Origin: Promethearchaeota archaeon
GTDB taxonomy: Archaea; Asgardarchaeota; Lokiarchaeia; Sigyniarchaeales; SOKP01
Length of the DNA: 64,000 bases
Assembly: GCA_019058365.1 (NCBI GenBank)
Contig: JAHPZE010000014.1
Location: 46,040 to 110,039 of the forward strand
Direction of reading: 5' to 3'
A model generated the notes under the pieces. That model was not told the DNA's origin. It made no database searches and worked only from the letters and a program-made list of their open reading frames with translations. Below, piece by piece: positions 1 to 64,000 of the stretch. The translations under genes were made by a program, and so were the position numbers. The first letter of the stretch is position 1. Every line of letters starts with the position of its first letter.

Positions 1-562
1 TTTGGTCAACCTTGACATCTCTTCCAATATCACCTATTCTGCCTCCGCTTAAAATACTTATTTTAGGAGTGATATTAAGTTTATCTAATTCTTTTATAGC
101 GGTTTCCATAAAGATAATTTTTTTTTCTAAGTTATTACATTCATCAATACCGACTGGACCGTAAAAGAATTGATAGCCATTAAAAGTTTCCAGTAATGCT
201 AATCTATTAATCTCTTCGCGCTTTAAATAGATTTTGATATTTTTTATGAACTTGCTCGAACTTAGAGAACCTCTTATAATGGTTTGAAGAGACTTGTTTT
301 TTAAAAATTCAAAAATAGAATTTTCAGGATCCTGACTTTCAATAAATTTCACTCTTGAATTTTTAATTAAATCTGGAGTTTGTCCAAGAAGCTTATTTGA
401 ATTTTCTTTTGTACCAAAAAAAAAAACTTGTGAATTATACTCTTGTAAAAAATCTAAGCATACCTTTAAGATTTTTTGGTTATGATATTCAGAAACCCCT
501 AATCCTATGCCAATAATACTACTTTTTTTTTTTGCTTCTGCTTCAAATTTTTTTAATATCAT
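1..562 (-). CDS. MtxX / methanogenesis marker protein 4-like (phosphate acyltransferase-like fold); runs off window edge
   Basis: Manually translated from ATG at 562 (not in ORF track): MILKKFEAEAKKKSSIIGIG...IIRGSLSSSKF...RLALLE...FFYGPVGIDE...ISILSGGRIGDIGRD; these motifs are typical of MtxX. Confidence 0.7.
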   Translation of the reverse strand, partial: MILKKFEAEAKKKSSIIGIGLGVSEYHNQKILKVCLDFLQEYNSQVFFFGTKENSNKLLGQTPDLIKNSRVKFIESQDPENSIFEFLKNKSLQTIIRGSLSSSKFIKNIKIYLKREEINRLALLETFNGYQFFYGPVGIDECNNLEKKIIFMETAIKELDKLNITPKISILSGGRIGDIGRDVKVDQ

Positions 563-581
563 ATTTAGGTAAGAATATCAT

Positions 582-1718
582 TTAAAATATATTATAAAAA
601 TTGAAAGCTAAAATTATAGTTAGTGCATCATATACACCATGAGTTATAACAACTGCTAATAAATTTTCATTTCTCCAATAATATATAGCACCTAATAAAA
701 GGGAGATAGCAAAATAAGGAATAAAAGATAACAGAAAGGAAATTAGTAGGACTAATGGAGCATTTAACACCATCAAAACTACGCCTGTTACATGAATCAT
801 AGCAAAAATAAATGCTGTAACTATAATCCCCCATTTATCACCTAGACTCCGCATTAACCCTTTTTGCATAAACCCTCTAAACAATATTTCCTCAGATGTT
901 CCAATTATTAAAATCATCACAATAGATAAGAGAATTAAACTAAGAACGTCAGCAGAAAGAATGATAGATTCAACATCACCAGTACCACTCCCAAGATCAC
1001 TTACTATTTCGATTCCAAAGATTGTTTCGAGAGCAATCTCGGTTAAAAAAGAAACTATTCCAACTAATAAAACCCCGATTATAGCAAATCCTAATCCTAT
1101 TAAGATCTCTTTTAATACTCCTTTTTTTTCAATTCCCCGTGTAGTAAATCCTAATAGTCCTAATCTATTTTTTAAACTGGGATTTTCAAGATATTTAGCA
1201 ACATATATGACCGGAACTAAAATAAATATTAATTCAAAGAAGGAACTAAATATTAAGAAGTATGGATTTAAGAGGATATCATATAATAATTCCAAATTAA
1301 AAGAAGCATAAATAATTAAAATAATTATTCCTGCTGTTAAGAAATTCATTAAAAGAAATGCACCTAATGGTACTCCAATAGAAGCTGCAGTTCCCCATAA
1401 TTCATGATTTTTCGTATCAATTATTTCATCATCCGGAATTTTCTTAGGTCCATAAATAATTGGAGGAGTGTAAAGTTGGGGATATTTTGATGGTATTATA
1501 TAAGGATTAATTACTTCTTCTTGTTGTAAAATTCTATGTTCCTTAAGGTACTCAAGATTAGTTCCACACCCCATACAGAATTTAAGTTTATTAATTTTTG
1601 GAATTTCTTTCCCACAAACGGGGCAAAATGACCAACTAGTATCATTTAATGCTGTTCCATCTTTAGATATCATTGTTTCTTGTTTATTATGAAGATCTTG
1701 AACTTCTTTCTCGTCCAT
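582..1718 (-). CDS. CPBP/Abi (type II CAAX) intramembrane metalloprotease with N-terminal double zinc ribbon
   Basis: EEILFRG, FAMIH and HGVYD motifs, multiple TM helices; CPVC..CMGC at the N-terminus. Confidence 0.85.
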   Translation of the reverse strand: MDEKEVQDLHNKQETMISKDGTALNDTSWSFCPVCGKEIPKINKLKFCMGCGTNLEYLKEHRILQQEEVINPYIIPSKYPQLYTPPIIYGPKKIPDDEIIDTKNHELWGTAASIGVPLGAFLLMNFLTAGIIILIIYASFNLELLYDILLNPYFLIFSSFFELIFILVPVIYVAKYLENPSLKNRLGLLGFTTRGIEKKGVLKEILIGLGFAIIGVLLVGIVSFLTEIALETIFGIEIVSDLGSGTGDVESIILSADVLSLILLSIVMILIIGTSEEILFRGFMQKGLMRSLGDKWGIIVTAFIFAMIHVTGVVLMVLNAPLVLLISFLLSFIPYFAISLLLGAIYYWRNENLLAVVITHGVYDALTIILAFNFYNIF

Positions 1719-1803
1719 GATTAAACTACAAAAAGAATTTAAATTACTAAAAGCTTTACATTTCTTATTAGAATTTTGTGAAAAAAATTTATGGATTAAG
1801 TTT

Positions 1804-3720
1804 TTAAATTTGACTTCTTATATGCTTAAAAATCATGTTAATTTCAATATCATTGTGGTACATATCAGGATTTATCAATTGATAGTAATTGTATTTAACA
1901 GGTTCTTCACCTTTCTCAACTAATAATTCTAGCTTTAGTGAGGGCATCCAAAATGTTTTATTGATATGCTGGTATTCAGCCATAACCATATAAAGAAAGT
2001 TCCCTACTTTTTTCGGGATAATTTTAGTTTTGATTTTTGTCATTTCATTAGCTTTTAACCTTTTAATGCTAGTAAATTCTAATTTGGATTCAAACGAATC
2101 AGACATAAAAAAATAGATCTTTATATCCTTGATTTCAGTCAAGTTAGGATTCTCGACCATAATCGTGATAATTTCTGGATGATTTAGCTTTAGTTTTTTA
2201 TTGTGTATTTTGATATCTATGAAAATAGGGTATGGTAAGATTTTTTCATTTAAATCAAAACTTAAATTAATGAGTTTTTGAAGATTGGGTTTTAAATTTA
2301 ATATAAATTGATTTTTTTGTTCTTCTAAAGAAAGAACTTGTTTACTCCTCGATTCTTCAAAACCTTGAAGCACACGATTAATATACTTTAAGATGTATTT
2401 ATCAAATTCTGAATGTTTAACAGATATAAAAGAAATTAATTTCTTGTAATATTCTGATTCAAGATTTTGAGGTAAAGGTTTCTCGAAAATATCCTTGATA
2501 AAATTTTTTAAAAGCTCATCTAAATGGATTAAGTCTTTATGTTCAATTTCAAATTTCTCCAAAATTTTCCCATTAAATTTGTCATCTTGTAAAAATTCAC
2601 TTAATAAATTTAGCACTTCAATAGCTTCAGAGTTATAGGCGTTAAAAGCCTTTGTTATCATAGCTTCTAATAAGTTATTTAATTTTGTAATATTTTTGTT
2701 CTTATAATTAATGAATTCTGCTCGGTAAGATTCTAAATATTTAATTAATTTACCAGAATGTAATTTTAATAGGCTTCTCTGATATTTTTGATATCTTTCC
2801 GATACATTTTTTATCCAATTACCAACACTATTTATTTTCTCAAGATTTTCTTCATTGTTGAATATTATATTTTCTTCTAAAGTATCTGTAGATAACAGTG
2901 GACAATCAATTTTTACTTTTTCCAATACTACACTTGTATTACGCTCCAATTGATATATTTTTTCTATTTGTGTGTACAAATTGAATTTCTGAAAATCATC
3001 TGCTTTGATTTTAATTAATTTCTCAAGTAAATCTTCTAACTTATCAGAATAATATTTAGGATTTCTATTTAGAATCCCTCTTAATATTGCAGCAAATTCA
3101 GAAAGAATTATGTAGATATCTTTTTTAACATAGATTTTAGTTCTGTTATTTTCTAGGTTTATGATATTACAAAAATTTACTACATTCTGATAATTTTTCT
3201 CAGCAAATTGATAGTAATTGGCACATTTTTCAAAATATAATGAATTTTTTGCCAAATAACTATAATATAATCCTAATAATGATTTATTAATAATATATGA
3301 AAGTTCTCTGAGTTCTTCATACTTTCTTTTGGTTTTATTATCTTTTATATAGGCTATTAAAAATTCCTCAACAATTATCTCAAAATTGCCTGCAGAACGA
3401 ATTGAATTGATTAATTTTAAAGGATTAATTTCTATATCATCTAGTTTAGTAATAATGAAATGCCTATATTCATTAAAATCAGAATTAAGACTATAAAAAT
3501 AAGAATCAATTAAAGATTTTCTTCTCTCAAGTTCCGAATTTTTGACTTTTTTTTCAGTTTTAAATGATGTAAGGTTTAGAATTTCAGTTAAATAATATTT
3601 GAGAGAATATAATGACTCCATATATAATGTTCTTGCCCCACAATAAGGACACTGAGCTGCAGATCCCTTTATAATGGGTAAACCACACCCACATTTCTTG
3701 CAAGGCATAAAGGATATCAT
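1804..3720 (-). CDS. Hypothetical protein: N-terminal Zn ribbon, long helical region, C-terminal Ig-like beta-sandwich
   Basis: CKKC...CPYC; C-terminal beta-strand pattern (IITIMVENP..DIKIY..LKANE..IIPKKVG). Confidence 0.55.
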   Translation of the reverse strand: MISFMPCKKCGCGLPIIKGSAAQCPYCGARTLYMESLYSLKYYLTEILNLTSFKTEKKVKNSELERRKSLIDSYFYSLNSDFNEYRHFIITKLDDIEINPLKLINSIRSAGNFEIIVEEFLIAYIKDNKTKRKYEELRELSYIINKSLLGLYYSYLAKNSLYFEKCANYYQFAEKNYQNVVNFCNIINLENNRTKIYVKKDIYIILSEFAAILRGILNRNPKYYSDKLEDLLEKLIKIKADDFQKFNLYTQIEKIYQLERNTSVVLEKVKIDCPLLSTDTLEENIIFNNEENLEKINSVGNWIKNVSERYQKYQRSLLKLHSGKLIKYLESYRAEFINYKNKNITKLNNLLEAMITKAFNAYNSEAIEVLNLLSEFLQDDKFNGKILEKFEIEHKDLIHLDELLKNFIKDIFEKPLPQNLESEYYKKLISFISVKHSEFDKYILKYINRVLQGFEESRSKQVLSLEEQKNQFILNLKPNLQKLINLSFDLNEKILPYPIFIDIKIHNKKLKLNHPEIITIMVENPNLTEIKDIKIYFFMSDSFESKLEFTSIKRLKANEMTKIKTKIIPKKVGNFLYMVMAEYQHINKTFWMPSLKLELLVEKGEEPVKYNYYQLINPDMYHNDIEINMIFKHIRSQI

Positions 3721-3914
3721 AGAAATAAGTGTTCTCTCAAATTTTATATTTTAAATATTCTTTCATATTACAAATTACTACTCGATTATTAAAATTTTAT
3801 CCTTTAAGTCTATTAAATCATAATATTTTGATGTGTTTTATGACGTGTAATATTTAATCATATTACTTAATAATTGAATAAATTCTTCTTTAATATTCTT
3901 TAAAAAATATATAT

Positions 3915-5687
3915 TTAATGAGTAAAATAACAGAAAAGATGGTTGTTTTCAAGATTTATGGGATTGACGAATCCATAACGTTCGAATTGAATCGTTTTAT
4001 TCATCGGTATTTTTAAAAGATTTATTTCTCCATTCCCTTTTGATAGTGTTCCATCTGGTTTTAAGATTGAGACCCTTACATTTTCATCTTTAGGTACCCA
4101 TTGAATAATTGGAAAATCTCGATCCAACTCCTTACTATAATAGGAAGCACCTATTTTTTTATTATTCAAATCAATAGACTCAATCTTGATATTCATTAAA
4201 TCTTTTAACCGAATCATTTGATCCTTTTGTAGGTTTTTTCCATCCATAAAAGCAATTAAAAGGTTCAGTTGATTGTTTATTGATATGCATTTTATTTTCC
4301 TTTTTCCTTTTTTAGGCGTTGTTGGATGTACGAGAGGTTCAGCAATGTATAACTTGTCAGGAATATTATCAATTGTAATTGAAAAGGGATTTTCAACATA
4401 AAAAAAACGGTCAGAGATTGCGTCTATTATATCTTGATTTTTTGAATATAACCAATTTACAGAAAATGTTATTCCTGATTGAGACATACCAAGTTCTAGT
4501 AATGTTTCTCTTAACGCTTCCGGTCTTATTCCACGCTTTTTGAGAGATTGTAAACTCCATGTCCTTGGATCTTCCCATCCTTCATAAATTCCATTTTGAA
4601 TATTATTTCTTGATTCGGTTTTGCTTAATTTCATATCAGCGAAATTGAGTCTTCCATAATATAATAACTCCGCTTTTTTCCAACCAAAATGGTCCCAAAT
4701 AAATTCTTCAATAATACCTTCTTTAACTAAATCTATACCTCTTAATATATGAGACGCACTTATTAAATAATCATCAATTGCCCAAGAATACTCTAGCATT
4801 GGCCATACTATATATTTATTACCCACTCTTGGATGTTCTGCCTCTGAAATTCTCATAATAATTTGGTCTCTTAAAGCTGGATCTTTTTGATCCATTCCTG
4901 TTTTTAGTCTTACTACAGCTTGACCTTCATGATATTCCTTGTTAAGCATAGCGTTCCATAGCTCTAAATTCTTTTCTTTTGATTGATTCCTATGTGGACA
5001 ATCATTTTTGTTTTTCTTATAATTTTCCCTAAATTCATCAGCGGAGCAAAAACAAACATAAGCCATATTATCTTTAATGAGTTTTTCACAGTATTCATAA
5101 AAAATTTCTAATCGATCGCTTTTATAATAAATATTGCTATAATTTACTCCTAACCAATCCAATCCTTCCTTAATTAAATTATAGGCTTCTGGTAATACGT
5201 ATTTAGCCTTAGGGCTTTCCCGTAAAGATTTTGGACTTCCGATGGTATCATCATAAAATAAAATAAGTTCACCATTATATCTTTTAACGTATTCATCATT
5301 TAGTACAATCATTCTTGCGTTCCCAACATGTAGCGCCCCACTTGGATAAGGAGCTAAACGCATTATTACTTTTTTAAACTTCGAGATGTTTGGTAGTTCT
5401 GGTAATTCCTTATCTTCCTCTATTTTTTCTTTTTTATCCAACGCGTGAGGATCTAACTGAAATAATTTTTCTTTCTGTTCCTTTATATTTAGATTTGAGA
5501 TTTCAGAAATGATACTATCCAATATAGGAATAATTGATTTCGCTTGAGAGCGCATATCGGGTCTTGTGGCCATAAGTTTTCCCATTATAGCTTTTTTATC
5601 TGGCTTACCATTAAATTTAACTGCGTTCTTCAAACCACTTAACCATAGAATCTTTCTTATTTCTTCATCTTTCATTAGTATCTTCAT
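3915..5687 (-). CDS. gltX: Glutamate--tRNA ligase (archaeal type)
   Basis: RLAPYPSGALHVGN (HIGH), KLSKT (KMSKS), GWEDPR, QFERYGF. Confidence 0.95.
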   Translation of the reverse strand: MKILMKDEEIRKILWLSGLKNAVKFNGKPDKKAIMGKLMATRPDMRSQAKSIIPILDSIISEISNLNIKEQKEKLFQLDPHALDKKEKIEEDKELPELPNISKFKKVIMRLAPYPSGALHVGNARMIVLNDEYVKRYNGELILFYDDTIGSPKSLRESPKAKYVLPEAYNLIKEGLDWLGVNYSNIYYKSDRLEIFYEYCEKLIKDNMAYVCFCSADEFRENYKKNKNDCPHRNQSKEKNLELWNAMLNKEYHEGQAVVRLKTGMDQKDPALRDQIIMRISEAEHPRVGNKYIVWPMLEYSWAIDDYLISASHILRGIDLVKEGIIEEFIWDHFGWKKAELLYYGRLNFADMKLSKTESRNNIQNGIYEGWEDPRTWSLQSLKKRGIRPEALRETLLELGMSQSGITFSVNWLYSKNQDIIDAISDRFFYVENPFSITIDNIPDKLYIAEPLVHPTTPKKGKRKIKCISINNQLNLLIAFMDGKNLQKDQMIRLKDLMNIKIESIDLNNKKIGASYYSKELDRDFPIIQWVPKDENVRVSILKPDGTLSKGNGEINLLKIPMNKTIQFERYGFVNPINLENNHLFCYFTH

Positions 5688-5700
5688 CTTATCAATTTTT

Positions 5701-6978
5701 TTAATTTTTCAATTCATCTATTTTGGCTTGCAATTCATGAATACCATTTCTTATTATGTTTTTTGCTATGAATGAAGATTCCTCTGCTTCTTTTTGCATT
5801 AATATCCTTGATTTTAAAGAGCATGCTTCTAAAAATGTGCTTTTGTTCTTTATACTTGAACCGATAATTATAACATCCAGAATATGTAAAGCTAATTGGA
5901 GTTTTCCTTGTTTATATAGCTTTTCCGCGTGAAAAAGATATTTTTTTTCATCATTTATTGCTAAAAACTCCTCTGCGATCTCATTAGATTTAGCGGGAAA
6001 GAGATCAGTTGGATTTCCCGTTGTATACCATCCATGAAAAAGCCTATAAACAGCATGTATAGCAAATCGATAACAACCATATGCCGGATTCAAATATTTG
6101 TGTTTTTTAAACTTTTCAGGATAAATTTCAAGCATCTCATGATAAATTTGTTCGAACCATTTTCCTTCATTTAATCTTTTTACAACTTCATCATAAACAA
6201 AATGCATTACTTCTGCTCTAATTGATAAAGCTTCTTGAACATTTTTTTTGCCTTCTATAAGTGGTCCATGACCAGGTGCTAAGAACTTTGCGTCTTTTTC
6301 TAACATTTTTTCCATAGCTATAGCCCATTGTTTAGGGTAGCGTTGTACTTTAAATGGGTTCCCTACATTAGGGAATGTGGGATTCGATACTAATTCCCCA
6401 GGAAATAAAACTTCTTTTTCAGGTAAAAACATCCATAAGCTATCATCTGTTTCTCCTTTATCGTGATAAAGCTCAAAAGAATAATTTCCTAATTTAAACT
6501 CATAATTGTTATTTCCATGAATTATTATTGTTGGGTTGAGTGTATCATGAGCAGAAACCCCCTCTTTTGGTATATTCCCTATTGAAGAAAATTGCTGATT
6601 ATTAATCCAATTATGATATTTGTCTAATTCTCTATACTTCTCAAATCTATTTAAAATGTTTTCATGTGCAATGATTTGAGGCATCTCCCATCCTTTATCG
6701 TTTACTTCTTTAATGATCGACGCATATCCAAAAGAATGATCAAAATGCCCATGAGAATAGATGATAAATCTTATTTGCTTATCTGAAAACTTTCGGATTT
6801 TATTGAATATACGACGATGAAATAATCTATTGGATAGATCAAAAACAACTAATCCTTCTTCAGTTTTTATCACACTAACATTGGCCCAAGCTCCAATAAG
6901 AAAACATGTATCATCTGCAAATGTCTTAGATGGAAAATTGCCGAACCATTGGTTCATAGCCTCTTCAGTTGAGCTCAT
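5701..6978 (-). CDS. MBL-fold hydrolase, alkyl sulfatase-like with dimerisation domain
   Basis: SHGHFDH, GETDD, PGHG motifs; GWYTTGNPTDLFP. Confidence 0.8.
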   Translation of the reverse strand: MSSTEEAMNQWFGNFPSKTFADDTCFLIGAWANVSVIKTEEGLVVFDLSNRLFHRRIFNKIRKFSDKQIRFIIYSHGHFDHSFGYASIIKEVNDKGWEMPQIIAHENILNRFEKYRELDKYHNWINNQQFSSIGNIPKEGVSAHDTLNPTIIIHGNNNYEFKLGNYSFELYHDKGETDDSLWMFLPEKEVLFPGELVSNPTFPNVGNPFKVQRYPKQWAIAMEKMLEKDAKFLAPGHGPLIEGKKNVQEALSIRAEVMHFVYDEVVKRLNEGKWFEQIYHEMLEIYPEKFKKHKYLNPAYGCYRFAIHAVYRLFHGWYTTGNPTDLFPAKSNEIAEEFLAINDEKKYLFHAEKLYKQGKLQLALHILDVIIIGSSIKNKSTFLEACSLKSRILMQKEAEESSFIAKNIIRNGIHELQAKIDELKN

Positions 6979-7001
6979 TATTTTTCTTGTAAATTTAACT
7001 T

Positions 7002-7967
7002 TTATGAATTGTAAAGATTTTGAATTATATCATTTGCTTCTTTCATTATTCGTTCAATTAATTCTTTCACTGAGGGTATATCGTGGATTAATCCTATCCC
7101 TTGACCAACAGATATGATACCCGCAGATAAATCACCTTGTTCATACATAAGCTTCGATTTTGCACCAGCAGCAGCATTAAATATCTCCATTTGGTCACTT
7201 TTTGAGTTTTCTAACTCAAGAACTAGTTTAGCGGCATCATTGTCCCAAACTCGATGAGTAGCATTAAGAGATCGCATAATAATGGTTGTATCATAGATAC
7301 TAGTATTTATTAAGGCTTTCTTTAAATTATCATGAATTGGACATTCTTGGGTGGTTAAAAGACGAGTACCTATTAATGCTGCCTGAGCTCCTAATGCTAA
7401 AACAGCAGCTACACCTCTTCCATCTGATATCCCCCCTCCGGCAACAACAGGTACCTCTAAAGCGTCAATAGTAGCAGGTGTTAATACTATAGTACCAATA
7501 TCATATCGCCCGGTAGCACCACCATTTTCCCAACCGACAACTTCTACAATATCAGCTCCTAATGAAGCCGCTTTTTTCGCATATCTTACACCTGCACATT
7601 TATGAATCCAAATTATATCATTCTTTTTGAATAAAGGAATGTATTTATCTGGAGCTTCATGTCCCGATGTTTCAATAATTTTAACCCCTTCTTCGATCAT
7701 AGCTTTAACTAGATCAATTTGTCTTATGGGTCTTAGCATAGGAAATAAATTTACATTTACAGCATAGGCTTTATCAGTTAGAGCTTGTAATTCATGGAGA
7801 GCTTCACGTAATGGTTCAGGTTTTCGATACATTACTGAGGCAAGAATTCCGAGTGCACCTGCATTTGAACATGCAGCAGCGAAAGAGGGATAACTTATAT
7901 TCATCATATTTCCACAAAAAATTGGATATTTTATACCCAACATTTCTGTCACTTTTGTTTTCAACAT
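7002..7967 (-). CDS. Nitronate monooxygenase / FabK-like flavin oxidoreductase
   Basis: LGIKYPI, SNAGALG, VAGGISDGRG, GTRL motifs. Confidence 0.85.
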   Translation of the reverse strand: MLKTKVTEMLGIKYPIFCGNMMNISYPSFAAACSNAGALGILASVMYRKPEPLREALHELQALTDKAYAVNVNLFPMLRPIRQIDLVKAMIEEGVKIIETSGHEAPDKYIPLFKKNDIIWIHKCAGVRYAKKAASLGADIVEVVGWENGGATGRYDIGTIVLTPATIDALEVPVVAGGGISDGRGVAAVLALGAQAALIGTRLLTTQECPIHDNLKKALINTSIYDTTIIMRSLNATHRVWDNDAAKLVLELENSKSDQMEIFNAAAGAKSKLMYEQGDLSAGIISVGQGIGLIHDIPSVKELIERIMKEANDIIQNLYNS

Positions 7968-8069
7968 GGGTTTATTACTTCTTTTTTATTATATTATAAG
8001 TATTTAATTTAATATGATTAATAGAATCTCTTACTGTAAAAATTAAAAACTTCATTTTCTAGGGTGTCT

Positions 8070-8747
8070 CTAATTTAACTTAAACATTCTTAAAATATCT
8101 TCAATACTAATCTCTGTTAAATCCTTTATAATTAAATGAGCATTAAGAAGTTCTTCCTTATTGTGTGTTGTTGTAAGGGCAATTGGTATCATTTCTGCTC
8201 TCATAGCTGCTTCTATACCAACTGGCGCATCCTCAATAACTATACAATTTTTTGGGTTGATATTTAAAGTCTTAGCAACAATTAGGAAAACGTCTGGTTC
8301 TGGTTTTCCTTTCTTAACTTCTGCCGCGGTAATAATAACATCAAAATAATGTTTTATTTTTAAACTTGTCAATACCAAATCTACATTTTCAGAAGGACCA
8401 CTCGAACCTACAGCTAATTTAAACCCTTTAGATTTTAGATCAGCTAGAATTTTCATAACTCCGGGTAAAGGTGCTAATTTATCCTTTACAATTTCTCGAT
8501 AATTTTTCTCTTTAATATTAGCCCATTTTTCTATAAGAACTTCATCTGGATCTGGACCTACTAATTTTCGAGTAATTGTGGGAGATTGTTGACCAAAGGT
8601 CTCTTCAAAAAGCTCTCTTGTAAACTCTACTCCTATAAATCTTCCTAAATTTACCCAACTCTCAAAATGAATAGGACCTGTGTCAGCAAGAACACCATCC
8701 ATATCAAAGATAACGCAATAATGTGAATAAATTGCATTATATTTCAT
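8070..8747 (-). CDS. HAD-family phosphatase (beta-phosphoglucomutase-like)
   Basis: FDMDGVLADT, KPEPDVF, IEDAPVG. Confidence 0.9.
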   Translation of the reverse strand: MKYNAIYSHYCVIFDMDGVLADTGPIHFESWVNLGRFIGVEFTRELFEETFGQQSPTITRKLVGPDPDEVLIEKWANIKEKNYREIVKDKLAPLPGVMKILADLKSKGFKLAVGSSGPSENVDLVLTSLKIKHYFDVIITAAEVKKGKPEPDVFLIVAKTLNINPKNCIVIEDAPVGIEAAMRAEMIPIALTTTHNKEELLNAHLIIKDLTEISIEDILRMFKLN

Positions 8748-8897
8748 CTCAAATCAATCTTATCCATAAAAGCTTAAAATCTAATCTTTTGCAGTATTTA
8801 AAATTTTAAAATTTCAATTAGAAATTAGTTTATATATTAAGAAGACATAATTAAGAATTAAAAAAGTGGGTATTAAACTTTTAAAAGTTGGACAATT

Positions 8898-11800
8898 ATG
8901 AAAAAGGAATTAAGAATCATGTCTTTATTGGGAATTTTTGCATTTCTATCTTTAACTATTTTCGTTTCAGATATTTTTAACGAATTCAATTTTAATACTA
9001 AAAATCGCTTAGAAAATTCAGGATTTTGGGATCTTACCAGTACTCCAATCCATATCAATGACTTAAATCCTAGCATTAATTGGAGTAGAACTGCTGCTGA
9101 TAATGAGTGGTGTAGTGGATCAGGAACTTGGAGTGATCCCTATCTTATTGAAAATATCACTATAGATGATTTATTTAGTGGAAGTTGTATATGGATTGAA
9201 AATTCTGAAGTCCCATTCATAATTAGAAATTGTACTTTTATAAATAGTGGAAGAGGCGCAGTTTGGCCTGATTCTGGAATAAGATTTAATAACGTCAGCA
9301 ATGGGCGTATAGAGAATAATACAATTTACTTAAATGAATTTTATGGACTTTCAATACTAGACGGGAGTAAGAATAATACTATTACAAAAAATAATATTAA
9401 TAATAATGATGATGGTGGATTGTATTTAGGGTATTCTAGTAATAATAATATTTTTAGTGATAATAATTTCAATTATAACTATTTTGGAGGTTTTTATATT
9501 TATCATTGTAATTTTAATAATTTTTCAGGAAATACCATTAAGCAAACCACGAGTGATCAAACTAGAGAGATAACAATTACTGGGCAAAACAATACTTTCT
9601 CAGGAAATATGTTTGAAAACTGTGGAATCTATCTTCAACCTTGGGATGAGCCATTAAGCGAATTATCTTCTCATTTGATTGATATAACAAATTTAGTTAA
9701 TGGGAAACCAATATATTATTATGCAAACAAAAGTTTTCTGATAAAGGATAATTTCACCAATGCGGGGCAAGTTATCTTAGTAAACTGTGAATTTTGTGAA
9801 ATATCAAGTCAAAATATATCTAATAGTGGACGTGGTATATTATTCTATTATAGTCATAATAATACTATTTTTAACAATAGTATTAGTAATTCTTTTGCTG
9901 AGGAAATTTCTGTATATAAATCTGATCAAAATAATATATCTCATAATTTAATTAGTAATATTGGGGATTCTATAGGCATTACTTTAAGCTATTCTAATAA
10001 AAATAATGTCTCATTAAATCAAATTTTTGATTGTAATACTGCTATAGATATAAATACGGGTTATTGGAATACAATAAGCTTTAATAATTTAACAGATAAT
10101 TACAGAGGTGTAGATATTTACCACGGAGAACTTACAGATATGAATAATACAATTAAAAAAAATATAATTTCAGATAATGATCAAGGTATCTATGTACAAA
10201 ACGCCAATACAAATGGAAATACAATATTTTTTAACTATTTTATCACAAATAGCATAAATGCATATGATAATGGAGATTATAATTATTGGGACAATGGATC
10301 GTTAGGAAATTACTGGGATGACTATGTGGGGAATGATTCTAATGATGACGGAATTGGTGAAACCCCATATATTGTATCAGGGGCAGGTGGGAATCAAGAT
10401 AATTTTCCTCTATGGGATGATGGTCATAATGGAAGTAAAATATTCATAGATGATGGTTCTTCAAATAATTGGAATTGGGCTAGTAAACATACTTGGTGTA
10501 CAGGTTCTGGAACATTGAAAGATCCCTATATAATAAAAAATTGTAATATCGATGGTAATAATTCGGGTAGTTGTATCTACATAAAGAATTCAAATGTATA
10601 TTTTAGAATTGAGAATTGTACTGTTTATAATTCACAGAGTGTAGATGGTATATATCATGCTGGCATCTTATTAGAGGATACATCTAAAGGAACAATAATA
10701 AATACTACCACTTCTTATAATAATGGGAATGGGATTTCCCTTGATGGATCTCATAATATTACAATTCAAGGATGTTTTATTAATGATAATATTAATTATG
10801 GAATTTCTCAGATTTGGAGTAGTTATAATATCACAATAATTAATAATACTATCAACAATAACAATAGGGGAATCTTTACCTCTTCTGCTGCCCAAGATGA
10901 TAAGATTATAGGAAATGTTTTTAAAAGCAATACTGAAGCTGCTATTTACTTTAACCCTGGTTCTTATAGTTTAATTGAAAGAAATAAAATTACAGGCAGT
11001 TTTAGGGGAATTCATTTATGGGGAAACAATAATACCATTTTATTTAATGATATCTATTCTAATTCATATGGAATTTACTTTAGTCCTGGAATGGATACAT
11101 GGAATAATACAATAGCTCATAATTCAATTTATAATTCATTTTCATATGCTATCTATTTAGAAGGCTCTAATGACCGATTTAACATTTTTTATAACAATTC
11201 ATTTACAGGAAATGGAAATAATGCTTATGATGATGGTTATGGTAATTATTGGGATAATGGTATAATTGGGAATTATTGGGATGATTATAGCGGGGAGGAT
11301 GCAAATGATGATGGTATTGGAGAAGATCCATACGTCATTACTGGATTAGCTTTAAGTCAAGATAATTTCCCTATTTGGGACGATGGTCATAATGGTAGTA
11401 AAATTGTTATTGATGATAGTGCATCTAATAACTGGGTTTGGGCTAAAACTCGAACATGGTGTTCAGGCTCGGGAACTTTTAATGATCCGTATATAATAAG
11501 AGAGTGTATAATTGATGGAAATAACTTAACCAGTTGTATCCAGATTAGTAATTCGATTGTATATTTTAGAATTGAAAATTGTAGCATTTTTAATTGTTCT
11601 TCAGGGCAAGCGGGGATCAAATTATTAAATGTGCTTAACGGACAATTATTAAATAGTAATTGTTCAAATAACATAGGCTATGGAATATATTTATCCGACA
11701 GTCATAATAATACTATTTCAGGAAATATCGCAAATTATAATGATGAATTTGGGATATTTCTAGAAGCAAGTGATAATAACACCCTTTCAGGAAACGATTT

Positions 11801-14800
11801 AAATGAAAATTTTTATGGTATTTATTTAGGATTGAGCAACAACAACACAATTTCAGAAAATTCTGCTAATAATAATGATTGGCAAGGAATCTATTTATCT
11901 TCTTCGAGTAATAATAATACGATTCTAAATAATAACGTAACCTGTAATAATGACAATGGAATATTTATAGATTCCAGTACTTATAATAAGCTATTTGGAA
12001 ATATTGCTGACAATAACGGATGGAATGGCTTACTTCTATGGAAAAGCATTGGAAATATAATTAGAGGAAATATAATAAGTTATAACGTTTTTGCCGGTGT
12101 TTATTTATATAGAAGTAATAATACTGAAGTTATAGAAAATAATTTCATTGGAAACTTATATAATATTTACGAAATAGGATGTGAAAATAATAATTTTGTT
12201 TTAAATTATTACGATGGAATACTTACTCCATTTGTTATAGATAATAATGGAGGTGGTGATCTTACATGGCTAGAAGCGGTTAATCTGTTTGTTTGGTGTA
12301 CAGGTTCAGGCAGCTACTCTGATCCATATATAATACAAAATTTAATTATCGATGGTCAAAATTCAAGTAGCTGTATAGAAATTAGAGATTCTGATGTGTA
12401 CTTTTACATCATTAATTGTTCATTCTATAATTCTGGTAATGGTTTATATAATGCAGGAATTGAACTTGCAAATGTAATTAATGGACAATTGATAACTAAT
12501 AATTGTTCAAATAATAATGGTATTGGAATTGGTTTATACCAGAGTCAAAATGTTACTATTGATGGAAACATAGTAAACAATAATGAGGAGTCTGGAATCT
12601 TTTTAGAAGTAAGTCATAATAATATTCTTTCGGCAAACACCTTAAATGAGAATTCTGATGGAATATATTTAGGTTTAAGTACCAACAACACTATTTCAGA
12701 AAATTCAGCTTTTAATAACGACCAAAGAGGGATTTATTTATCATCTTCATCCAATAATAATACAATTCTAAATAACAATTTTACCTATAACGGTCAAGAT
12801 GGAATATTTATATCTTATAGTTATAATAATACAATTATAGGAAATAATGCAGACTATAATGATTATGGAATTTCGGTATGGAATAGCAATAATAATACAA
12901 TCATAGGTAATACTTTAAGTAATAACGATTTTATCGGATTATGGTTATATAAAAGCAATAATACGGATGTCATATGCAACACATTCTTTGGGAACTCAAA
13001 TAAAAATATCAAAGAATCTGAAACTAAAAATAACTTTTTTAATTGGAATTATTTAGATGGAATTTTTTCTCCATTTATCATTGATGATGATGGAGGGGGA
13101 GATTTTACTTGGACAGAACTAAAATCTCTATTTTTTTGGTGTACGGGATCAGGTAATTATTTCGATCCGTATATAATAAATAACTTGATAATTAATGGCA
13201 AAAATTCAAGTAGCTGTATAGAGATTAGGGATTCTATGGTATTTTTTAAGATCGAAGGTTTTACGCTTTATAATTCCAGTTCAGGTTTATCTAATGCAGG
13301 AATTAAATTAACAAATGTAGTCAATGGACAATTGATAAACAATAACTGTTCTAATAATAACGGTAATGGTATACAATTATCCAACAATCAAAATGTTACT
13401 ATTGATGGAAACATAGTAAACAATAATGAGGAGTTTGGAATCTTTTTAGAAGTAAGTCATAATAACACTCTATCGGGAAACACTTTAGATGAGAATTATG
13501 GGGGAATTCTTTTAGTATCAAGCAGCAATAATACTATTTCAGAAAATTTTGCTTATAATAATGGCTGGCAGGGGTTCTACCTATCTTCCTCAAGCAATAA
13601 TAATATAATTTTAAATAATAACTTAACTTACAATAACGAGAATGGAATATTTGTAGATTCCAGTAATTATAATACAATTACAGGAAATATCGCAGATCAT
13701 AACAGTGAGAATGGGATATTTGTAGAGTCCAGTATTTATAATACAATTACAGGAAATATCGCAGATCATAACAGTGAGAATGGGATATTTGTAGAGTTCA
13801 GTAATTATAATACAATTACAGGAAATATCGCAGATCATAACGGTGGGAATGGGATATTTGTATGTGAATGCAATGATACTACAGTTGCAAGAAATAAAGC
13901 AAATTATAACACTTTTGCGGGATTGTATTTAATGAGCAGCAATAATACTGAAGTTATAGGTAATATTTTCATTGGAAACTTATATACTATCTCTGAAAGT
14001 GATGGTGTAAACAATAATTTTAACTGGAATGTTGAAGATGGCTTCACAGATCCAATTATTATAGATGATACTGGTATAGGAAATTTTACATGGGGTGAAA
14101 GTCTTAATTATTTAGCGTGGATTTATGGTTCTGGGACTTTAATTGATCCATATATAATTGAATTAATTACAATTGATGGTCTGAATTTAACTAGTTGCCT
14201 TACAATTAGAAATTCTAATGTTTATTTCAGGATACAAAATTGCACTTTTTATAATTCTGGCTATAATCTCTATGATGGGGGAATTAAACTAAATTCGACA
14301 TTAAATGGAGAATTGAAGAATAATAATTGCTCATTTAATAATGCAAATGGAATTATCTTAGATTCATGTCAATCTATTGTTATTACCGAGAATTCAATTA
14401 ATAACAATCAGAGATCTGGACTCGTATTAATTGATTGTAGTAATATTGATATCATTAATAATAAGGAGACAATCAACTTTAACGAGCTTTATGGTATTTA
14501 TTTATTTAATAGTCATTACAATGATATAACGAATAATACAATAAATAACAATGGAATAGGAATTTTTCTTAATCAGTCTAATTATAATTCCATTGATTGG
14601 AATACTCTATTAAATAATGGTCAAGCAATTGTAGACAATGGTGTAGGAAATATTATTGGTTTAAATAATGTTTTACCTGGTACGGTAAGTGAATTTCCTT
14701 TTGATATCTTAATTATAATTCTGATAATTGGATTAGTTGTTGTAGGAGTTACAGGAGCAACAATAGTAATAAAAAAGAAAAGGTCAATTCCAGCTAAGAA

Positions 14801-15518
14801 GGAAAAAGAATTAAGTGAGAAAAAGAAGGAGAAAATTAGAATTAAGCTTGAAGGAAAACTGGATTTTGTTGACTATCTTATAAGGGAAAGGAACATTAAA
14901 TTAGCTTATAAAAATCTAGGAAAAATTCAAGATACAGCGGATTTGTATGATTTCTTTGATATTTTTAATAAAGCGAATGAAAGAGTTGATCATTGTAAGG
15001 AGATTGAAGCAAGTATTTCTAAAGCAGTGATAGAAGAAGAAGTTTCTCGCCATGTTAAAGAAAGAGAAGTAAAAGAAGTAGTTATACCTCCACCTATAAT
15101 AAAGAAAGAGGAAGAAAAGAAGTACAATTTATTTATTAGTTATTCTACTGTTGATAGAGACTATTTTCAAATATCAAAGATTGTAGAAGAGCTTAAAAAG
15201 TATCCTAATATCAGCCAAATCTCATATTGGGAACGAGACAGTAAAGCAAACATTGTAGAGTTCATGGACGAGACGCTTGAAGTAAGTAATACCTTTCTAC
15301 TCTTTTGTAGCGAACATTCTGTAAATTCTAAAGCTGTAAAAGATGAATGGCAGGCAGCTTTCCAAATGAGAAAAGAAGGTTTGATAAAACTGATTCCCGT
15401 ATATGAAGAACAAAAGCACATTCCAAAAATATTATGGCATCTACTAAATGTCAAATATGATAAAGATAATTTTAAGAGCTTTATCGAAAATCTCTATAAG
15501 GAAATTATGAGAGAATAA
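8898..15518 (+). CDS. Single-pass membrane protein: six NosD/PbH1 right-handed beta-helix modules + TM helix + cytoplasmic TIR domain
   Basis: N-terminal hydrophobic signal; repeated GSGxxxDPY-capped modules with NNTIxxN/GIxL coils; TM ~aa1937-1958 followed by KKKR; C-terminal YNLFISYS...FLLFCSEHSVNSKAVKDEWQAA...LIPV (TIR_2 pattern). Confidence 0.85.
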   Translation: MKKELRIMSLLGIFAFLSLTIFVSDIFNEFNFNTKNRLENSGFWDLTSTPIHINDLNPSINWSRTAADNEWCSGSGTWSDPYLIENITIDDLFSGSCIWIENSEVPFIIRNCTFINSGRGAVWPDSGIRFNNVSNGRIENNTIYLNEFYGLSILDGSKNNTITKNNINNNDDGGLYLGYSSNNNIFSDNNFNYNYFGGFYIYHCNFNNFSGNTIKQTTSDQTREITITGQNNTFSGNMFENCGIYLQPWDEPLSELSSHLIDITNLVNGKPIYYYANKSFLIKDNFTNAGQVILVNCEFCEISSQNISNSGRGILFYYSHNNTIFNNSISNSFAEEISVYKSDQNNISHNLISNIGDSIGITLSYSNKNNVSLNQIFDCNTAIDINTGYWNTISFNNLTDNYRGVDIYHGELTDMNNTIKKNIISDNDQGIYVQNANTNGNTIFFNYFITNSINAYDNGDYNYWDNGSLGNYWDDYVGNDSNDDGIGETPYIVSGAGGNQDNFPLWDDGHNGSKIFIDDGSSNNWNWASKHTWCTGSGTLKDPYIIKNCNIDGNNSGSCIYIKNSNVYFRIENCTVYNSQSVDGIYHAGILLEDTSKGTIINTTTSYNNGNGISLDGSHNITIQGCFINDNINYGISQIWSSYNITIINNTINNNNRGIFTSSAAQDDKIIGNVFKSNTEAAIYFNPGSYSLIERNKITGSFRGIHLWGNNNTILFNDIYSNSYGIYFSPGMDTWNNTIAHNSIYNSFSYAIYLEGSNDRFNIFYNNSFTGNGNNAYDDGYGNYWDNGIIGNYWDDYSGEDANDDGIGEDPYVITGLALSQDNFPIWDDGHNGSKIVIDDSASNNWVWAKTRTWCSGSGTFNDPYIIRECIIDGNNLTSCIQISNSIVYFRIENCSIFNCSSGQAGIKLLNVLNGQLLNSNCSNNIGYGIYLSDSHNNTISGNIANYNDEFGIFLEASDNNTLSGNDLNENFYGIYLGLSNNNTISENSANNNDWQGIYLSSSSNNNTILNNNVTCNNDNGIFIDSSTYNKLFGNIADNNGWNGLLLWKSIGNIIRGNIISYNVFAGVYLYRSNNTEVIENNFIGNLYNIYEIGCENNNFVLNYYDGILTPFVIDNNGGGDLTWLEAVNLFVWCTGSGSYSDPYIIQNLIIDGQNSSSCIEIRDSDVYFYIINCSFYNSGNGLYNAGIELANVINGQLITNNCSNNNGIGIGLYQSQNVTIDGNIVNNNEESGIFLEVSHNNILSANTLNENSDGIYLGLSTNNTISENSAFNNDQRGIYLSSSSNNNTILNNNFTYNGQDGIFISYSYNNTIIGNNADYNDYGISVWNSNNNTIIGNTLSNNDFIGLWLYKSNNTDVICNTFFGNSNKNIKESETKNNFFNWNYLDGIFSPFIIDDDGGGDFTWTELKSLFFWCTGSGNYFDPYIINNLIINGKNSSSCIEIRDSMVFFKIEGFTLYNSSSGLSNAGIKLTNVVNGQLINNNCSNNNGNGIQLSNNQNVTIDGNIVNNNEEFGIFLEVSHNNTLSGNTLDENYGGILLVSSSNNTISENFAYNNGWQGFYLSSSSNNNIILNNNLTYNNENGIFVDSSNYNTITGNIADHNSENGIFVESSIYNTITGNIADHNSENGIFVEFSNYNTITGNIADHNGGNGIFVCECNDTTVARNKANYNTFAGLYLMSSNNTEVIGNIFIGNLYTISESDGVNNNFNWNVEDGFTDPIIIDDTGIGNFTWGESLNYLAWIYGSGTLIDPYIIELITIDGLNLTSCLTIRNSNVYFRIQNCTFYNSGYNLYDGGIKLNSTLNGELKNNNCSFNNANGIILDSCQSIVITENSINNNQRSGLVLIDCSNIDIINNKETINFNELYGIYLFNSHYNDITNNTINNNGIGIFLNQSNYNSIDWNTLLNNGQAIVDNGVGNIIGLNNVLPGTVSEFPFDILIIILIIGLVVVGVTGATIVIKKKRSIPAKKEKELSEKKKEKIRIKLEGKLDFVDYLIRERNIKLAYKNLGKIQDTADLYDFFDIFNKANERVDHCKEIEASISKAVIEEEVSRHVKEREVKEVVIPPPIIKKEEEKKYNLFISYSTVDRDYFQISKIVEELKKYPNISQISYWERDSKANIVEFMDETLEVSNTFLLFCSEHSVNSKAVKDEWQAAFQMRKEGLIKLIPVYEEQKHIPKILWHLLNVKYDKDNFKSFIENLYKEIMRE
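13638..13862 (+). repeat. Intragenic 69-bp (23-aa) tandem repeat, ~3.25 copies
   Basis: Units start at 13638, 13707, 13776 and 13845 (partial); near-identical DNA encoding ENGIFVxxSxYNTITGNIADHNS. Confidence 0.95.
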
Positions 15519-15571
15519 GAGCAGTTCTCTCCCTCATTTTTTCCATTTTTTGATAATTAATAATTATTTTT

Positions 15572-17218
15572 TTAGATTTTTTTTATCTCTGGAATCAGGA
15601 GTATAAAATTACTGCCTTTTGAATAATCCCCTTTAATTCTATCCTCAACCCATATTTTTCCATTATAACTCATAATGACTTTTTTCACAAGAGATAACCC
15701 TAAACCAATCCCTTTGAAATTGTGGTCTCTAATAGTTTCTCTTTGAAAGATTTTTTCTTTCCAAGTATCAATAATTCCTACACCATTATCTTTGAATTCC
15801 ATTTTAATGTAATCAGCATCTGATTTGTGGTCTCTCGTTATCTTAATATTAATTTCTGAAATTAAGCTTGAGGAATGTCTTATAGCATTAATAAGTATAT
15901 TCTCAAAAACATCCCTAATGAACTCATTTGCTTGAACGTATATTTGCTTACTAAATGAGTCGATTCTGATGTTTATTTCTTTATTTTTAAAAGTTAATTT
16001 AATATAATTCACTACATCATCTAAAATATTATAGATCTCAATTTGATTAAGAGATTTTTCATCAGTATCAATCTGAGAAATCTTACGAATATTAGAAACT
16101 AGTTTTCTTCCCCTAATAATCTGAGTTTCAATAAGATTCAAATAAGATCTTACCTCATTCGGATTATCAAGTATCATATTACAAAGTTCCATCCCTGATA
16201 GTAAATTCTGTAAAATGTTATTTATATCATGAGTAAAAAGATCCTTGTAGAAATCTACCCTCTGATAAGCTTTTCGATAATCATTTTCTGATTCTTTTAA
16301 TTCAGCGGTTCTTATATTTACCTTTTGCTTTAAAATAAAACTTATAAAAATAAATATTAAGACAAGACCAGCTGAGCTTAGAATTACAGGTAATACCCAT
16401 TCTGGGATAATTATCAAACTTTCTTGTTTCCCAAAGAAATATTTACTTAATAATTCATAATAGATAGATCCTGAATCTCTTTTTAAAAGAACTAAATGGG
16501 CATCAATCCTTTCAATTAAGTATTGACTTATACTTGAATTTTTAGGAAAGGCAAACTTTAGGCTGCACGGATTAAATATTATTGAAGTTTTATAGATATC
16601 ATAATCATCTGAATATAAAATTCCAAATAATCTATTGACCACTCCTGCATCAGCACTACCAGCATCTAAAGCCTCAAAAACATTTTGATAATTAGCATAT
16701 TCTACAAATGTACAGTTGATATTAAACCTCTTAGTAAGGTTCATTATCCCTTCTGAACCGATAGTATGAATACTTCCAGACATAACTGCTATTGTTTTAT
16801 TATGTAAATCAAAAAGTGATTCAATATTAGATCCTTCTTTTATATACACAACACCCCAATTTGTGAAAACTTCTTCTTGGTTAAAATCATAAATCTCTGC
16901 TCTTTCATTTGAGAAGGCAACATCGACCATAACATCTAATTCATTATTTTCTAATCGATCTAAACATTGAGTCCAGTTACCATCTACATATTCCAGTTCC
17001 CATCCTTCTTGTGTCGCTATATATTCTAAAAGATCGGGAAATAGCCCGATATGGTTTTTATTTTCATCTGTGTATACTTTAGGAGGGTTTTCATATGATC
17101 CTACGCGAATATGCATAGGGTCTCCAATAGATTTTTGAAAAAAAAGAGATATGAAAATTATTGAGATTGAACTTATGGAGAGGACAAACAGAAGAAAAAT
17201 ATTCCATTTTTTTAGTAT
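15572..17218 (-). CDS. Membrane sensor histidine kinase with extracellular SBP_bac_3-type ligand-binding domain; start probably upstream of the ATG at 17116
   Basis: IRVGSYENPP..GLFPDLL; TM WVLPVILSSAGLVLIFIFISFIL; H-box FTHDINN; ENILINAIRH, DNGVGI, GIGLGLS. The frame stays open upstream and encodes a signal-anchor helix. Confidence 0.85.
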   Translation of the reverse strand: MLKKWNIFLLFVLSISSISIIFISLFFQKSIGDPMHIRVGSYENPPKVYTDENKNHIGLFPDLLEYIATQEGWELEYVDGNWTQCLDRLENNELDVMVDVAFSNERAEIYDFNQEEVFTNWGVVYIKEGSNIESLFDLHNKTIAVMSGSIHTIGSEGIMNLTKRFNINCTFVEYANYQNVFEALDAGSADAGVVNRLFGILYSDDYDIYKTSIIFNPCSLKFAFPKNSSISQYLIERIDAHLVLLKRDSGSIYYELLSKYFFGKQESLIIIPEWVLPVILSSAGLVLIFIFISFILKQKVNIRTAELKESENDYRKAYQRVDFYKDLFTHDINNILQNLLSGMELCNMILDNPNEVRSYLNLIETQIIRGRKLVSNIRKISQIDTDEKSLNQIEIYNILDDVVNYIKLTFKNKEINIRIDSFSKQIYVQANEFIRDVFENILINAIRHSSSLISEINIKITRDHKSDADYIKMEFKDNGVGIIDTWKEKIFQRETIRDHNFKGIGLGLSLVKKVIMSYNGKIWVEDRIKGDYSKGSNFILLIPEIKKI

Positions 17219-17542
17219 AATATTCCCCTCTCTTAAAATTCTTTATGTTTTAAATGAGCGCTCATAGACTTGAACATTATACAAAAATAATAGAAAAAGT
17301 TCCTTAATTTAAATGTTTTCATTACGAGAAATTAAAGGATTTAAAGATCTATAACAAAAATAGATTCAAAGGAGAGTGAATAAAAAAAATTATCGAGAAA
17401 GTATAAGTATTAGTGGAAATTTTAGGAAAAGTATGTGAAAAAAAGAGTATTAAAATTAGAAAGGATTCGAGTATTTTTGTATTTAATATTTTTTAAGATG
17501 ATTTAATTTAATTAAATGATTATTAGTAATTAATATATAAAG

Positions 17543-17646
17543 AGCCCAGTGGTCTAGTTGGATAGGGCGCTGGCTTGCGGAGCCAGATATCGGGGGTTCA
17601 AACTATTATAAAATTCTTATTAAAGGAAAAAATCCCCCCTGGGCTA
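17543..17646 (+). tRNA. tRNA-Arg(GCG) with 30-nt intron in the T-loop (~58/59)
   Basis: Acceptor AGCCCAG/CTGGGCT; D-arm GTCT-AGTTGGATA-GGGC; anticodon arm CTGGC-TTGCGGA-GCCAG; T-stem GGGGG/CCCCC with TTCAAAT interrupted by 30 nt; no encoded CCA. Confidence 0.9.
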
Positions 17647-17683
17647 CTAATCTTCAAATTCTTTGTTTACTAATGAATACATT

Positions 17684-18454
17684 CTATTCTATCAAATCTA
17701 AGATTTCTGAAATATTTCTGATCTTTCTTAGATTTGATGCATCAATTTCCCTTTCAAAGGGGAATTTATATTTTCTTTCAAATAATATTGATGGTAAGTT
17801 GGCTCTTTGAGCACCAATGATATCCGCATATTCATCTCCACACACAATAACCGTATTAGGTTGATCTTCCAATCCCATCTTCCTGAGTGCATAATGGAAG
17901 ATATCTGGGTCGGGCTTTCTCTTTCCATATTTGGCAGATGTGATTACAACGTCAAAATATTTTAATAAATGATGCTTTTTTAGCATATTTTTTATTGTTT
18001 TATGATTTGGGTGATTTGAGATTAAAGCAATTTTCACCCCTTTAATAAATAATTCTTCTAATGTCTCTTTAGTATTTTCAAAAGGTTCCCATTCATCCTC
18101 CTCACATGAATGATAAAGTTCAGCTAATTCATTATATGCAGATTCTGTTAAGTTATTTAAATTATTAATTATTTCTTCCTCCTTAAGCGATTCCAAAACA
18201 TTTTGGAAAATTAAGGATGTTGGAAACTCCATTTTTGTTTTGATACTTTTTCTAAAGAACTGCTCTCTTTTTTTACTAAATGTCTTTATGAAAGCTTCAT
18301 TTGTTAAGTTTTCATTCCAAACCTGATTTTCTTTTAATATTTCAATAGATTTTAGTAATCCTTTTTTAAAGCATTCATAGTATCTCTCTACGGAAGGATT
18401 ATCAAAATAAAATAACGTAAAACCAAAATCAAAAATAACTCCTTTAATTATCAT
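17684..18454 (-). CDS. HAD-family hydrolase
   Basis: FDFGFTL, LISN, RKPDPDIF, GDEYADIIGA. Confidence 0.85.
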   Translation of the reverse strand: MIIKGVIFDFGFTLFYFDNPSVERYYECFKKGLLKSIEILKENQVWNENLTNEAFIKTFSKKREQFFRKSIKTKMEFPTSLIFQNVLESLKEEEIINNLNNLTESAYNELAELYHSCEEDEWEPFENTKETLEELFIKGVKIALISNHPNHKTIKNMLKKHHLLKYFDVVITSAKYGKRKPDPDIFHYALRKMGLEDQPNTVIVCGDEYADIIGAQRANLPSILFERKYKFPFEREIDASNLRKIRNISEILDLIE

Positions 18455-18581
18455 CGTGTCAATAATAATAAATATTGATTCTCAATTTTAATTTAACCAA
18501 ATTATAATGTAAGTATGACATCTTTCGTTTCTGTTAAATCCTTAATAAAAAACAAATTATTAACATAGGCATTTAATACTA

Positions 18582-19127
18582 GTGAGAAGTAAAATGTCAA
18601 TTGATAAATGGCTTTCTGAAAAAGATAATAAAGAAGAAAGAATGAAAAGAGAAGCCGCATTTAAGCGTCTTTCAAAGGATGAAGTTGAAGAGTTAAAAAA
18701 AAAGAAAATTCGAGATATGGTTAAAAAAGAGAGTAAAAAAGCCAGTAAAATTTCAGAGGAAGATAAGTTTTTAAATAAAGTGATTGAATTTAAGGATTGG
18801 TTAAATAAAAGAACTTATTTAAAAGGAGATATTGATAAAATAGAAACATGGATAAAAAATTTGTATTCAACAGTAGATTATCAAATTGAGCAAAATGAAA
18901 AATTAATTGATAATGATGAAAAAAGAGAATTAATTAAAAAATACAAAGAAATTCCATCTAAACTTCTGGATGAGAAAACAAGAGTCGCAATAAATAAGAA
19001 GATTTATGGTACAAAAAGAACAAATTCAGATAATTACTATTTAAAAAAATTAAAAAGCCTTATTCAAGAAAACCTAAAAGAAGGAGAATATTACAAGATT
19101 TTGGATATGATATTCAAAAAATTCTAA
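18582..19127 (+). CDS. Hypothetical charged helical protein
   Basis: 181-aa ORF, K/E-rich; start may be ATG 18594. Confidence 0.6.
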   Translation: MRSKMSIDKWLSEKDNKEERMKREAAFKRLSKDEVEELKKKKIRDMVKKESKKASKISEEDKFLNKVIEFKDWLNKRTYLKGDIDKIETWIKNLYSTVDYQIEQNEKLIDNDEKRELIKKYKEIPSKLLDEKTRVAINKKIYGTKRTNSDNYYLKKLKSLIQENLKEGEYYKILDMIFKKF

Positions 19128-19215
19128 TAATGTCAGCAATTTTCAAAATACTTTTTATTTTATCGATTTTTATATTTTTTATATTAAGAATTCGACACTT
19201 TTTTGAATCTAATAA

Positions 19216-20304
19216 ATGTGGCTTATCTGTCCTATTGCTGGCGTGGGTAGAAGATTACAACCTTTTACATATTCTAAGCCAAAGGCGTTTTTGAAAATAG
19301 CAGGAAAAAGATTAATTGATCATATTCTGATAAAATTGAAAAACTCGTTTCCTAAAGGAATTAATATTTGTTTTATAGTTGGTTATAAAAAACGACAAAT
19401 AACAGAATATCTTAAAAATAATCATTCAGATTATTTTAATCTCCACTTTATCGAGCAAGAACCATTAGGATATGAGGCAGATACGCCATTCTTTAGTGGT
19501 CTTGGAGATGCTATTTTATTAGCCAAAAATCTTGCTAAAAATGATGATTGTTTCATATTTTTGAGCGATAGACTTCCTATCGAAGATTACTCACAAATCT
19601 TATTGAATTTTCATCAAGATATTTGTGATGGGGTTGTAAATGTTAAATACGTAGAAAATCCGCAATTTTACGGTGTAATTGAATTAGATGAAAATGGAAC
19701 TGTAAAAACTATCGTTGAAAAGCCAAAACATCCTAAATCGAATTATGCGGTATCAGGAGCATATTTTTTTGGGATGAGTATGACAAACCGACTATTTGAA
19801 TTATTAGAAGAACAAAGTAAAATTCCACTAGAAAATGGACAAGAGCATCACATAACACCAATCATTCAACAATTGATCGAAGAAGGCTTTAAATTGAAAA
19901 TAAATGAAATGAAAGGAGATATTTTAGACTTTGGTCGACCCGAAACGTTAATCGCGGGAAATCGTCTATTACTAGCAGAAACTAAAGTACAAGATCCCAC
20001 ATATGAAAAATTATTTCAATCAGGTGATATTGTTGATTCAAAAATCGTTCCACCCGTTTTTATTGGAAAAAATGCTAAAATTGCTGATTCAGTTATAGGT
20101 CCAAATGTCTCTATTGGAGATGATGTTGTTTTAGAGAAATGCATTTTATCTGAATCGGTAATAGGTGATGGAGCAAATTTGAAAAAAATCATATCATCAG
20201 AGAGTATTGTGGGAGATTATTCAATATTAGAAGATTTAATCAAGAAAAGCATTACAATAGGAGATTCTTCTTATATCACTACGTCTAATATGAAATCATT
20301 TTAA
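19216..20304 (+). CDS. Sugar-1-phosphate nucleotidyltransferase (long RmlA-like form with C-terminal left-handed beta-helix)
   Basis: AGVGRRLQPFTYSKPK, VEKP, hexapeptide repeats (PPVFIG, IGPNVSIG). Confidence 0.85.
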   Translation: MWLICPIAGVGRRLQPFTYSKPKAFLKIAGKRLIDHILIKLKNSFPKGINICFIVGYKKRQITEYLKNNHSDYFNLHFIEQEPLGYEADTPFFSGLGDAILLAKNLAKNDDCFIFLSDRLPIEDYSQILLNFHQDICDGVVNVKYVENPQFYGVIELDENGTVKTIVEKPKHPKSNYAVSGAYFFGMSMTNRLFELLEEQSKIPLENGQEHHITPIIQQLIEEGFKLKINEMKGDILDFGRPETLIAGNRLLLAETKVQDPTYEKLFQSGDIVDSKIVPPVFIGKNAKIADSVIGPNVSIGDDVVLEKCILSESVIGDGANLKKIISSESIVGDYSILEDLIKKSITIGDSSYITTSNMKSF

Positions 20305-20339
20305 TTCTCTCCAAAAAAAAAAAATTGATTTAAAAAAAA

Positions 20340-21767
20340 TTATTCAAATTTAGGTCTTTTTTCTTGCCAAGGAGCAATTTCTTCAAAAGCTTTTGATACT
20401 TGGAGTACTGTTAAGTCATCAAATCGTTTTCCAACTATTTGCATACCAATTGGCAATCCTTCACTAGACCATCCACATGGAATTGAAGCTGCAGGAAGTC
20501 CCGTTAAATTGAAAGCTGCTGTAAATGGCATCCATGCTGTTGGTGAAACAATTTTTCCATCAATTTTTGTTGGAAAAGAAATTCCTAATTCAAATGCGGG
20601 TAATCCTGTCGTTGGAGTTAGCAATATATCGTATTTTTTAAAGTATTGATAAAACTGTTCAAACATAATTTTTCTACGATCCATTGATCTTGCAAAATCT
20701 AGTCCAGTGGCTTGTCCTCCGGCTTCAACTGCCTTTACAAGATCGGGATGCATTTTATCTCTCCATTCCTTTAATTTAGATCCTAAATCATATCCAAATA
20801 AAACAGTATGATAAGTTAAAAGCATACGTTCCGGATTTCTAATCTTAAATTTTGTAGGTTCAACAGTCCATCCAAATTCCTCAAAATTTTGCACCGAATC
20901 CAAGAAATTCTTTTTAACTTTTGAATCAATTACTTTGGCAAATCCTAAATCTAAAGAATATCCTATCTTCAATTGTTTTGGTTTTTCATTAAGTTTTTCT
21001 GAATAATTAACATTTTGATCTGGTAAAGAATATATATCTCCATAATGGGGTCCCTTTAACGCATCCAACATTAAAGCAGCATCCTTTACATATCTTACTA
21101 TTGGTCCATAATGGATTAATGTTTCAAAATGCACTCCATGTGTTGGATAGACAGGAACTCTTCCAAAACTGGGTTTAATCCCATAAATTCCACAAAAGCA
21201 TGATGGGATTCTAATCGAACCCCCTCCATCAGCTCCTAAAGCGAGATATCCTAATCCAGAAGCAATAGATGCTGCCGCTCCTCCACTTGATCCACCAGAA
21301 GTTCTTTCTAAATTCCATGGATTATGAGTTTCTCCAAAAATTAAATTATTAGTTACAGCTATAAATCCGAATGGGCTCATGTTTGTTTTTCCTAGAATTA
21401 CAGCACCAGCACGTTTTAATCTTTCTACACATGCATCATCTTCTTCAGCTATGTTGTTCTCATATAATTTTGAACCGAGAGTCGTTCTTATTCCTTTAAT
21501 TGGCATTTCATCTTTAATTGAAGTGGGTATACCATGCAATGATCCTAATTTTTCTCCTTTTTTAACTGCCTCATCTGCATTCTTGGCAATTTCTCTAGCC
21601 CACTCAAATGTAGGTGTGCAATAAGCGTTTATTAATGGATTGATCTTTTCAATTCTTTCTATAACAATCTCCGTAACTTCTTGAGATGTTAATTCTTGAC
21701 TTTTAATTTTTTCAGCAATATCACAAGCTGACATAAAACTAATATCTTCTTTATTCATTTTCACCAA
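20340..21767 (-). CDS. Amidase-signature family amidase
   Basis: SIKD, GKTN, GGSSGG, GADGGGSIRIP. Confidence 0.9.
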   Translation of the reverse strand: MVKMNKEDISFMSACDIAEKIKSQELTSQEVTEIVIERIEKINPLINAYCTPTFEWAREIAKNADEAVKKGEKLGSLHGIPTSIKDEMPIKGIRTTLGSKLYENNIAEEDDACVERLKRAGAVILGKTNMSPFGFIAVTNNLIFGETHNPWNLERTSGGSSGGAAASIASGLGYLALGADGGGSIRIPSCFCGIYGIKPSFGRVPVYPTHGVHFETLIHYGPIVRYVKDAALMLDALKGPHYGDIYSLPDQNVNYSEKLNEKPKQLKIGYSLDLGFAKVIDSKVKKNFLDSVQNFEEFGWTVEPTKFKIRNPERMLLTYHTVLFGYDLGSKLKEWRDKMHPDLVKAVEAGGQATGLDFARSMDRRKIMFEQFYQYFKKYDILLTPTTGLPAFELGISFPTKIDGKIVSPTAWMPFTAAFNLTGLPAASIPCGWSSEGLPIGMQIVGKRFDDLTVLQVSKAFEEIAPWQEKRPKFE

Positions 21768-21903
21768 TTATTTAATTATTTTTAATAGAGTAAAATGGGA
21801 TATTAACTAATATAAAAATTACTCTTTAAAATGTTAAATAGAATCTAAAAAAGTTAAAAAGTGTTAGATCAAGTTAAGGACGAAAATGATTATATTCGTT
21901 GTT

Positions 21904-22314
21904 TTAAAATTTAAAATCAGACTGCCATTTTTTATATCCCATTTGCCATAATTTCAATCGAGGTTTATTCACTTTATTATCCACTTCAATTCCAGGTTTA
22001 GGATTACTCATTATTTCACGATACCGAGAATAATATTCTTCCGAACTCGGATTCCCTTTAATTAGTTCCAATATAGCTTTTTCAGTAAAATATAATATTA
22101 AATCTGGTTTAATATTTGGATTGTCTTTTGTCATTTCTAATTTTTTCTCTTGTATTTTATATAAAAAATAATGGAGTTTGAAATTTTCTTCATTAGTAGA
22201 ATTTGTAGAAATAAAATATTCCCAACATGCGTCTATATTAAGATGTCTCATTATATCCAAATTAGTTGGAAAATAACTCTTCAATCTTGCATATAATTCT
22301 TCAGCATCCATCAT
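21904..22314 (-). CDS. Hypothetical protein, possibly SCP2-like lipid-binding fold
   Basis: PDLILYFTEKAILELIKG resembles the SCP2 strand-helix motif. Confidence 0.45.
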   Translation of the reverse strand: MMDAEELYARLKSYFPTNLDIMRHLNIDACWEYFISTNSTNEENFKLHYFLYKIQEKKLEMTKDNPNIKPDLILYFTEKAILELIKGNPSSEEYYSRYREIMSNPKPGIEVDNKVNKPRLKLWQMGYKKWQSDFKF

Positions 22315-22323
22315 TCATTTGAA

Positions 22324-23817
22324 CTACTTTACTTTTTCTAAATTAATTGGAGTCCCATCATAAATGTATTTGCCATACACTAATTCTTGAGGATAATATT
22401 TGCAACCTGCCGGATAAGCAGAATCTTTAATTCCTCCTAATGAAACGGTAATATCAATAAGCATGGGTCTTGCATTAATATAAATATTTGCTGCTTCTAA
22501 CTCATTCTTAAAAATCTCGATACTTTTCAAATTTGATGTGTAAACAACTGCCCTCATGCCATAATTACTCGCATTTGCTAACCGTATAGCATCTTTTAGG
22601 TCATTAGCTTTAGTAATAGAGCGGACGGGCCCAAATGCCTCCTCTTTCCATAGAAATGGAGCCTTAGATAAATCACCACACAATTCTGGTTTAATTTCGA
22701 CAAGAGTTGGTGTGTAAAACAACCCATAATCCTCACCCGTATCGATTTTTTCACCTCCTGTAAATATTTTGGCATCATATTTTTTTGCGTCCTCTACCAT
22801 TACCTCCATCATCATCAAGATTCTCCTACTCCCTAAAGGACCAATATCTACGTCTGGATCAGTTGGATCTCCATATTTTAACTTTTGGATTTCTTTTATT
22901 AGACATTCTAAGTATTCATCATAAATATCTTTATGAACAATAATTCTTTTCATTGAAAAGCATTGTTGTCCAGAATTAGTGTAACTAGCTATAACATTCC
23001 ATTTTGCTACTTTTTCTAAATTTACGTCATCCATTACTATACCCGCATCGTTACCGGCACATTCGAAAAAAAAGTTTTTAAATGGTTGAGTATACATGGG
23101 AACTCCCATCGACCTATCGACGGTTTTTTTCAAAAATCCACCATAACGAGCTAAGATATCTTTTGCTGTATGAGATGAAGTGATTGTCATCAAAGTTTTA
23201 ATCATGGGTGATTTAATGAATTCATCTACTGCCCATTCTCCAGGAGCAATAGCTAAATCTAAAGCTTCAAGAGCTGGTAAATCCATTTCTTCCATTATTG
23301 CATAAGCTTCTATCATTGTCAATGGACATGCTGTAGAGGGTTTTACGATAGCTCCGTTTCCTACTAAATAATTTGCACCTAATTGATAGAGAGGAAGACT
23401 TAAAGGAGTATTACGAGGAGAAATGCATGCTGCTAAACCATGCGGGATGTACCTGATTTTAACGAGTTGTTCTCCTTCTATACTTGTTAATGGTTTTTCT
23501 TCTAGGAATTGATAATACCAATCACAAAATTTAAAACCATTCATTACAATATTTAATTCCCATTCAGAATACTTAATTGGTAACCCGCCTTCTGCCACAA
23601 CCAAATCCTTTAATTCGGATTTCTTAAAGCGTAATTTAGTAGCAAATTTAGAAAGAAGTTGAGATCGCTCAAAAAAATCCATCTCTTTTAGTAAATGTTG
23701 ATTTTTATTTATTTTCTTTATTTTTGCCCGAACTGTTTCTGGTGTGTCTGCAGGAATAGTTCTTATAAGTTCACCAGTGTATTTATTTTTTATTTCTAAT
23801 TCTTGTAATTTTGACAT
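22324..23817 (-). CDS. Aldehyde dehydrogenase family protein (divergent)
   Basis: ISPRNTP, VKPS, ECAGND, SGQQCFS (catalytic Cys), EEAFGP. Confidence 0.9.
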   Translation of the reverse strand: MSKLQELEIKNKYTGELIRTIPADTPETVRAKIKKINKNQHLLKEMDFFERSQLLSKFATKLRFKKSELKDLVVAEGGLPIKYSEWELNIVMNGFKFCDWYYQFLEEKPLTSIEGEQLVKIRYIPHGLAACISPRNTPLSLPLYQLGANYLVGNGAIVKPSTACPLTMIEAYAIMEEMDLPALEALDLAIAPGEWAVDEFIKSPMIKTLMTITSSHTAKDILARYGGFLKKTVDRSMGVPMYTQPFKNFFFECAGNDAGIVMDDVNLEKVAKWNVIASYTNSGQQCFSMKRIIVHKDIYDEYLECLIKEIQKLKYGDPTDPDVDIGPLGSRRILMMMEVMVEDAKKYDAKIFTGGEKIDTGEDYGLFYTPTLVEIKPELCGDLSKAPFLWKEEAFGPVRSITKANDLKDAIRLANASNYGMRAVVYTSNLKSIEIFKNELEAANIYINARPMLIDITVSLGGIKDSAYPAGCKYYPQELVYGKYIYDGTPINLEKVK

Positions 23818-23869
23818 AATTCTTAATAAGCTTTTTTCAATTTCAAATATAGAATATAAAGATCAAACC

Positions 23870-24340
23870 TTATTTCTCGTCGTCATCTTTGAGGATACCG
23901 GCGGTTTGAGCAAACCTACCATAACCCATATCAATTAAAGTTTGTGTTCTTTTGTGCAGTATAAAATCAATCCATCCATTTTTCTCGTTTGGATCATTAT
24001 AAAAAGATCCTAAAAGTTGTGCATATTCTAGCTTCGTTTTTGTTTGGATTAATTTTTCTACGGCATCTAATGAGAGTGCTAGTTCTAAATCTGAATCAAT
24101 AGCACTCCCTGGTTTTATTTCAATCCCATTTCCATTTCGATAGACATTAAAAATATCTATAGGAGCTCTCTTATCATATGCTTCAATCGAAGGATAAAGG
24201 GCAAAATCAAAATCTGATCCACTAATTAGATCAGAAAAAATTTCAGGATATTTTGCTAAAAAAGTGGTGTATTTTTTTGTAATTTTTGTCTTGTAATCTT
24301 CTTTATCTATAATTTTACTTGTCATTTCTTCTTCCAGCAT
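23870..24340 (-). CDS. Hypothetical protein, possibly SCP2-like
   Basis: IEIKPGSAIDSDLELALSLDAVEKLI; resembles the 21904 protein in layout. Confidence 0.45.
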   Translation of the reverse strand: MLEEEMTSKIIDKEDYKTKITKKYTTFLAKYPEIFSDLISGSDFDFALYPSIEAYDKRAPIDIFNVYRNGNGIEIKPGSAIDSDLELALSLDAVEKLIQTKTKLEYAQLLGSFYNDPNEKNGWIDFILHKRTQTLIDMGYGRFAQTAGILKDDDEK

Positions 24341-24358
24341 TTCCTTAAAACACTCTTC

Positions 24359-25354
24359 CTAATTTTTTTCTTTTTCTATATATTCTTTATACCATTTTAT
24401 CGTCTCTACTAATCCGTCTCTTAAGGGTGTAATCTTATAACCTAATTTTTCAATTGCTTTTTCAGAGGAATATGACCAATTATGATTAATCATTTTAACG
24501 GTTGATCTATTGGTATATGGCATTGTTTTAGTCAATTTTGTTTTTAATTCACATAATGAGGCATATAATTTAGCGAAACTCATTGGAAAATGGCGTGGAT
24601 TTTTTTTATTTCCTGCTATTTCAGCAATTAAATCTAACCAATCCTTAAATTTGATATTAATTCCCCCAAGAATGAAATCTTCACCTTTTAAGTCATTTCG
24701 ATCAATAACACTTACAACTCCATCAACAATATCATTCACATATACAAAATTTCCGATATTATCTCCTTTTCCAGGGCATCCTAAGAACTTCCTTGCCGTA
24801 ATGTCTAAAATAATTTGACCAAATATATTAAAATCTCTAGGACCGTAGACTATTCCAGGGTAAAATATAGTTACATTAAGATCTTTGTTAATAAAATCTT
24901 TTATTAGTTTTTTGGCTTGAAATTTTGTCTTTGCATAATCAAGATATAATCCATCCTCACACTCATAGGTTTCATCCACAGGATCAATCGGAGTTCCCCC
25001 CAAAGCAATAAAAGAACTGATATAGATAAGGCGAATATTTTTTTCTAAAGCTATTTGAGCAATATTTTCAGTGCCTTTTACATTAATATCCTCGATAATT
25101 GATTTATCTTTTGCCCACATTCTGGTATAAGCTGCTAGATGATATATTAAGTCAATACTTTCTGCAGCTTTGTAAAGAATCTCAATATCTCGAATATCAC
25201 CATAAAAATATTCAATGTTTTTTAATCCTTCAAATGGAGTTATATCACTACTCTCTCTTACTAATAACTTCAAGTTATGTCCTAAACTTTGCAGTTTCCT
25301 TACTAAAGGTACTCCAATAAAACCCGTGCCACCAGTTATTAATACATTTGCCAT
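24359..25354 (-). CDS. Extended SDR / NAD-dependent epimerase-dehydratase (HpnA / dihydroflavonol reductase-like)
   Basis: TGGTGFIG, YHLAA, YAKTK (YxxxK), PGIVYGP. Confidence 0.9.
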   Translation of the reverse strand: MANVLITGGTGFIGVPLVRKLQSLGHNLKLLVRESSDITPFEGLKNIEYFYGDIRDIEILYKAAESIDLIYHLAAYTRMWAKDKSIIEDINVKGTENIAQIALEKNIRLIYISSFIALGGTPIDPVDETYECEDGLYLDYAKTKFQAKKLIKDFINKDLNVTIFYPGIVYGPRDFNIFGQIILDITARKFLGCPGKGDNIGNFVYVNDIVDGVVSVIDRNDLKGEDFILGGINIKFKDWLDLIAEIAGNKKNPRHFPMSFAKLYASLCELKTKLTKTMPYTNRSTVKMINHNWSYSSEKAIEKLGYKITPLRDGLVETIKWYKEYIEKEKN

Positions 25355-25581
25355 AACAAGAATATTAATGTATCATAAAGAAATTTTAAATTATTAAAAG
25401 GTTACATCGTATTAAAGTAAGATCTTAGAGATGTTCGAGATTTACATCTTTTAATATTAGGAAACCTCGGAATCAATATTAATGTTTTTTCTTGTTGATT
25501 TCAGAACATATTTATTAAAGAACTTCAATTATAATATGTTAGATCTTCCAAAATTTTAACTAAATAGATATTGATTATAGA

Positions 25582-26139
25582 TTGAAGGATAAAGTAAAGA
25601 ATTTTGGTAAATTTCATTCGCAATTAGATCTACCTTTTTCAGAAACAAATCATGAATTTTTAAGAGAGATATTTAAAACACTTGAACTTAAATTTGGTTT
25701 AAAATACGCCTCTAATCAAAAATTGATTGATTTAGGAGCGGGAAATGGAAGTATAGTAATTTTTGCTGCTTTAAATTATAATATAACATCTATTGGAATT
25801 GAGATTAACGAAAACCTAAAAAATGAAGCAAAAAACTGTGTAAAATCATTGAAAAAGGAAGGATATTACAAAAAAAGATTATTGAAGAAAATAAAAATTA
25901 AACATAGAGATTTCTTTACATATAATTTAAAAGATTATAATTATATTTACATTTATTCACTCCCTTCAATGCATAAATATCTTAAACATGTATTCAGAAC
26001 GGCTAAAAAAGGAGCAATCATTATATCTCACATTTATGAACTCGAAAATTTTAACTCTACTTTGAAAGATAAATATATATTAAGCCATAAAAGAGATAAT
26101 CAAGAGTTTTTTACCTTTTTTTATAAAAAAATTTCATGA
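25582..26139 (+). CDS. Class I SAM-dependent methyltransferase
   Basis: LIDLGAGNG, GIEIN, DFF. Confidence 0.8.
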   Translation: MKDKVKNFGKFHSQLDLPFSETNHEFLREIFKTLELKFGLKYASNQKLIDLGAGNGSIVIFAALNYNITSIGIEINENLKNEAKNCVKSLKKEGYYKKRLLKKIKIKHRDFFTYNLKDYNYIYIYSLPSMHKYLKHVFRTAKKGAIIISHIYELENFNSTLKDKYILSHKRDNQEFFTFFYKKIS

Positions 26140-26302
26140 TTGGTATCAAATTATGAGAAAGAGAATAATCCTAATGTAATTGTTTAGCAAATATTATATT
26201 CTTGTGTAACATCAAAAAATATAATTATAAATAAAATACAAATAAATAAATATATAATTTTTAATCGAAACGAATTTTTATAATAAAGGTGTATAAATAC
26301 AA

Positions 26303-27013
26303 ATGGTAATTGTTTTTGAAGGCTGGCTGGATGGGATAACTGCATCTCTTATTGTTTTTTCTTCAGTTATTTTTGGATTATTTTCTCTTTATAAATCAAT
26401 AAAACTAAAAGCAAAACTACTTTCAATAGCTGGTTTAAATATGATATTCGTCGGTTTCTTATGGCTCGGACCAACATCTGATTTCTTTTTCAAATTAATA
26501 ACAGATACAAATATTAGTCCTGTAGTAATTTATGTATTTTTAAGCTACACGTGGGTTGCACCAGCTCTATTTTTTGCTATGTATCTAGGTGGAGAACTTT
26601 TAATACCGAAATATAAATGGGTACTTGTTGGAATTTTTATAGTCTTGGGTGCAATTTTTGAATTTTTTCTATGGACTCAACCAAATCCTGGGCAATCATT
26701 TGAATTTATTGAGGTTAGACCTCCTGTTAATGGTTTAATTGATGCAGGTTTTAACAGAACTCATCCAACGTTTATTATGGTGGCTGTATTTTTAATGTCT
26801 GCGTTAATTTTCTTGGGCATAGGGATGGCAGTAAAAGCAAAACAAGCAACAGGTTTATTAAGGAAAAAATTTACCTATTTATCAATTGGTTACATTATTT
26901 TTGTTGTATGTGGAGCTTTAGATTCAATTCTTACTTTAGTTGTTGCTATTGGGATTGTAAGAGTTGTAATGGCTACATTCGCCGTCTGGATGTATCTAGG
27001 CTTAAAGACTTAA
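26303..27013 (+). CDS. Multi-pass (about 7 TM) membrane protein
   Basis: Alternating hydrophobic helices. Confidence 0.7.
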   Translation: MVIVFEGWLDGITASLIVFSSVIFGLFSLYKSIKLKAKLLSIAGLNMIFVGFLWLGPTSDFFFKLITDTNISPVVIYVFLSYTWVAPALFFAMYLGGELLIPKYKWVLVGIFIVLGAIFEFFLWTQPNPGQSFEFIEVRPPVNGLIDAGFNRTHPTFIMVAVFLMSALIFLGIGMAVKAKQATGLLRKKFTYLSIGYIIFVVCGALDSILTLVVAIGIVRVVMATFAVWMYLGLKT

Positions 27014-27110
27014 AAGAAAATAATTAAATTTTTCCTTTTTTTAATTTTTTAATGTTTATTACTATATTCATGTTAATTTTGAAGAATTTTCTTAAAATTC
27101 TAAGCAAAAC

Positions 27111-27512
27111 TCACTCTTTATTAATTTTTAGTAATAATTCTTTTAAATACAATTTCATGAAATACCTTTGATTATTACAGAAATCAAGTTTTTGGGTATT
27201 AGTTAAATCCTGACAATTTGATAATATAGTGTGGATATCATTTGAAATAGAGAGATATTCATCATTTGAATCATTTAATCTATACTTCGAGTTGTTAGAT
27301 TCGCTTTTATTGATTTCATTAAAAGGTATTTCAATATTATCAGTTTTTATATCAAATTGAAATCTTTTTTTATACTCACAGAGAGAAGTAATTAACAAAT
27401 CAGATATATTTTTAAAGGTTTCCTTCGAATTGATGTGATTAAATAGCTCGGAGACAAGATTAGAAATTACATTTTTATCTAAATTTTGAACATTCTGGTC
27501 GAAAAGATTCAA
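27111..27512 (-). CDS. Hypothetical protein (start uncertain)
   Basis: 133-aa ORF from TTG; the frame is open a further 25 codons upstream. Confidence 0.45.
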   Translation of the reverse strand: MNLFDQNVQNLDKNVISNLVSELFNHINSKETFKNISDLLITSLCEYKKRFQFDIKTDNIEIPFNEINKSESNNSKYRLNDSNDEYLSISNDIHTILSNCQDLTNTQKLDFCNNQRYFMKLYLKELLLKINKE

Positions 27513-27818
27513 ATTTCCTAAATCTGATCTGTTTTCATAGGATATGTCAGAGAAATCTTTATTAATAAACCCTTTTGAAATTATAGGTCATCTCGAAGAA
27601 ATTTGAATTTGTAATAAGTAAAATTGATCTTTTATTTAAAAAAAAAGCCTCTCTGAATTTAGTGGAAATTTGAATAGCTGGGTGTTGCACCAAATTGATA
27701 TTAAAAATTAAAATAAAATAATTATTCGGTTTAAAGAATTTTTATAAATATTGAGAACAAAATATTATTAACTTTTAACATAATCGTTCTAAAAATTATA
27801 AATAAATAGGAAAAAATT

Positions 27819-29231
27819 ATGTCTAAAGAACAACCTGATTTAGAGGAAGAGTATTCCTTAAAAAAAGCTGTGCTTTATAGTTTTGCTGGCTTTACAGATG
27901 TTATCTTTTTACAGTTTTTCACTTTCTTAGTATTTACATTCTATTTTTCTATAATAGAATTACCTGCAGGATTGATATCTCTTGGTTTCATAATCTGGGC
28001 AATATGGAATGCTTTTAATGATCCAATGCTTGGGGCTATTTCTGACAAATCAAACTTTAAAATGGGTCGTAGAAAACCATTCATCATAATAGGCATAATT
28101 CCACTGCTAGTTATAAATATTCTACTATTTACTGCACCCAGAGGATCTGATCTTCTAGCATTTTTATACTTCTTAATCATAATCGTAATTTGGGAGCTTT
28201 TTTATACAATGTATTCATTAAATCAAACTAGTTTATTTCCAGAGATGTTTCGTGATTTAGATCAAAGATCTAAAGCTAATAATTCTATCCAATTTTTTCA
28301 AGTGATATCATTATTGATTGCTTTCTTATTACCTGGATTCATTATTCAAAGCTTCACCAGCGAAGATGTACCTATTGGAACTACACAATTACAATACATA
28401 ATAGCTGCTGTAATTATTTCAATAATTTGCGCAATTGGGGGGTTCATTTTTATTAAATTTGGATTAAAAGAAAGAATTGAATTTTCTAAGGATTACGAAA
28501 GAGTTCCACCGTTTAGACAAGCATTAAAATATACATTTGGATACAAATCGTTCAAATTATATGTTATTGGGAATTTTGCATTATGGTATGCATTTAATAT
28601 GATTCCTACCATAATGCCAATTTATGGAACAGTTTGTTTAGGTGTTCAAGATGCTTCAATACTATCTTTAATACTGGGTACTGGTTTTGTTTCAGCGGCG
28701 ATATTTGTATTTCCATGGCGGATAATTGTAAATAAGCTTGGTGCTAAAAGATCTTATATATTATCTTTGATAGTTTTTATTATAACATTGTTGCCTCTCA
28801 TGTTTATTAGAGGAGTACTCTTAGGTTTTATATTTTTCTTCTTATTAGGAATTGGACTGGCAGGAGTATTAATTGTTAGAGATATTACAATTGCTGCAAT
28901 TATCGATGAGGATGAATTAAAAACGGGAGTAAGAAGAGAGGGTAATTTCTATGGAATAAACGGCTTCATCGTAAAATTCTCCAATGTAGTAGTATTTCTC
29001 TCAATAGGACTAGTATTCATTGGTACAGATTGGAATATCTTCGATCTTAGCACAGCAGAATATGGGGTGGAATTTGGTCTTCGAAGTCTCATGGTTATCT
29101 TACCAATAATATTTTTAATTATTGGAATAATAGCTATGAGGTATTTCCCAATCGATAAAGAAAAGTATACTCAATTAACTGAAGATGCAAGGAAACTACA
29201 TGCTGAAAAAAAGACAAAACTTAACTCCTAA
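27819..29231 (+). CDS. MFS transporter, glycoside-pentoside-hexuronide (MelB-like) family
   Basis: WNAFNDPMLGAISD, GRRKPF, DEDELKTGVRREG; about 12 TM. Confidence 0.9.
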   Translation: MSKEQPDLEEEYSLKKAVLYSFAGFTDVIFLQFFTFLVFTFYFSIIELPAGLISLGFIIWAIWNAFNDPMLGAISDKSNFKMGRRKPFIIIGIIPLLVINILLFTAPRGSDLLAFLYFLIIIVIWELFYTMYSLNQTSLFPEMFRDLDQRSKANNSIQFFQVISLLIAFLLPGFIIQSFTSEDVPIGTTQLQYIIAAVIISIICAIGGFIFIKFGLKERIEFSKDYERVPPFRQALKYTFGYKSFKLYVIGNFALWYAFNMIPTIMPIYGTVCLGVQDASILSLILGTGFVSAAIFVFPWRIIVNKLGAKRSYILSLIVFIITLLPLMFIRGVLLGFIFFFLLGIGLAGVLIVRDITIAAIIDEDELKTGVRREGNFYGINGFIVKFSNVVVFLSIGLVFIGTDWNIFDLSTAEYGVEFGLRSLMVILPIIFLIIGIIAMRYFPIDKEKYTQLTEDARKLHAEKKTKLNS

Positions 29232-29328
29232 ATGTAAATCTAATCAATATTTTCTTTTTTTTTTAATGTGATGATAGAATTCAGTAGGGTTGTAAAAAAA
29301 GAAAATTAAAATAAAATTTAAATTAATC

Positions 29329-29904
29329 TTAAAGTCTAGACCCACAATTAGGACAAAAGTTTCCACTTGATTCGAGTTTTTGGCCACAATAGACGCAAAA
29401 GTTTTTTCCTTCTGATGGTAAAGCCTCATCGATCTTTTTAGGTGGAGGGACGTATTCAGTTGCAGGAGTATACTTTATTGGTTGACCTAAGATAATTTGT
29501 CCTGAATCAGGATCAAAACTATATTTTAAAAAGCCTTGATTTCTTAGATCCAATAATACACGTAATAATATACTAGGTTTCATACCAATTTCTAAGGCGA
29601 TATGTTCAAGTTTATAAGTACCTTGGAAGTTTCGTTGAGCAACAGCATTTTTAACAACTTGTTTATACTTATAATTTCGATAAAGTTGTTCAAATCCTCC
29701 AAGAAAGATGAAAAAAGCCGGAATAAATAGCCAATAACCCCATCCTGCGAGCCCTATAAACGAAATTCCAAAACGGAGAAAAAACAACGACAAAATAGCA
29801 ACAAAAAGAAAAACGATAGCAACTGCGAAAGTTCCAATAGCCGCTTCATAAGACTCCTTATAATAATAGCGATGTCTATATTTATCTTCACTCAATTTTA
29901 TCAA
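29329..29904 (-). CDS. Two-TM protein with PCI-like winged helix and C-terminal zinc ribbon
   Basis: 2 TM; YKLEHIALEIGMKPSILLRVLLDLRNQGFLKYSFDPDSGQII; FCVYCG..FCPNCG. Confidence 0.65.
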   Translation of the reverse strand: MIKLSEDKYRHRYYYKESYEAAIGTFAVAIVFLFVAILSLFFLRFGISFIGLAGWGYWLFIPAFFIFLGGFEQLYRNYKYKQVVKNAVAQRNFQGTYKLEHIALEIGMKPSILLRVLLDLRNQGFLKYSFDPDSGQIILGQPIKYTPATEYVPPPKKIDEALPSEGKNFCVYCGQKLESSGNFCPNCGSRL

Positions 29905-30055
29905 TCCAAATTTATTAAGTATAATTTGTTATATATATAGAATAAAATTCTCAAGTATTAATTCTTGATTAGTCCAATTTTTATAAAGTTGTATAAATCA
30001 AAAGGTTAAGATTAAGTTCCGTCAGAAAGGAAATTGAATGTTTTAATTTAGAGAT

Positions 30056-30820
30056 CTATTTTATGTGATCCTCATTATAATTAACCAATTTAGAAACCCA
30101 ACTTGAATTTTCACATAATTTCTCATAAGTTGTTATGTCTCCAAAGTCTCCTCTAAACTGATTTTTTTCCATTTTAAAAATTCTAATTTTCCACTTTCTT
30201 ATATTAATTCCAATCCTTATCGCTTCTGTTAATTCAATTTCACCTCGTTTAGAAGGCTCAAGAGTTTTTAAAACTTCGAAAATTTCTGATGAGAAAATAA
30301 ATATTCCACAATTATTAAGGTTTGATTTAGATTTACCTTTAGGCGGTTTTTCTATAATATCCACTAATAAATCATTTTCATAATAAATAGCGCCACCTTT
30401 ATATGGATCTGCTGTATAATTTGTAACCAATATAAAATCCTGATTCTCTTTTTTAAATATAGCAAAAACATCTTTATATATATAATAGGGTACCAAGATG
30501 TCGCCCCAAGTTAAAAAGAAATGGGAATCTTGAATTAATTTTTCACATACTAATACTGCTCCTCCCGTACCATTAAGTACTTTTTGTTCAACATATTCAA
30601 TTTTTATCCCCCATTCATTTCCATCCTTAAAATACTCAATGATTTGTTCTTTTCTATATCCTACAACGATAATTACACTTTTAAAACCAGCATAGATTAA
30701 ACCATTTATGATATATTCTAATAATGGTTTGCTATGAAGGAGGATCATTGATTTTTGATATGTATCTGTATATGGTCTTAAACGTTTTCCTAAACCTGCA
30801 CATAATATAACAGCTTTCAA
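30056..30820 (-). CDS. Sugar-phosphate nucleotidyltransferase
   Basis: ILCAGLGKRLRP, GTGGA, IEKP, RGEIELT. Confidence 0.9.
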   Translation of the reverse strand: MKAVILCAGLGKRLRPYTDTYQKSMILLHSKPLLEYIINGLIYAGFKSVIIVVGYRKEQIIEYFKDGNEWGIKIEYVEQKVLNGTGGAVLVCEKLIQDSHFFLTWGDILVPYYIYKDVFAIFKKENQDFILVTNYTADPYKGGAIYYENDLLVDIIEKPPKGKSKSNLNNCGIFIFSSEIFEVLKTLEPSKRGEIELTEAIRIGINIRKWKIRIFKMEKNQFRGDFGDITTYEKLCENSSWVSKLVNYNEDHIK

Positions 30821-31923
30821 TAGATCTCCACACCATTACTTGTTTTTATTTTAAATGCTTCTCCCTCGACTTTTTCGATTGATTCAACAAGCAGATCTTC
30901 ATTATTAGGGAAAAGCGCAAACATTGTACCACCAAAGCCAGAACCATTAATTTTTGCTCCTATAGCACCAATTTCTAAGCAATTTGATATCATTTTCTCA
31001 ATTTTATTTGTTGATACTTCAATATTCTTTTTTAATTGATAATGATGTTTATTTAATAAATTACCCAATTTAATATAGAAATCGTTTTTAGACTTATTAT
31101 TTTTATATTTTTCATCAAAAAAGCTATTAAAAATTAAATTTTTTGCTTTAATAGTTATGTCACGATTTTTAATATTTCCAATAATTTTTTTCTGATATTC
31201 TTTTTTAAGATTAGGTAAAAATTTCTTTACTTCTTCTAATGTTGTGAAGTTTTGGTTAAATTTTGGCATGATTTTTTTTATTTCCATAAAGGCTTTTTTT
31301 GCAGTGTCTTTAACTCTAAATAGATCTTCCACAGTTTCTTTTTTTTCTAATGAATTTCCCAACACAAAACCGTCAAGTTTAATATTTTTATTAATTACCT
31401 TAGGTCTATTTTGCTTTGGTTCTAAATATATTAAATTTCCATAAACAGAAGTAAAATGGTCCATCATTCCTCCCGCTTCATTAAATTCTTTTACTTCTGT
31501 ATCATATCCCATTAATGATAACTGAAATTTATTTATTCTTTTACGATTCCTGCTGATTAAATTAAGGAAAAATAACCAAGCTATAACCAATGCTGAGGAA
31601 CTGGCAGCTCCAGCATTAATTGGGATGTCTCCCGTAATTTTAATATTATACCCACTTTGAAATTTGAAACCTTTTCGTAAATATTGATTATAAGCACTCC
31701 TAAGGTAATCTCTTTTTGATAAATATTCCAATTCTTTATTATTTAATTTGATTTCAAAACGCTCATTTAAATCTGAAAGTTCTATTGATAGATATGGATA
31801 GGATATCTTTTTTGCTTCTAAATATACATATTTCGATATTGCCATAGCAATTACAGGATAATTTAAATAATCTTGATGCTCACCAAATAAATTAATCCGG
31901 CCAGGAGCTCGTATACGAATCAT
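30817..31923 (-). CDS. GHMP-family sugar kinase (galactokinase-like)
   Basis: APGRINLFGEHQDY, PINAGAASSSA, GAKINGSGFGG; 4-nt overlap with the downstream gene. Confidence 0.88.
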   Translation of the reverse strand: MIRIRAPGRINLFGEHQDYLNYPVIAMAISKYVYLEAKKISYPYLSIELSDLNERFEIKLNNKELEYLSKRDYLRSAYNQYLRKGFKFQSGYNIKITGDIPINAGAASSSALVIAWLFFLNLISRNRKRINKFQLSLMGYDTEVKEFNEAGGMMDHFTSVYGNLIYLEPKQNRPKVINKNIKLDGFVLGNSLEKKETVEDLFRVKDTAKKAFMEIKKIMPKFNQNFTTLEEVKKFLPNLKKEYQKKIIGNIKNRDITIKAKNLIFNSFFDEKYKNNKSKNDFYIKLGNLLNKHHYQLKKNIEVSTNKIEKMISNCLEIGAIGAKINGSGFGGTMFALFPNNEDLLVESIEKVEGEAFKIKTSNGVEIY

Positions 31924-32058
31924 TATATAATGAATATTTATATTACACTGATATCACAGATGTATTATAATTCTTTTTTTTTCCAATTACGTAGATATTA
32001 TTGAATTATAAAATAACTAATAATTATTTTTAAAAAAACATGATATAAATTCCTGAGA

Positions 32059-32808
32059 TTGATGATTTGCGACGTTATAATAATTAAAGATGGATTACCT
32101 TTATTCTCTAAGAATTTTTCTAATTCAAACATTAATCATCTTCTGTCTCAAGAAGACAATCTCATTATGATATCTGGGTTTTTTTCAGCATTGAATTCTT
32201 TTTCAGATTCATTTGAGGAAATGGGAACAATATCTGAGTTGAAATTATCAAACAATAATCTGAAATTATCTTTCTTAAAAGATTTAAATATCCCAGATTT
32301 AATCTATCTTGCTACTTATGACAAAAAATCGGAATTAATGAAAGTTCAACAATTTTTAAAAAAAATCTCTGAACATTTTTTAAAAGAGTTCAGTATTGAT
32401 CAAATTATAAACTGGAATGGAAGGTTAGATTATTTTGCGCCTTTTGAAATTGTTGTTAAAAAATTTCTTGACGAAGAAAATAGAAAGATTGAGGAACAAG
32501 CTAATAATAAAATTTTCGAATTTTTTAATAGTTTTGTAGAAGAGGAGAAAACGCCATTAGAATCAAAAGAGGAGATTAATTATGTTGAAGAGATTCCAGA
32601 ATATTATGATTATATTCCAATCTTCACTACTTCAAAAAAAATTAATCCTAAGTATTATCTAACGGGGGATACATCATTTGTAGTCTATAAACAAATAAAT
32701 GGAAAAAAAACAATTAATCAGATATCCATAGAACTAAATATTGCTCAAAAGCAAGTTTATAATGTTTGTAAAAATCTCATTAAATTCGGGTTTATATCCT
32801 TTAATTAA
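32059..32808 (+). CDS. Longin-like domain protein with C-terminal winged helix
   Basis: IIIKDGLPLFSKNF...ISGFFSALNSF (longin); INGKKTINQISIELN...KNLIKFGFI (wHTH). Confidence 0.7.
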   Translation: MMICDVIIIKDGLPLFSKNFSNSNINHLLSQEDNLIMISGFFSALNSFSDSFEEMGTISELKLSNNNLKLSFLKDLNIPDLIYLATYDKKSELMKVQQFLKKISEHFLKEFSIDQIINWNGRLDYFAPFEIVVKKFLDEENRKIEEQANNKIFEFFNSFVEEEKTPLESKEEINYVEEIPEYYDYIPIFTTSKKINPKYYLTGDTSFVVYKQINGKKTINQISIELNIAQKQVYNVCKNLIKFGFISFN

Positions 32809-32976
32809 AAATTTTCATTTAAGATTTTTTAACCACAAAATTTGTTTTGAATGTTATGTTACCGCATCATCACAACTTATTCTTTAAAAGAGTATAAATA
32901 ATAGTATAATTTTATTAAATTTGAGTTAAGCGAGAACAACATGAAAATTTTTAGAGAAGTTTTCATACCAACGGAA

Positions 32977-33282
32977 TTATTTTTGTTTTCTTTTTTGTTG
33001 TAATTTTTTTTTCTTGCGCACTTCTTCATGAAGTTCTTCTTCTAATCCATATAATTGTGAATCTGGTTTACCTTGTAATTTAAATTGCCCAAATATTTTG
33101 CTTTCTTCCCTTTCTCCCGTTTTTGATATTTTTTCAAAAGATAATTCAATTGGTAAATCTTGTTTTAAAGCTAAATTTATAAAGTTTATAAAACCAATAT
33201 GTTTACTTGGTGGGATACTTAATTTTAATGTTATTTCTTTTTTTTTCTTCGTATTTGTTTTCAAAATCAAACGTAATTTCAA
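32977..33282 (-). CDS. Small basic hypothetical protein
   Basis: 101-aa ORF. Confidence 0.55.
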   Translation of the reverse strand: MKLRLILKTNTKKKKEITLKLSIPPSKHIGFINFINLALKQDLPIELSFEKISKTGEREESKIFGQFKLQGKPDSQLYGLEEELHEEVRKKKKLQQKRKQK

Positions 33283-33414
33283 GAGTTTTCAATCTTCCTA
33301 TTGAATGATGAGTTAATTATATATTTAAAACAATCAAAATAAAAAAATTATCCTATATTAATATGCAAAAAATATTATATTAAAATTATAAAAATAGTAT
33401 AATAAAGATTAGAT

Positions 33415-34035
33415 ATGCCCTCTAAATATCGGTTAAGATATTTATTTAAACCATTAATAACAATTTTGGCTAAAGGTTTAAGTAAAATTGGTATAACTCC
33501 AAATTTAGCTACAATTTTTATGCTTTGTTTTGCGTTTATGAGTTTTATATACATAGCATTTTTTCGAAATCTTTTAGTATTTTCCATTTTAGTTTTTACA
33601 ACAGGGATTATGGATGGATGCGATGGTGCTATCGCTAGATTGACTCAAAGATCAAGTAAGTTTGGTGCATTTTTTGATTCTGTGATGGATAGAATATCAG
33701 AATTTTTAATATTTTTGGGGCTTATTATTTTTAATTGGAATAATTTTTTATGGGATTATATCGATATGAAACTTATTTTACTTATTTCATATGTAGTTTC
33801 TTTTATGATCAGTTATTGTAGAGCAAGAGCGGAAGTTTTTTTCAAAGGAGATTTTGACATAGGTTTGATGGCTAGATCTGAAAGATTATTTTATATTTTT
33901 ATAACAATGCTATTCGCTTTTTTCTATGGTTTTACTGCTGAATTCTTATTTATTTATATGTGGCTTGTAATAGGCACATTTCTTTATAGATCCAAAAAAA
34001 TTTCCCTTCAAATTAAAAAAATAGAAAATGAATAG
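33415..34035 (+). CDS. CDP-alcohol phosphatidyltransferase (archaetidylinositol phosphate synthase-like)
   Basis: TPNLAT, DGCDGAIAR...FGAFFDSVMDRISE, SYCRARAE, RSER. Confidence 0.9.
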   Translation: MPSKYRLRYLFKPLITILAKGLSKIGITPNLATIFMLCFAFMSFIYIAFFRNLLVFSILVFTTGIMDGCDGAIARLTQRSSKFGAFFDSVMDRISEFLIFLGLIIFNWNNFLWDYIDMKLILLISYVVSFMISYCRARAEVFFKGDFDIGLMARSERLFYIFITMLFAFFYGFTAEFLFIYMWLVIGTFLYRSKKISLQIKKIENE

Positions 34036-34053
34036 AGAAAGTGCAGTATACCA

Positions 34054-34776
34054 TTAACTCTTTTTTATCAATTCAATTCTAACACGAACACCATCTTTTA
34101 ATTTAAGTATATCTCTTAAATAAGGTTCTGCTAAAATTTCTACTATATTTTTCTTATGGTGTGTTCTTTTAATCTTCAAAATTGCACCATTTATTTTTTT
34201 TGTTTGATCATCTAAACGAGATACAATACAATCATAACACTCTACAGAACCGTATTTCCGTTTAATATATCCCTCTTCTTCCTTCTCAAATCCTTGAATT
34301 ATAAAGGGTATTCGATTTTTTAAGTTTTCTTCCAATAATTCTTTATTAAGATCACTTAACTGAATATTTAATGTTCCAAAATAAGGTTTAAATCCTAATT
34401 TTTCTCTAAATTGATCATAGTACTCCTTAATTCTAACATAATAACCTCCTTCTCCCATTCCTTCAGTGACTTCTCCCACAATTAATATCTCTTCTAAAAT
34501 TTGTTTTAAATCTTTATACATTGCAAGCATAACATCAGCACCTTTCTTTGTAATTCTTATAATCTGATCTTTCCCTGTAATCTTTCTTTGTATCCAACCT
34601 ATATCTTCTAATTGATTTATTCTTCTTGAAGCTGTTTGTTGAGATAAATTGAGTATTTTCCCAAATTCAACACTACTAATATGGATAGCTTTTCGACTAC
34701 CAATATTTTGGCAAAGATGATAAAGTGCAAACCAATTTGCATAATTTTCTGAAGAAATTTCTTCTTTATCCTCCAT
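34054..34776 (-). CDS. ribK: CTP-dependent riboflavin kinase with N-terminal HTH (RbkR-type)
   Basis: SQQTASRRI HTH; GEVTEGMGEGGYY, PYFGTLN, RTHH, YLRDILKLKDG; ATG 34776 preferred over the track start. Confidence 0.9.
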   Translation of the reverse strand: MEDKEEISSENYANWFALYHLCQNIGSRKAIHISSVEFGKILNLSQQTASRRINQLEDIGWIQRKITGKDQIIRITKKGADVMLAMYKDLKQILEEILIVGEVTEGMGEGGYYVRIKEYYDQFREKLGFKPYFGTLNIQLSDLNKELLEENLKNRIPFIIQGFEKEEEGYIKRKYGSVECYDCIVSRLDDQTKKINGAILKIKRTHHKKNIVEILAEPYLRDILKLKDGVRVRIELIKKS

Positions 34777-35242
34777 TATCACGATTGATTTGGTTTTTTT
34801 TTTTACATTTTTCAATTATTTTTTGTTTTATTAAACTTGAACTATGTAATTTGTATTTATCATAATAAGTTTCTAGTCTCTTAACCTCAATGTGATCTAA
34901 ATTTTTTTTTCTAAGCTTTTTTTTAAGAATTTCAATACTATATTTCTGATCAGGTCCCAATAGAATTATGTCTGGATTAATTTCTTCAACTGTTTTAAGC
35001 GTATCATTATCGCTTCTTCCTAATCTAGCATCTGTTACATTTCTAAAGTTCTTGATAATTTCTAATCTTTGTTCCTGGGTAATAATAGGTTGTTCCCCTG
35101 AGAATATCTCACGGTTTTTATCAGTAGCAACAACAACATATACGTTTCCTAATTTTGCAGCTTCATTAATTAGATAAATGTGACCTGCGTGAATAAGATC
35201 AAACGTTCCAGCTATCATAATCCTCTTCTTTTCTTTATTCAT
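34766..35242 (-). CDS. ribL: Archaeal FAD synthase
   Basis: GTFDLIHAGH, PDIILLGPDQ, SSSLIK; adjacent to ribK; ATG 35242 preferred. Confidence 0.85.
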   Translation of the reverse strand: MNKEKKRIMIAGTFDLIHAGHIYLINEAAKLGNVYVVVATDKNREIFSGEQPIITQEQRLEIIKNFRNVTDARLGRSDNDTLKTVEEINPDIILLGPDQKYSIEILKKKLRKKNLDHIEVKRLETYYDKYKLHSSSLIKQKIIEKCKKKNQINRDNGG

Positions 35243-35285
35243 CTTTTTCTGCTCACATATCCATTTCAGATAAATAATGTTATAA

Positions 35286-35897
35286 TTACATCTTGTTGTC
35301 AAAACATCTCTTCAAATCATCCATTTGGATTGCTAGTGATATATCTCCTCTTGTTTTTTCGATTATATTTCTAGCAACATCTACTTTATGTCTTAAATCT
35401 TGAGTTACACCAGATGGATAATCAAAGGTGAATAAATAAGTGTAGATCTCATCCATCTTTTCTAATATCAAATTTAAATCTTCAACATGAGAATTTCTAA
35501 TATTATCTAAAGCATATCTCCGCAATTCTCCAATTACATCTGCTAATCCTAGTAGAAAATTTAAAGGATTAATATTTAATTCCAAAGGCGATGGAATCTC
35601 TTTTTTACTAATAATTGAATAAAAAGCAATTGATTCAACATATTCTTGCTCAGGTGTTGTTAAATATTTAAAAAATATACCAGGATTTTTGTTAACTATT
35701 TCGATTAAATTCTTATGGTTAATCTTAATCTGGTTTAATCTTTCATGAAATTTATCAAATTCTTTTCTATGAACATTTTTTATAGCTATACTGCAATCTC
35801 TAATTACATCGCGAGACAATTTTAAAATTTCTTCTCTATCTTGATATAATATATCTAATAACTCAGTTATTTCTGAAAAAGCTTTTTTAAGATTCAT
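35286..35897 (-). CDS. Translin/TRAX (C3PO)-family protein
   Basis: REEILKLSRDV, QEYVES, GLADVIGELRR, LRHKVD. Confidence 0.85.
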   Translation of the reverse strand: MNLKKAFSEITELLDILYQDREEILKLSRDVIRDCSIAIKNVHRKEFDKFHERLNQIKINHKNLIEIVNKNPGIFFKYLTTPEQEYVESIAFYSIISKKEIPSPLELNINPLNFLLGLADVIGELRRYALDNIRNSHVEDLNLILEKMDEIYTYLFTFDYPSGVTQDLRHKVDVARNIIEKTRGDISLAIQMDDLKRCFDNKM

Positions 35898-36022
35898 TAT
35901 AATAAAACTAAAATTTAGTAATAATTAATTTGAATTTTGAATATAATTAAATATCAAAAGTAAGAAAAATATTTAGAATTTATTATAATGTATTACCTAC
36001 AAGACTAGAATAAGGGATCATT

Positions 36023-38083
36023 ATGAAAATCTTATTAATTCACTCTCAAGATGTAGAAGTTGTTAAGAATAAAGAAGCAACGAGTACTCCTCAAGAGTAC
36101 GCTGAGGATGTGATAAAAATGAAGGGTTTAATTCTTGTTTGTTTTGTCTCTGTTGAGGATCAGGACACATATGATACAGATCTAATTGCTAGACAAGGCG
36201 CAGAAGAAATTGAGAACGCAATATTACAAATTACCGGATTTCCAGAAAAATTAAGACAAAAAAACGAAGAAATTAGAGATTTTAACCAAAAAATTGAAAA
36301 GGGTGAAATTAAGGGAAAAACAAGAAAAGTTTTAGAACTTATTGAAGATCGTAGTAATTATCATGTTGATAAGGTTTTAGTTTATCCATGGGCACATTTA
36401 AGTAAATTTCTTAGTAATGATCAAAATGCTAAGGAAGTTTGTCCAAAAATAGCTAAGAATTTAGAAGAGAGAGGTATTGAAGCAAAATTTTCTCCATTTG
36501 GATGGTATAAATCATTTAAAATCAACTGTTTGGGTCATGAAGTAGCAGAAATGTATAGAGATGTTAAACTAGCTATAAAACCTGAAGAACAAGTTAAAAA
36601 TTCAGTATTTAAAATAATTACACCTTCGGGAGAAGAACTCATTCTAAATTTTGATGAAAACCAAAGGATTATATTACCAAAGGAGATTAAAGACAAAGAA
36701 TTTCATACATTTCTAAATTCTGAATTAGGCTCAAGACTGATGGAGAGAGCAATTGAACCCGCTCATATAAAAGTTATGAAGGAATTTGAATTATTAGATT
36801 TTGATCCTAACACTGATGCAGGGAACTTCAGATGGTATACAAAAGGAATCATTATGAAGAATCTCATAAAAAATTATATAGAAGATAGACTCATAGATTA
36901 TGGGGCGATTCTTGTTGATACACCTGTTATGTATACTGTTAAAAATAAGAAACTGACAGCACAAACCGCTCGGTTTCCCGCAAGGAGTTATTGGGTTGAA
37001 TCTGGAAGTGATAGATATCTCTTAAGATATGCATGCGATTTCCTTCTATTCGATTTATTTTCTCAAATGAATTTGAAGCCACATTATTTTCCTTTAAGAG
37101 CTTATGAATATGAGCAGTACGCGTTTAGACGTGAATTAGAAGGTGAATTAAGCGGTTTAAGAAGACTGCGAGCTTTTATTATGCCTGATATGCATACGAT
37201 GTGTAAAGATATTGAATCTTCTATCGATGAATTTAAAAATCAATATAAATTAATTAAGAGTCTTGAGAAGGATTTAGGAATAAAAACTTATGTTATATTC
37301 AGAGTTACTCAGGAATTTTATAAGGAAAACAAGAATTGGATAATTGATTTAATCAGATCAGAACAGCATCCAGCATTATTAGAACTATGGGAAGATAGAT
37401 ATTATTATTATATATTGAAATTTGAAAGAAATGTTCTTTCAGCACACGGTAAGAGTGCGACATTAGCGACTAACCAAATAGATGTAGAGAGTTCCTTAGA
37501 ATATATGTTCGATAATGATGGTATTAAAAGGCAGAAATACAATATTTCTTTTATAGATAATGATGGTCAAGTGAAACATCCGATAATTCTTCATAATTCT
37601 CCAACTGGTGCTATAGAAAGAGTTTTATGGGGTTTAATCGAATCTGCTATTCGAAATAAAGATACACTTGTTCCAGGATTTAAAACTTGGTTATCTCCAA
37701 TACAAGTACGGATAATGACTGTTAGTGATGAACAAAACGAATATGCTGAAAAGTTACTTAATATCATCAATGGGGAAGAATTTAGAGCCGATTTCGATGA
37801 TCGAGAAGAAACTGTAGGAAAGAAAATAAGACAATCTGAAATTGAGTGGATACCATATACAATAATTATTGGAAAAAAAGAACAAGAAAATCAAACGATT
37901 TCTATAAGAAAAAGATTAATAAGTAAACCATTTGGTCCTAAAAATCAAACTTCTGAACAATTCAATGATATAAAATTAGATAAACTGTTTGAAATGCTTG
38001 AAGCTGATACAAGAAATTTTCCAAAATATAAACTGCCAAAACCATTTAGGAAAATGTCAACTAGAATTTATTTTAGACGCTAA
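36023..38083 (+). CDS. thrS: Threonine--tRNA ligase (archaeal, with N-terminal editing domain)
   Basis: MKILLIH, YPWAHLS, PFGWYKSFKINCLGH, FRRE..GELSGLRRLRAF, WLSPIQVR. Confidence 0.95.
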   Translation: MKILLIHSQDVEVVKNKEATSTPQEYAEDVIKMKGLILVCFVSVEDQDTYDTDLIARQGAEEIENAILQITGFPEKLRQKNEEIRDFNQKIEKGEIKGKTRKVLELIEDRSNYHVDKVLVYPWAHLSKFLSNDQNAKEVCPKIAKNLEERGIEAKFSPFGWYKSFKINCLGHEVAEMYRDVKLAIKPEEQVKNSVFKIITPSGEELILNFDENQRIILPKEIKDKEFHTFLNSELGSRLMERAIEPAHIKVMKEFELLDFDPNTDAGNFRWYTKGIIMKNLIKNYIEDRLIDYGAILVDTPVMYTVKNKKLTAQTARFPARSYWVESGSDRYLLRYACDFLLFDLFSQMNLKPHYFPLRAYEYEQYAFRRELEGELSGLRRLRAFIMPDMHTMCKDIESSIDEFKNQYKLIKSLEKDLGIKTYVIFRVTQEFYKENKNWIIDLIRSEQHPALLELWEDRYYYYILKFERNVLSAHGKSATLATNQIDVESSLEYMFDNDGIKRQKYNISFIDNDGQVKHPIILHNSPTGAIERVLWGLIESAIRNKDTLVPGFKTWLSPIQVRIMTVSDEQNEYAEKLLNIINGEEFRADFDDREETVGKKIRQSEIEWIPYTIIIGKKEQENQTISIRKRLISKPFGPKNQTSEQFNDIKLDKLFEMLEADTRNFPKYKLPKPFRKMSTRIYFRR

Positions 38084-38160
38084 GAATAAATTTAATTTCT
38101 ATTAAATAAAATATTTATTCAATCTGTTATTTAAAGCATCATGCACAAGAAATCGCAATC

Positions 38161-38775
38161 ATGATAAAAGCTATTATTTTTGATTTAGGGGGAGTGGTTG
38201 TAGACTTAGATTTTTCAAATTTTTATAATAGGATCATAACTCAATCTCCTCTAAATAAGCCCCAAACCCCAATAATGTTAGAATTTTTTAGACAGTCTGA
38301 CATATATCATCAAGGAAATATGACTGATGATGAATTTTATCAACTTGCATGTGATCTACTCCAAGTTTGCATGGTAGATCAATCTGAATTTTTTAAAGCA
38401 TTCAATAGTATAATATCTGACATTAATTTAGACGTAATAAAAATAATCAAGAAAATACGAGATAGTAAAAAATTTAAATTAATCGCCTTATCCAATGTGA
38501 ATTCCAGTCATTGGGATTTCATATTAAAAAAAAAATGGGATTTTTTGCATTATTTTGATGAATTAATACTTTCACATGAAATTCATTTGATTAAACCTGA
38601 TCCTAAAACGTTTGAATATGCTATTCAAAAAGCTGGTTGTAAACCGGAACAAATAGTTTTTATAGATGATGGGCTAAATAATATACGTTCTGCTAAACAA
38701 TTAGGAATTATTGCTATTAAATATACTAACACAAATGAACTAATTGCTGAACTTAAGAAATTAAAAATTATTTAA
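38161..38775 (+). CDS. HAD-family phosphatase (YihX-like)
   Basis: FDLGGV, LSN, KPDP, FIDD. Confidence 0.88.
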   Translation: MIKAIIFDLGGVVVDLDFSNFYNRIITQSPLNKPQTPIMLEFFRQSDIYHQGNMTDDEFYQLACDLLQVCMVDQSEFFKAFNSIISDINLDVIKIIKKIRDSKKFKLIALSNVNSSHWDFILKKKWDFLHYFDELILSHEIHLIKPDPKTFEYAIQKAGCKPEQIVFIDDGLNNIRSAKQLGIIAIKYTNTNELIAELKKLKII

Positions 38776-38799
38776 ATTAAGGAGGGTTTACTTATAGCT

Positions 38800-39321
38800 C
38801 TATTTACCAATATCCTCAATACAAGCTTTTGCTATTTTTTCAAAAGCTAATTCTACATTTTGGCCTGTTTTTGCTGAGGTCTCTAAATAGTCGCAATTCA
38901 ATCTCTTAGCTAAATCTTCTGCTTCTGACTTATCTACTTCTCTTTCTAAATCAACTTTATTCCCCAAAAGGATCATAGGTATGGTTTTTTTAACTGTTTT
39001 CTTAATAGAGCTGATCCAACCAGGGATTTTTAAAAGGCTTTGGTTAGAAGATAAATCAAAAACACCAAGTGCTGCATTACTCCCTTTAAAATATATAGTT
39101 CTTAACTTATGAAATTGTGGTTGTCCTCCTATATCCCAAAGAAGAAGTCGCACAGTCTTTCCTTCGAGGGCTACATCTTTAATTAAGAAATTGCTACCTA
39201 TAGTTTTTTTTAAATCATCACTAAAATATTCTTTTATGTATCGTAATAAAAGAGATGTTTTACCCACTCCACCAGGACCAAAGAGGGTTATCTTAAATTT
39301 AAATTGAGTTTCTGAGCTCAT
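38800..39321 (-). CDS. Rab-like small GTPase
   Basis: GPGGVGKTS, TIG, WDIGGQ, GNKVD, ETSAKTG. Confidence 0.92.
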   Translation of the reverse strand: MSSETQFKFKITLFGPGGVGKTSLLLRYIKEYFSDDLKKTIGSNFLIKDVALEGKTVRLLLWDIGGQPQFHKLRTIYFKGSNAALGVFDLSSNQSLLKIPGWISSIKKTVKKTIPMILLGNKVDLEREVDKSEAEDLAKRLNCDYLETSAKTGQNVELAFEKIAKACIEDIGK

Positions 39322-39523
39322 AATTAATTTCCTCGTATAAATTCAATATATAGTGTATCTTTTTATTTTTTAGCTAATAAAGTTTTTTATGATTTAAATT
39401 TGCTATAATGAATTTTATTAATAATTAATTCATCGCTTATTATTTCATATTATCTTTTAAAGATATTTATATCTTTATAATATAGCTTTATCATTTTTTA
39501 AGTTCCTCTAAACGAGACTACTT

Positions 39524-40804
39524 TCATGATTTTTTCTTTTTTTTCCCCAAATTCCCAACTTTACGCATAAGCCATTCAGGCGAACCAACACCATCAAAAT
39601 ATTTCAACCAAACATACATAAGTAACCCTAGAAAGCCACAATATCCAACCCAAACAATAGGTAAAAAAATTATTGAAAACTCGCCAGTATATAAGGGAAG
39701 AAATGCATATTGAATTAGAAAGAGCGAGAGGCTTGTCTTTCCGTAAAATAAAACTAACCTTATGACATCATTCATTTTCTTTTTTATATCAATAATATAA
39801 AAGCATATTGCGATAAGTAAAAATGCAACACCTAAATTGTAGAACATATTTTGAGCGGTGCATCTAACCATAAAAATTGGCATTCCGTTAAAGTGAGCAT
39901 AATTTTGCTGATTAGCGATAGCTAATAACTCAATATGTAAATATTCTGATTTTACAATAACTCCTGGAGATGGTTGAGTTCCAGGAATTACTCTTGCCAA
40001 CCCAGTTTCCCAGATGTTGAAAGCAACTCCCCTCGGAACAATTAAGAATATTCCTAATAATACAAATACAATCCCATAAATGGAAAATATTCGAAATAAT
40101 TTATAATAAGCTTCTTTGGTCCCTTTTATCATTGCATCGTATAGAAACTCGCCAAATATTGTAGACATGAAACAAACTGCTAAGTATGGAAAAATTGGTA
40201 CTTGAGGAAGAGGAGAAGTTATAATAAAATGAAATATAATTACCAATAGGTTTCCTGCTTCTTTGCCCTCATATAGAATGTCACGAATCCAAGGAGAGAA
40301 GTAGATAATTAAAAGACCGATTACTGCTCTCCACTGCTTGCTAAATTTTATTGCATAATAAGAGATAATCTGAGAGAATCCAATAAACATGAGTATATTC
40401 CAACCCCATAAATTTGCAGGGAAAGGAACTGCATCACCTTCTGTTAATAAAGAGACTGGATTGAATAGCACTCCTATAATCATAATCACAACTCCTCTTG
40501 TCAAAATCCCGTTACGAATTGCTTTTTCTGACATCTTGCCTTTTTTTCTTTTATAACTGAAAACGACACTAAGTGCTGAAAGAAATACAAATAAAGAAGG
40601 CCCAAGAACATCTAAAAATGCAAAAACAAGTCCATATACATATTTCCAATCACGATCAAACCAACTGAGACCTGCATGAGCTAAAATTATCCAAACTATT
40701 GCAAATCCTTTGACGTAGTCTATTGAAGCAATACGTTTCGATGTATCATTTTTGATATCATTATTGAATTCTTCCTCTATTGTTGTAGACATTCTCGATC
40801 CCAC
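39524..40804 (-). CDS. HGSNAT/DUF1624-like membrane acyltransferase
   Basis: RIASIDYVKGFAIVWIILAH, PSLFVFLS, WNIL, PIFPY; multi-TM. Confidence 0.75.
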   Translation of the reverse strand: MGSRMSTTIEEEFNNDIKNDTSKRIASIDYVKGFAIVWIILAHAGLSWFDRDWKYVYGLVFAFLDVLGPSLFVFLSALSVVFSYKRKKGKMSEKAIRNGILTRGVVIMIIGVLFNPVSLLTEGDAVPFPANLWGWNILMFIGFSQIISYYAIKFSKQWRAVIGLLIIYFSPWIRDILYEGKEAGNLLVIIFHFIITSPLPQVPIFPYLAVCFMSTIFGEFLYDAMIKGTKEAYYKLFRIFSIYGIVFVLLGIFLIVPRGVAFNIWETGLARVIPGTQPSPGVIVKSEYLHIELLAIANQQNYAHFNGMPIFMVRCTAQNMFYNLGVAFLLIAICFYIIDIKKKMNDVIRLVLFYGKTSLSLFLIQYAFLPLYTGEFSIIFLPIVWVGYCGFLGLLMYVWLKYFDGVGSPEWLMRKVGNLGKKKKKS

Positions 40805-40969
40805 TCAATTTATCGAATAAATAAGAAACAAGATAATTTCCTAAGTAAAATTTTGGTATTATTATTATTATTGAACATTTATACTATTTAAAACCTTTTT
40901 GTTATCATTATAGTTAGTACAACTTAAGAAGGAAAAGCTCTATTTTTGAAAAACGATTTTATAAATCTG

Positions 40970-42262
40970 CTATATATTCTCTCTAACTTGATTTACATAA
41001 TATACTACTAAGCAGTAGTATAATAACATCAATAATATTAATCCTCCCGCGTTAAAAGGAAAAAATTGATAAGTTAGATAATAAATCCCCCAAAAAATGA
41101 CCATTAATATCGCTATTAAGTAATAAAGATATTTGAATAGTTTATAGTATTTGAAATTTTTATTGATAAGAATAAAAAAAATTAAAAATGGCGTCAAAAC
41201 TACAAGATGATGAGGCCAGGAATCAAAATATACGATTAACATTATTAGAATTCCTAATAAATAACCATTGATTAATTTTATCGGTTGGTTTGAGTGTTGA
41301 ATATAAAAATAATAAATTGGTATTAAGAATATCAAGGTGACAATTATAAAAATCAAAAACCCATTAATATCCACTCTAATTAAATTTATGAAAATTAAAA
41401 CAATTCTAGTAAGACTGAACGATGGATTAATTTCTATACCCCCTTCAGTAGTATAGGTATATTCTCCGGTAAGATTTACAGCAATAAAATCTGTAAACAT
41501 TTGTGGATATATTAAAAAGTAGATTCCTGAGATCAATAACAAAATAGTAGGTCCTAACAATCTTATCATAGTTGTTTTTAAATTAAAGAGTAATTTCTTT
41601 GTTTCCCTATTGTACTTTAAGACTATTAAAAATGGTAAAATTAAAATTAGTGTTGGTCTTATTGATAAACCTAATCCTATTAAGAATCCTCCTATCAGAT
41701 CATTTTTAATGCCCTCTTTCAAAAAAAATAATAGAGAAGAGAGAATGAAAAATGAAACTATAAGGTTAATTTGCCCTAAGAAATAATTCATAAATTGCGG
41801 TAACATTATAAGAAAAATAGCATATTGATGAAGAACAGATTCATTTTCAGCTTTATCAAAGGAATCCTTAAAAGTGTTTAATTTAGAGTAAAAATTTGAA
41901 TCATTACTTACGTTCTTGTAAATTTGAATGATTCTGTACATTAAATAAATTATTAAGATGTTAAGAAAGAAATTGAAAATCTGAAAAACAAAATAACCCA
42001 ATTTTAGTCCTAAAATTGAAAAAGGTGTAAAAAAGTAGGCTGAAATGGGTAAATATCTAAATGGAAATGGGGAAAGCGAAGAGTTATACAAATTAGGTAA
42101 ATTTTCTAACACATTCCAACCAGCGTGATAAAATGATAAATAATCATTTTCATCTATACTCATTAAAGGACTATCTAAAAAATAAAAGAATATGAATGTT
42201 AAGATTAAATAGAATCCATTGACAATACAAGCTATTAAAAAGAATACTCGAGTTTTGTACAT
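40970..42262 (-). CDS. GT87 (DUF2029) family GT-C glycosyltransferase
   Basis: NDYLSFYHAG, PFRYLP, LGQINLI, SWPHH; multi-TM. Confidence 0.75.
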   Translation of the reverse strand: MYKTRVFFLIACIVNGFYLILTFIFFYFLDSPLMSIDENDYLSFYHAGWNVLENLPNLYNSSLSPFPFRYLPISAYFFTPFSILGLKLGYFVFQIFNFFLNILIIYLMYRIIQIYKNVSNDSNFYSKLNTFKDSFDKAENESVLHQYAIFLIMLPQFMNYFLGQINLIVSFFILSSLLFFLKEGIKNDLIGGFLIGLGLSIRPTLILILPFLIVLKYNRETKKLLFNLKTTMIRLLGPTILLLISGIYFLIYPQMFTDFIAVNLTGEYTYTTEGGIEINPSFSLTRIVLIFINLIRVDINGFLIFIIVTLIFLIPIYYFYIQHSNQPIKLINGYLLGILIMLIVYFDSWPHHLVVLTPFLIFFILINKNFKYYKLFKYLYYLIAILMVIFWGIYYLTYQFFPFNAGGLILLMLLYYCLVVYYVNQVRENI

Positions 42263-42304
42263 TAGAAATCTTATCTTTTCTATTCAATAAACAATTTGAA
42301 AGAT

Positions 42305-43672
42305 TTATTCATCCTTACTCAATTTTTTCATGAAGTCTTCCATTTTTTTGACTTTTTCTAGTTTTTTAATTTTTGTATACATCTTTTTAGTGGTTTTTTT
42401 GACAGCTTGTCCTGATTTTTCTCCGATCCGACCAAGCATCACTATTAAATATTCAGGAGAGCCTATTCCTTTAGCATATTCCATCCAAATATACATAAAA
42501 ATTCCTAAAAATCCAATATATGAAAGACTAATAATTAAAAATAATGCTATTCCTAACTGTTGAGAAAAAAGAGGCATAAATATAAAGTGTATTAGAAATA
42601 AACTTAGGGAAACTTTACCGTAATATCTCAACATATTGGTGAAATCGCTCTCTTTCTTTTTAATGTCAATAAGATAAAAGAATAATGCAATAATAGTTAA
42701 AGCAGCTCCTTGATTATAAAACATATTAGCACTTGTCCCTCTTATCAGAAATAAAGGCATTCCTGGAATCTCAAAATAAATTTGATTTTGGGCAATCAGT
42801 AATAATTCTAAATGAGGATATTCAGATAATCCTCCAATCATAGTAAATGGTGTTTGTAATTCAAAACCAAAAGAGGGGAGGGGTACAAATATCCCAATAA
42901 TAATAAAAATAATACCCCAAACTAAAAATATACGGAATAACCCCACATAGGCATCATTTGTTCCTTTATTCATTGCTTCAAAAATATATTCACCAAATAT
43001 TGTAGAAATGAAACAAATAGAAACCCATGGTAATAGAGTAAGATGAGGGGTTGGAGAGGTCACTATATAATGGAAAAAAGTTAATACAAGGTTTCCCGCT
43101 TCCTTTCCTTCATAAAGAATAGCTCTTAAAGCAGGAGAAAAAACTATTATTATTAAACCAATTATTATCCGCCATTTTTTCTTAAGTTTTAAAATATAAA
43201 AAGAAAAGATCTGAGAGAATCCAATAAAAGTAATGATGTTCCAACCAAAAATAACCAAAATAACTTTACCATCTACTATGGCAATTAAATTCGTTAGCAT
43301 ACCTATTACAATCATTACAATTCCTCGAGTAAAAATACGATTTCTGATAATTTTTGGATGAACAATTCCTTCTTTTCTTTTAATACTAAATATAACACTT
43401 AGTGCCGAAAGGAATACGAACAATGAGGGACCAAGAATATCTAATAAAGCATATAAGAGACCGTAAACGTATCTCGAGCTAGGATCAAGCCAGTATTGAG
43501 CGGTATGAGCTAAAATAACAAAAACAATCGCAAAACCCTTAAGAAAATCTATGGATTGAATCCGCCTAGGTGAGGCATAATCTCTTATATCTTCCAAAGG
43601 AATTTCTTGTTTTAGGTAATTGAATAGCGGAGGGGATTCAGTTTCGATTTCTGATATAGCTGGGGAAGACAT
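42305..43672 (-). CDS. HGSNAT/DUF1624-like membrane acyltransferase (paralog of 39524)
   Basis: RIQSIDFLKGFAIVFVILAH; shares LGPSLFVFLSALSV and LYEGKEAGNL with the paralog. Confidence 0.75.
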   Translation of the reverse strand: MSSPAISEIETESPPLFNYLKQEIPLEDIRDYASPRRIQSIDFLKGFAIVFVILAHTAQYWLDPSSRYVYGLLYALLDILGPSLFVFLSALSVIFSIKRKEGIVHPKIIRNRIFTRGIVMIVIGMLTNLIAIVDGKVILVIFGWNIITFIGFSQIFSFYILKLKKKWRIIIGLIIIVFSPALRAILYEGKEAGNLVLTFFHYIVTSPTPHLTLLPWVSICFISTIFGEYIFEAMNKGTNDAYVGLFRIFLVWGIIFIIIGIFVPLPSFGFELQTPFTMIGGLSEYPHLELLLIAQNQIYFEIPGMPLFLIRGTSANMFYNQGAALTIIALFFYLIDIKKKESDFTNMLRYYGKVSLSLFLIHFIFMPLFSQQLGIALFLIISLSYIGFLGIFMYIWMEYAKGIGSPEYLIVMLGRIGEKSGQAVKKTTKKMYTKIKKLEKVKKMEDFMKKLSKDE

Positions 43673-43808
43673 TTTATCTCAAATCATTAATAGTTAATTT
43701 GTTTTTGAAATCTAAAATAAATTAATATTTTCAAAATTTATTTTAATATTATTCTTTTTGAATTTTTATAATTTTTTAATTTTAATGGAAAAACTTATAT
43801 GATTTGTA

Positions 43809-44231
43809 ATGGAACTTAAGAAATATATAAATACTCTGATAATAGGTTTAATTGGTTCAATACTATTAATAATATCTGAATTTTTTTCATGGTTTTCTGA
43901 TTATAACTTACTAGAGATTTATATTATCACCACCTCTGTAGAGCTAGCAGATTCATTTTTATTCTTATTTCCATTACTAAGTGGTATCATTTGTCTAATC
44001 GCAAGTTTTATAGTTATTTATCGAATAGAGTTAAAAGTAAAATCTGTTATATTATCTTTTGTTGGTCTAGGCTTTATGTTAATATTTTTTATTGATTATA
44101 TTTCCCAGGAAATTGAATACTTCTCTAATTCTGGGGCTGGATTCTATTTAGGAATTGCAGGATTTCTTTTAGTTCTTTTTAATATAATTAATGTACTAAT
44201 AGCATTACAAAAACAGACAGAAGGTAATTAA
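43809..44231 (+). CDS. Small 4-TM membrane protein
   Basis: Four hydrophobic segments; GAGFYLG. Confidence 0.65.
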   Translation: MELKKYINTLIIGLIGSILLIISEFFSWFSDYNLLEIYIITTSVELADSFLFLFPLLSGIICLIASFIVIYRIELKVKSVILSFVGLGFMLIFFIDYISQEIEYFSNSGAGFYLGIAGFLLVLFNIINVLIALQKQTEGN

Positions 44232-44233
44232 CT

Positions 44234-45124
44234 ATTTCTAGAAACCTAAATAATAATGAGGATGATTCCAAGGACCAAGATGCCGAATCAAGTTATTATT
44301 ATGCTCTAGGTCATGAAATTCGAAGAAGAATAATAAAAATCATCGGGGATAATGAATATACAACTTTTACTTACCTTAAAAAAGAACTTAGTGTGAGTAC
44401 GGGAACTATATATCATCATTTAGACACTTTAGCACAATTAGTGGAACAAAAACAAGATAAAAAATATTATTTGAAAGAATTAGGAATATATGCATATAAA
44501 TCTTTAAAAAATAACATAGATACTATTAAATCACCTGATTTTACTCATAGGGAGTTTAAATCACCTATTTTACGCAAATTGACTTGGATCTCATTAAAAA
44601 GATTTATCCAGTATGAAAAGAAAGATAAAAAATTCACTATCATAATTTCTTTGGGAATCCTAACTATAGGCACAATTTTATGCGGATTAAATGGCTTTTA
44701 TTCATTCTTTTTATTTTTTATAGAAAGTAACCATTATAATTTAGATTTATTTTTACGTATTTTAATTAATCTTAGCTTTATACTAAACCTCGTTATATTT
44801 TTTATTATTATAGAAGGAATAACTCGACTATTTTACAAAAATAGTCAAAATACATTGAACTTCTTAATCTCTTTCGCATTTATTCAATTTCCAATGATAT
44901 TTTATCTTATAGTTCATTTGATTTTCAAATGGTCTGATCTACTATATATTAGTATATTTAATTTATTTGATAAAGTACTATTAATAATTTTCCAAGTCTG
45001 GTCTTTATGGTTATTATCTTATAGTTTATGTGTAAAAAAAGGATTAAAAATTGAAAGTAGTTTAATAATTTCGCTATTAATTCATTATAGTGGTTTTACA
45101 ATAATTTTATTTTTCTTGGTATAG
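44234..45124 (+). CDS. ArsR-type winged-helix regulator fused to a multi-TM domain; probable ATT start at 44234
   Basis: Frame upstream of GTG 44393 encodes YYALGHEIRRRIIKIIG...FTYLKKELSVSTGTIYHHLDTL, the full ArsR HTH; C-terminal TM helices. Confidence 0.7.
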   Translation: MSRNLNNNEDDSKDQDAESSYYYALGHEIRRRIIKIIGDNEYTTFTYLKKELSVSTGTIYHHLDTLAQLVEQKQDKKYYLKELGIYAYKSLKNNIDTIKSPDFTHREFKSPILRKLTWISLKRFIQYEKKDKKFTIIISLGILTIGTILCGLNGFYSFFLFFIESNHYNLDLFLRILINLSFILNLVIFFIIIEGITRLFYKNSQNTLNFLISFAFIQFPMIFYLIVHLIFKWSDLLYISIFNLFDKVLLIIFQVWSLWLLSYSLCVKKGLKIESSLIISLLIHYSGFTIILFFLV

Positions 45125-46409
45125 AAATATTGAAGTTTAGATTTTTCATAGATTGAATTATCTCATTCACTCTAATCTTTGAAGAGACTAAATCTTTTGT
45201 CTTTGTTGCAATAAAGCATGAGAAATATTTTGAGTTATCAAGTGAAATGGGAGGTGTTACAAATTCAGGGATCAATTTTATAAATTTAGGCATTAACTCT
45301 TCATAAAATTCTTCCCCATTTTCAAAGTTACCATATAAAAAATCAAGACGGGTGTAATTAGAATAATACTGCAAATTTATTTCAGGATTATTTAGATTAT
45401 TTAATCTAGAATTTAAAATTAATTCTGCACAATTCATATTTATAATATTTCTTAATCCTATATATGATGTAGTTAACCTAGGATTAATTTCTATAAAACT
45501 GAATGAATGATCATGTTTCTGTATAAAATCAATACCGAAATATCCTTCGATTTTTAGAAGATTTATCTTTTTCAATATATTGAATAATTGTTTAGTGATT
45601 TCCTTATGATTTACTAAAGGTGTATATCCACCAAAATATTCGGATTTGATATTCTTGATATTAATATCTTGTGAATTAATACTCAAAACTATTGGAGTCG
45701 TATTTAAATTTTGGTTACCAATCAATGAAATACTTAAATCCTCTCCTTCAATAAACTCTTGAAGTATAAAATAACTGGTTTTAATTGAATTTAACTTATA
45801 GTCTCTGAGGAAATTCAATATTTGAGATTCTTTTTCAAAATAATGAATTGATTCCGCTCCAACACCATCTTCGGGTTTTATCACAATAGGGCATTTTAAT
45901 GTCCTAAATTTTTGAAGAATGAATTCTTTATCCAATTGTTTCTTTATATAGGGTATTCTGTAAGTTTTTGGAGTTAAAATCCTACTCTTTTTAAAAAGAT
46001 TATAAGTCATTAGTTTTGAAGTGCAATTCTTAATTGCATAGAGATTTGTACTTAATATGATTTTATTGTAATTTTTAACGAGTTTAGTTAATTCATAAAG
46101 AATTTTTGATGTTTCTGGAGCAATGATAAAAACGTATTTACAAATTTTTACTGAATTCTTAAAAGCCTTTAGATAATTTTCATGTTCATCTATTTTTCTT
46201 ATAACATCAGCTTGTAAGAATTTCGATAAGAAAAAGATTCTAAAATCCAGTATTGTATGAATTTCAAACCCCAAAGCTTTAAAATCAGCAATAATAGATC
46301 TTAACATACCAAATCCTTCGCAAAAAAGGGAGGTTGGTATATTAACTTGACTAAACCCCCCACCAGAGACGAATTCAAATATAAAAATTAAATCTTTGCT
46401 CATTATCAA
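45096..46409 (-). CDS. ATP-grasp ligase, tyramine--L-glutamate ligase (MfnD)-like
   Basis: FEFVSGG, EGFGML, IIAPE, KPEDGVG, QEFIEG, GYFGID, EINPRLTTSY. Confidence 0.75.
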   Translation of the reverse strand: MIMSKDLIFIFEFVSGGGFSQVNIPTSLFCEGFGMLRSIIADFKALGFEIHTILDFRIFFLSKFLQADVIRKIDEHENYLKAFKNSVKICKYVFIIAPETSKILYELTKLVKNYNKIILSTNLYAIKNCTSKLMTYNLFKKSRILTPKTYRIPYIKKQLDKEFILQKFRTLKCPIVIKPEDGVGAESIHYFEKESQILNFLRDYKLNSIKTSYFILQEFIEGEDLSISLIGNQNLNTTPIVLSINSQDINIKNIKSEYFGGYTPLVNHKEITKQLFNILKKINLLKIEGYFGIDFIQKHDHSFSFIEINPRLTTSYIGLRNIINMNCAELILNSRLNNLNNPEINLQYYSNYTRLDFLYGNFENGEEFYEELMPKFIKLIPEFVTPPISLDNSKYFSCFIATKTKDLVSSKIRVNEIIQSMKNLNFNISIPRKIKLL

Positions 46410-46536
46410 AACAAAATCAAATCATTCAGGTTTTTATAGAATTGTCGAACATAAAAATGTTTTTATAGATTAATTTTAAAATGATGAATAAATTATCTTA
46501 TTTAACTCAAATCTATTAAAAATTACTGATTCTGAT

Positions 46537-47766
46537 ATGTTATTTGACGAAGAAACTATGAGAAGGATTAGGTATCTACACTTCTCTATAAAAAAAATTG
46601 AGAATGCCTTAGAAAAAGAAGATGAAAGTTTTACTTTAGATGATCTAAATCTTATATTAGAATATACTAAGATTTTAAATATAAATTATGGAACTGAAAA
46701 CCACAAAGAGATATTAAAAGACTTAGATATCACTCCAATCTTTAATGATGCTATGAGTAATAAAGAAATTGAAATTCAAGATGTAATGTTTGAATGTGCC
46801 CGTGCTTTATGGGTTATGGGTAAAGCTTATTCCCAATTAGCTGAAAAATATGAAGAGGAAGAAGAATGGGAAAATGCAATTATAGCAATGACAGAATGCA
46901 GCAAAATTTATAAAACAGCTGCATACTTTAGCGCTGCTGTTGTACATCAAAAAGAAAAGGGAGTAACTATCACTTCAGAAAACCTCGAGTTAAATTCTGA
47001 AGAATCAAGAATTCTCGCTCAGAGTATTGCTGCTTTACGGGAAGAAAACAATAATAACATTTACTTTTCTTCTAAATTATACGCGGGTCTCAGTTTATTA
47101 TCAAAAAGATTGTTTTATCTTAAAAAGCATGAAGAGAAAAAGAAACAACAAATCAGAGCCCAATTTCATTATGATATGGGAAAAGCATGCTTTCTTAAAG
47201 CACGAGCTTCATTAGAATCCTCAATAACAACTATTAATCAAGAAAAAGTTCTAAGATTACAACAAAAAGCAAGATGGTATTATTTAAAAGCAAAGGATAT
47301 TTGGGAAGAAATGTTAAATAAACTCTCACTTTCAATTGAGGAAAAAGAAAATATTGAATTAAATTTATCTATAGTAGAAGATAATTTAAAAGAAATCGAA
47401 GTTGAAAAACTTGATTATGAAGAAATAAAAAAAATACAAGATCCTGAACCAATTATTATTATTCCAGAGAATCTGGCTCCGTTTGTACCGAAAAGTATTA
47501 TTTATTTAACAAAATTTGTACCTAAAGACCTAAATGTTAAACGATTTAAGTCATATCAACGAAAGAAATTAGAGGATAAAATTCCTTATAGCAAAAAAGA
47601 AAAGTTAATCGATAAGAAGGCTGGAGTCGTAAGAACAATCAATGAATTAAAACTTTTAAAGGAGAATAATGAGATAGAAATTGAAAAATACGCTGAACTT
47701 ATGGAAAGATATTCTACCAAGCTAAAAATGATCGATTCAGCTATAGAAAAAATAGCTAAAAAATAG
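46537..47766 (+). CDS. Hypothetical alpha-helical (TPR-like) protein
   Basis: 409-aa helical ORF with A/Y-rich repeat-like helices. Confidence 0.6.
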   Translation: MLFDEETMRRIRYLHFSIKKIENALEKEDESFTLDDLNLILEYTKILNINYGTENHKEILKDLDITPIFNDAMSNKEIEIQDVMFECARALWVMGKAYSQLAEKYEEEEEWENAIIAMTECSKIYKTAAYFSAAVVHQKEKGVTITSENLELNSEESRILAQSIAALREENNNNIYFSSKLYAGLSLLSKRLFYLKKHEEKKKQQIRAQFHYDMGKACFLKARASLESSITTINQEKVLRLQQKARWYYLKAKDIWEEMLNKLSLSIEEKENIELNLSIVEDNLKEIEVEKLDYEEIKKIQDPEPIIIIPENLAPFVPKSIIYLTKFVPKDLNVKRFKSYQRKKLEDKIPYSKKEKLIDKKAGVVRTINELKLLKENNEIEIEKYAELMERYSTKLKMIDSAIEKIAKK

Positions 47767-47782
47767 AACAACTAAAATTTAA

Positions 47783-48268
47783 TTATAATAGTTTATTCTT
47801 CTTGCCCAAATAATGGTTTTTTTTTCTTTCAAAGTATTTTTTACGATCAGCTTCTATCTCATAATCTCTTTGAGATTCTTCTAGAAATAGTAGATCATAA
47901 ACTTCTTTTAATACTAATCCAATTATCATTGTTTCCATTAGAAAGATGAGAGAGACCATTATAATTTCTATGTTGTGTAAATTTCTGAAAAAAAGAGATG
48001 CAAATAAACCAGCATGAGGAATATACAATAATGTTACAACTCCAATATTCTTTCCAAATTTAATAATATTTTTTTTTTCTAATTTGAAAATCTTTTCCAA
48101 TCTTAAAACGTTCCATAAATAATATAAAGAAAACAAAATATTTATTGAACATAAAATAATAATTAAATCTCTTTCTTGGAATTCTAAATTAATATAAGGT
48201 TTTAATACAATTGACCCAATCATAAAAGTTAAAGAAAAAAAAAATAATATCAATGATAGTGATAACAA
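47783..48268 (-). CDS. Small membrane protein
   Basis: Four hydrophobic segments. Confidence 0.6.
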   Translation of the reverse strand: MLSLSLILFFFSLTFMIGSIVLKPYINLEFQERDLIIILCSINILFSLYYLWNVLRLEKIFKLEKKNIIKFGKNIGVVTLLYIPHAGLFASLFFRNLHNIEIIMVSLIFLMETMIIGLVLKEVYDLLFLEESQRDYEIEADRKKYFERKKNHYLGKKNKLL

Positions 48269-48377
48269 GCCATCATGAAAATCTTTATAATCTAAGTTTG
48301 TAACACCCTACTTTATAAATTTTTAAAATTAAAATTTTCTTAAAGAAAGAAATTAACAATTATTAATTGATTTTACC

Positions 48378-48566
48378 TTGAAGAATGAGACATCTATGAG
48401 CTTTTTAACATGGGAAGAAATTGAAATGCTTAAAGAAATACATCCAATTAAAAAAAGATTTAGATTTTTATTTCTAATTGTTGGAATTTTTATAATTTTC
48501 GTAGGACTATTATTAATTTTAATTGGATTAGATTTTGGAATAACTATTTCAAGCGATATGGTATAA
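48378..48566 (+). CDS. Short membrane protein or gene fragment
   Basis: 62-aa ORF with one TM helix. Confidence 0.35.
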   Translation: MKNETSMSFLTWEEIEMLKEIHPIKKRFRFLFLIVGIFIIFVGLLLILIGLDFGITISSDMV

Positions 48567-48702
48567 TAATAACCATCTTGTTCCAAAATTATGTTGGATA
48601 ATGTTAATCTTACCATTTATTGTATTTCAGCTTATGACAGGGATTCCAGTTTAATATTTGTAAATATTTGCTATTTTTATTTTAAGCAATCTTCTTATAA
48701 TT

Positions 48703-48966
48703 ATGTCTGAACAAAATTCAATTCTTTTATATATTAAAAATATGCTTTCAGATCTAATTTACATCAATGGTATAATTGCAACTGAGTTAATCAAAGTAAC
48801 AGAAAACACTGCAATTATAAGACACGGTGAGAGATTTTTAGATAAATCAAGTTGTCTCACTGAACATCATGAATTAGAAAAATCAATAATTGAAATTTTA
48901 AGAAAATATCAAAAAAAGCCATCTGATTTAGAAGGATTAGAAAAACATGTATTAAAACATTTATAG
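48703..48966 (+). CDS. Small hypothetical protein
   Basis: 87-aa ATG ORF. Confidence 0.6.
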   Translation: MSEQNSILLYIKNMLSDLIYINGIIATELIKVTENTAIIRHGERFLDKSSCLTEHHELEKSIIEILRKYQKKPSDLEGLEKHVLKHL

Positions 48967-48985
48967 GATTTCTAATGATTATAAA

Positions 48986-49184
48986 ATGCCTAAAACCTTT
49001 GACAAATTTGCTAAAAGACTCCAAAAAGAAATATCAAGGTAAATCAATTGAATTTGCTTAGTATTTAAGACCTGAAGATATAATTTCTGCATTAGAGGGA
49101 ATACCTCTTGGTGAAAAATATTTTATTGATTTAGTAATTGGCACTCTGAAAAATGTAATTAAAAAATATAAAGTTGAAAAATAA
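48986..49184 (+). pseudogene. Degraded IscU/NifU-like Fe-S scaffold gene
   Basis: MPKTFDKFAKRLQKEI, then a frame change to QGKSIEFA*YLRPEDIISALEGIPLGEKYFIDLVIGTLKNVIKKYK; the central Cys-containing part is missing. Confidence 0.6.
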
Positions 49185-49193
49185 TTTCAGTTA

Positions 49194-49919
49194 ATGATGA
49201 TAGATCTAAAGATTGAAAATATTGATATCCCTTTAAAGCCAGATAACATTCAACTGAAGGGATCAATTTACTATACTTCAAATACTCCTTCAAAAGCTCC
49301 ATGGATAATCATCTTAGCAGGATTTTTAGCGCATCGAGGAAGTAAATTTGTATTAAATTTTTGCGAAAGATTTGCGAACGCAGGCTATTTTGCTATCTCT
49401 TACGATTATCGAGGTCATGGAGAAACCAAAAAAGAAACTGGTAGTTTTGACTTTATTAAAACAACTCCAAAAATTTTTTCAGATATTCATGATGTAATAA
49501 GTTGGATAATAGAAACTCAATCAAAAAGACTTTTGGATAATAAAATTGTGTTATTTGGAAGAAGTTATGGTGGAGCAATAATATTAACTCATGGCTTTAT
49601 AGATCAGAGAGTAAAAATCTTAATAGCTCTTTGTACTAGATACGATTATACTACAGTTCAATTAAAAATACCAAATGATCTTGTAAAACAAGTAAGTCCT
49701 AAACATTTTATTTGTAAAGATCCTTTAAATAATGAGAGAATTCTTTTAGCACATTGTAAGGATGATGCTAGAATTCCATTTGAGAACGTGCTTCAAATTA
49801 AAGAACATCTGGGTTTAAAAAGTGAGAATGTATTAATATATGAAAATGGCGGTCATTCGTTTGAGGGGCATCGAGATCAGTTATTCGAACAAGTAAAGGA
49901 ATTCTTGAAAAAATTATAA
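49194..49919 (+). CDS. Alpha/beta-fold hydrolase
   Basis: DYRGHGET, GRSYGG nucleophile elbow, DDARIP, GGHSF. Confidence 0.88.
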   Translation: MMIDLKIENIDIPLKPDNIQLKGSIYYTSNTPSKAPWIIILAGFLAHRGSKFVLNFCERFANAGYFAISYDYRGHGETKKETGSFDFIKTTPKIFSDIHDVISWIIETQSKRLLDNKIVLFGRSYGGAIILTHGFIDQRVKILIALCTRYDYTTVQLKIPNDLVKQVSPKHFICKDPLNNERILLAHCKDDARIPFENVLQIKEHLGLKSENVLIYENGGHSFEGHRDQLFEQVKEFLKKL

Positions 49920-49970
49920 GAAAAGAAATTATAAATAAAATATCAACTATCATAATAATGGGAGAGATTT

Positions 49971-50873
49971 ATGGAAAAAATATTAATTGCTGGACCAGCA
50001 TCACAAATCCTTGGTGTAAAGATAGCACAAGAATTAGGTATTGAATCAATAAACACAGAAGGAAAAACTTTCCCAGATGGAGAAAACTATATAAGAATTA
50101 ATATTGAAGACGAAACTCTCATTGCTGGGAAAGAAGTAATAATTGTACAATCAACAGGTCCTAGTGCTAGCGCTAATCAAAATGCTAGATTAATGGAACT
50201 TTTTATGATGATTGATTCTGTGAAACGTATGGGTGCCTTAAAAATCATTGTTGTTGCTCCTTACTTAGCTTATGCTCGTCAAGATAAAATATTTAGACCG
50301 GGAGAAAGTCAATTTGGAAATGCAATTTTTAATATAATCAATAATTTTGGAATTAATGAATTTTATGCTGTTGATGTACATGCTCCTATAATATTAAATG
50401 AGTGCTCCTGTAAAGCAATTAATATAGATTCTATGAAATTATTAGCAGATTATATTAAATCACTCGGTGCGAAGGATATTGTAGTAGTTGCTCCAGATAA
50501 AGGCGCTATAGAAAGATCAAGTGCTTTTGCGAATTATTTTGGTGAAAATGTTCCTGTAGAAGTATTTGAAAAAGAACGAGATGTCAAAACTGGAGAAATA
50601 AAAATGAGTGGTAGTTTGAATCTTAATGATAAAGATGTCGTTATTGCTGATGATATTATTGCTACAGGTGGTACGATGGCAACTGCAATAAAGTTAGCAA
50701 AAGCAAATGGTGCTAGAAAAGTTTTCGCAGTAGCCACACATGCTCTATTACTACAGCAAGCTAAATATAGGATTTTAAAAGCAGGAGTAGATGAAATTAT
50801 TGGTACAGATTCAATTGACAATGAAGTCTGTAGGGTTTCACTAGCAAAAATTATTGCTGATTACTTAAAATAA
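49971..50873 (+). CDS. prs: Ribose-phosphate pyrophosphokinase
   Basis: FPDGE, PYLAYARQDK, APDKGA, DDIIATGGT. Confidence 0.95.
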   Translation: MEKILIAGPASQILGVKIAQELGIESINTEGKTFPDGENYIRINIEDETLIAGKEVIIVQSTGPSASANQNARLMELFMMIDSVKRMGALKIIVVAPYLAYARQDKIFRPGESQFGNAIFNIINNFGINEFYAVDVHAPIILNECSCKAINIDSMKLLADYIKSLGAKDIVVVAPDKGAIERSSAFANYFGENVPVEVFEKERDVKTGEIKMSGSLNLNDKDVVIADDIIATGGTMATAIKLAKANGARKVFAVATHALLLQQAKYRILKAGVDEIIGTDSIDNEVCRVSLAKIIADYLK

Positions 50874-50887
50874 GAGGATCGTACTTA

Positions 50888-51436
50888 TTAGTAGTTATTA
50901 ATAATGTCTATGACTACTTTTCTTGTATTATTTTTTAAATCTTTTATAGTAGAATTATTTTGGATTACATAATCAGCATTTTCTAAAACTTTATCTAACC
51001 CAAATTCAATTTCTCTTTTATCTCTTTCATTTAATTCTTCAAAGCTTTTAGGGTCATCACTACGATTTCTTTCAAAAAGTCTATTAAATCTTACTTTTTC
51101 ATTAATAACTATAGCGATAATTGGGAATTTCCAAAATTTTCTAAAAATGCTAATTTCTGAAAGAGATCTAATTCCATCTATAAAAATTACGTCTTTATTT
51201 TTACTTTTTATTAAATCTACACATTTCTCAGCGATCACTGCAGGTCCCCCTTCTTCACGTAACTTTTTAGCTATTTTGCCGATGTTAACTCCAGAGGGTT
51301 CTAAATTCCTTTTTTTGACTTCATTTCGAACAACATCGCCCATTGTTATGACGACCCCCAAATCCTCTATCGCCTCTATCGCAGTTGTTTTGCCTGAACC
51401 CGGAAGACCGCAAATTGCTATTACTTTCATAAACAC
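50888..51436 (-). CDS. P-loop kinase, UPF0200/CoaE-like
   Basis: GLPGSGKT, MGDVVR, IDGIRS, RSDD, RDKRE. Confidence 0.8.
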   Translation of the reverse strand: MFMKVIAICGLPGSGKTTAIEAIEDLGVVITMGDVVRNEVKKRNLEPSGVNIGKIAKKLREEGGPAVIAEKCVDLIKSKNKDVIFIDGIRSLSEISIFRKFWKFPIIAIVINEKVRFNRLFERNRSDDPKSFEELNERDKREIEFGLDKVLENADYVIQNNSTIKDLKNNTRKVVIDIINNY

Positions 51437-51543
51437 AAATTTTACTAATATAATTTAAATATTTAGACTTTGTTTAAATTCTATATAGAATAAGAAATTA
51501 AATTTTTAAAGGATAACATAATAAAGTATTAACAGCAGAAGTT

Positions 51544-52668
51544 ATGAAGAAAGACAAAAAAGTTGAACCATTCAAAACACCCGTACTATTAACTCTTAAA
51601 GCATACAAGAGAATTGTTGGTTATGCTATAAGATATGCTAATAATGATTTAAAATCTGAAAAATGGCGTGAAGTTTATGGAATTTTAATAGGATCTATTG
51701 AACATAACGCTAAGGTAATTGTAAAAGATGCAATTCCTATGGTAGTTGGAGATCGAGCTGGGGTAAAATATGAAAACAAACAATATGTAGATATGGCTCA
51801 AATTGATTCTTCTGTATTCGAAAGATCTATTCAAGATGATAAAACTGATTTTATTATAGGATGGTGGCACACACATCCAGGATTTGGTTTTTTCTATAGC
51901 CCAATCGACTGTATGACACAATTGGGGTATCAAATCCCTAATCCATTTGCTGTTGGGTTAATATTTGATCATTGTGAAAAACAATCTAATGCACACTTTT
52001 TGGGTATGGCGGGATTAAGACTTAAAGATCCAGAATTAGGGATTTCCTCCACTTATAACTTAATTGAGCTAAATTATGAGTTTGAAGAAAAAATTATGGT
52101 ACAAAAAGCGGAAAATGTCATAAAAAAAGTTAATAAACATATAGAGAAAGTCTTAAAGGAAGTTAAATACATTGATGAAGTGCTTCGTAAAAAGGCTTTA
52201 GCGCAATTACAGAGGAATTATGGCTTAATTTTAGTACCTAAGGATAATATAATCATAACTGATGATAAAGAAACTGCAGAAGAGGACGAGCGTTTTTTAT
52301 ATGAATGGGATCCTGAATTTTTTAAAAAGTCATATAGAGTTCCTAAATTTAGAGAAAAGATAGAAAAAGTTGTAGCTACTGCTTATGATGAGCTGGATGA
52401 GCTAATTGGAAATAATGAGAAAGAAAAATATGAAAATAGAAAAGCGAAATTGATTAAAAAAATAAAAAATATTTTAAAAAAACCAAATGAATGGTATGAT
52501 AAATTGATGGATGATTTTTCTAAAAGAATTGAAGTTATTTTTCCATTTTATTCATATCTAGATACTAATGAAAGAAAAATTATTGAATATTTTGAAGAGA
52601 GAAGTTCTGAATATTCCAAGATTTTAGACGAGTTAAATCGAAGATCAAATTTAATCTTAATTAATTAA
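51544..52668 (+). CDS. MPN+/JAMM metalloprotease (Rpn11/CSN5-like) with C-terminal helical extension
   Basis: EVYGILIG, GWWHTHPGFGFFYSPID (HxH-x7-S-x2-D). Confidence 0.88.
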   Translation: MKKDKKVEPFKTPVLLTLKAYKRIVGYAIRYANNDLKSEKWREVYGILIGSIEHNAKVIVKDAIPMVVGDRAGVKYENKQYVDMAQIDSSVFERSIQDDKTDFIIGWWHTHPGFGFFYSPIDCMTQLGYQIPNPFAVGLIFDHCEKQSNAHFLGMAGLRLKDPELGISSTYNLIELNYEFEEKIMVQKAENVIKKVNKHIEKVLKEVKYIDEVLRKKALAQLQRNYGLILVPKDNIIITDDKETAEEDERFLYEWDPEFFKKSYRVPKFREKIEKVVATAYDELDELIGNNEKEKYENRKAKLIKKIKNILKKPNEWYDKLMDDFSKRIEVIFPFYSYLDTNERKIIEYFEERSSEYSKILDELNRRSNLILIN

Positions 52669-52831
52669 TAAAAATATTTTGATTTGTATTTATCAAACTT
52701 TAAAAATTTAGAAAAATATAATCACATTAGAAACTTTAGTAAAATTTTATATACACAATAAATTATTAAGAATTAAGTTAAGCTTCTTTTTAATGAAAGT
52801 ATAAAATTTTGATACGAATGAGGATTCATTC

Positions 52832-53158
52832 ATGGTTAATGAAACTACAATCATAATAAGAAACAGACACGATAAAGATAAGTCAATTAAAGACGCAATT
52901 TTTGCATTTTCTGGGGGTAGAAAATCACTATTAATTAAGGGTGAAGGAGAAGAAATCAGTACTGCGGTAGAAGTAGCTGAAATTCTAAAAAGCCGTATGT
53001 ATCCTAGAATTGAAATTGCAAACGTTTCTTTAGGGAGTCGCCCATTTTTTGATAATAGACAACGGGATTATTACAAGAAAAATACTAAAGTTAATAAAAA
53101 GAAGACTGATATAATTTCTAACATTCAAATCACTCTTCAAACCAAATCAAATACTTAA
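52832..53158 (+). CDS. Alba-family nucleic-acid-binding protein (divergent)
   Basis: LLIKGEGEEISTAVEVAEIL...VSLGS...ISNIQITL. Confidence 0.75.
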   Translation: MVNETTIIIRNRHDKDKSIKDAIFAFSGGRKSLLIKGEGEEISTAVEVAEILKSRMYPRIEIANVSLGSRPFFDNRQRDYYKKNTKVNKKKTDIISNIQITLQTKSNT

Positions 53159-53162
53159 GTCT

Positions 53163-53348
53163 ATGAACTCTAGAGTTAAAGCTAATTTTGAACATTTGGG
53201 GCCATTAATTGAAGAAACCAGGACTCCGGCTATATGTGAGATCTGTAAAAATTTCATTTATAAAAGAATTTACTACGATGAAAACTCGGAGAAAAAAAGG
53301 AAAATTGTTTTTGTTTGTAAGAACTGCTTAAATAATAATATTGTATAA
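53163..53348 (+). CDS. Small zinc-finger protein
   Basis: CEIC...CKNC, 61 aa, directly after the Alba gene. Confidence 0.6.
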   Translation: MNSRVKANFEHLGPLIEETRTPAICEICKNFIYKRIYYDENSEKKRKIVFVCKNCLNNNIV

Positions 53349-53350
53349 TT

Positions 53351-54184
53351 TTATTCAATTATATGCGTATGGCTTTTTTTAAGCTTCTTCTGACTTCGTT
53401 TTTCGAGATATTTGGTCCAATTAAAAGACATAATAAAAAACATCACTGTTATAGTGATTAATAATAAAATTGCTTCCGTTATTACGCTTGAATTATCATT
53501 AGATTGGATTCCTTGGGTTACCAATCCAAGTGCTACAAAAATAGGCCAGCAACAATAAAACAAGGTTGTTACATTTTTACCTAACCAACCAGGAATAATA
53601 CATTTCCAAAAAGGATATTTTATCATTCCTAAAGGTAAAAACAAAATATCATCTGGGAGTGGAGTTAGAGCAAATAAAAAAATATAGAAGGGAGTACGTT
53701 TTTCATTTTCCAAGATTAATTTACCAAATCCATTTACATTATTTAGTAGATCTGAATCTTTTTCTTTTACTAACTTTTTAGCCCCATAGCCAACACTATA
53801 ACCAGTAAATTCTCCTAATGCACTACCTAAACCTCCAAGTACTGCAAGACCAATAATTTGAAACCAAAAAGGTCCTGATAGCAAGATTTGTGTTACTTCT
53901 AGACCCAAAGTAGAAAAATTATGATAGATTGAATCTGAAAGAGAAAATAAAACAAACGGAAAAGGAACTGGAAACCCTATTGATGCTGAGCCTAAAAAAC
54001 ATATTCCAAGAGAAATTAAAAGTGCCCAAAAATAATTTGTTCCTTGTGTAATTATTGCTAAATTTTGTCTTGAATTGACAATAAAGTTCTGAAAATCAGG
54101 TATATATAAAAACAGAAATATATATACAATTACAGATAAATAGAAAATTATAAAAACTATAGTTAGCTTTTTCAAAATTGCCAC
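53351..54184 (-). CDS. DedA/VTT-domain membrane protein
   Basis: GGLGSALGEFTGYSVG, FALTPLPDD, GWLGK. Confidence 0.8.
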   Translation of the reverse strand: MAILKKLTIVFIIFYLSVIVYIFLFLYIPDFQNFIVNSRQNLAIITQGTNYFWALLISLGICFLGSASIGFPVPFPFVLFSLSDSIYHNFSTLGLEVTQILLSGPFWFQIIGLAVLGGLGSALGEFTGYSVGYGAKKLVKEKDSDLLNNVNGFGKLILENEKRTPFYIFLFALTPLPDDILFLPLGMIKYPFWKCIIPGWLGKNVTTLFYCCWPIFVALGLVTQGIQSNDNSSVITEAILLLITITVMFFIMSFNWTKYLEKRSQKKLKKSHTHIIE

Positions 54185-54191
54185 AATCTTA

Positions 54192-54566
54192 TTATATCTT
54201 TAAAATTTTGGTGTTCAATCCATTTCTTGCTTGTAAAAGTAGGTTAAGATTAGTGTTTATTTTTCCAATTTTATTTACTTTATTTGGCATTTCAATTTCT
54301 TCAATAGCTATTATCAACTCATCGGTTTTAGGGTTGTAAATAATATCACCTTTTTCTGCACTAATTATCGATTTAGGATTAGTACCTTTGTAAATTTCAA
54401 CCCCAGGTAGTGTCCAATAACTTTTTGAACCAAAACTATATCTACCTCTAAGTACAAAAGGTAATTTATCAATTATAGCATCTGCGGTAAGAGGAGAAAG
54501 ATGACGGATAATATCACCTTCTAAAGTGCCAATTCCGAACAAAATAACCTTTATGGATACACTCAT
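54192..54566 (-). CDS. Cyclophilin-like fold protein
   Basis: SPLTADAIIDKLP, KGDIIYNP, VNKIGKI. Confidence 0.65.
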   Translation of the reverse strand: MSVSIKVILFGIGTLEGDIIRHLSPLTADAIIDKLPFVLRGRYSFGSKSYWTLPGVEIYKGTNPKSIISAEKGDIIYNPKTDELIIAIEEIEMPNKVNKIGKINTNLNLLLQARNGLNTKILKI

Positions 54567-54678
54567 ATTTTATAAATAATATAATTTCTGATATTTATAT
54601 TATTTTAATTTAAAATTAAAAATAATTAAATTTTTGTCGTAAATATCGATAAATTTATTATTTTCTTTAATAACAATA

Positions 54679-54686
54679 TTTAAATA
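54679..54686 (+). promoter_or_regulatory. Candidate TATA box (TTTAAATA) for the putative ncRNA
   Basis: Located -31..-24 relative to G54710, the first base of the terminal helix. Confidence 0.5.
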
Positions 54687-54709
54687 GTCAAATTATCATA
54701 TATTCAATT

Positions 54710-55200
54710 GGACAATAGGTAAATTTTGCATTGGATTTGGAAACAAACCTACGGTTTTTACACCGAATTAAACGTTCCCTTAAAATGAATTAGTATTTTA
54801 TATCAGACAAATTTTTTTTTATATGAACTCTAAGAATCTAAAATCAGAGTAATATCATTCAAGAATTTTAATCATTTATTCCTTTTTTAACGTTGGGAAA
54901 AGATATAAAGCGCTTCTAGATTAGCAAGTTGAAACAGGAATTTATTTTTCACACAGATCTATACTCAAATTTATTCGATATTGATACACGAGACTATTTA
55001 GCATTAATGCTTATATTCGTGTCGAATTAAGAATTTTAATTATTTGGTACCAGAGACATTGAAACTTGAGTACTCTTATATCGAAATTAGTATAAATTTG
55101 TAAATAGGAGCTTTGATTACGTAATTGCTTCAATGGATAATAATTTTGTCAAACTCCCTTGAATCAATTATACTTTGATTAATCGGAGCACCTATTGTCC
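54710..55200 (+). ncRNA. Candidate ~490-nt structured non-coding RNA of unknown class
   Basis: Terminal helix GGACAATAGGT/ACCTATTGTCC, several nested internal helices, upstream TATA box, downstream T7 tract, no ORF in the track. Confidence 0.55.
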
Positions 55201-56036
55201 TCTTTTTTTGAGCTTTTCAGATCATTTATATTATCAATATCATAGAATTGATGTTGACTTTTTATTTTAAAAGCATAAATTTTTTTTCCATTATTAATCA
55301 TATAATTCATTGATTCCCATACTGTTTTATATGGTATTTTTCCTTTCAAATTTAACATCTCATTAATGAAATCATAATTAAATAAAGTAACAGGAATAAT
55401 TTGATTTATAACATTCTTTAAAAGTAAATTTTTAATTTTTCCTTGAGTTATTTTTTTTAAAATAGTTTTTGAACCGATATTCTCAATTTCAGCATTTGAA
55501 ATTATTCTATTTATACTATATAGTTCTTTTATTGGTTTTAATCCTATAATTCTATAAAAGACAAAAGGATGCATTTGAATCAAATCAAAATTGTTAGATA
55601 TAATAGATAAAACTTCTTTTAGTAAGTTATAATTAAAAATTGTATCACCAGGAATTACTAAGAAGTAATTTGTCGATGTGAAGAAATCTTTATTTTTGAT
55701 TATCGATAAAAGTGAATATAGTGGTCCAAATTTATACTGATTTTCAGTATCTATGATTATTACTTTATCTTGTATGGTTTGATTTTTTTTTTCCAATGAT
55801 AAAATGAACTCGCGGATGGAATCTCCTAAATAACCAATAACGACTCCAATTTGTTTTATTTTTAAATTAATTAGATTATTAATACTATGATGGAGAATTG
55901 AAATATTTTCTAATCTTTCTATTTTTATTAATGATTTAGGGGTATTTTTTGTAATTGTTTTAAGTCGCTTTCCCTCTCCAGCGCATAAAATGACTCCAGA
56001 TATTTTTTCTTTAAAATTATTCTCTTGTAGTAACAA
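55179..56036 (-). CDS. Nucleotidyltransferase (NTP_transferase family); start uncertain
   Basis: VILCAGEGKRLKTITKNTPKSLI, GDTIF, FYDID; TTG 56036 minimises overlap with map. Confidence 0.75.
   Translation of the reverse strand: MLLQENNFKEKISGVILCAGEGKRLKTITKNTPKSLIKIERLENISILHHSINNLINLKIKQIGVVIGYLGDSIREFILSLEKKNQTIQDKVIIIDTENQYKFGPLYSLLSIIKNKDFFTSTNYFLVIPGDTIFNYNLLKEVLSIISNNFDLIQMHPFVFYRIIGLKPIKELYSINRIISNAEIENIGSKTILKKITQGKIKNLLLKNVINQIIPVTLFNYDFINEMLNLKGKIPYKTVWESMNYMINNGKKIYAFKIKSQHQFYDIDNINDLKSSKKEDNRCSD
55201..55209 (+). terminator. Oligo-T archaeal terminator candidate
   Basis: TCTTTTTTT immediately after the terminal helix. Confidence 0.45.
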
Positions 56037-56934
56037 TTCGTTTCCCTTTTTCATCCAGAATAATTGTATGTTCTTCTTGTGCAACTGGTTTTTTAAGAAC
56101 TTCAATTAAAATAGGATAGTTACCTATGATTTTTTTTCCTAGGAAAAATTCAAGAATTCGTTGAATTTTACTTTTTGGGATAAGATTATTCTTTTCGATC
56201 CATCTTGGGCTAAAAGGAAGTCGTCCAAAATTATTTTCGATTTTATTCATATATCCTAAATGTTCATAAGAAATATTTTTTTTTACTCTCTTTAAAAACC
56301 GAAATATATAAGCATGATCCCCATTATCAACTCTCCCTGCTCCAGAAGTTGCGAAAGGTTCACAAGCATATGCATCTCCCTGTTTAAGTATTTGATTATG
56401 TACCATATCTTTATAGTTTGGAATGAAAGGACCTGCATGTAAATCATATTGCTTTAATTCATGACCTCCTAAATTTGTTATAGGTTTTAGACCTCGATTT
56501 TTAATCTTTTGCTCGATAACTTCACCAATTTCATACAGTTTAATTCCAGGATTGAACAATTCAATTGCAGCTTCAAGAGCTTCTTTTGCAGCTTCAACAT
56601 AATTCTGAAGCTTTGGATCTTCATCAATATTTATTGTAAATGCAGAATCTGCTATAAAACCATTATAATGTGCTCCAACATCAATTTTTAATAACCCTTT
56701 TTCTGGAACGATTGTTTGATCATCTATTGGAGGACTATAATGAGCAGCAATTTCATTTAAAGACATATTGATTGGAAATGACAGTTCACATTCATTTTTA
56801 ATTATCTCAGCTTCACATCTATTAGCAATTTTTAAAAAAGATTCTCCTGGTTTAACTAATTTCTTCGCTAGTTTTTTCGCTGCTATAGCTGCATTTCCTG
56901 CTTTAATATAATCTTGAATATAATTACTACTCAT
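56017..56934 (-). CDS. map: Type II methionine aminopeptidase
   Basis: AAHYSP, KIDVGAHYNGFIADSA, NLGGH, CEPFAT, AQEEHT. Confidence 0.95.
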   Translation of the reverse strand: MSSNYIQDYIKAGNAAIAAKKLAKKLVKPGESFLKIANRCEAEIIKNECELSFPINMSLNEIAAHYSPPIDDQTIVPEKGLLKIDVGAHYNGFIADSAFTINIDEDPKLQNYVEAAKEALEAAIELFNPGIKLYEIGEVIEQKIKNRGLKPITNLGGHELKQYDLHAGPFIPNYKDMVHNQILKQGDAYACEPFATSGAGRVDNGDHAYIFRFLKRVKKNISYEHLGYMNKIENNFGRLPFSPRWIEKNNLIPKSKIQRILEFFLGKKIIGNYPILIEVLKKPVAQEEHTIILDEKGKRIVTTRE

Positions 56935-56965
56935 ATTTTTACATACTCTTAATGTTAATTTTTAA

Positions 56966-58306
56966 TTAAGGTGTTAATCTATCAGCCGTTCGAGGATACA
57001 TTACAGCTTCTCTAATATCATCAAGGCCACATATCATTGTAAGCCATCTATCTATACCTAAACCAAACCCTGCATGTGGAGGCATACCGTAATCAAATGA
57101 ATTTAGATGAGATCTGAAAGAAGATGAATTAAGCCCTTTATTTTTAAGGGCATATATTAATTGTTTCTTATTGTGAACTCTAGTTCCTCCAGACGTTAAT
57201 TCCAACATTCCCTTCTGCAAATCGAATGATTCACTATATTTAGAATCTTTCGAAGGCATAATATAAAAAGGTTTAATGGACATCGGCCAATGAGTTATGT
57301 AATAATAACTTGTTAATTCTTTACCCAATTTTCGATAAGCTTCAGTAGATATATCCTCACCAAACTCAATATTAATCCCAAATTTAGAGGATATTAATTC
57401 AATGATTTCTTCGTATGTATATCTAGGAAAGGGAATTACTGGTGTCACTGATATATTTTCCATTTTTAAATATTCTAAAGCAGTCATCTGATTTTCTCTT
57501 ATATCTTCTAGAACATTATAAACAAGTTCCTCTAAAAGTTTAAGAACATCCGCCATTGTAGAAAACGCTATCTCGACATCTAACGTAAGGATTTCACATA
57601 AATGTCTCTTTGTACGATGCTTTTCTGCTCTAAAGCAATCACTTATTTCAAAAACTCTTTCATAAACTCCACTTAATTGTTCTTTATATAATTGAGCTGA
57701 TTGAGTGAGAAATGCTTCTTTTTCAAAATATATAATTGGAAATAACTCAGTACCTCCCTCTGTTGCAGAAGCTATAATTTTTGGAGTCGTCATTTCAGTG
57801 AAATTATGTTCAAATAAAAATTTTCGAATTGACCTAAACATTTCTCCTCTAATCCTAAAAACAGCTTGATTTTTTAGTGATCTTAAATCTAAAGCCCTAT
57901 TATTTAATCTAAGATCTAACTCTGAGATGGTTTCTCCCGTCATATCTATAGGAAGTTTATCAGGAGTTGTATTTAATATTTTTAATTCAGTTGGGATTAT
58001 TTCAATTCCTCCAGGTGCCTCGGTAAACTCTTTCACAGTTCCTTTTACCATTATACAGTATTGATATCCAACCTTCGCCTTTTCAAACAATTCATCAGAA
58101 ACGACTCCCTTTTTCAAGGTTATTTGACGCTCTCCATATTTATCTTGTAGAGATATGAATTTTAAGCCTCCAAGATTTCTATAATTACGAACCCATCCAC
58201 CTAAAATAACTTCTTTACTCACTAGTTCTATTGTTACATCTTTAGTGAAATGTGTTTTTCTCCAATCTCCTAAATTATCAAGCAACAAGTACTCTGCAAC
58301 TCTCAA
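56966..58306 (-). CDS. aspS: Aspartate--tRNA ligase (archaeal; likely non-discriminating)
   Basis: [38 protein letters not shown]; start may be TTG 58288/58285. Confidence 0.93.
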
Positions 58307-58373
58307 TTTTTTCTCGAATATATTCTTTAAAATTAAATTAAAAATAAAATTTTTGCTTTCTTATCTTATATTT

Positions 58374-59864
58374 ATGGTTGAATTGAAATGGAAAGGTAAA
58401 GTGGAAAGAGAGGATAGTATCTCAAAAATATATGAAACTAAACCTCTTCATATTCTTGATATATATCCATCTATTAGTAGTGATTTTAAATCGGAACAAA
58501 AATGGCAAAATCTACTAATTTGGGGGGATAATAAATCAGTAATGAATTCATTGTTAGATGAATTTAAAAATAAAATATCTCTTATATATATCGATCCCCC
58601 ATTTGCTACGGGAAGTAACTTCAATTTAAAGATTCAAATAGGGGAAGATGGCAAATATATCGACGATATTGCTTATAAAGATAAGTGGAAAGAAGGATTA
58701 GAAACATATTTGGACTTTCTGCATGAGAGACTCATTTTAATGAGAGAACTGCTAAAAAATAGTGGGTCGATATTTGTACATTTAGATTGGCATATTTCCC
58801 ATTATATAAAACTAATAATGGATGAGATATTTGGGATAGAAAATTTTAGGAATGAAATAATTTGGGCATATCCGGCAGCATCGGTTAAAACCAGAAGTTT
58901 TTTCATCAGATCCTATGATACTATTCTTTTTTATTCAAAAACGGATAATTATGTATTTAATGATGATCCTAATATTTATATGGAGTACTCAAATCGAGTA
59001 AAAAATGCCTTAAAGAAAGATGAACAAGGAATATTCTATTATAGAGGTGGAAGCCATAATCGAAAAAAATTGTCTAGAAAAGTTTATGTTGAGAAAGAAG
59101 GAATTTTCCCAAGAGATGTTTGGAATGATATTCCCTATATAAGAGCGAATACTTCAGAATATCAAGGTTTTTCTACACAAAAACCAGAACGACTTCTTAA
59201 AAGAATAATATTATCCTCAACAAAGGAAAATGATATTATTGCAGATTTTTTTTGTGGTTCAGGTACTACACTCGCCGTGGCAGAAAAGTTAGGAAGATAT
59301 TGGATTGGATGTGACTCAAACAAACATGCGATTCATATGACGAGAAAAAGAATTCTAAACCTTAGTCAGAGTAATGATATGATAAATTGGAATAAAAATT
59401 ATGATAAGAATGCTCAACGATTTAAAATAGAATGCATAGATAAAAAAGAAGAAGAATATACACTTTCAGATGCATTTTTAAAGAGAGAAATTGTGGACGA
59501 TAAAGGTTTAAAAGTTAAAGAAACACCTGAATTTAAGACTAAAATCCATCAAAATGATAATAGAATCGTAATAGAATTAATAGATTACAAAATACCATTT
59601 ATAGATTTAATATCAGAGAAAGTATTAGAAAATATAAAGTCTTTTTCAGATTGGATTGACTATTGGGCTATTGATTTTGATTCGAAAAATAATATTTTTA
59701 AAAATATGTTTTTTTCTTATAGAAACCCGAAATTTAGAACATTATCTTTAAGATCAGATGGTCATTATTACGATAAACCGGGCCATTATAATGTATTAGT
59801 AAAAGTAATTGATATTTTTGGAATTGAAACTATGAAAAAACACGAAATTAAGTTGATGCAATAA
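58374..59864 (+). CDS. Site-specific DNA methyltransferase (beta-class N6A/N4C, Type III Mod-like), orphan
   Basis: IYIDPPF, TQKPERLL, DFFCGSGTT, DWIDYWAIDF; ATG 58374 avoids overlap with aspS. Confidence 0.88.
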   Translation: MVELKWKGKVEREDSISKIYETKPLHILDIYPSISSDFKSEQKWQNLLIWGDNKSVMNSLLDEFKNKISLIYIDPPFATGSNFNLKIQIGEDGKYIDDIAYKDKWKEGLETYLDFLHERLILMRELLKNSGSIFVHLDWHISHYIKLIMDEIFGIENFRNEIIWAYPAASVKTRSFFIRSYDTILFYSKTDNYVFNDDPNIYMEYSNRVKNALKKDEQGIFYYRGGSHNRKKLSRKVYVEKEGIFPRDVWNDIPYIRANTSEYQGFSTQKPERLLKRIILSSTKENDIIADFFCGSGTTLAVAEKLGRYWIGCDSNKHAIHMTRKRILNLSQSNDMINWNKNYDKNAQRFKIECIDKKEEEYTLSDAFLKREIVDDKGLKVKETPEFKTKIHQNDNRIVIELIDYKIPFIDLISEKVLENIKSFSDWIDYWAIDFDSKNNIFKNMFFSYRNPKFRTLSLRSDGHYYDKPGHYNVLVKVIDIFGIETMKKHEIKLMQ

Positions 59865-61239
59865 GTTCTCTAATCAACATTGTAGCGTAGCTTCCTTTCT
59901 GTAAAGAAAATTCAAATTTGATTTTTTTCTTTCCAGGATTAAAATCATCCTCCGTAAACTCTAACATTTTTAAAGCAGTTGGCTTAACCGTTATCGTTCT
60001 AAGAGCACCTGTCATTTCTAGATCTGTGTTCAATTTGCTACTTAAAATATATTTATCAAACCCTTCCCGCTTAGTAATTTCTTCGAATAATGATTTCATT
60101 AATGGAAATAACTCTAAATCAGTATTGCTCCCAATAATAGGCATTATTAATGCTGCTCGATTTAAATCTATAGCTTTTTTCAAATATTTATCATAAGATT
60201 CCCCATAAATATATTTCACATAAGTGACATTTCCATTGAAGTCATCTAATATGCTAATTACATCACCTTTTATTGGTTTAAATAAAGGCAAGCCTTTCTC
60301 AACTCTTAAAGAAAGCATCTTATTGAAAATATATGATTGAAAGGAACTAATTAATAATTTTTTTAAATCAGAGGGTAATGTATTAATACTACCTTCATAA
60401 TCATCTGGATTTTGAATCAGATAATAGAGCATACTTCTTTCATATTTTAAGTTTTTTGGGAAGTTTGCATAAGCTTTTTCAAAATCTCTATCACTTCTGA
60501 ATTCTCTCCTCACTAATTTTGATTCATCTGATTCAGTAGTATAAGTTGTCGACACAAATTCCTCAAATGCATTCTTAAAATTGCCTTCCAGAATATATTG
60601 TCCAACTTTATGAGAATTTGGTCTATAACTTCCAAATCTTTGAAGCCCAAAATAGTTAGGGAATCCAAACTTACTTAAAAAATTAATTTGTTTTTCTAAT
60701 CTATTTCTTAGAAATTTACTATTTTCTATATTTCTTATTAAAACTGTAAAATTATTACCCAAATGACTCCCTAATTTAACAGGTTTCTTTGTTGGATGTA
60801 TATTTCTAATGAAAATATCCTTTAGATTTAATTTTTTTAATTTATCAACATAATCTCCCTTAATTGAAATTTTTTGAACTGAAATAGAAAATTTATCTTT
60901 TAATCCTGAATAATTAATAATTCCGTAAGGGATTTTCAAAGAGTTACTTATCTTTCTTAAAGCTTCAAACGTATCTTTATTAATTTTTATTAAATTGAAG
61001 GTTGTATATCTATCCTTTAATTCTGCAGAAAAAGTTTGAGATTTATAATCCTCCTTAATACTAAGTGTTTTCCCATTATTCTCTATTTCTCTTACTATAA
61101 AATCCTTAAAATTTTTTTTATATTCTCCCCCAATTCCTCCAATTTTTGATGTAGCATAAATTTCAATACCTACAAATTTTTCTACTTCTCTCTCATCATT
61201 ACTTTCAAATAAATAAGTATCATTTTCTTGGTCGAACAA
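59848..61239 (-). CDS. truD: tRNA pseudouridine(13) synthase
   Basis: DFIVRE, GLKDK, GNNF, PNYFGLQRFG, GSYATMLIRE. Confidence 0.93.
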   Translation of the reverse strand: MFDQENDTYLFESNDEREVEKFVGIEIYATSKIGGIGGEYKKNFKDFIVREIENNGKTLSIKEDYKSQTFSAELKDRYTTFNLIKINKDTFEALRKISNSLKIPYGIINYSGLKDKFSISVQKISIKGDYVDKLKKLNLKDIFIRNIHPTKKPVKLGSHLGNNFTVLIRNIENSKFLRNRLEKQINFLSKFGFPNYFGLQRFGSYRPNSHKVGQYILEGNFKNAFEEFVSTTYTTESDESKLVRREFRSDRDFEKAYANFPKNLKYERSMLYYLIQNPDDYEGSINTLPSDLKKLLISSFQSYIFNKMLSLRVEKGLPLFKPIKGDVISILDDFNGNVTYVKYIYGESYDKYLKKAIDLNRAALIMPIIGSNTDLELFPLMKSLFEEITKREGFDKYILSSKLNTDLEMTGALRTITVKPTALKMLEFTEDDFNPGKKKIKFEFSLQKGSYATMLIRELIAST

Positions 61240-61261
61240 TTTTTTAGCCTAGATGCTTATA

Positions 61262-61618
61262 TTATAATAGTTTTAAATCTCCAGTTATTTTATCAATCTC
61301 CGTAGATAACACGGGGCCAATTCCGATAGCAGTTGTTGTGCCCGGTGTTAGTTGAGTTAATCCTGCATCATTAACAACAAAATATGGAAGTTTTTTCGAT
61401 TCAAATTTAACTATTAAATCTTTTAATTGGTCCATGCTCTGGATTTTAAGGACAACTTTTTTCTGTCCGGTATTCTTCCAATACTTCCAAGCGGATTTAT
61501 CTTGGATCCGGACTAGATCTGATGCTGAAACACTAGCATGACAAGACTGAGCACATTTTTTGCCAACACCCATTTTAAGATCGGTTCTTATTAAAATTAC
61601 TTGTTTATATTCTTCCAC
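61262..61618 (-). CDS. pth2: Peptidyl-tRNA hydrolase Pth2
   Basis: [36 protein letters not shown]. Confidence 0.95.
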
Positions 61619-61665
61619 GGTAAATCTATTAAATATTAGAAAAATAGTTAATTAAATCTTATTGA

Positions 61666-62181
61666 TTATTGAAATTCAACACGTGTAATATTACCAGTTA
61701 ATTCATAAATCAATTCTTCAAGTTCCTCTTTAGTAAACAAAATTTTTTCCTTATCATCTTCCCAAAGTACTGCTCTAAATTGAACATCTCCAGTAGCTAA
61801 GAATATTTCATTAAGGGATAAAAGTTTGTATGGTGCAATTAACGCCTCCACAACTGGACGAGGTTTATTTGTTTTTTCAATAAAAATTAGTTCATCAATC
61901 TCATATGTTTCTTTAATCCATGCAACCAAATCGGGAGTTATTTTCAATTTATCTTTTCTCCCAACTACTAATATTATTAGATCTTCATAATCAATAGCCT
62001 TATAAAATGAAATATCTTTTAGAAAAGCAAATTTTTCTTCTTGTTCCTCTAATTGAATTAAATTTTTTGCCAAATCAATTTCAAATTCCGTTATTTCTCC
62101 CGCGTCCAACCTAGCCTGACAATTGGTACATAAAAAACCAGAATTTATACATGTTTTATCTGCTGGAAGAACTTTCATCAA
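61666..62181 (-). CDS. Archaeal NusA-like protein with N-terminal Cys cluster
   Basis: CINSGFLCTNC..GEITEFE; located next to pth2-truD. Confidence 0.65.
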   Translation of the reverse strand: MMKVLPADKTCINSGFLCTNCQARLDAGEITEFEIDLAKNLIQLEEQEEKFAFLKDISFYKAIDYEDLIILVVGRKDKLKITPDLVAWIKETYEIDELIFIEKTNKPRPVVEALIAPYKLLSLNEIFLATGDVQFRAVLWEDDKEKILFTKEELEELIYELTGNITRVEFQ

Positions 62182-62598
62182 CTATAACCCAGATTTAGTG
62201 TTTCATGTTTTATATATTTCTAAAATATCCTAATGAATTATGGTATTCTAATTGATATCTATTAAAAATAGTTAATTAATCTTTTCCTAAAGATTCTTAA
62301 ATTTTATTTTTAAAAAGAATCAGTTCCTAAAAATTAAATTCATACAATTTTAGAATATTCAGTTATTTCCAACGAGATTAATTATGTTATATTTAAAAAA
62401 TGTATTAATTTTACCAGAGTATGCTCTTATCTAAACAAATTTAAATACAAACCGTAAATAAGTTGAAAATATTAAATATTTAAATAGATTCTATGATTAA
62501 ATATATTTTAATGAATATCCATTCATTCATATAGTTAAAAATAAAATATTTTTACCGTTTTAGAATATGAAATTTTATTCATATGTGAGGGTTGAAAA

Positions 62599-64000
62599 AT
62601 GAAAGAAAGTTTTGGCAAAAAGAGGTTAATGTTAAGTTTTTGCATTATCTCTTTATTAATCGTGTTTTCTTTTAATTCGGGGATTTCAAAAAGATGTAAT
62701 CATAATTTAAATAAGTATTTTGAACAGTACGCACAAGTGGAACTACAAGCTCCTGAGGACTTTACAACTCTATATGATAGTGATCCAGTTGGACCATATT
62801 CACTTACTGGTGATTGGGATTATGTTGGTAAAGTTTGGCAAGACTGGAATCATTGGACAGTGTGCGCGGTTAGACCAAGTGCTACCGCAGATGTAAGGTT
62901 AGAGTATTATGAGGGTGAATATTTTGGAGTTCCAGAGGATCTCAGAGTACAGGCAGATTCATATGGTAATGGGGGTGTAGAATGGGTTCTATATCATGGT
63001 ATAAATAGCCCTTCTGCTACTAATATTTGGGGTCAAAATTTGGCATGGGATTATCCAGAGGTAGATCATTTAGGTGGGAGTTCAGGTTATTACTACTTCG
63101 AATATGAAGATGCTGCTACTCTTATAACAAGCAGCAATGCGTATTATTATGGGGTTCTCCCTAATGAAATTATTGACGCATTTACAGTACATTTGTATTC
63201 AGGTACTCAATATGTATTCGCTATTACAATGGATACTTGGCCTAATGCAGGGGCGGATTATAGGCTTTTTCTATATGGAAGTTTTACTAATACTGCTAAT
63301 GAAGTAGGTGGCTACAAATCAAGTTCAGGTATATCATTAGATACTGATTATGGGTATAGTCAGTTTATATACACCCCTTCTACAACTGGATATTATTGCT
63401 TCTTGATTTTTTTCAGCGATTTTGGAACATCAAATTATTATTGGTACTATTTTGGATATGATGCAACTGATCCTGTCATAAATAATGTCTCTGATCCCCC
63501 AAATAAAGTATTTCAAGGGGAAACAGTAACTGTAACTGCTGACATAACTGATTCTACCGCTCTCTCAAGAACTTATTTGCGTTATAGTGTAGATTATAGC
63601 CCTTGGAATTTAATAGAAATGTCTTATATAGGTGGTGATACTTATCAAGGAATAATACCTACTCAGCTCGGTGAGGTTCAAGTAGATTACTCTATTGTTG
63701 GTATAGATTACGCAGGTAATGAGAGAACATCATCTCTTAAATCATATAATGTAATTCTGGATAATGATGGGGATAAAATAGATGATAATTGGGAGACTGC
63801 AAATGGATTAGATCCAACTAATTCTGCTGATGCTTTAATGGATTTTGATTCTGATACTTTAATAAATAGGGAAGAGTATAATCATGGAACCGACCCAAAC
63901 GACGATGATACTGATGATGATGGGTTAAATGATGGTGATGAGGTGAACACTTATAGTACCGATCCTAATGATTCTGATAGTGATGATGATGGGTTAAATG
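62599..64000 (+). CDS. Secreted/surface protein with TSP3-like Ca-binding repeats; runs off window edge
   Basis: GAGGG SD then ATG 62599; MKESFGKKRLMLSFCIISLLIVFSF signal; C-terminal DNDGDKIDDNWE, DTDDDGLNDGDE, DSDDDGLN repeats (not in ORF track). Confidence 0.8.
   Translation, partial: MKESFGKKRLMLSFCIISLLIVFSFNSGISKRCNHNLNKYFEQYAQVELQAPEDFTTLYDSDPVGPYSLTGDWDYVGKVWQDWNHWTVCAVRPSATADVRLEYYEGEYFGVPEDLRVQADSYGNGGVEWVLYHGINSPSATNIWGQNLAWDYPEVDHLGGSSGYYYFEYEDAATLITSSNAYYYGVLPNEIIDAFTVHLYSGTQYVFAITMDTWPNAGADYRLFLYGSFTNTANEVGGYKSSSGISLDTDYGYSQFIYTPSTTGYYCFLIFFSDFGTSNYYWYYFGYDATDPVINNVSDPPNKVFQGETVTVTADITDSTALSRTYLRYSVDYSPWNLIEMSYIGGDTYQGIIPTQLGEVQVDYSIVGIDYAGNERTSSLKSYNVILDNDGDKIDDNWETANGLDPTNSADALMDFDSDTLINREEYNHGTDPNDDDTDDDGLNDGDEVNTYSTDPNDSDSDDDGLN

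Follow-up and report, generated by a model that had tools for sequence, protein, structure and literature searches.

A putative surface receptor with a beta-helix ectodomain and a cytoplasmic TIR domain in a Lokiarchaeia archaeon

Introduction

Does an archaeon encode a surface protein laid out like an animal Toll-like receptor (TLR), and if so, is its TIR domain a scaffold or an enzyme? This question is raised by P0001, a long gene in a window of 64,000 nt (contig JAHPZE010000014.1, 46,040-110,039, forward strand; assembly GCA_019058365.1) from Promethearchaeota archaeon (Lokiarchaeia; Sigyniarchaeales; SOKP01). To our knowledge, those prokaryotic TIR systems that have been characterised detect their triggers intracellularly. 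TLR-type features were apparently absent from bacterial TIR systems in a 2024 survey (PMC11350192), and TIR receptors do not come up in the main text of a survey of Asgard defence genes from 2026 (PMC13700489). Our own search of the open-access literature found no description of an Asgard ectodomain-TM-TIR family.

Results and discussion

Architecture and integrity of P0001

The following features were located (window positions):

8898..15518, + strand: whole P0001 gene, predicted type-I membrane protein, 2206 aa (uninterrupted ORF, Pfam, hydropathy)
8910..8966, + strand: N-terminal hydrophobic segment, aa 5-23, export signal or anchor, basic residues before it (hydropathy)
9033..10418, + strand: beta-helix module 1, aa ~46-507, cap at 9108, terminal GNYWDDY Asp-rich segment
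10419..11381, + strand: beta-helix module 2, aa 508-828, cap at 10494, terminal GNYWDDY Asp-rich segment
11382..12218, + strand: beta-helix module 3, aa 829-1107, cap at 11457
12219..13061, + strand: beta-helix module 4, aa 1108-1388, cap at 12294
13062..14042, + strand: beta-helix module 5, aa 1389-1715, cap at 13137
14043..14672, + strand: beta-helix module 6, membrane-proximal, aa 1716-1925, cap at 14118
14694..14783, + strand: single TM helix, aa ~1933-1958, small-residue face G-x-x-x-x-G-x-x-G-A, then KKKR (hydropathy)
14805..15011, + strand: cytoplasmic helical linker repeat, aa 1970-2038
15123..15518, + strand: TIR domain, aa ~2076-2206 (Pfam, AF2 fold)
15345..15347, + strand: codon of E2150, the catalytic position of NAD+-cleaving TIRs (alignments)

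The frame is open over all 2206 aa, and every element that a first-pass annotation had read from the letters was found again, from the hydrophobic N-terminus through six capped modules, TM helix, KKKR and helical linker to the TIR domain; the six W-x-x-GSG-x-x-x-DPY caps start exactly at the nucleotides listed. Hydropathy revealed only two hydrophobic segments: the N-terminal one, predicted to be an export signal, as had been claimed, or an anchor, and the TM helix, with KKKR at 1959 on the side expected from the positive-inside rule. K and R are more abundant after the TM helix than before it in 112 of 115 relatives. On these two grounds, hydropathy and the positive-inside rule, P0001 is predicted to be a single-pass type-I protein with its TIR domain in the cytoplasm, a TLR-style topology. 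The linker repeat has one copy in P0001 versus five in a paralogue with four TM helices and a TIR domain. The number of N-glycosylation sequons (66, shuffle mean 57.6) is not above composition and was dropped as topology evidence.

That the gene is an assembly chimera had been raised as a concern. Mis-joined repeats are conceivable too; P0001 is repetitive, and none of the matched public contigs spans it entirely. However, none of its internal DNA repeats exceeds 85% identity, and mismatch-free public contigs cover it nearly end to end (the best run may be the source itself), one of them joining module 6, TM helix and TIR domain. Since NosD and TIR_2 are also found together in 25 other long proteins, and 115 fetched relatives (over 100 independent proteins) have the same ectodomain-TM-TIR layout, such an artefact has next to no probability. 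P0001 lies among housekeeping genes at a stable locus outside any defence island, and no adjoining effector gene was seen there; its neighbours are a HAD hydrolase and a histidine kinase.

The beta-helix ectodomain

Pfam matched the ectodomain to NosD (1.2e-139) and Beta_helix (4.6e-135), in 13 stretches each, and AF2 modelled module 6 as a right-handed beta-helix (pLDDT 94), which bears out the beta-helix that had been read from the sequence. This model superposed on NosD/CASH beta-helix structures with Z 20-22 (VIA Z ~22, rmsd 1.7-2.7 A, ~185-190 aligned residues); the best sequence matches were NosD 7o0y (3.6e-17) and AlgG (2e-7). The modules are thus right-handed parallel beta-helices with an N-terminal cap, and no LRR ectodomain was found, either by Pfam, which gave NosD/Beta_helix only, or in the module 6 model. 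They resemble NosD/CASH proteins (NosD, alginate epimerases/lyases, tailspikes) in fold and sequence, but in P0001 six short capped modules stand in tandem and are fused to TM-TIR, and no conserved catalytic or binding residues are evident in the module alignments beyond cap and structural positions. What is conserved is the cap W/C/D/Y and an Asn/Gly/Ile ladder, otherwise only R1771, D1793 and K1797, at 62-70%.

The ectodomain is long and acidic (net charge about -120). Module 4 appears to be a recent duplication, because it shares 49-57% pairwise identity with modules 3 and 5; module 5 contains tandem 69-bp rung repeats (~13590-13910, 84% identical), and module 6 is the most conserved one among close relatives (75-85% in several). 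The genome encodes 15 proteins with the capped module. Since 13 of these are surface proteins without a cytoplasmic tail, the module may be a stalk or coat rather than a sensor.

The TIR domain and its catalytic-position Glu

The proposed C-terminal TIR domain held up. Pfam found TIR_2 at aa 2079-2184 (1.6e-13) and ThsB_TIR (1.8e-4), and the AF2 model has a TIR fold (pLDDT 92). Its best fold match was the TIR of Cat1 (Z 14.8, rmsd 1.8 A, 117 aligned residues), an NAD+-depleting effector; further matches were MyD88 (Z 14.3), Hydra TRR-2 (14.2, PDB 4w8h), RPS4 (14.2), C. elegans TIR-1 (14.0) and SARM1 (13.1). The best single-sequence match in the PDB was ThsB 9uv0 (E 0.012).

E2150, the Glu of SKAVKDEW, aligns with the Glu of ThsB 9uv0, plant TIR and Cat1 TIR. 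The catalytic-position residue is indeed kept, as had been noted, and is Glu in 99% of 224 related TIRs; FxSY, D2086, W2111 and S2144 are conserved at 92-100% in the same set (S2081 97%, Y2082 98%). The family TIRs therefore combine the two sequence features of NADase TIRs, Glu in alpha-C and FxSY in beta-A. Many NADase TIRs have a Trp four residues ahead of the catalytic Glu; this position is Ala or Ser in the family and also Ala in ThsB 9uv0. Sequence, models and comparative genomics agree on the type-I layout, the beta-helix ectodomain and the TIR fold with a near-invariant Glu. Glu is present in >70% of all TIRs, including the non-enzymatic ones of TLR1/2/6/10, and does not guarantee catalysis (PMC7075850), and TIR NADases need self-association to form the active site (PMC11204291). 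P0001 resembles the oligomerisation-activated TIR NADases (Cat1, SARM1, plant TIR-NLRs, TIR-STING, TIR-SAVED) in fold, Glu and sensor-TIR fusion, but their sensors are cytoplasmic, whereas its input would come from across the membrane.

Comparison with Toll-like receptors

The TLR-like layout with a cytoplasmic TIR is supported by predicted topology and TIR fold. Export signal, extended ectodomain, one TM helix and cytoplasmic TIR follow in the same order in P0001 and in animal Toll/TLR/IL-1 receptors, and both groups are multigene, with variable ectodomains on a TIR fold. In contrast, the ectodomains are LRR or Ig in TLR/IL-1R but beta-helix or solute-binding in the P0001 family, most family members have a helical linker of ~110-280 aa, unlike TLRs, and TLR TIRs are scaffolds whereas the family TIR is probably an enzyme. 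The TLR Box 2 (RDxxPG) and Box 3 (FW), as defined previously (PMC7075850), are absent from family TIRs; the BB-loop consensus is W-E-x-D-S-x-x-N-I, without Pro, and the last helix has no FW. With the family profile, E-values were 3.5e-8 for a bacterial TIR-TPR protein, 1e-4 for Cat1, 0.004 for plant TIR, and 0.2 and 0.84 for the animal TIRs of TLR2 and Hydra TRR-2. Hence profile E-values favour bacterial over metazoan TIRs; fold scores are tied.

Homology would imply that the Asgard ancestor of eukaryotes already had a receptor-TIR from which the family descends, and that LRR or Ig domains subsequently took the place of its ectodomain. The identical domain order would be in line with this, as would the named relatives, which are all Asgard and include single records labelled Thor-, Odin-, Hermod- and Hodarchaeota. 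However, strong matches are nearly confined to the host class, the Hodarchaeota-labelled record (JBHLKF010000915.1) is a 4-kb contig from a fragmented MAG, the TLR boxes are missing, and the profile fits the bacterial TIR-TPR protein far better than TLR2 or TRR-2; we consider this origin highly improbable. Judged by its sequence, P0001 is not a TLR. Because LRRs and the Box 2/3 motifs are missing and its TIR is not particularly similar to those of animals, the resemblance appears likelier to be convergence than homology, in which a prokaryote-type TIR would have been fused onto C-terminal anchors of ordinary Loki surface proteins. On present evidence the family does not locate the origin of TLRs.

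One TIR clade with interchangeable inputs

The P0001 family is concentrated in the Lokiarchaeia-type class of the host; outside it, about 11-12 of ~240 genomes match the family TIR, one of them strongly. Within the host genus its presence is patchy (30 of 53 genomes). Tandem arrays hold up to five TIR genes. No relatives were found on viral contigs, the plasmid search returned only two weak TIRs (28-30% identity), and an Atlas search with the orthologue P0027 gave no usable match.

The same TIR clade carries beta-helices, Venus flytraps (Peripla_BP_6), SBP_bac_5, LVIVD/WD40/FG-GAP propellers, PKD/FN3/Ig, 3-4-TM units, SPFH, LRR and TPR. The first-pass phrase of beta-helices in place of LRRs thus fits P0001 but is too narrow for a family with many ectodomain types, of which the solute-binding ones make sense only as sensors. 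On the family TIR tree, a quick tree of 128 columns, 27 architecture changes are needed, against a minimum of 9. In a syntenic orthologue (L006) the flanks are 92-93% identical in nucleotides and the TIR 97% in amino acids, whereas ectodomain segments share 31-53%; the closest clade of orthologues has 2-6 modules. Sequence comparison therefore reveals that, at one fixed locus, the ectodomain varies while TM helix, linker and TIR are conserved, and that one TIR clade is joined to interchangeable inputs.

A SLOG protein as candidate partner

P0240 consists of RelA_SpoT, TPR and an LSDAT SLOG domain (aa ~500-700), the last matched in 11 of 11 orthologues. Such a gene adjoins a family TIR gene in 11 genomes, next to TIR proteins of different lengths but not beside P0001; in its own genome P0240 is located on another contig, beside a TIR paralogue. 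Among genomes of the host genus, the partner is present in 12 of the 20 that have the core TIR clade and in 0 of the 34 that lack it, counts drawn from kin that are not independent. In P0174 a SLOG of this type (41% identical) is fused to a core TIR, on one partial metagenomic contig and with a worn SLOG motif. SLOG paralogues of ~36% identity also occur in genomes without a family TIR (G181, G203, G214), the synthetase motifs of the partner are partly changed, its SLOG had no meaningful match among PDB sequences, and the linkage could reflect hitchhiking in one island.

In type I Thoeris, SLOG reads the 3'cADPR made by TIR (10.64898/2025.12.03.692087). Because the SLOG gene adjoins family TIR genes in 11 genomes and is fused to one in P0174, the NAD+-derived signalling suggested earlier gains independent support as a putative nucleotide output. 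Thoeris (ThsB TIR with SIR2-SLOG, Macro or TPR effectors) shares with P0001 a prokaryote-type TIR with the catalytic Glu, and with the family the presence of several TIRs per SLOG-containing partner. On the other hand, ThsB is small, soluble and in an operon with its effector, whereas P0001 is a 2206-aa membrane protein with a 1900-aa extracellular domain whose gene stands alone, with no ThsA-type effector in operon at the locus; the candidate partner is RelA/SpoT-TPR-SLOG instead of SIR2-SLOG. The three SIR2 proteins in the genome are SIR2-TPR, and they were rejected as partners owing to the lack of linkage to TIR genes. A STALD (ThsA SLOG) family search of the genome matched nothing at all, an outcome of no diagnostic value.

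Proposed mechanism and alternatives

We propose, with a probability of about 0.52, that P0001 acts as a surface receptor, crosses the membrane once and has an enzymatic TIR as its output. Its ectodomain would reach past the cell surface and, somewhat more probably than otherwise, bind repeated surface structures, for example glycans, on a partner cell, a virion or a particle; with similar confidence, multivalent binding would cluster the receptors and bring about TIR self-association. The TIR would then quite probably cleave NAD+ via E2150. With less assurance, the outcome might be a signal of ADP-ribose type, which the RelA/SpoT-TPR-SLOG protein would read in trans, rather than bulk NAD+ loss. 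For P0001 itself, ligand, clustering and NADase activity are what we infer. More tentatively, Lokiarchaeia may have independently built outside-in TIR receptors, in which swappable and rapidly changing ectodomains (beta-helix arrays, flytraps, propellers) drive a single NAD+-cleaving TIR clade and an ADP-ribose-derived messenger is read by RelA/SpoT-TPR-SLOG.

The ectodomain could instead be a coat or adhesin without ligand specificity, tethering a TIR that depletes NAD+ and stops infection when surface proteins are disturbed (virion attachment, shedding, membrane stress) or a signal arrives from inside. The tail-less majority of module-bearing proteins and the lack of conserved residues beyond cap and structural positions agree with this, as do the patchy, tandemly arrayed distribution typical of defence genes, the best structural match, to the NAD+-depleting effector Cat1, and an LRR-TIR paralogue that adjoins a restriction-modification gene. 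However, the Venus flytraps and SBP5 domains carried by other members of the TIR clade suggest that small molecules are sensed, the SLOG partner implies a signal over bulk depletion, and the housekeeping surroundings of P0001 are no defence island; we regard such a guard role as rather unlikely. Less probable still is a non-enzymatic TIR that nucleates assemblies with LRR-TIR, TIR-only or 3-4-TM TIR paralogues, its Glu being structural. Soluble and multi-TM clade members do coexist in one genome, MyD88 and TRR-2 tie with enzymatic TIRs in fold score, and the Glu persists in the scaffolding TLR TIRs, but the Box 2 and Box 3 scaffolding motifs are missing, no death-domain or kinase adaptor was seen among the paralogues, and the link to a nucleotide-binding SLOG would follow more readily from an enzymatic TIR.

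These multigene, ectodomain-shuffling Asgard TM-TIR families indicate that a prokaryote can arrive at the layout of animal innate immune receptors, here with a probably enzymatic rather than scaffolding output, and they offer a direct way into the question of how syntrophic Asgard cells might perceive partners, viruses or solutes. If the more tentative reading of independently built receptors with a SLOG-read messenger is true, this would be a prokaryotic surface-to-second-messenger pathway that combines a Toll-like layout with Thoeris-like chemistry. NADase activity of the 135-aa domain, product identity, SLOG binding and chimeric receptors are all within ordinary bench reach.

A 526-aa gene was also found beside TIR genes at 8 loci. 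It was rejected as a partner since 111 of 134 genomes of the family have it, many of them without TIRs, and is taken as the landmark of an insertion hotspot.

Layout and integrity of the proposed receptor gene

The gene at 8898-15518 (+), on contig C33 of the 4.74-Mb host genome, encodes 2206 aa without a stop. [quoted passage not shown] The starts of the six W-x-x-GSG-x-x-x-DPY caps heading the modules agreed exactly with that annotation, the ectodomain contained 19% Asn (net charge about -120), hydrophobic stretches were found only at aa 5-23 and ~1933-1958, the latter followed by KKKR at 1959, and residue 2150 was indeed Glu. Both folds were recovered by Pfam (NosD 1.2e-139, Beta_helix 4.6e-135, TIR_2 1.6e-13 at aa 2079-2184, ThsB_TIR 1.8e-4), and AlphaFold predicted a right-handed beta-helix for module 6 (pLDDT 94), with alginate lyases/epimerases, tailspikes and NosD as structural matches at Z 20-22, and a TIR for the C-terminus (pLDDT 92), for which the scores of Cat1 (Z 14.8), MyD88 (14.3), Hydra TRR-2 (14.2), RPS4 (14.2) and TIR-1 (14.0) were all tied. 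Of the 281 proteins fetched that carry this TIR, 115 had the ectodomain-TM-TIR layout. In 112 of these 115, K/R residues were more numerous after the TM than before it, which makes a cytoplasmic C-terminus very likely, irrespective of cleavage of the N-terminal segment.

An artefact is hardly credible. Public contigs tiled the gene almost fully, with zero differences and even depth (the best run is possibly the source itself, and the full gene is not covered by any one piece); module 6, TM and TIR were joined on one such piece, internal DNA repeats were at most 85% identical, and NosD and TIR_2 occurred together in 25 other long proteins. In one low-depth contig from a different sample, module 5 lacks 138 nt within its 69-bp rung repeats; the rung number there may thus vary or be collapsed.

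Distribution and architectures of the family

Relatives with a name were all from Asgard archaea, mainly Promethearchaeota/Lokiarchaeota, and databases call family members only NosD- or TIR-domain proteins. In the phylum, 115 of 400 genomes matched the family TIR profile (10 or more matches in some), about 103 of them in the host's class; beyond this class about 11-12 of ~240 genomes matched, strongly in only one. Occurrence was patchy in the host genus (30/53 genomes). Viral contigs gave no relative, and plasmids only weak TIR matches (28-30% identity). Tandem arrays of up to five family genes were observed. The host genome has five further TIRs of this kind:

Venus flytrap-FN3-PKD-beta-helix-TM-TIR
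LVIVD propeller-TM-TIR with a C-terminal extension
4TM-helical repeats-TIR
3TM-TIR
LRR-TIR, soluble

The same TIR clade was combined with beta-helix, Peripla_BP_6, SBP_bac_5, WD40/FG-GAP/LVIVD propeller, Ig-like, SPFH, LRR, TPR and small GTPase inputs. Such shuffling was also seen in the ML tree of 106 TIRs (a quick tree of 128 columns with many forks open), on which the architecture has to change 27 times, where 9 changes would be the minimum; architecture labels cluster, yet several types are found again on distinct starred branches. No description of an Asgard TM-TIR receptor family was found in the non-subscription literature searched, nor was the family discussed in the passages found of an Asgard defensome paper (PMC13700489) and an Asgard solenoid preprint (10.64898/2026.10.28.762692).

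Several individual genes were also observed. A distant WD40-TM-TIR member has a 230-aa tail (L080 1-2038; L079 2864-5242), and one copy, labelled Candidatus Hodarchaeota, is of uncertain binning because its contig is 4 kb. A Swt1-like HEPN match, possibly a second effector domain, lies between TM and TIR in some members (L046 6099-9794 (-) and P0165; E 0.0013 and 7.6e-5). A syntenic orthologue (L013 9001-9410) has only about 50 TIR residues before its ORF stops, and its TIR is therefore broken or mis-assembled, and standalone 145-aa TIR ORFs exist (L009). A soluble LRR-TIR-coiled-coil gene (L005 2748-4352 (+)) lies directly upstream of a restriction-modification fusion gene (4476-7007 (+)), and an unrelated TIR_2 gene is interrupted by one TAG (L054 ~5620-6600 (-); host contig C39, 139264-139545). 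Two host type-I membrane proteins with long ectodomains (C7:2907-6920, C16:161268-165308) have 230-260-aa cytoplasmic tails that look, by eye, roadblock/longin-like and would represent further receptor-like classes.

Variation of the ectodomain

The receptor locus is syntenic in five other genomes. Between the window and the locus of a close relative (L006), the flanks share 92-93% DNA identity and the TIRs 97% protein identity, versus 31-53% for ectodomain segments, L006 having two modules instead of six. Members of the supported clade of the 12 closest TIRs have 2 to 6 modules each (some are partial); several relatives retain 75-85% identity in the module next to the membrane, and distal modules have diverged. 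This variable outside and fixed inside is as expected of a polymorphic receptor or a surface antigen. The capped module was found in 15 host proteins, 13 of which end just past the TM; Loki surface proteins use it as a generic building block, to whose anchor the TIR was added. Conserved module positions were the cap W/C/D/Y and the ladder N/G/I, with no obvious active site among them in the alignments.

TIR affinities and possible mechanism

Among 224 TIR sequences, E2150 was kept in 99%, and F2079, S2081, Y2082, D2086, W2111, C2137, S2144, W2151, P2167 and P2176 in 92-100%. In some bacterial TIRs, ADPR cyclisation is favoured by a Trp four positions before the Glu; the family has Ala/Ser there, and its product is therefore not predictable. 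The best single-sequence PDB match was ThsB 9uv0 (E 0.012), with a helix that aligns position by position around the Glu, and PADLOC matched TIR-NLR, bSEFIR and ThsB models. The receptor may share the chemistry of Thoeris; it is not a member, having no operon effector and not being a soluble sensor. With the family profile, a bacterial TIR-TPR protein (3.5e-8), Cat1 (1e-4) and a plant TIR (0.004) ranked above the animal TIRs (TLR2 0.2, Hydra TRR-2 0.84). The family TIR lacks Box 2 (RDxxPG) and Box 3 (FW), two motifs that mark the TIRs of TLR, IL-1R and MyD88 and that prokaryotes typically lack (PMC7075850). The TLR-like layout stood; the protein is not a TLR, as the LRR ectodomain and both boxes are missing; true homology with TLRs is very improbable and convergence most likely. 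The architecture is real, and a new variant within known TIR signalling.

The active site of TIR NADases arises by self-association, and separation keeps them off (PMC11204291). We favour an outside-in enzymatic receptor (probability about 0.5), in which surface binding by a multivalent ectodomain on a membrane tether would cluster the TIRs, clustered TIRs would cleave NAD+ and cleavage would give an ADPR-type signal; layout, folds, conservation, shuffling and gene linkage are shown by the data, and ligand, clustering, catalysis and the reader of the signal (below) are the parts we infer. The outside variability fits ligand sensing and escape of virus binding alike. A tethered guard, a coat protein whose TIR depletes NAD+, is unlikely though to be taken seriously. 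Because the Glu is present in over 70% of TIRs, including the non-enzymatic TLR1/2/6/10, it is necessary and not sufficient for catalysis (PMC7075850); a non-enzymatic scaffold seems improbable.

A candidate reader and neighbouring genes

No effector adjoins the receptor gene in the window. For the favoured enzymatic receptor, domain content and gene linkage point to one candidate reader of the TIR signal elsewhere in the host genome:

C53:31612-34182 (L002 9613-12183), (+), P0240: RelA_SpoT (8.8e-10), TPR, LSDAT_prok SLOG and a C-terminal domain

Its gene adjoins the 4TM-TIR paralogue, and 11 of 11 aligned orthologues matched the SLOG family. Each of the genomes that encode its 15 close orthologues (48-100%) also has the core TIR clade, and in 11 a family TIR gene lies within about 3 kb, the TIR proteins being of very different lengths. 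In the host genus, orthologues were found in 12/20 core-TIR genomes versus 0/34 others (Fisher p 4e-7, which is overstated, since relatedness violates independence and linked genes disappear jointly); two of the 34 have only broken remnants. In P0174 (L078 3-1178 (+)), a partial metagenomic protein, a partner-type SLOG region (41% identical) is fused directly to a core TIR. In type I Thoeris, TIR-made 3'cADPR is bound by SLOG domains (10.64898/2025.12.03.692087). On the other hand, some genomes that lack this TIR have more distant paralogues (~36%), synthetase motifs are partly altered, and the orthologue is missing from most family-bearing genomes of other genera. An outside-in receptor that includes this SLOG reader is possible, and we hold it tentatively.

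A soluble protein of 526 aa (L044 8566-10146 (+); host C53:18926-20503), which has a coiled coil at its centre and gave no Pfam match, is single-copy in 111/134 genomes of the host's taxonomic family and marks a hotspot of TIR receptor arrays. Three host SIR2-TPR proteins of 790-951 aa (L051 5219-7591, L052 4640-7495, L053 5610-8039), possibly further NAD+-consuming sensors, are encoded apart from TIR genes. The window also contains:

15572-17116 (-): histidine kinase with SBP_bac_3 sensor, convergent with the receptor gene
1804-3720 (-): 638-aa ORF, no Pfam match
39524-43672 (-): GT87 glycosyltransferase between two HGSNAT/acyltransferase-3 membrane genes

The kinase is at the receptor locus in only two related loci (L006, L007); since its frame runs on upstream into a hydrophobic N-terminus matching a 548-aa orthologue, it probably starts ~100 nt earlier, at a non-standard codon. 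The genes at 39524-43672 are possibly a surface-glycan modification cluster.

Follow-up and report, generated by a model that had tools for sequence, protein, structure and literature searches.

Results

An interval free of genes between two minus-strand neighbours

What is encoded between the cyclophilin-like and NTP_transferase genes of this archaeal genome, where 612 nt (54567-55178) hold no ORF of at least 50 aa in the ORF list? The gap lies in the window, by which we mean the whole 64-kb stretch of DNA that was analysed (contig C33:46040-110039, from a genome of 4.74 Mb with ~28% GC). An earlier sequence-only reading had called this the largest gene-free gap of the window, which is plausible because the other large gaps contain ORFs of 87-133 aa; it had also proposed that the gap encodes a novel ncRNA of ~490 nt. 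The latter proposal is supported by an element that is single-copy and syntenic, has covarying ends and matches no Rfam family. We consider this element to be, with high probability, an independently transcribed plus-strand ncRNA gene with a predicted product of ~490-500 nt (~54710 to 55203-09), the features of which are collected in Table 1.

Both the promoter and the terminator that had been proposed are seen at the locus. The TATA box TTTAAATA ends 23 nt ahead of the terminal helix in the window copy and the predicted transcription start is G54710. The locus has what is generally expected of an archaeal RNA gene: a TATA box ~25 nt ahead of the start, termination at oligo-T and no conserved ORF. 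ARAGORN reported no tRNA in the 64-kb window.

The gene order VTT, cyclophilin-like, element, NTP_transferase, MetAP is kept in all relatives examined. As had been noted, the 3' end of the element overlaps the final 22 nt of the convergent ORF (55179-55200), over the 3' strand of the terminal helix, P1. In the genera g1 and g14 this ORF crosses the terminator and ends within the P1 3' strand, and the RNA gene therefore dictates its last residues. The tail of the window's NTP_transferase ORF, KKEDNRCSD, is encoded by the terminator and P1 3' strand of the RNA (window 55179-55209); the g14 ORF also terminates at the TAG within CAATAG, and that of g17 stops ~70 nt earlier. This protein tail therefore seems incidental to the RNA gene.

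Table 1. Features of the element and its neighbours in window coordinates; subscripted H names denote helices of the 3' part.
Feature	Position	Strand	Evidence and occurrence
Cyclophilin-like gene, divergent neighbour	54192..54566	-	Pfam match; conserved synteny
TATA box TTTAAATA, A-rich stretch before it	54679..54686	+	All genera; 22-24 nt before first paired base
Predicted 5' end and P1 5' strand (GGACAAUAGGU)	54710..54720	+	Minimum-energy fold; covariation with 3' strand
UGCAUUGG box	54727..54734	+	Almost invariant across family; no conserved partner
Hairpin CGGU-N6-ACCG	54752..54765	+	Arms of g1; g14 has CAACAAC/GUUGUUG at same place
Internal U9 run	54811..54819	+	Family: U6-12 run, median +95
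Helix AUUCCU-U-UUUUAAC / GUUGAAA-C-AGGAAU	54878..54941 (54878-91 / 54928-41)	+	Window's own clade
Domain with long-range closing helix (54966-81 / 55078-100)	54966..55100	+	Cluster consensus folds; partly conserved
GAGACA box, usually GAUAC-NN-GAGACA	55053..55058	+	In 85/89 RNAs
3' hairpin domain	55103..55189	+	H_b 55110-18 / 55181-89, two U.G pairs
H_a, internal strand able to pair with 55191-95	55104-08	+	
H_c of 3' domain	55121-27 / 55165-71		
H_d of 3' domain	55129-33 / 55159-63		
H_e of 3' domain	55135-37 / 55155-57		
NTP_transferase gene, convergent neighbour	55179..56105	-	Pfam; last 7 codons and stop on P1 3' strand
P1 3' strand (ACCUAUUGUCC)	55190..55200	+	Sequence; minimum-energy fold; covariation
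T7 tract, likely terminator	55203..55209	+	T7-13 tract after P1 in all genera

Covariation of the terminal helix

The sequence-only reading had described an 11-bp terminal helix, and this is present: GGACAATAGGT (54710-20) is the perfect complement of ACCTATTGTCC (55190-200), the helix runs from the predicted transcription start to the oligo-T tract, and it is part of the minimum-energy fold of the window element. Comparison of syntenic homologues, the check that had been suggested, showed that this helix covaries. The comparison covered 41 distinct strand combinations. Position 4 is C-G in 31, U.G in 7 and U-A in 3; position 10 is G-C in 20, U-A in 13, A-U in 3 and G.U or U.G in 4, the Watson-Crick types occurring in different genera; and position 11 is U-A in 7, U.G in 7 and A-U in 12. 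When partners were shuffled, 0 of 10000 trials reached the observed P1 pairing (positions 10-13). Overall, the 10-15 nt at each end of the RNA pair with each other. Within the genus P1 shifts register yet stays paired, as in the combination of GAAAAGGACAAU with AUUGUCCUUUUC, and further register-shifted pairs are GGAGGAUAAUAGG with CCUAUUGUCCUCU and GGAUGGAUAAUAGG with CCUAUUGUCCAUC. Judged from these homologues, the terminal helix P1 is proven by covariation.

Distribution in one Lokiarchaeial family

The element is single-copy in its genome, and by BLAST it occurs once per genome in 47 of the 53 species of the genus, with both ends conserved and the middle variable. A covariance model built from the 3' 97 nt gave one full-length match per genome in g1 (47/52), g14 (32/42), g16 (5/8) and g23 (1/1), and no match in 19 sampled genomes of three other families of the order. 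Homologues missed by the model were recovered at the syntenic site in g12, g13 and g15 and by a 5' pattern in g17; these copies share their ends with the others and have a different 3' domain. The element is present in eight genera of one Lokiarchaeial family. The 5' pattern, GGAYAATAG-N2-16-GCATTGG, matches 75 of 134 family genomes, and its reversed control matches 2 genomes; two matches in two other families were set aside as chance, both lying within coding DNA. In a genome of another family the cyclophilin-like gene has a different neighbour and no such element beside it. Dispersal as a MITE, the outcome that was to be looked for, was not seen: there is one copy, and all relatives have the same flanking genes.

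Some copies depart from the usual architecture. Within the genus, L075 (genome G019) and L032/L084/L150/L151 (G041, G050, G022 and G052) have lost or replaced the 5' domain, that is the UGCAUUGG box, first hairpin and U-run, and have kept P1, the central module and the 3' domain; these RNAs are 350-390 nt long. The g17 homologue L279 (G115) is 362 nt long with a GC-rich core, and has a simple 11-bp 3' hairpin instead of the 97-nt 3' domain; structural studies may be best done on this copy.

Searches for known families, partners and targets

The RNA matches no family catalogued in Rfam 15. No family reached its gathering score in the 64-kb window, the region gave three chance-level matches only (all with E of at least 1) at E values up to 10, and ten diverse family members gave nothing consistent. 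RNase P and SRP, signatures of which had not been found by eye, are included in this result. The model of archaeal RNase P RNA (RF00373; gathering score 84 bits) matched nothing in the window, nor anything in the region when E values up to 10 were admitted, and the genome's true RNase P RNA is at C7:170547-170868 (132.7 bits). Archaeal SRP RNA (RF01857), looked for as a match spanning helix 8 and the Alu domain, had none here and a full-length match of 75.3 bits elsewhere in the genome (C54:27346-27667, locus L011). As this score is below the RF01857 gathering score of 96.5 bits, standard annotation would miss the SRP RNA.

A Ro/Y-RNA particle was likewise rejected, as the TROVE domain (PF05731) was not found in the genome, which is scored 100% complete, while the controls responded. 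For a 7SK-like particle, in which a La-module protein would bind the U-tail, the La motif (PF05383) was not found in the genome either, in a search where the control responded in no genome. Exact complements of GCAUUGG, GGACAAUAG, GAGACA and AUCGGAGC are absent from the 16S, 23S, RNase P and SRP RNAs, and a role as antisense guide to these stable RNAs was rejected on this ground. A resemblance to the 5' boxes of U3 and the ACAGAGA/AGC motifs of U6 was dropped as it gained no Rfam score. A pattern scan of metagenomes for transcript-sized contigs gave 2 real matches in 80 loci, both on long genomic contigs, the rest being mostly chance matches.

Constrained boxes and a drifting interior

How much of the RNA between its paired ends is structured? 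The folding z-score, one of the checks suggested at the outset, was modest for the single sequence (-2.67 on the plus and -2.41 on the minus strand); a 22-sequence alignment fold, set against column shuffles, gave z of ~-11 on the plus and -11.7 on the minus strand. When clades from two genera were folded separately, their consensus structures shared one layout, consisting of P1, a hairpin near +45-65 with clade-specific arms, a U-run hairpin, a UCCUG..GUGC / GCAC..CAGGA module, the GAUAC-NN-GAGACA box and the 3' domain. Most relatives have this module as UCCUG-UA-GUGC / GCAC-UUUGGAG-CAGGA; in the window's own clade a plain helix (54878..54941) replaces it. The blocks conserved across the family are 54710-18, 54727-34 (TGCATTGG), 54813-18 and 55053-58 (GAGACA), followed in the 3' part by 55103-18, 55159-63, 55180-89 and 55192-200.

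The internal helices of the sequence-only reading fared less well than its ends. CGGT/ACCG (54752-65) is conserved, although without covariation, and the long-range helix 54966-81 / 55078-100 is partly supported by an equivalent, CGAUUU/AAAUCG, that persists in other clades and contains one compensated pair. The pairing of CATTGGA with TTCAATG fails: the sequence is TTCATTG in most homologues, and each of the two sites is a conserved CAUUGG box. No support was seen for the TTTG-GAAA-CAAA loop, which does not survive in the closest relatives; TTCCC/GGGAA, ACTCT/AGAGT and the pseudoknot TTTATATC/GATATAAA are broken in relatives 84-90% identical; and the local CTCC..AATCAA/TTGATT..GGAG hairpin is specific to the window's clade. 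The impression of a densely folded RNA with many internal helices was overstated, because most of these helices are not conserved and the RNA has 28% GC and internal T-runs. On the conservation seen among homologues, constraint is confined to the ends, the 3' hairpin domain and a few boxes, and the middle drifts.

For the 3' domain, the two U.G pairs of H_b are retained in 74/76 and 66/76 sequences. Within the genus alone this domain showed no covariation above shuffles, because it is too conserved there. Across four genera there were 59 double-change cells compared with 32 +/- 4 in shuffles, and 85.8% of cells were paired compared with 83.0% in shuffles, with 0 of 300 shuffles reaching either measure. 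The sequences share ancestry and had been aligned by fitting to the model, so we take this cross-genus covariation as moderate support for the predicted domain.

The internal U-run and a possible short product

At 28% GC the RNA matches its genome background, and it contains four T-runs (T5, T9, T6 and T5). In this it differs from the genome's 16S, 23S, RNase P and SRP RNAs, in which GC is 42-51% and T-runs are nearly absent from the interior. In 81 of 89 RNAs, drawn from seven genera, a run of U6-12 lies at a median of +95; its flanking arms depend on the clade, and in 66 of those 81 the context is A-U(6-12)-R. Stems of at least 5 bp flank the run in 79%, compared with 52% when flanks are shuffled. 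An Sm/LSm-bound RNA would be expected to carry such an A-U(n)-R tract unpaired between stems.

The T9 run could terminate many transcripts. If the U-run at +95 were the working terminator, the main product would be a ~105-nt RNA holding the 5' strand, the UGCAUUGG box and the first hairpin, and the 490-nt form would arise by read-through, at a low level or under regulation. This would suit the prevalence of the run (81/89) and the fact that T-runs are avoided by this genome's stable RNAs and depleted on coding sense strands. However, the covariation of P1 requires both ends in one molecule; the 17 T-runs of at least seven inside genes of the window suggest that read-through is common; and P1 persists in three copies from which the whole 5' domain is missing or in which it has been replaced. 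We regard a main product of ~105 nt as rather unlikely, but the proposal is compatible with the full-length plus-strand RNA, and a ~105-nt isoform is a serious possibility.

In the full-length RNA, the P1 3' strand can alternatively pair with the internal strand AAUAGGAGC (55104-12), extending the 3' hairpin. The internal strand changes together with the 3' strand in g16 and g17, and one g1 species compensates at the internal strand and not in P1; the competing position is mismatched in g14, and in 24/76 overall. P1 is the minimum-energy form, with the alternative pairing 2-5 kcal/mol worse, and two conformers of the RNA are possible according to these folding models.

Minus-strand and DNA-level alternatives

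Since both neighbouring genes are on the minus strand, the element could instead belong to a transcript that reads through from NTP_transferase to the cyclophilin-like gene, forming a folded spacer or UTR within it. The minus strand gives the alignment fold z of -11.7 cited above and has, like a coding sense strand, few T-runs of at least seven (0.18 per RNA, compared with 1.17 on the plus strand). Against this, the plus-strand call of the sequence-only reading is backed by G.U statistics, promoter and terminator. The non-Watson-Crick cells of P1 are of G.U type in 18 cases and of A.C type in 4, and the U.G pairs of P1 and the 3' domain, those of H_b included, would all be mismatches (A.C) on the minus strand; the spacing between TATA box and P1 is fixed in every genus; and the T-tract after P1 persists in g17, though it is non-coding there with the convergent ORF stopping ~70 nt short. 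A functional minus strand is in our view improbable.

A DNA-level element acting without any RNA, either a replication origin or a set of protein-binding inverted repeats, would account for a single-copy, syntenic and AT-rich sequence in which an ACAATAG-like motif occurs three times in two orientations. It would not be expected to show deviations between the arms that are biased to G.U, nor a helix that shifts register while pairing persists; in addition, orc1/cdc6 is absent from the element's contig, all six Cdc6_C matches being on other contigs. We consider this very unlikely. Finally, the inverted terminal repeats and short ORFs could recall a MITE, a small-protein gene or a divergent RNase P or SRP RNA, but these are refuted by the single copy with fixed synteny, by stops or frameshifts in the 33 aa (+) and 40 aa (-) ORFs in relatives 81-90% identical, and by both RNAs being encoded elsewhere in the genome.

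Discussion

A plus-strand ncRNA gene thus best accounts for the element, and we judge the gene and its best explanation, taken as a whole, to be probable on balance. In this RNA the paired ends would serve to protect the molecule and define its termini, and the fixed single-stranded boxes and U-runs would be putative binding sites, most likely for proteins, with U-binding Sm-like proteins as one candidate binder. From these putative sites we infer that the RNA may act in trans as a particle scaffold. In most genera the internal strand might take the place of the 5' end on the 3' strand, and the RNA could then adopt two conformers. A trans-acting, protein-bound scaffold RNA is our best guess for its function, and a tentative one. 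There is also a slim chance that the RNA is the core of an Asgard-specific RNP built on Sm-like proteins, snRNA-like or 7SK-like. In such a particle the two A-U(6-12)-R tracts between stems would act with the fixed GAUAC-NN-GAGACA box, and the RNA would switch between two forms, one with its ends paired and one with the 3' hairpin.

The RNA has counterparts of several kinds. Like OLE, ROOL, GOLLD and raiA, the large orphan structured RNAs of bacteria, the Loki RNA measures several hundred nt, forms a transcription unit of its own and is conserved within a single lineage. Unlike them it is archaeal, with far lower GC and far fewer covarying helices; only its ends and 3' domain are constrained, and it has no match in Rfam. 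As with RNase P (RF00373) and SRP (RF01857) RNAs, its two ends pair and its gene, like that of a stable RNA, combines an archaeal promoter with an oligo-T terminator, whereas the RNase P and SRP RNAs of its own genome have 42-47% GC and no internal T-runs. The 7SK, Y and 6S-type scaffold RNAs have paired ends with a U-tail, a variable interior and short invariant boxes. The Loki RNA resembles them in all these respects and in the possible alternative pairing of the 3' strand; it differs in having no Rfam match, in a genome where TROVE/Ro was not found, and in its length, which exceeds that of Y or 6S RNA 3-5 times.

The Loki RNA also holds a caution for those who search for RNA genes: being as AT-rich as its genome and containing T-runs, it would escape any screen that relies on GC content or on fold energy. 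No known organisms are more closely related to eukaryotes than the Asgard archaea, and to our knowledge the non-coding RNAs of these archaea have hardly been studied. An RNA of ~500 nt, present in one copy at one locus across a family, is a concrete candidate for a new ribonucleoprotein; if the snRNA-like or 7SK-like reading were true, it would place such a particle in the closest prokaryotic relatives of eukaryotes.
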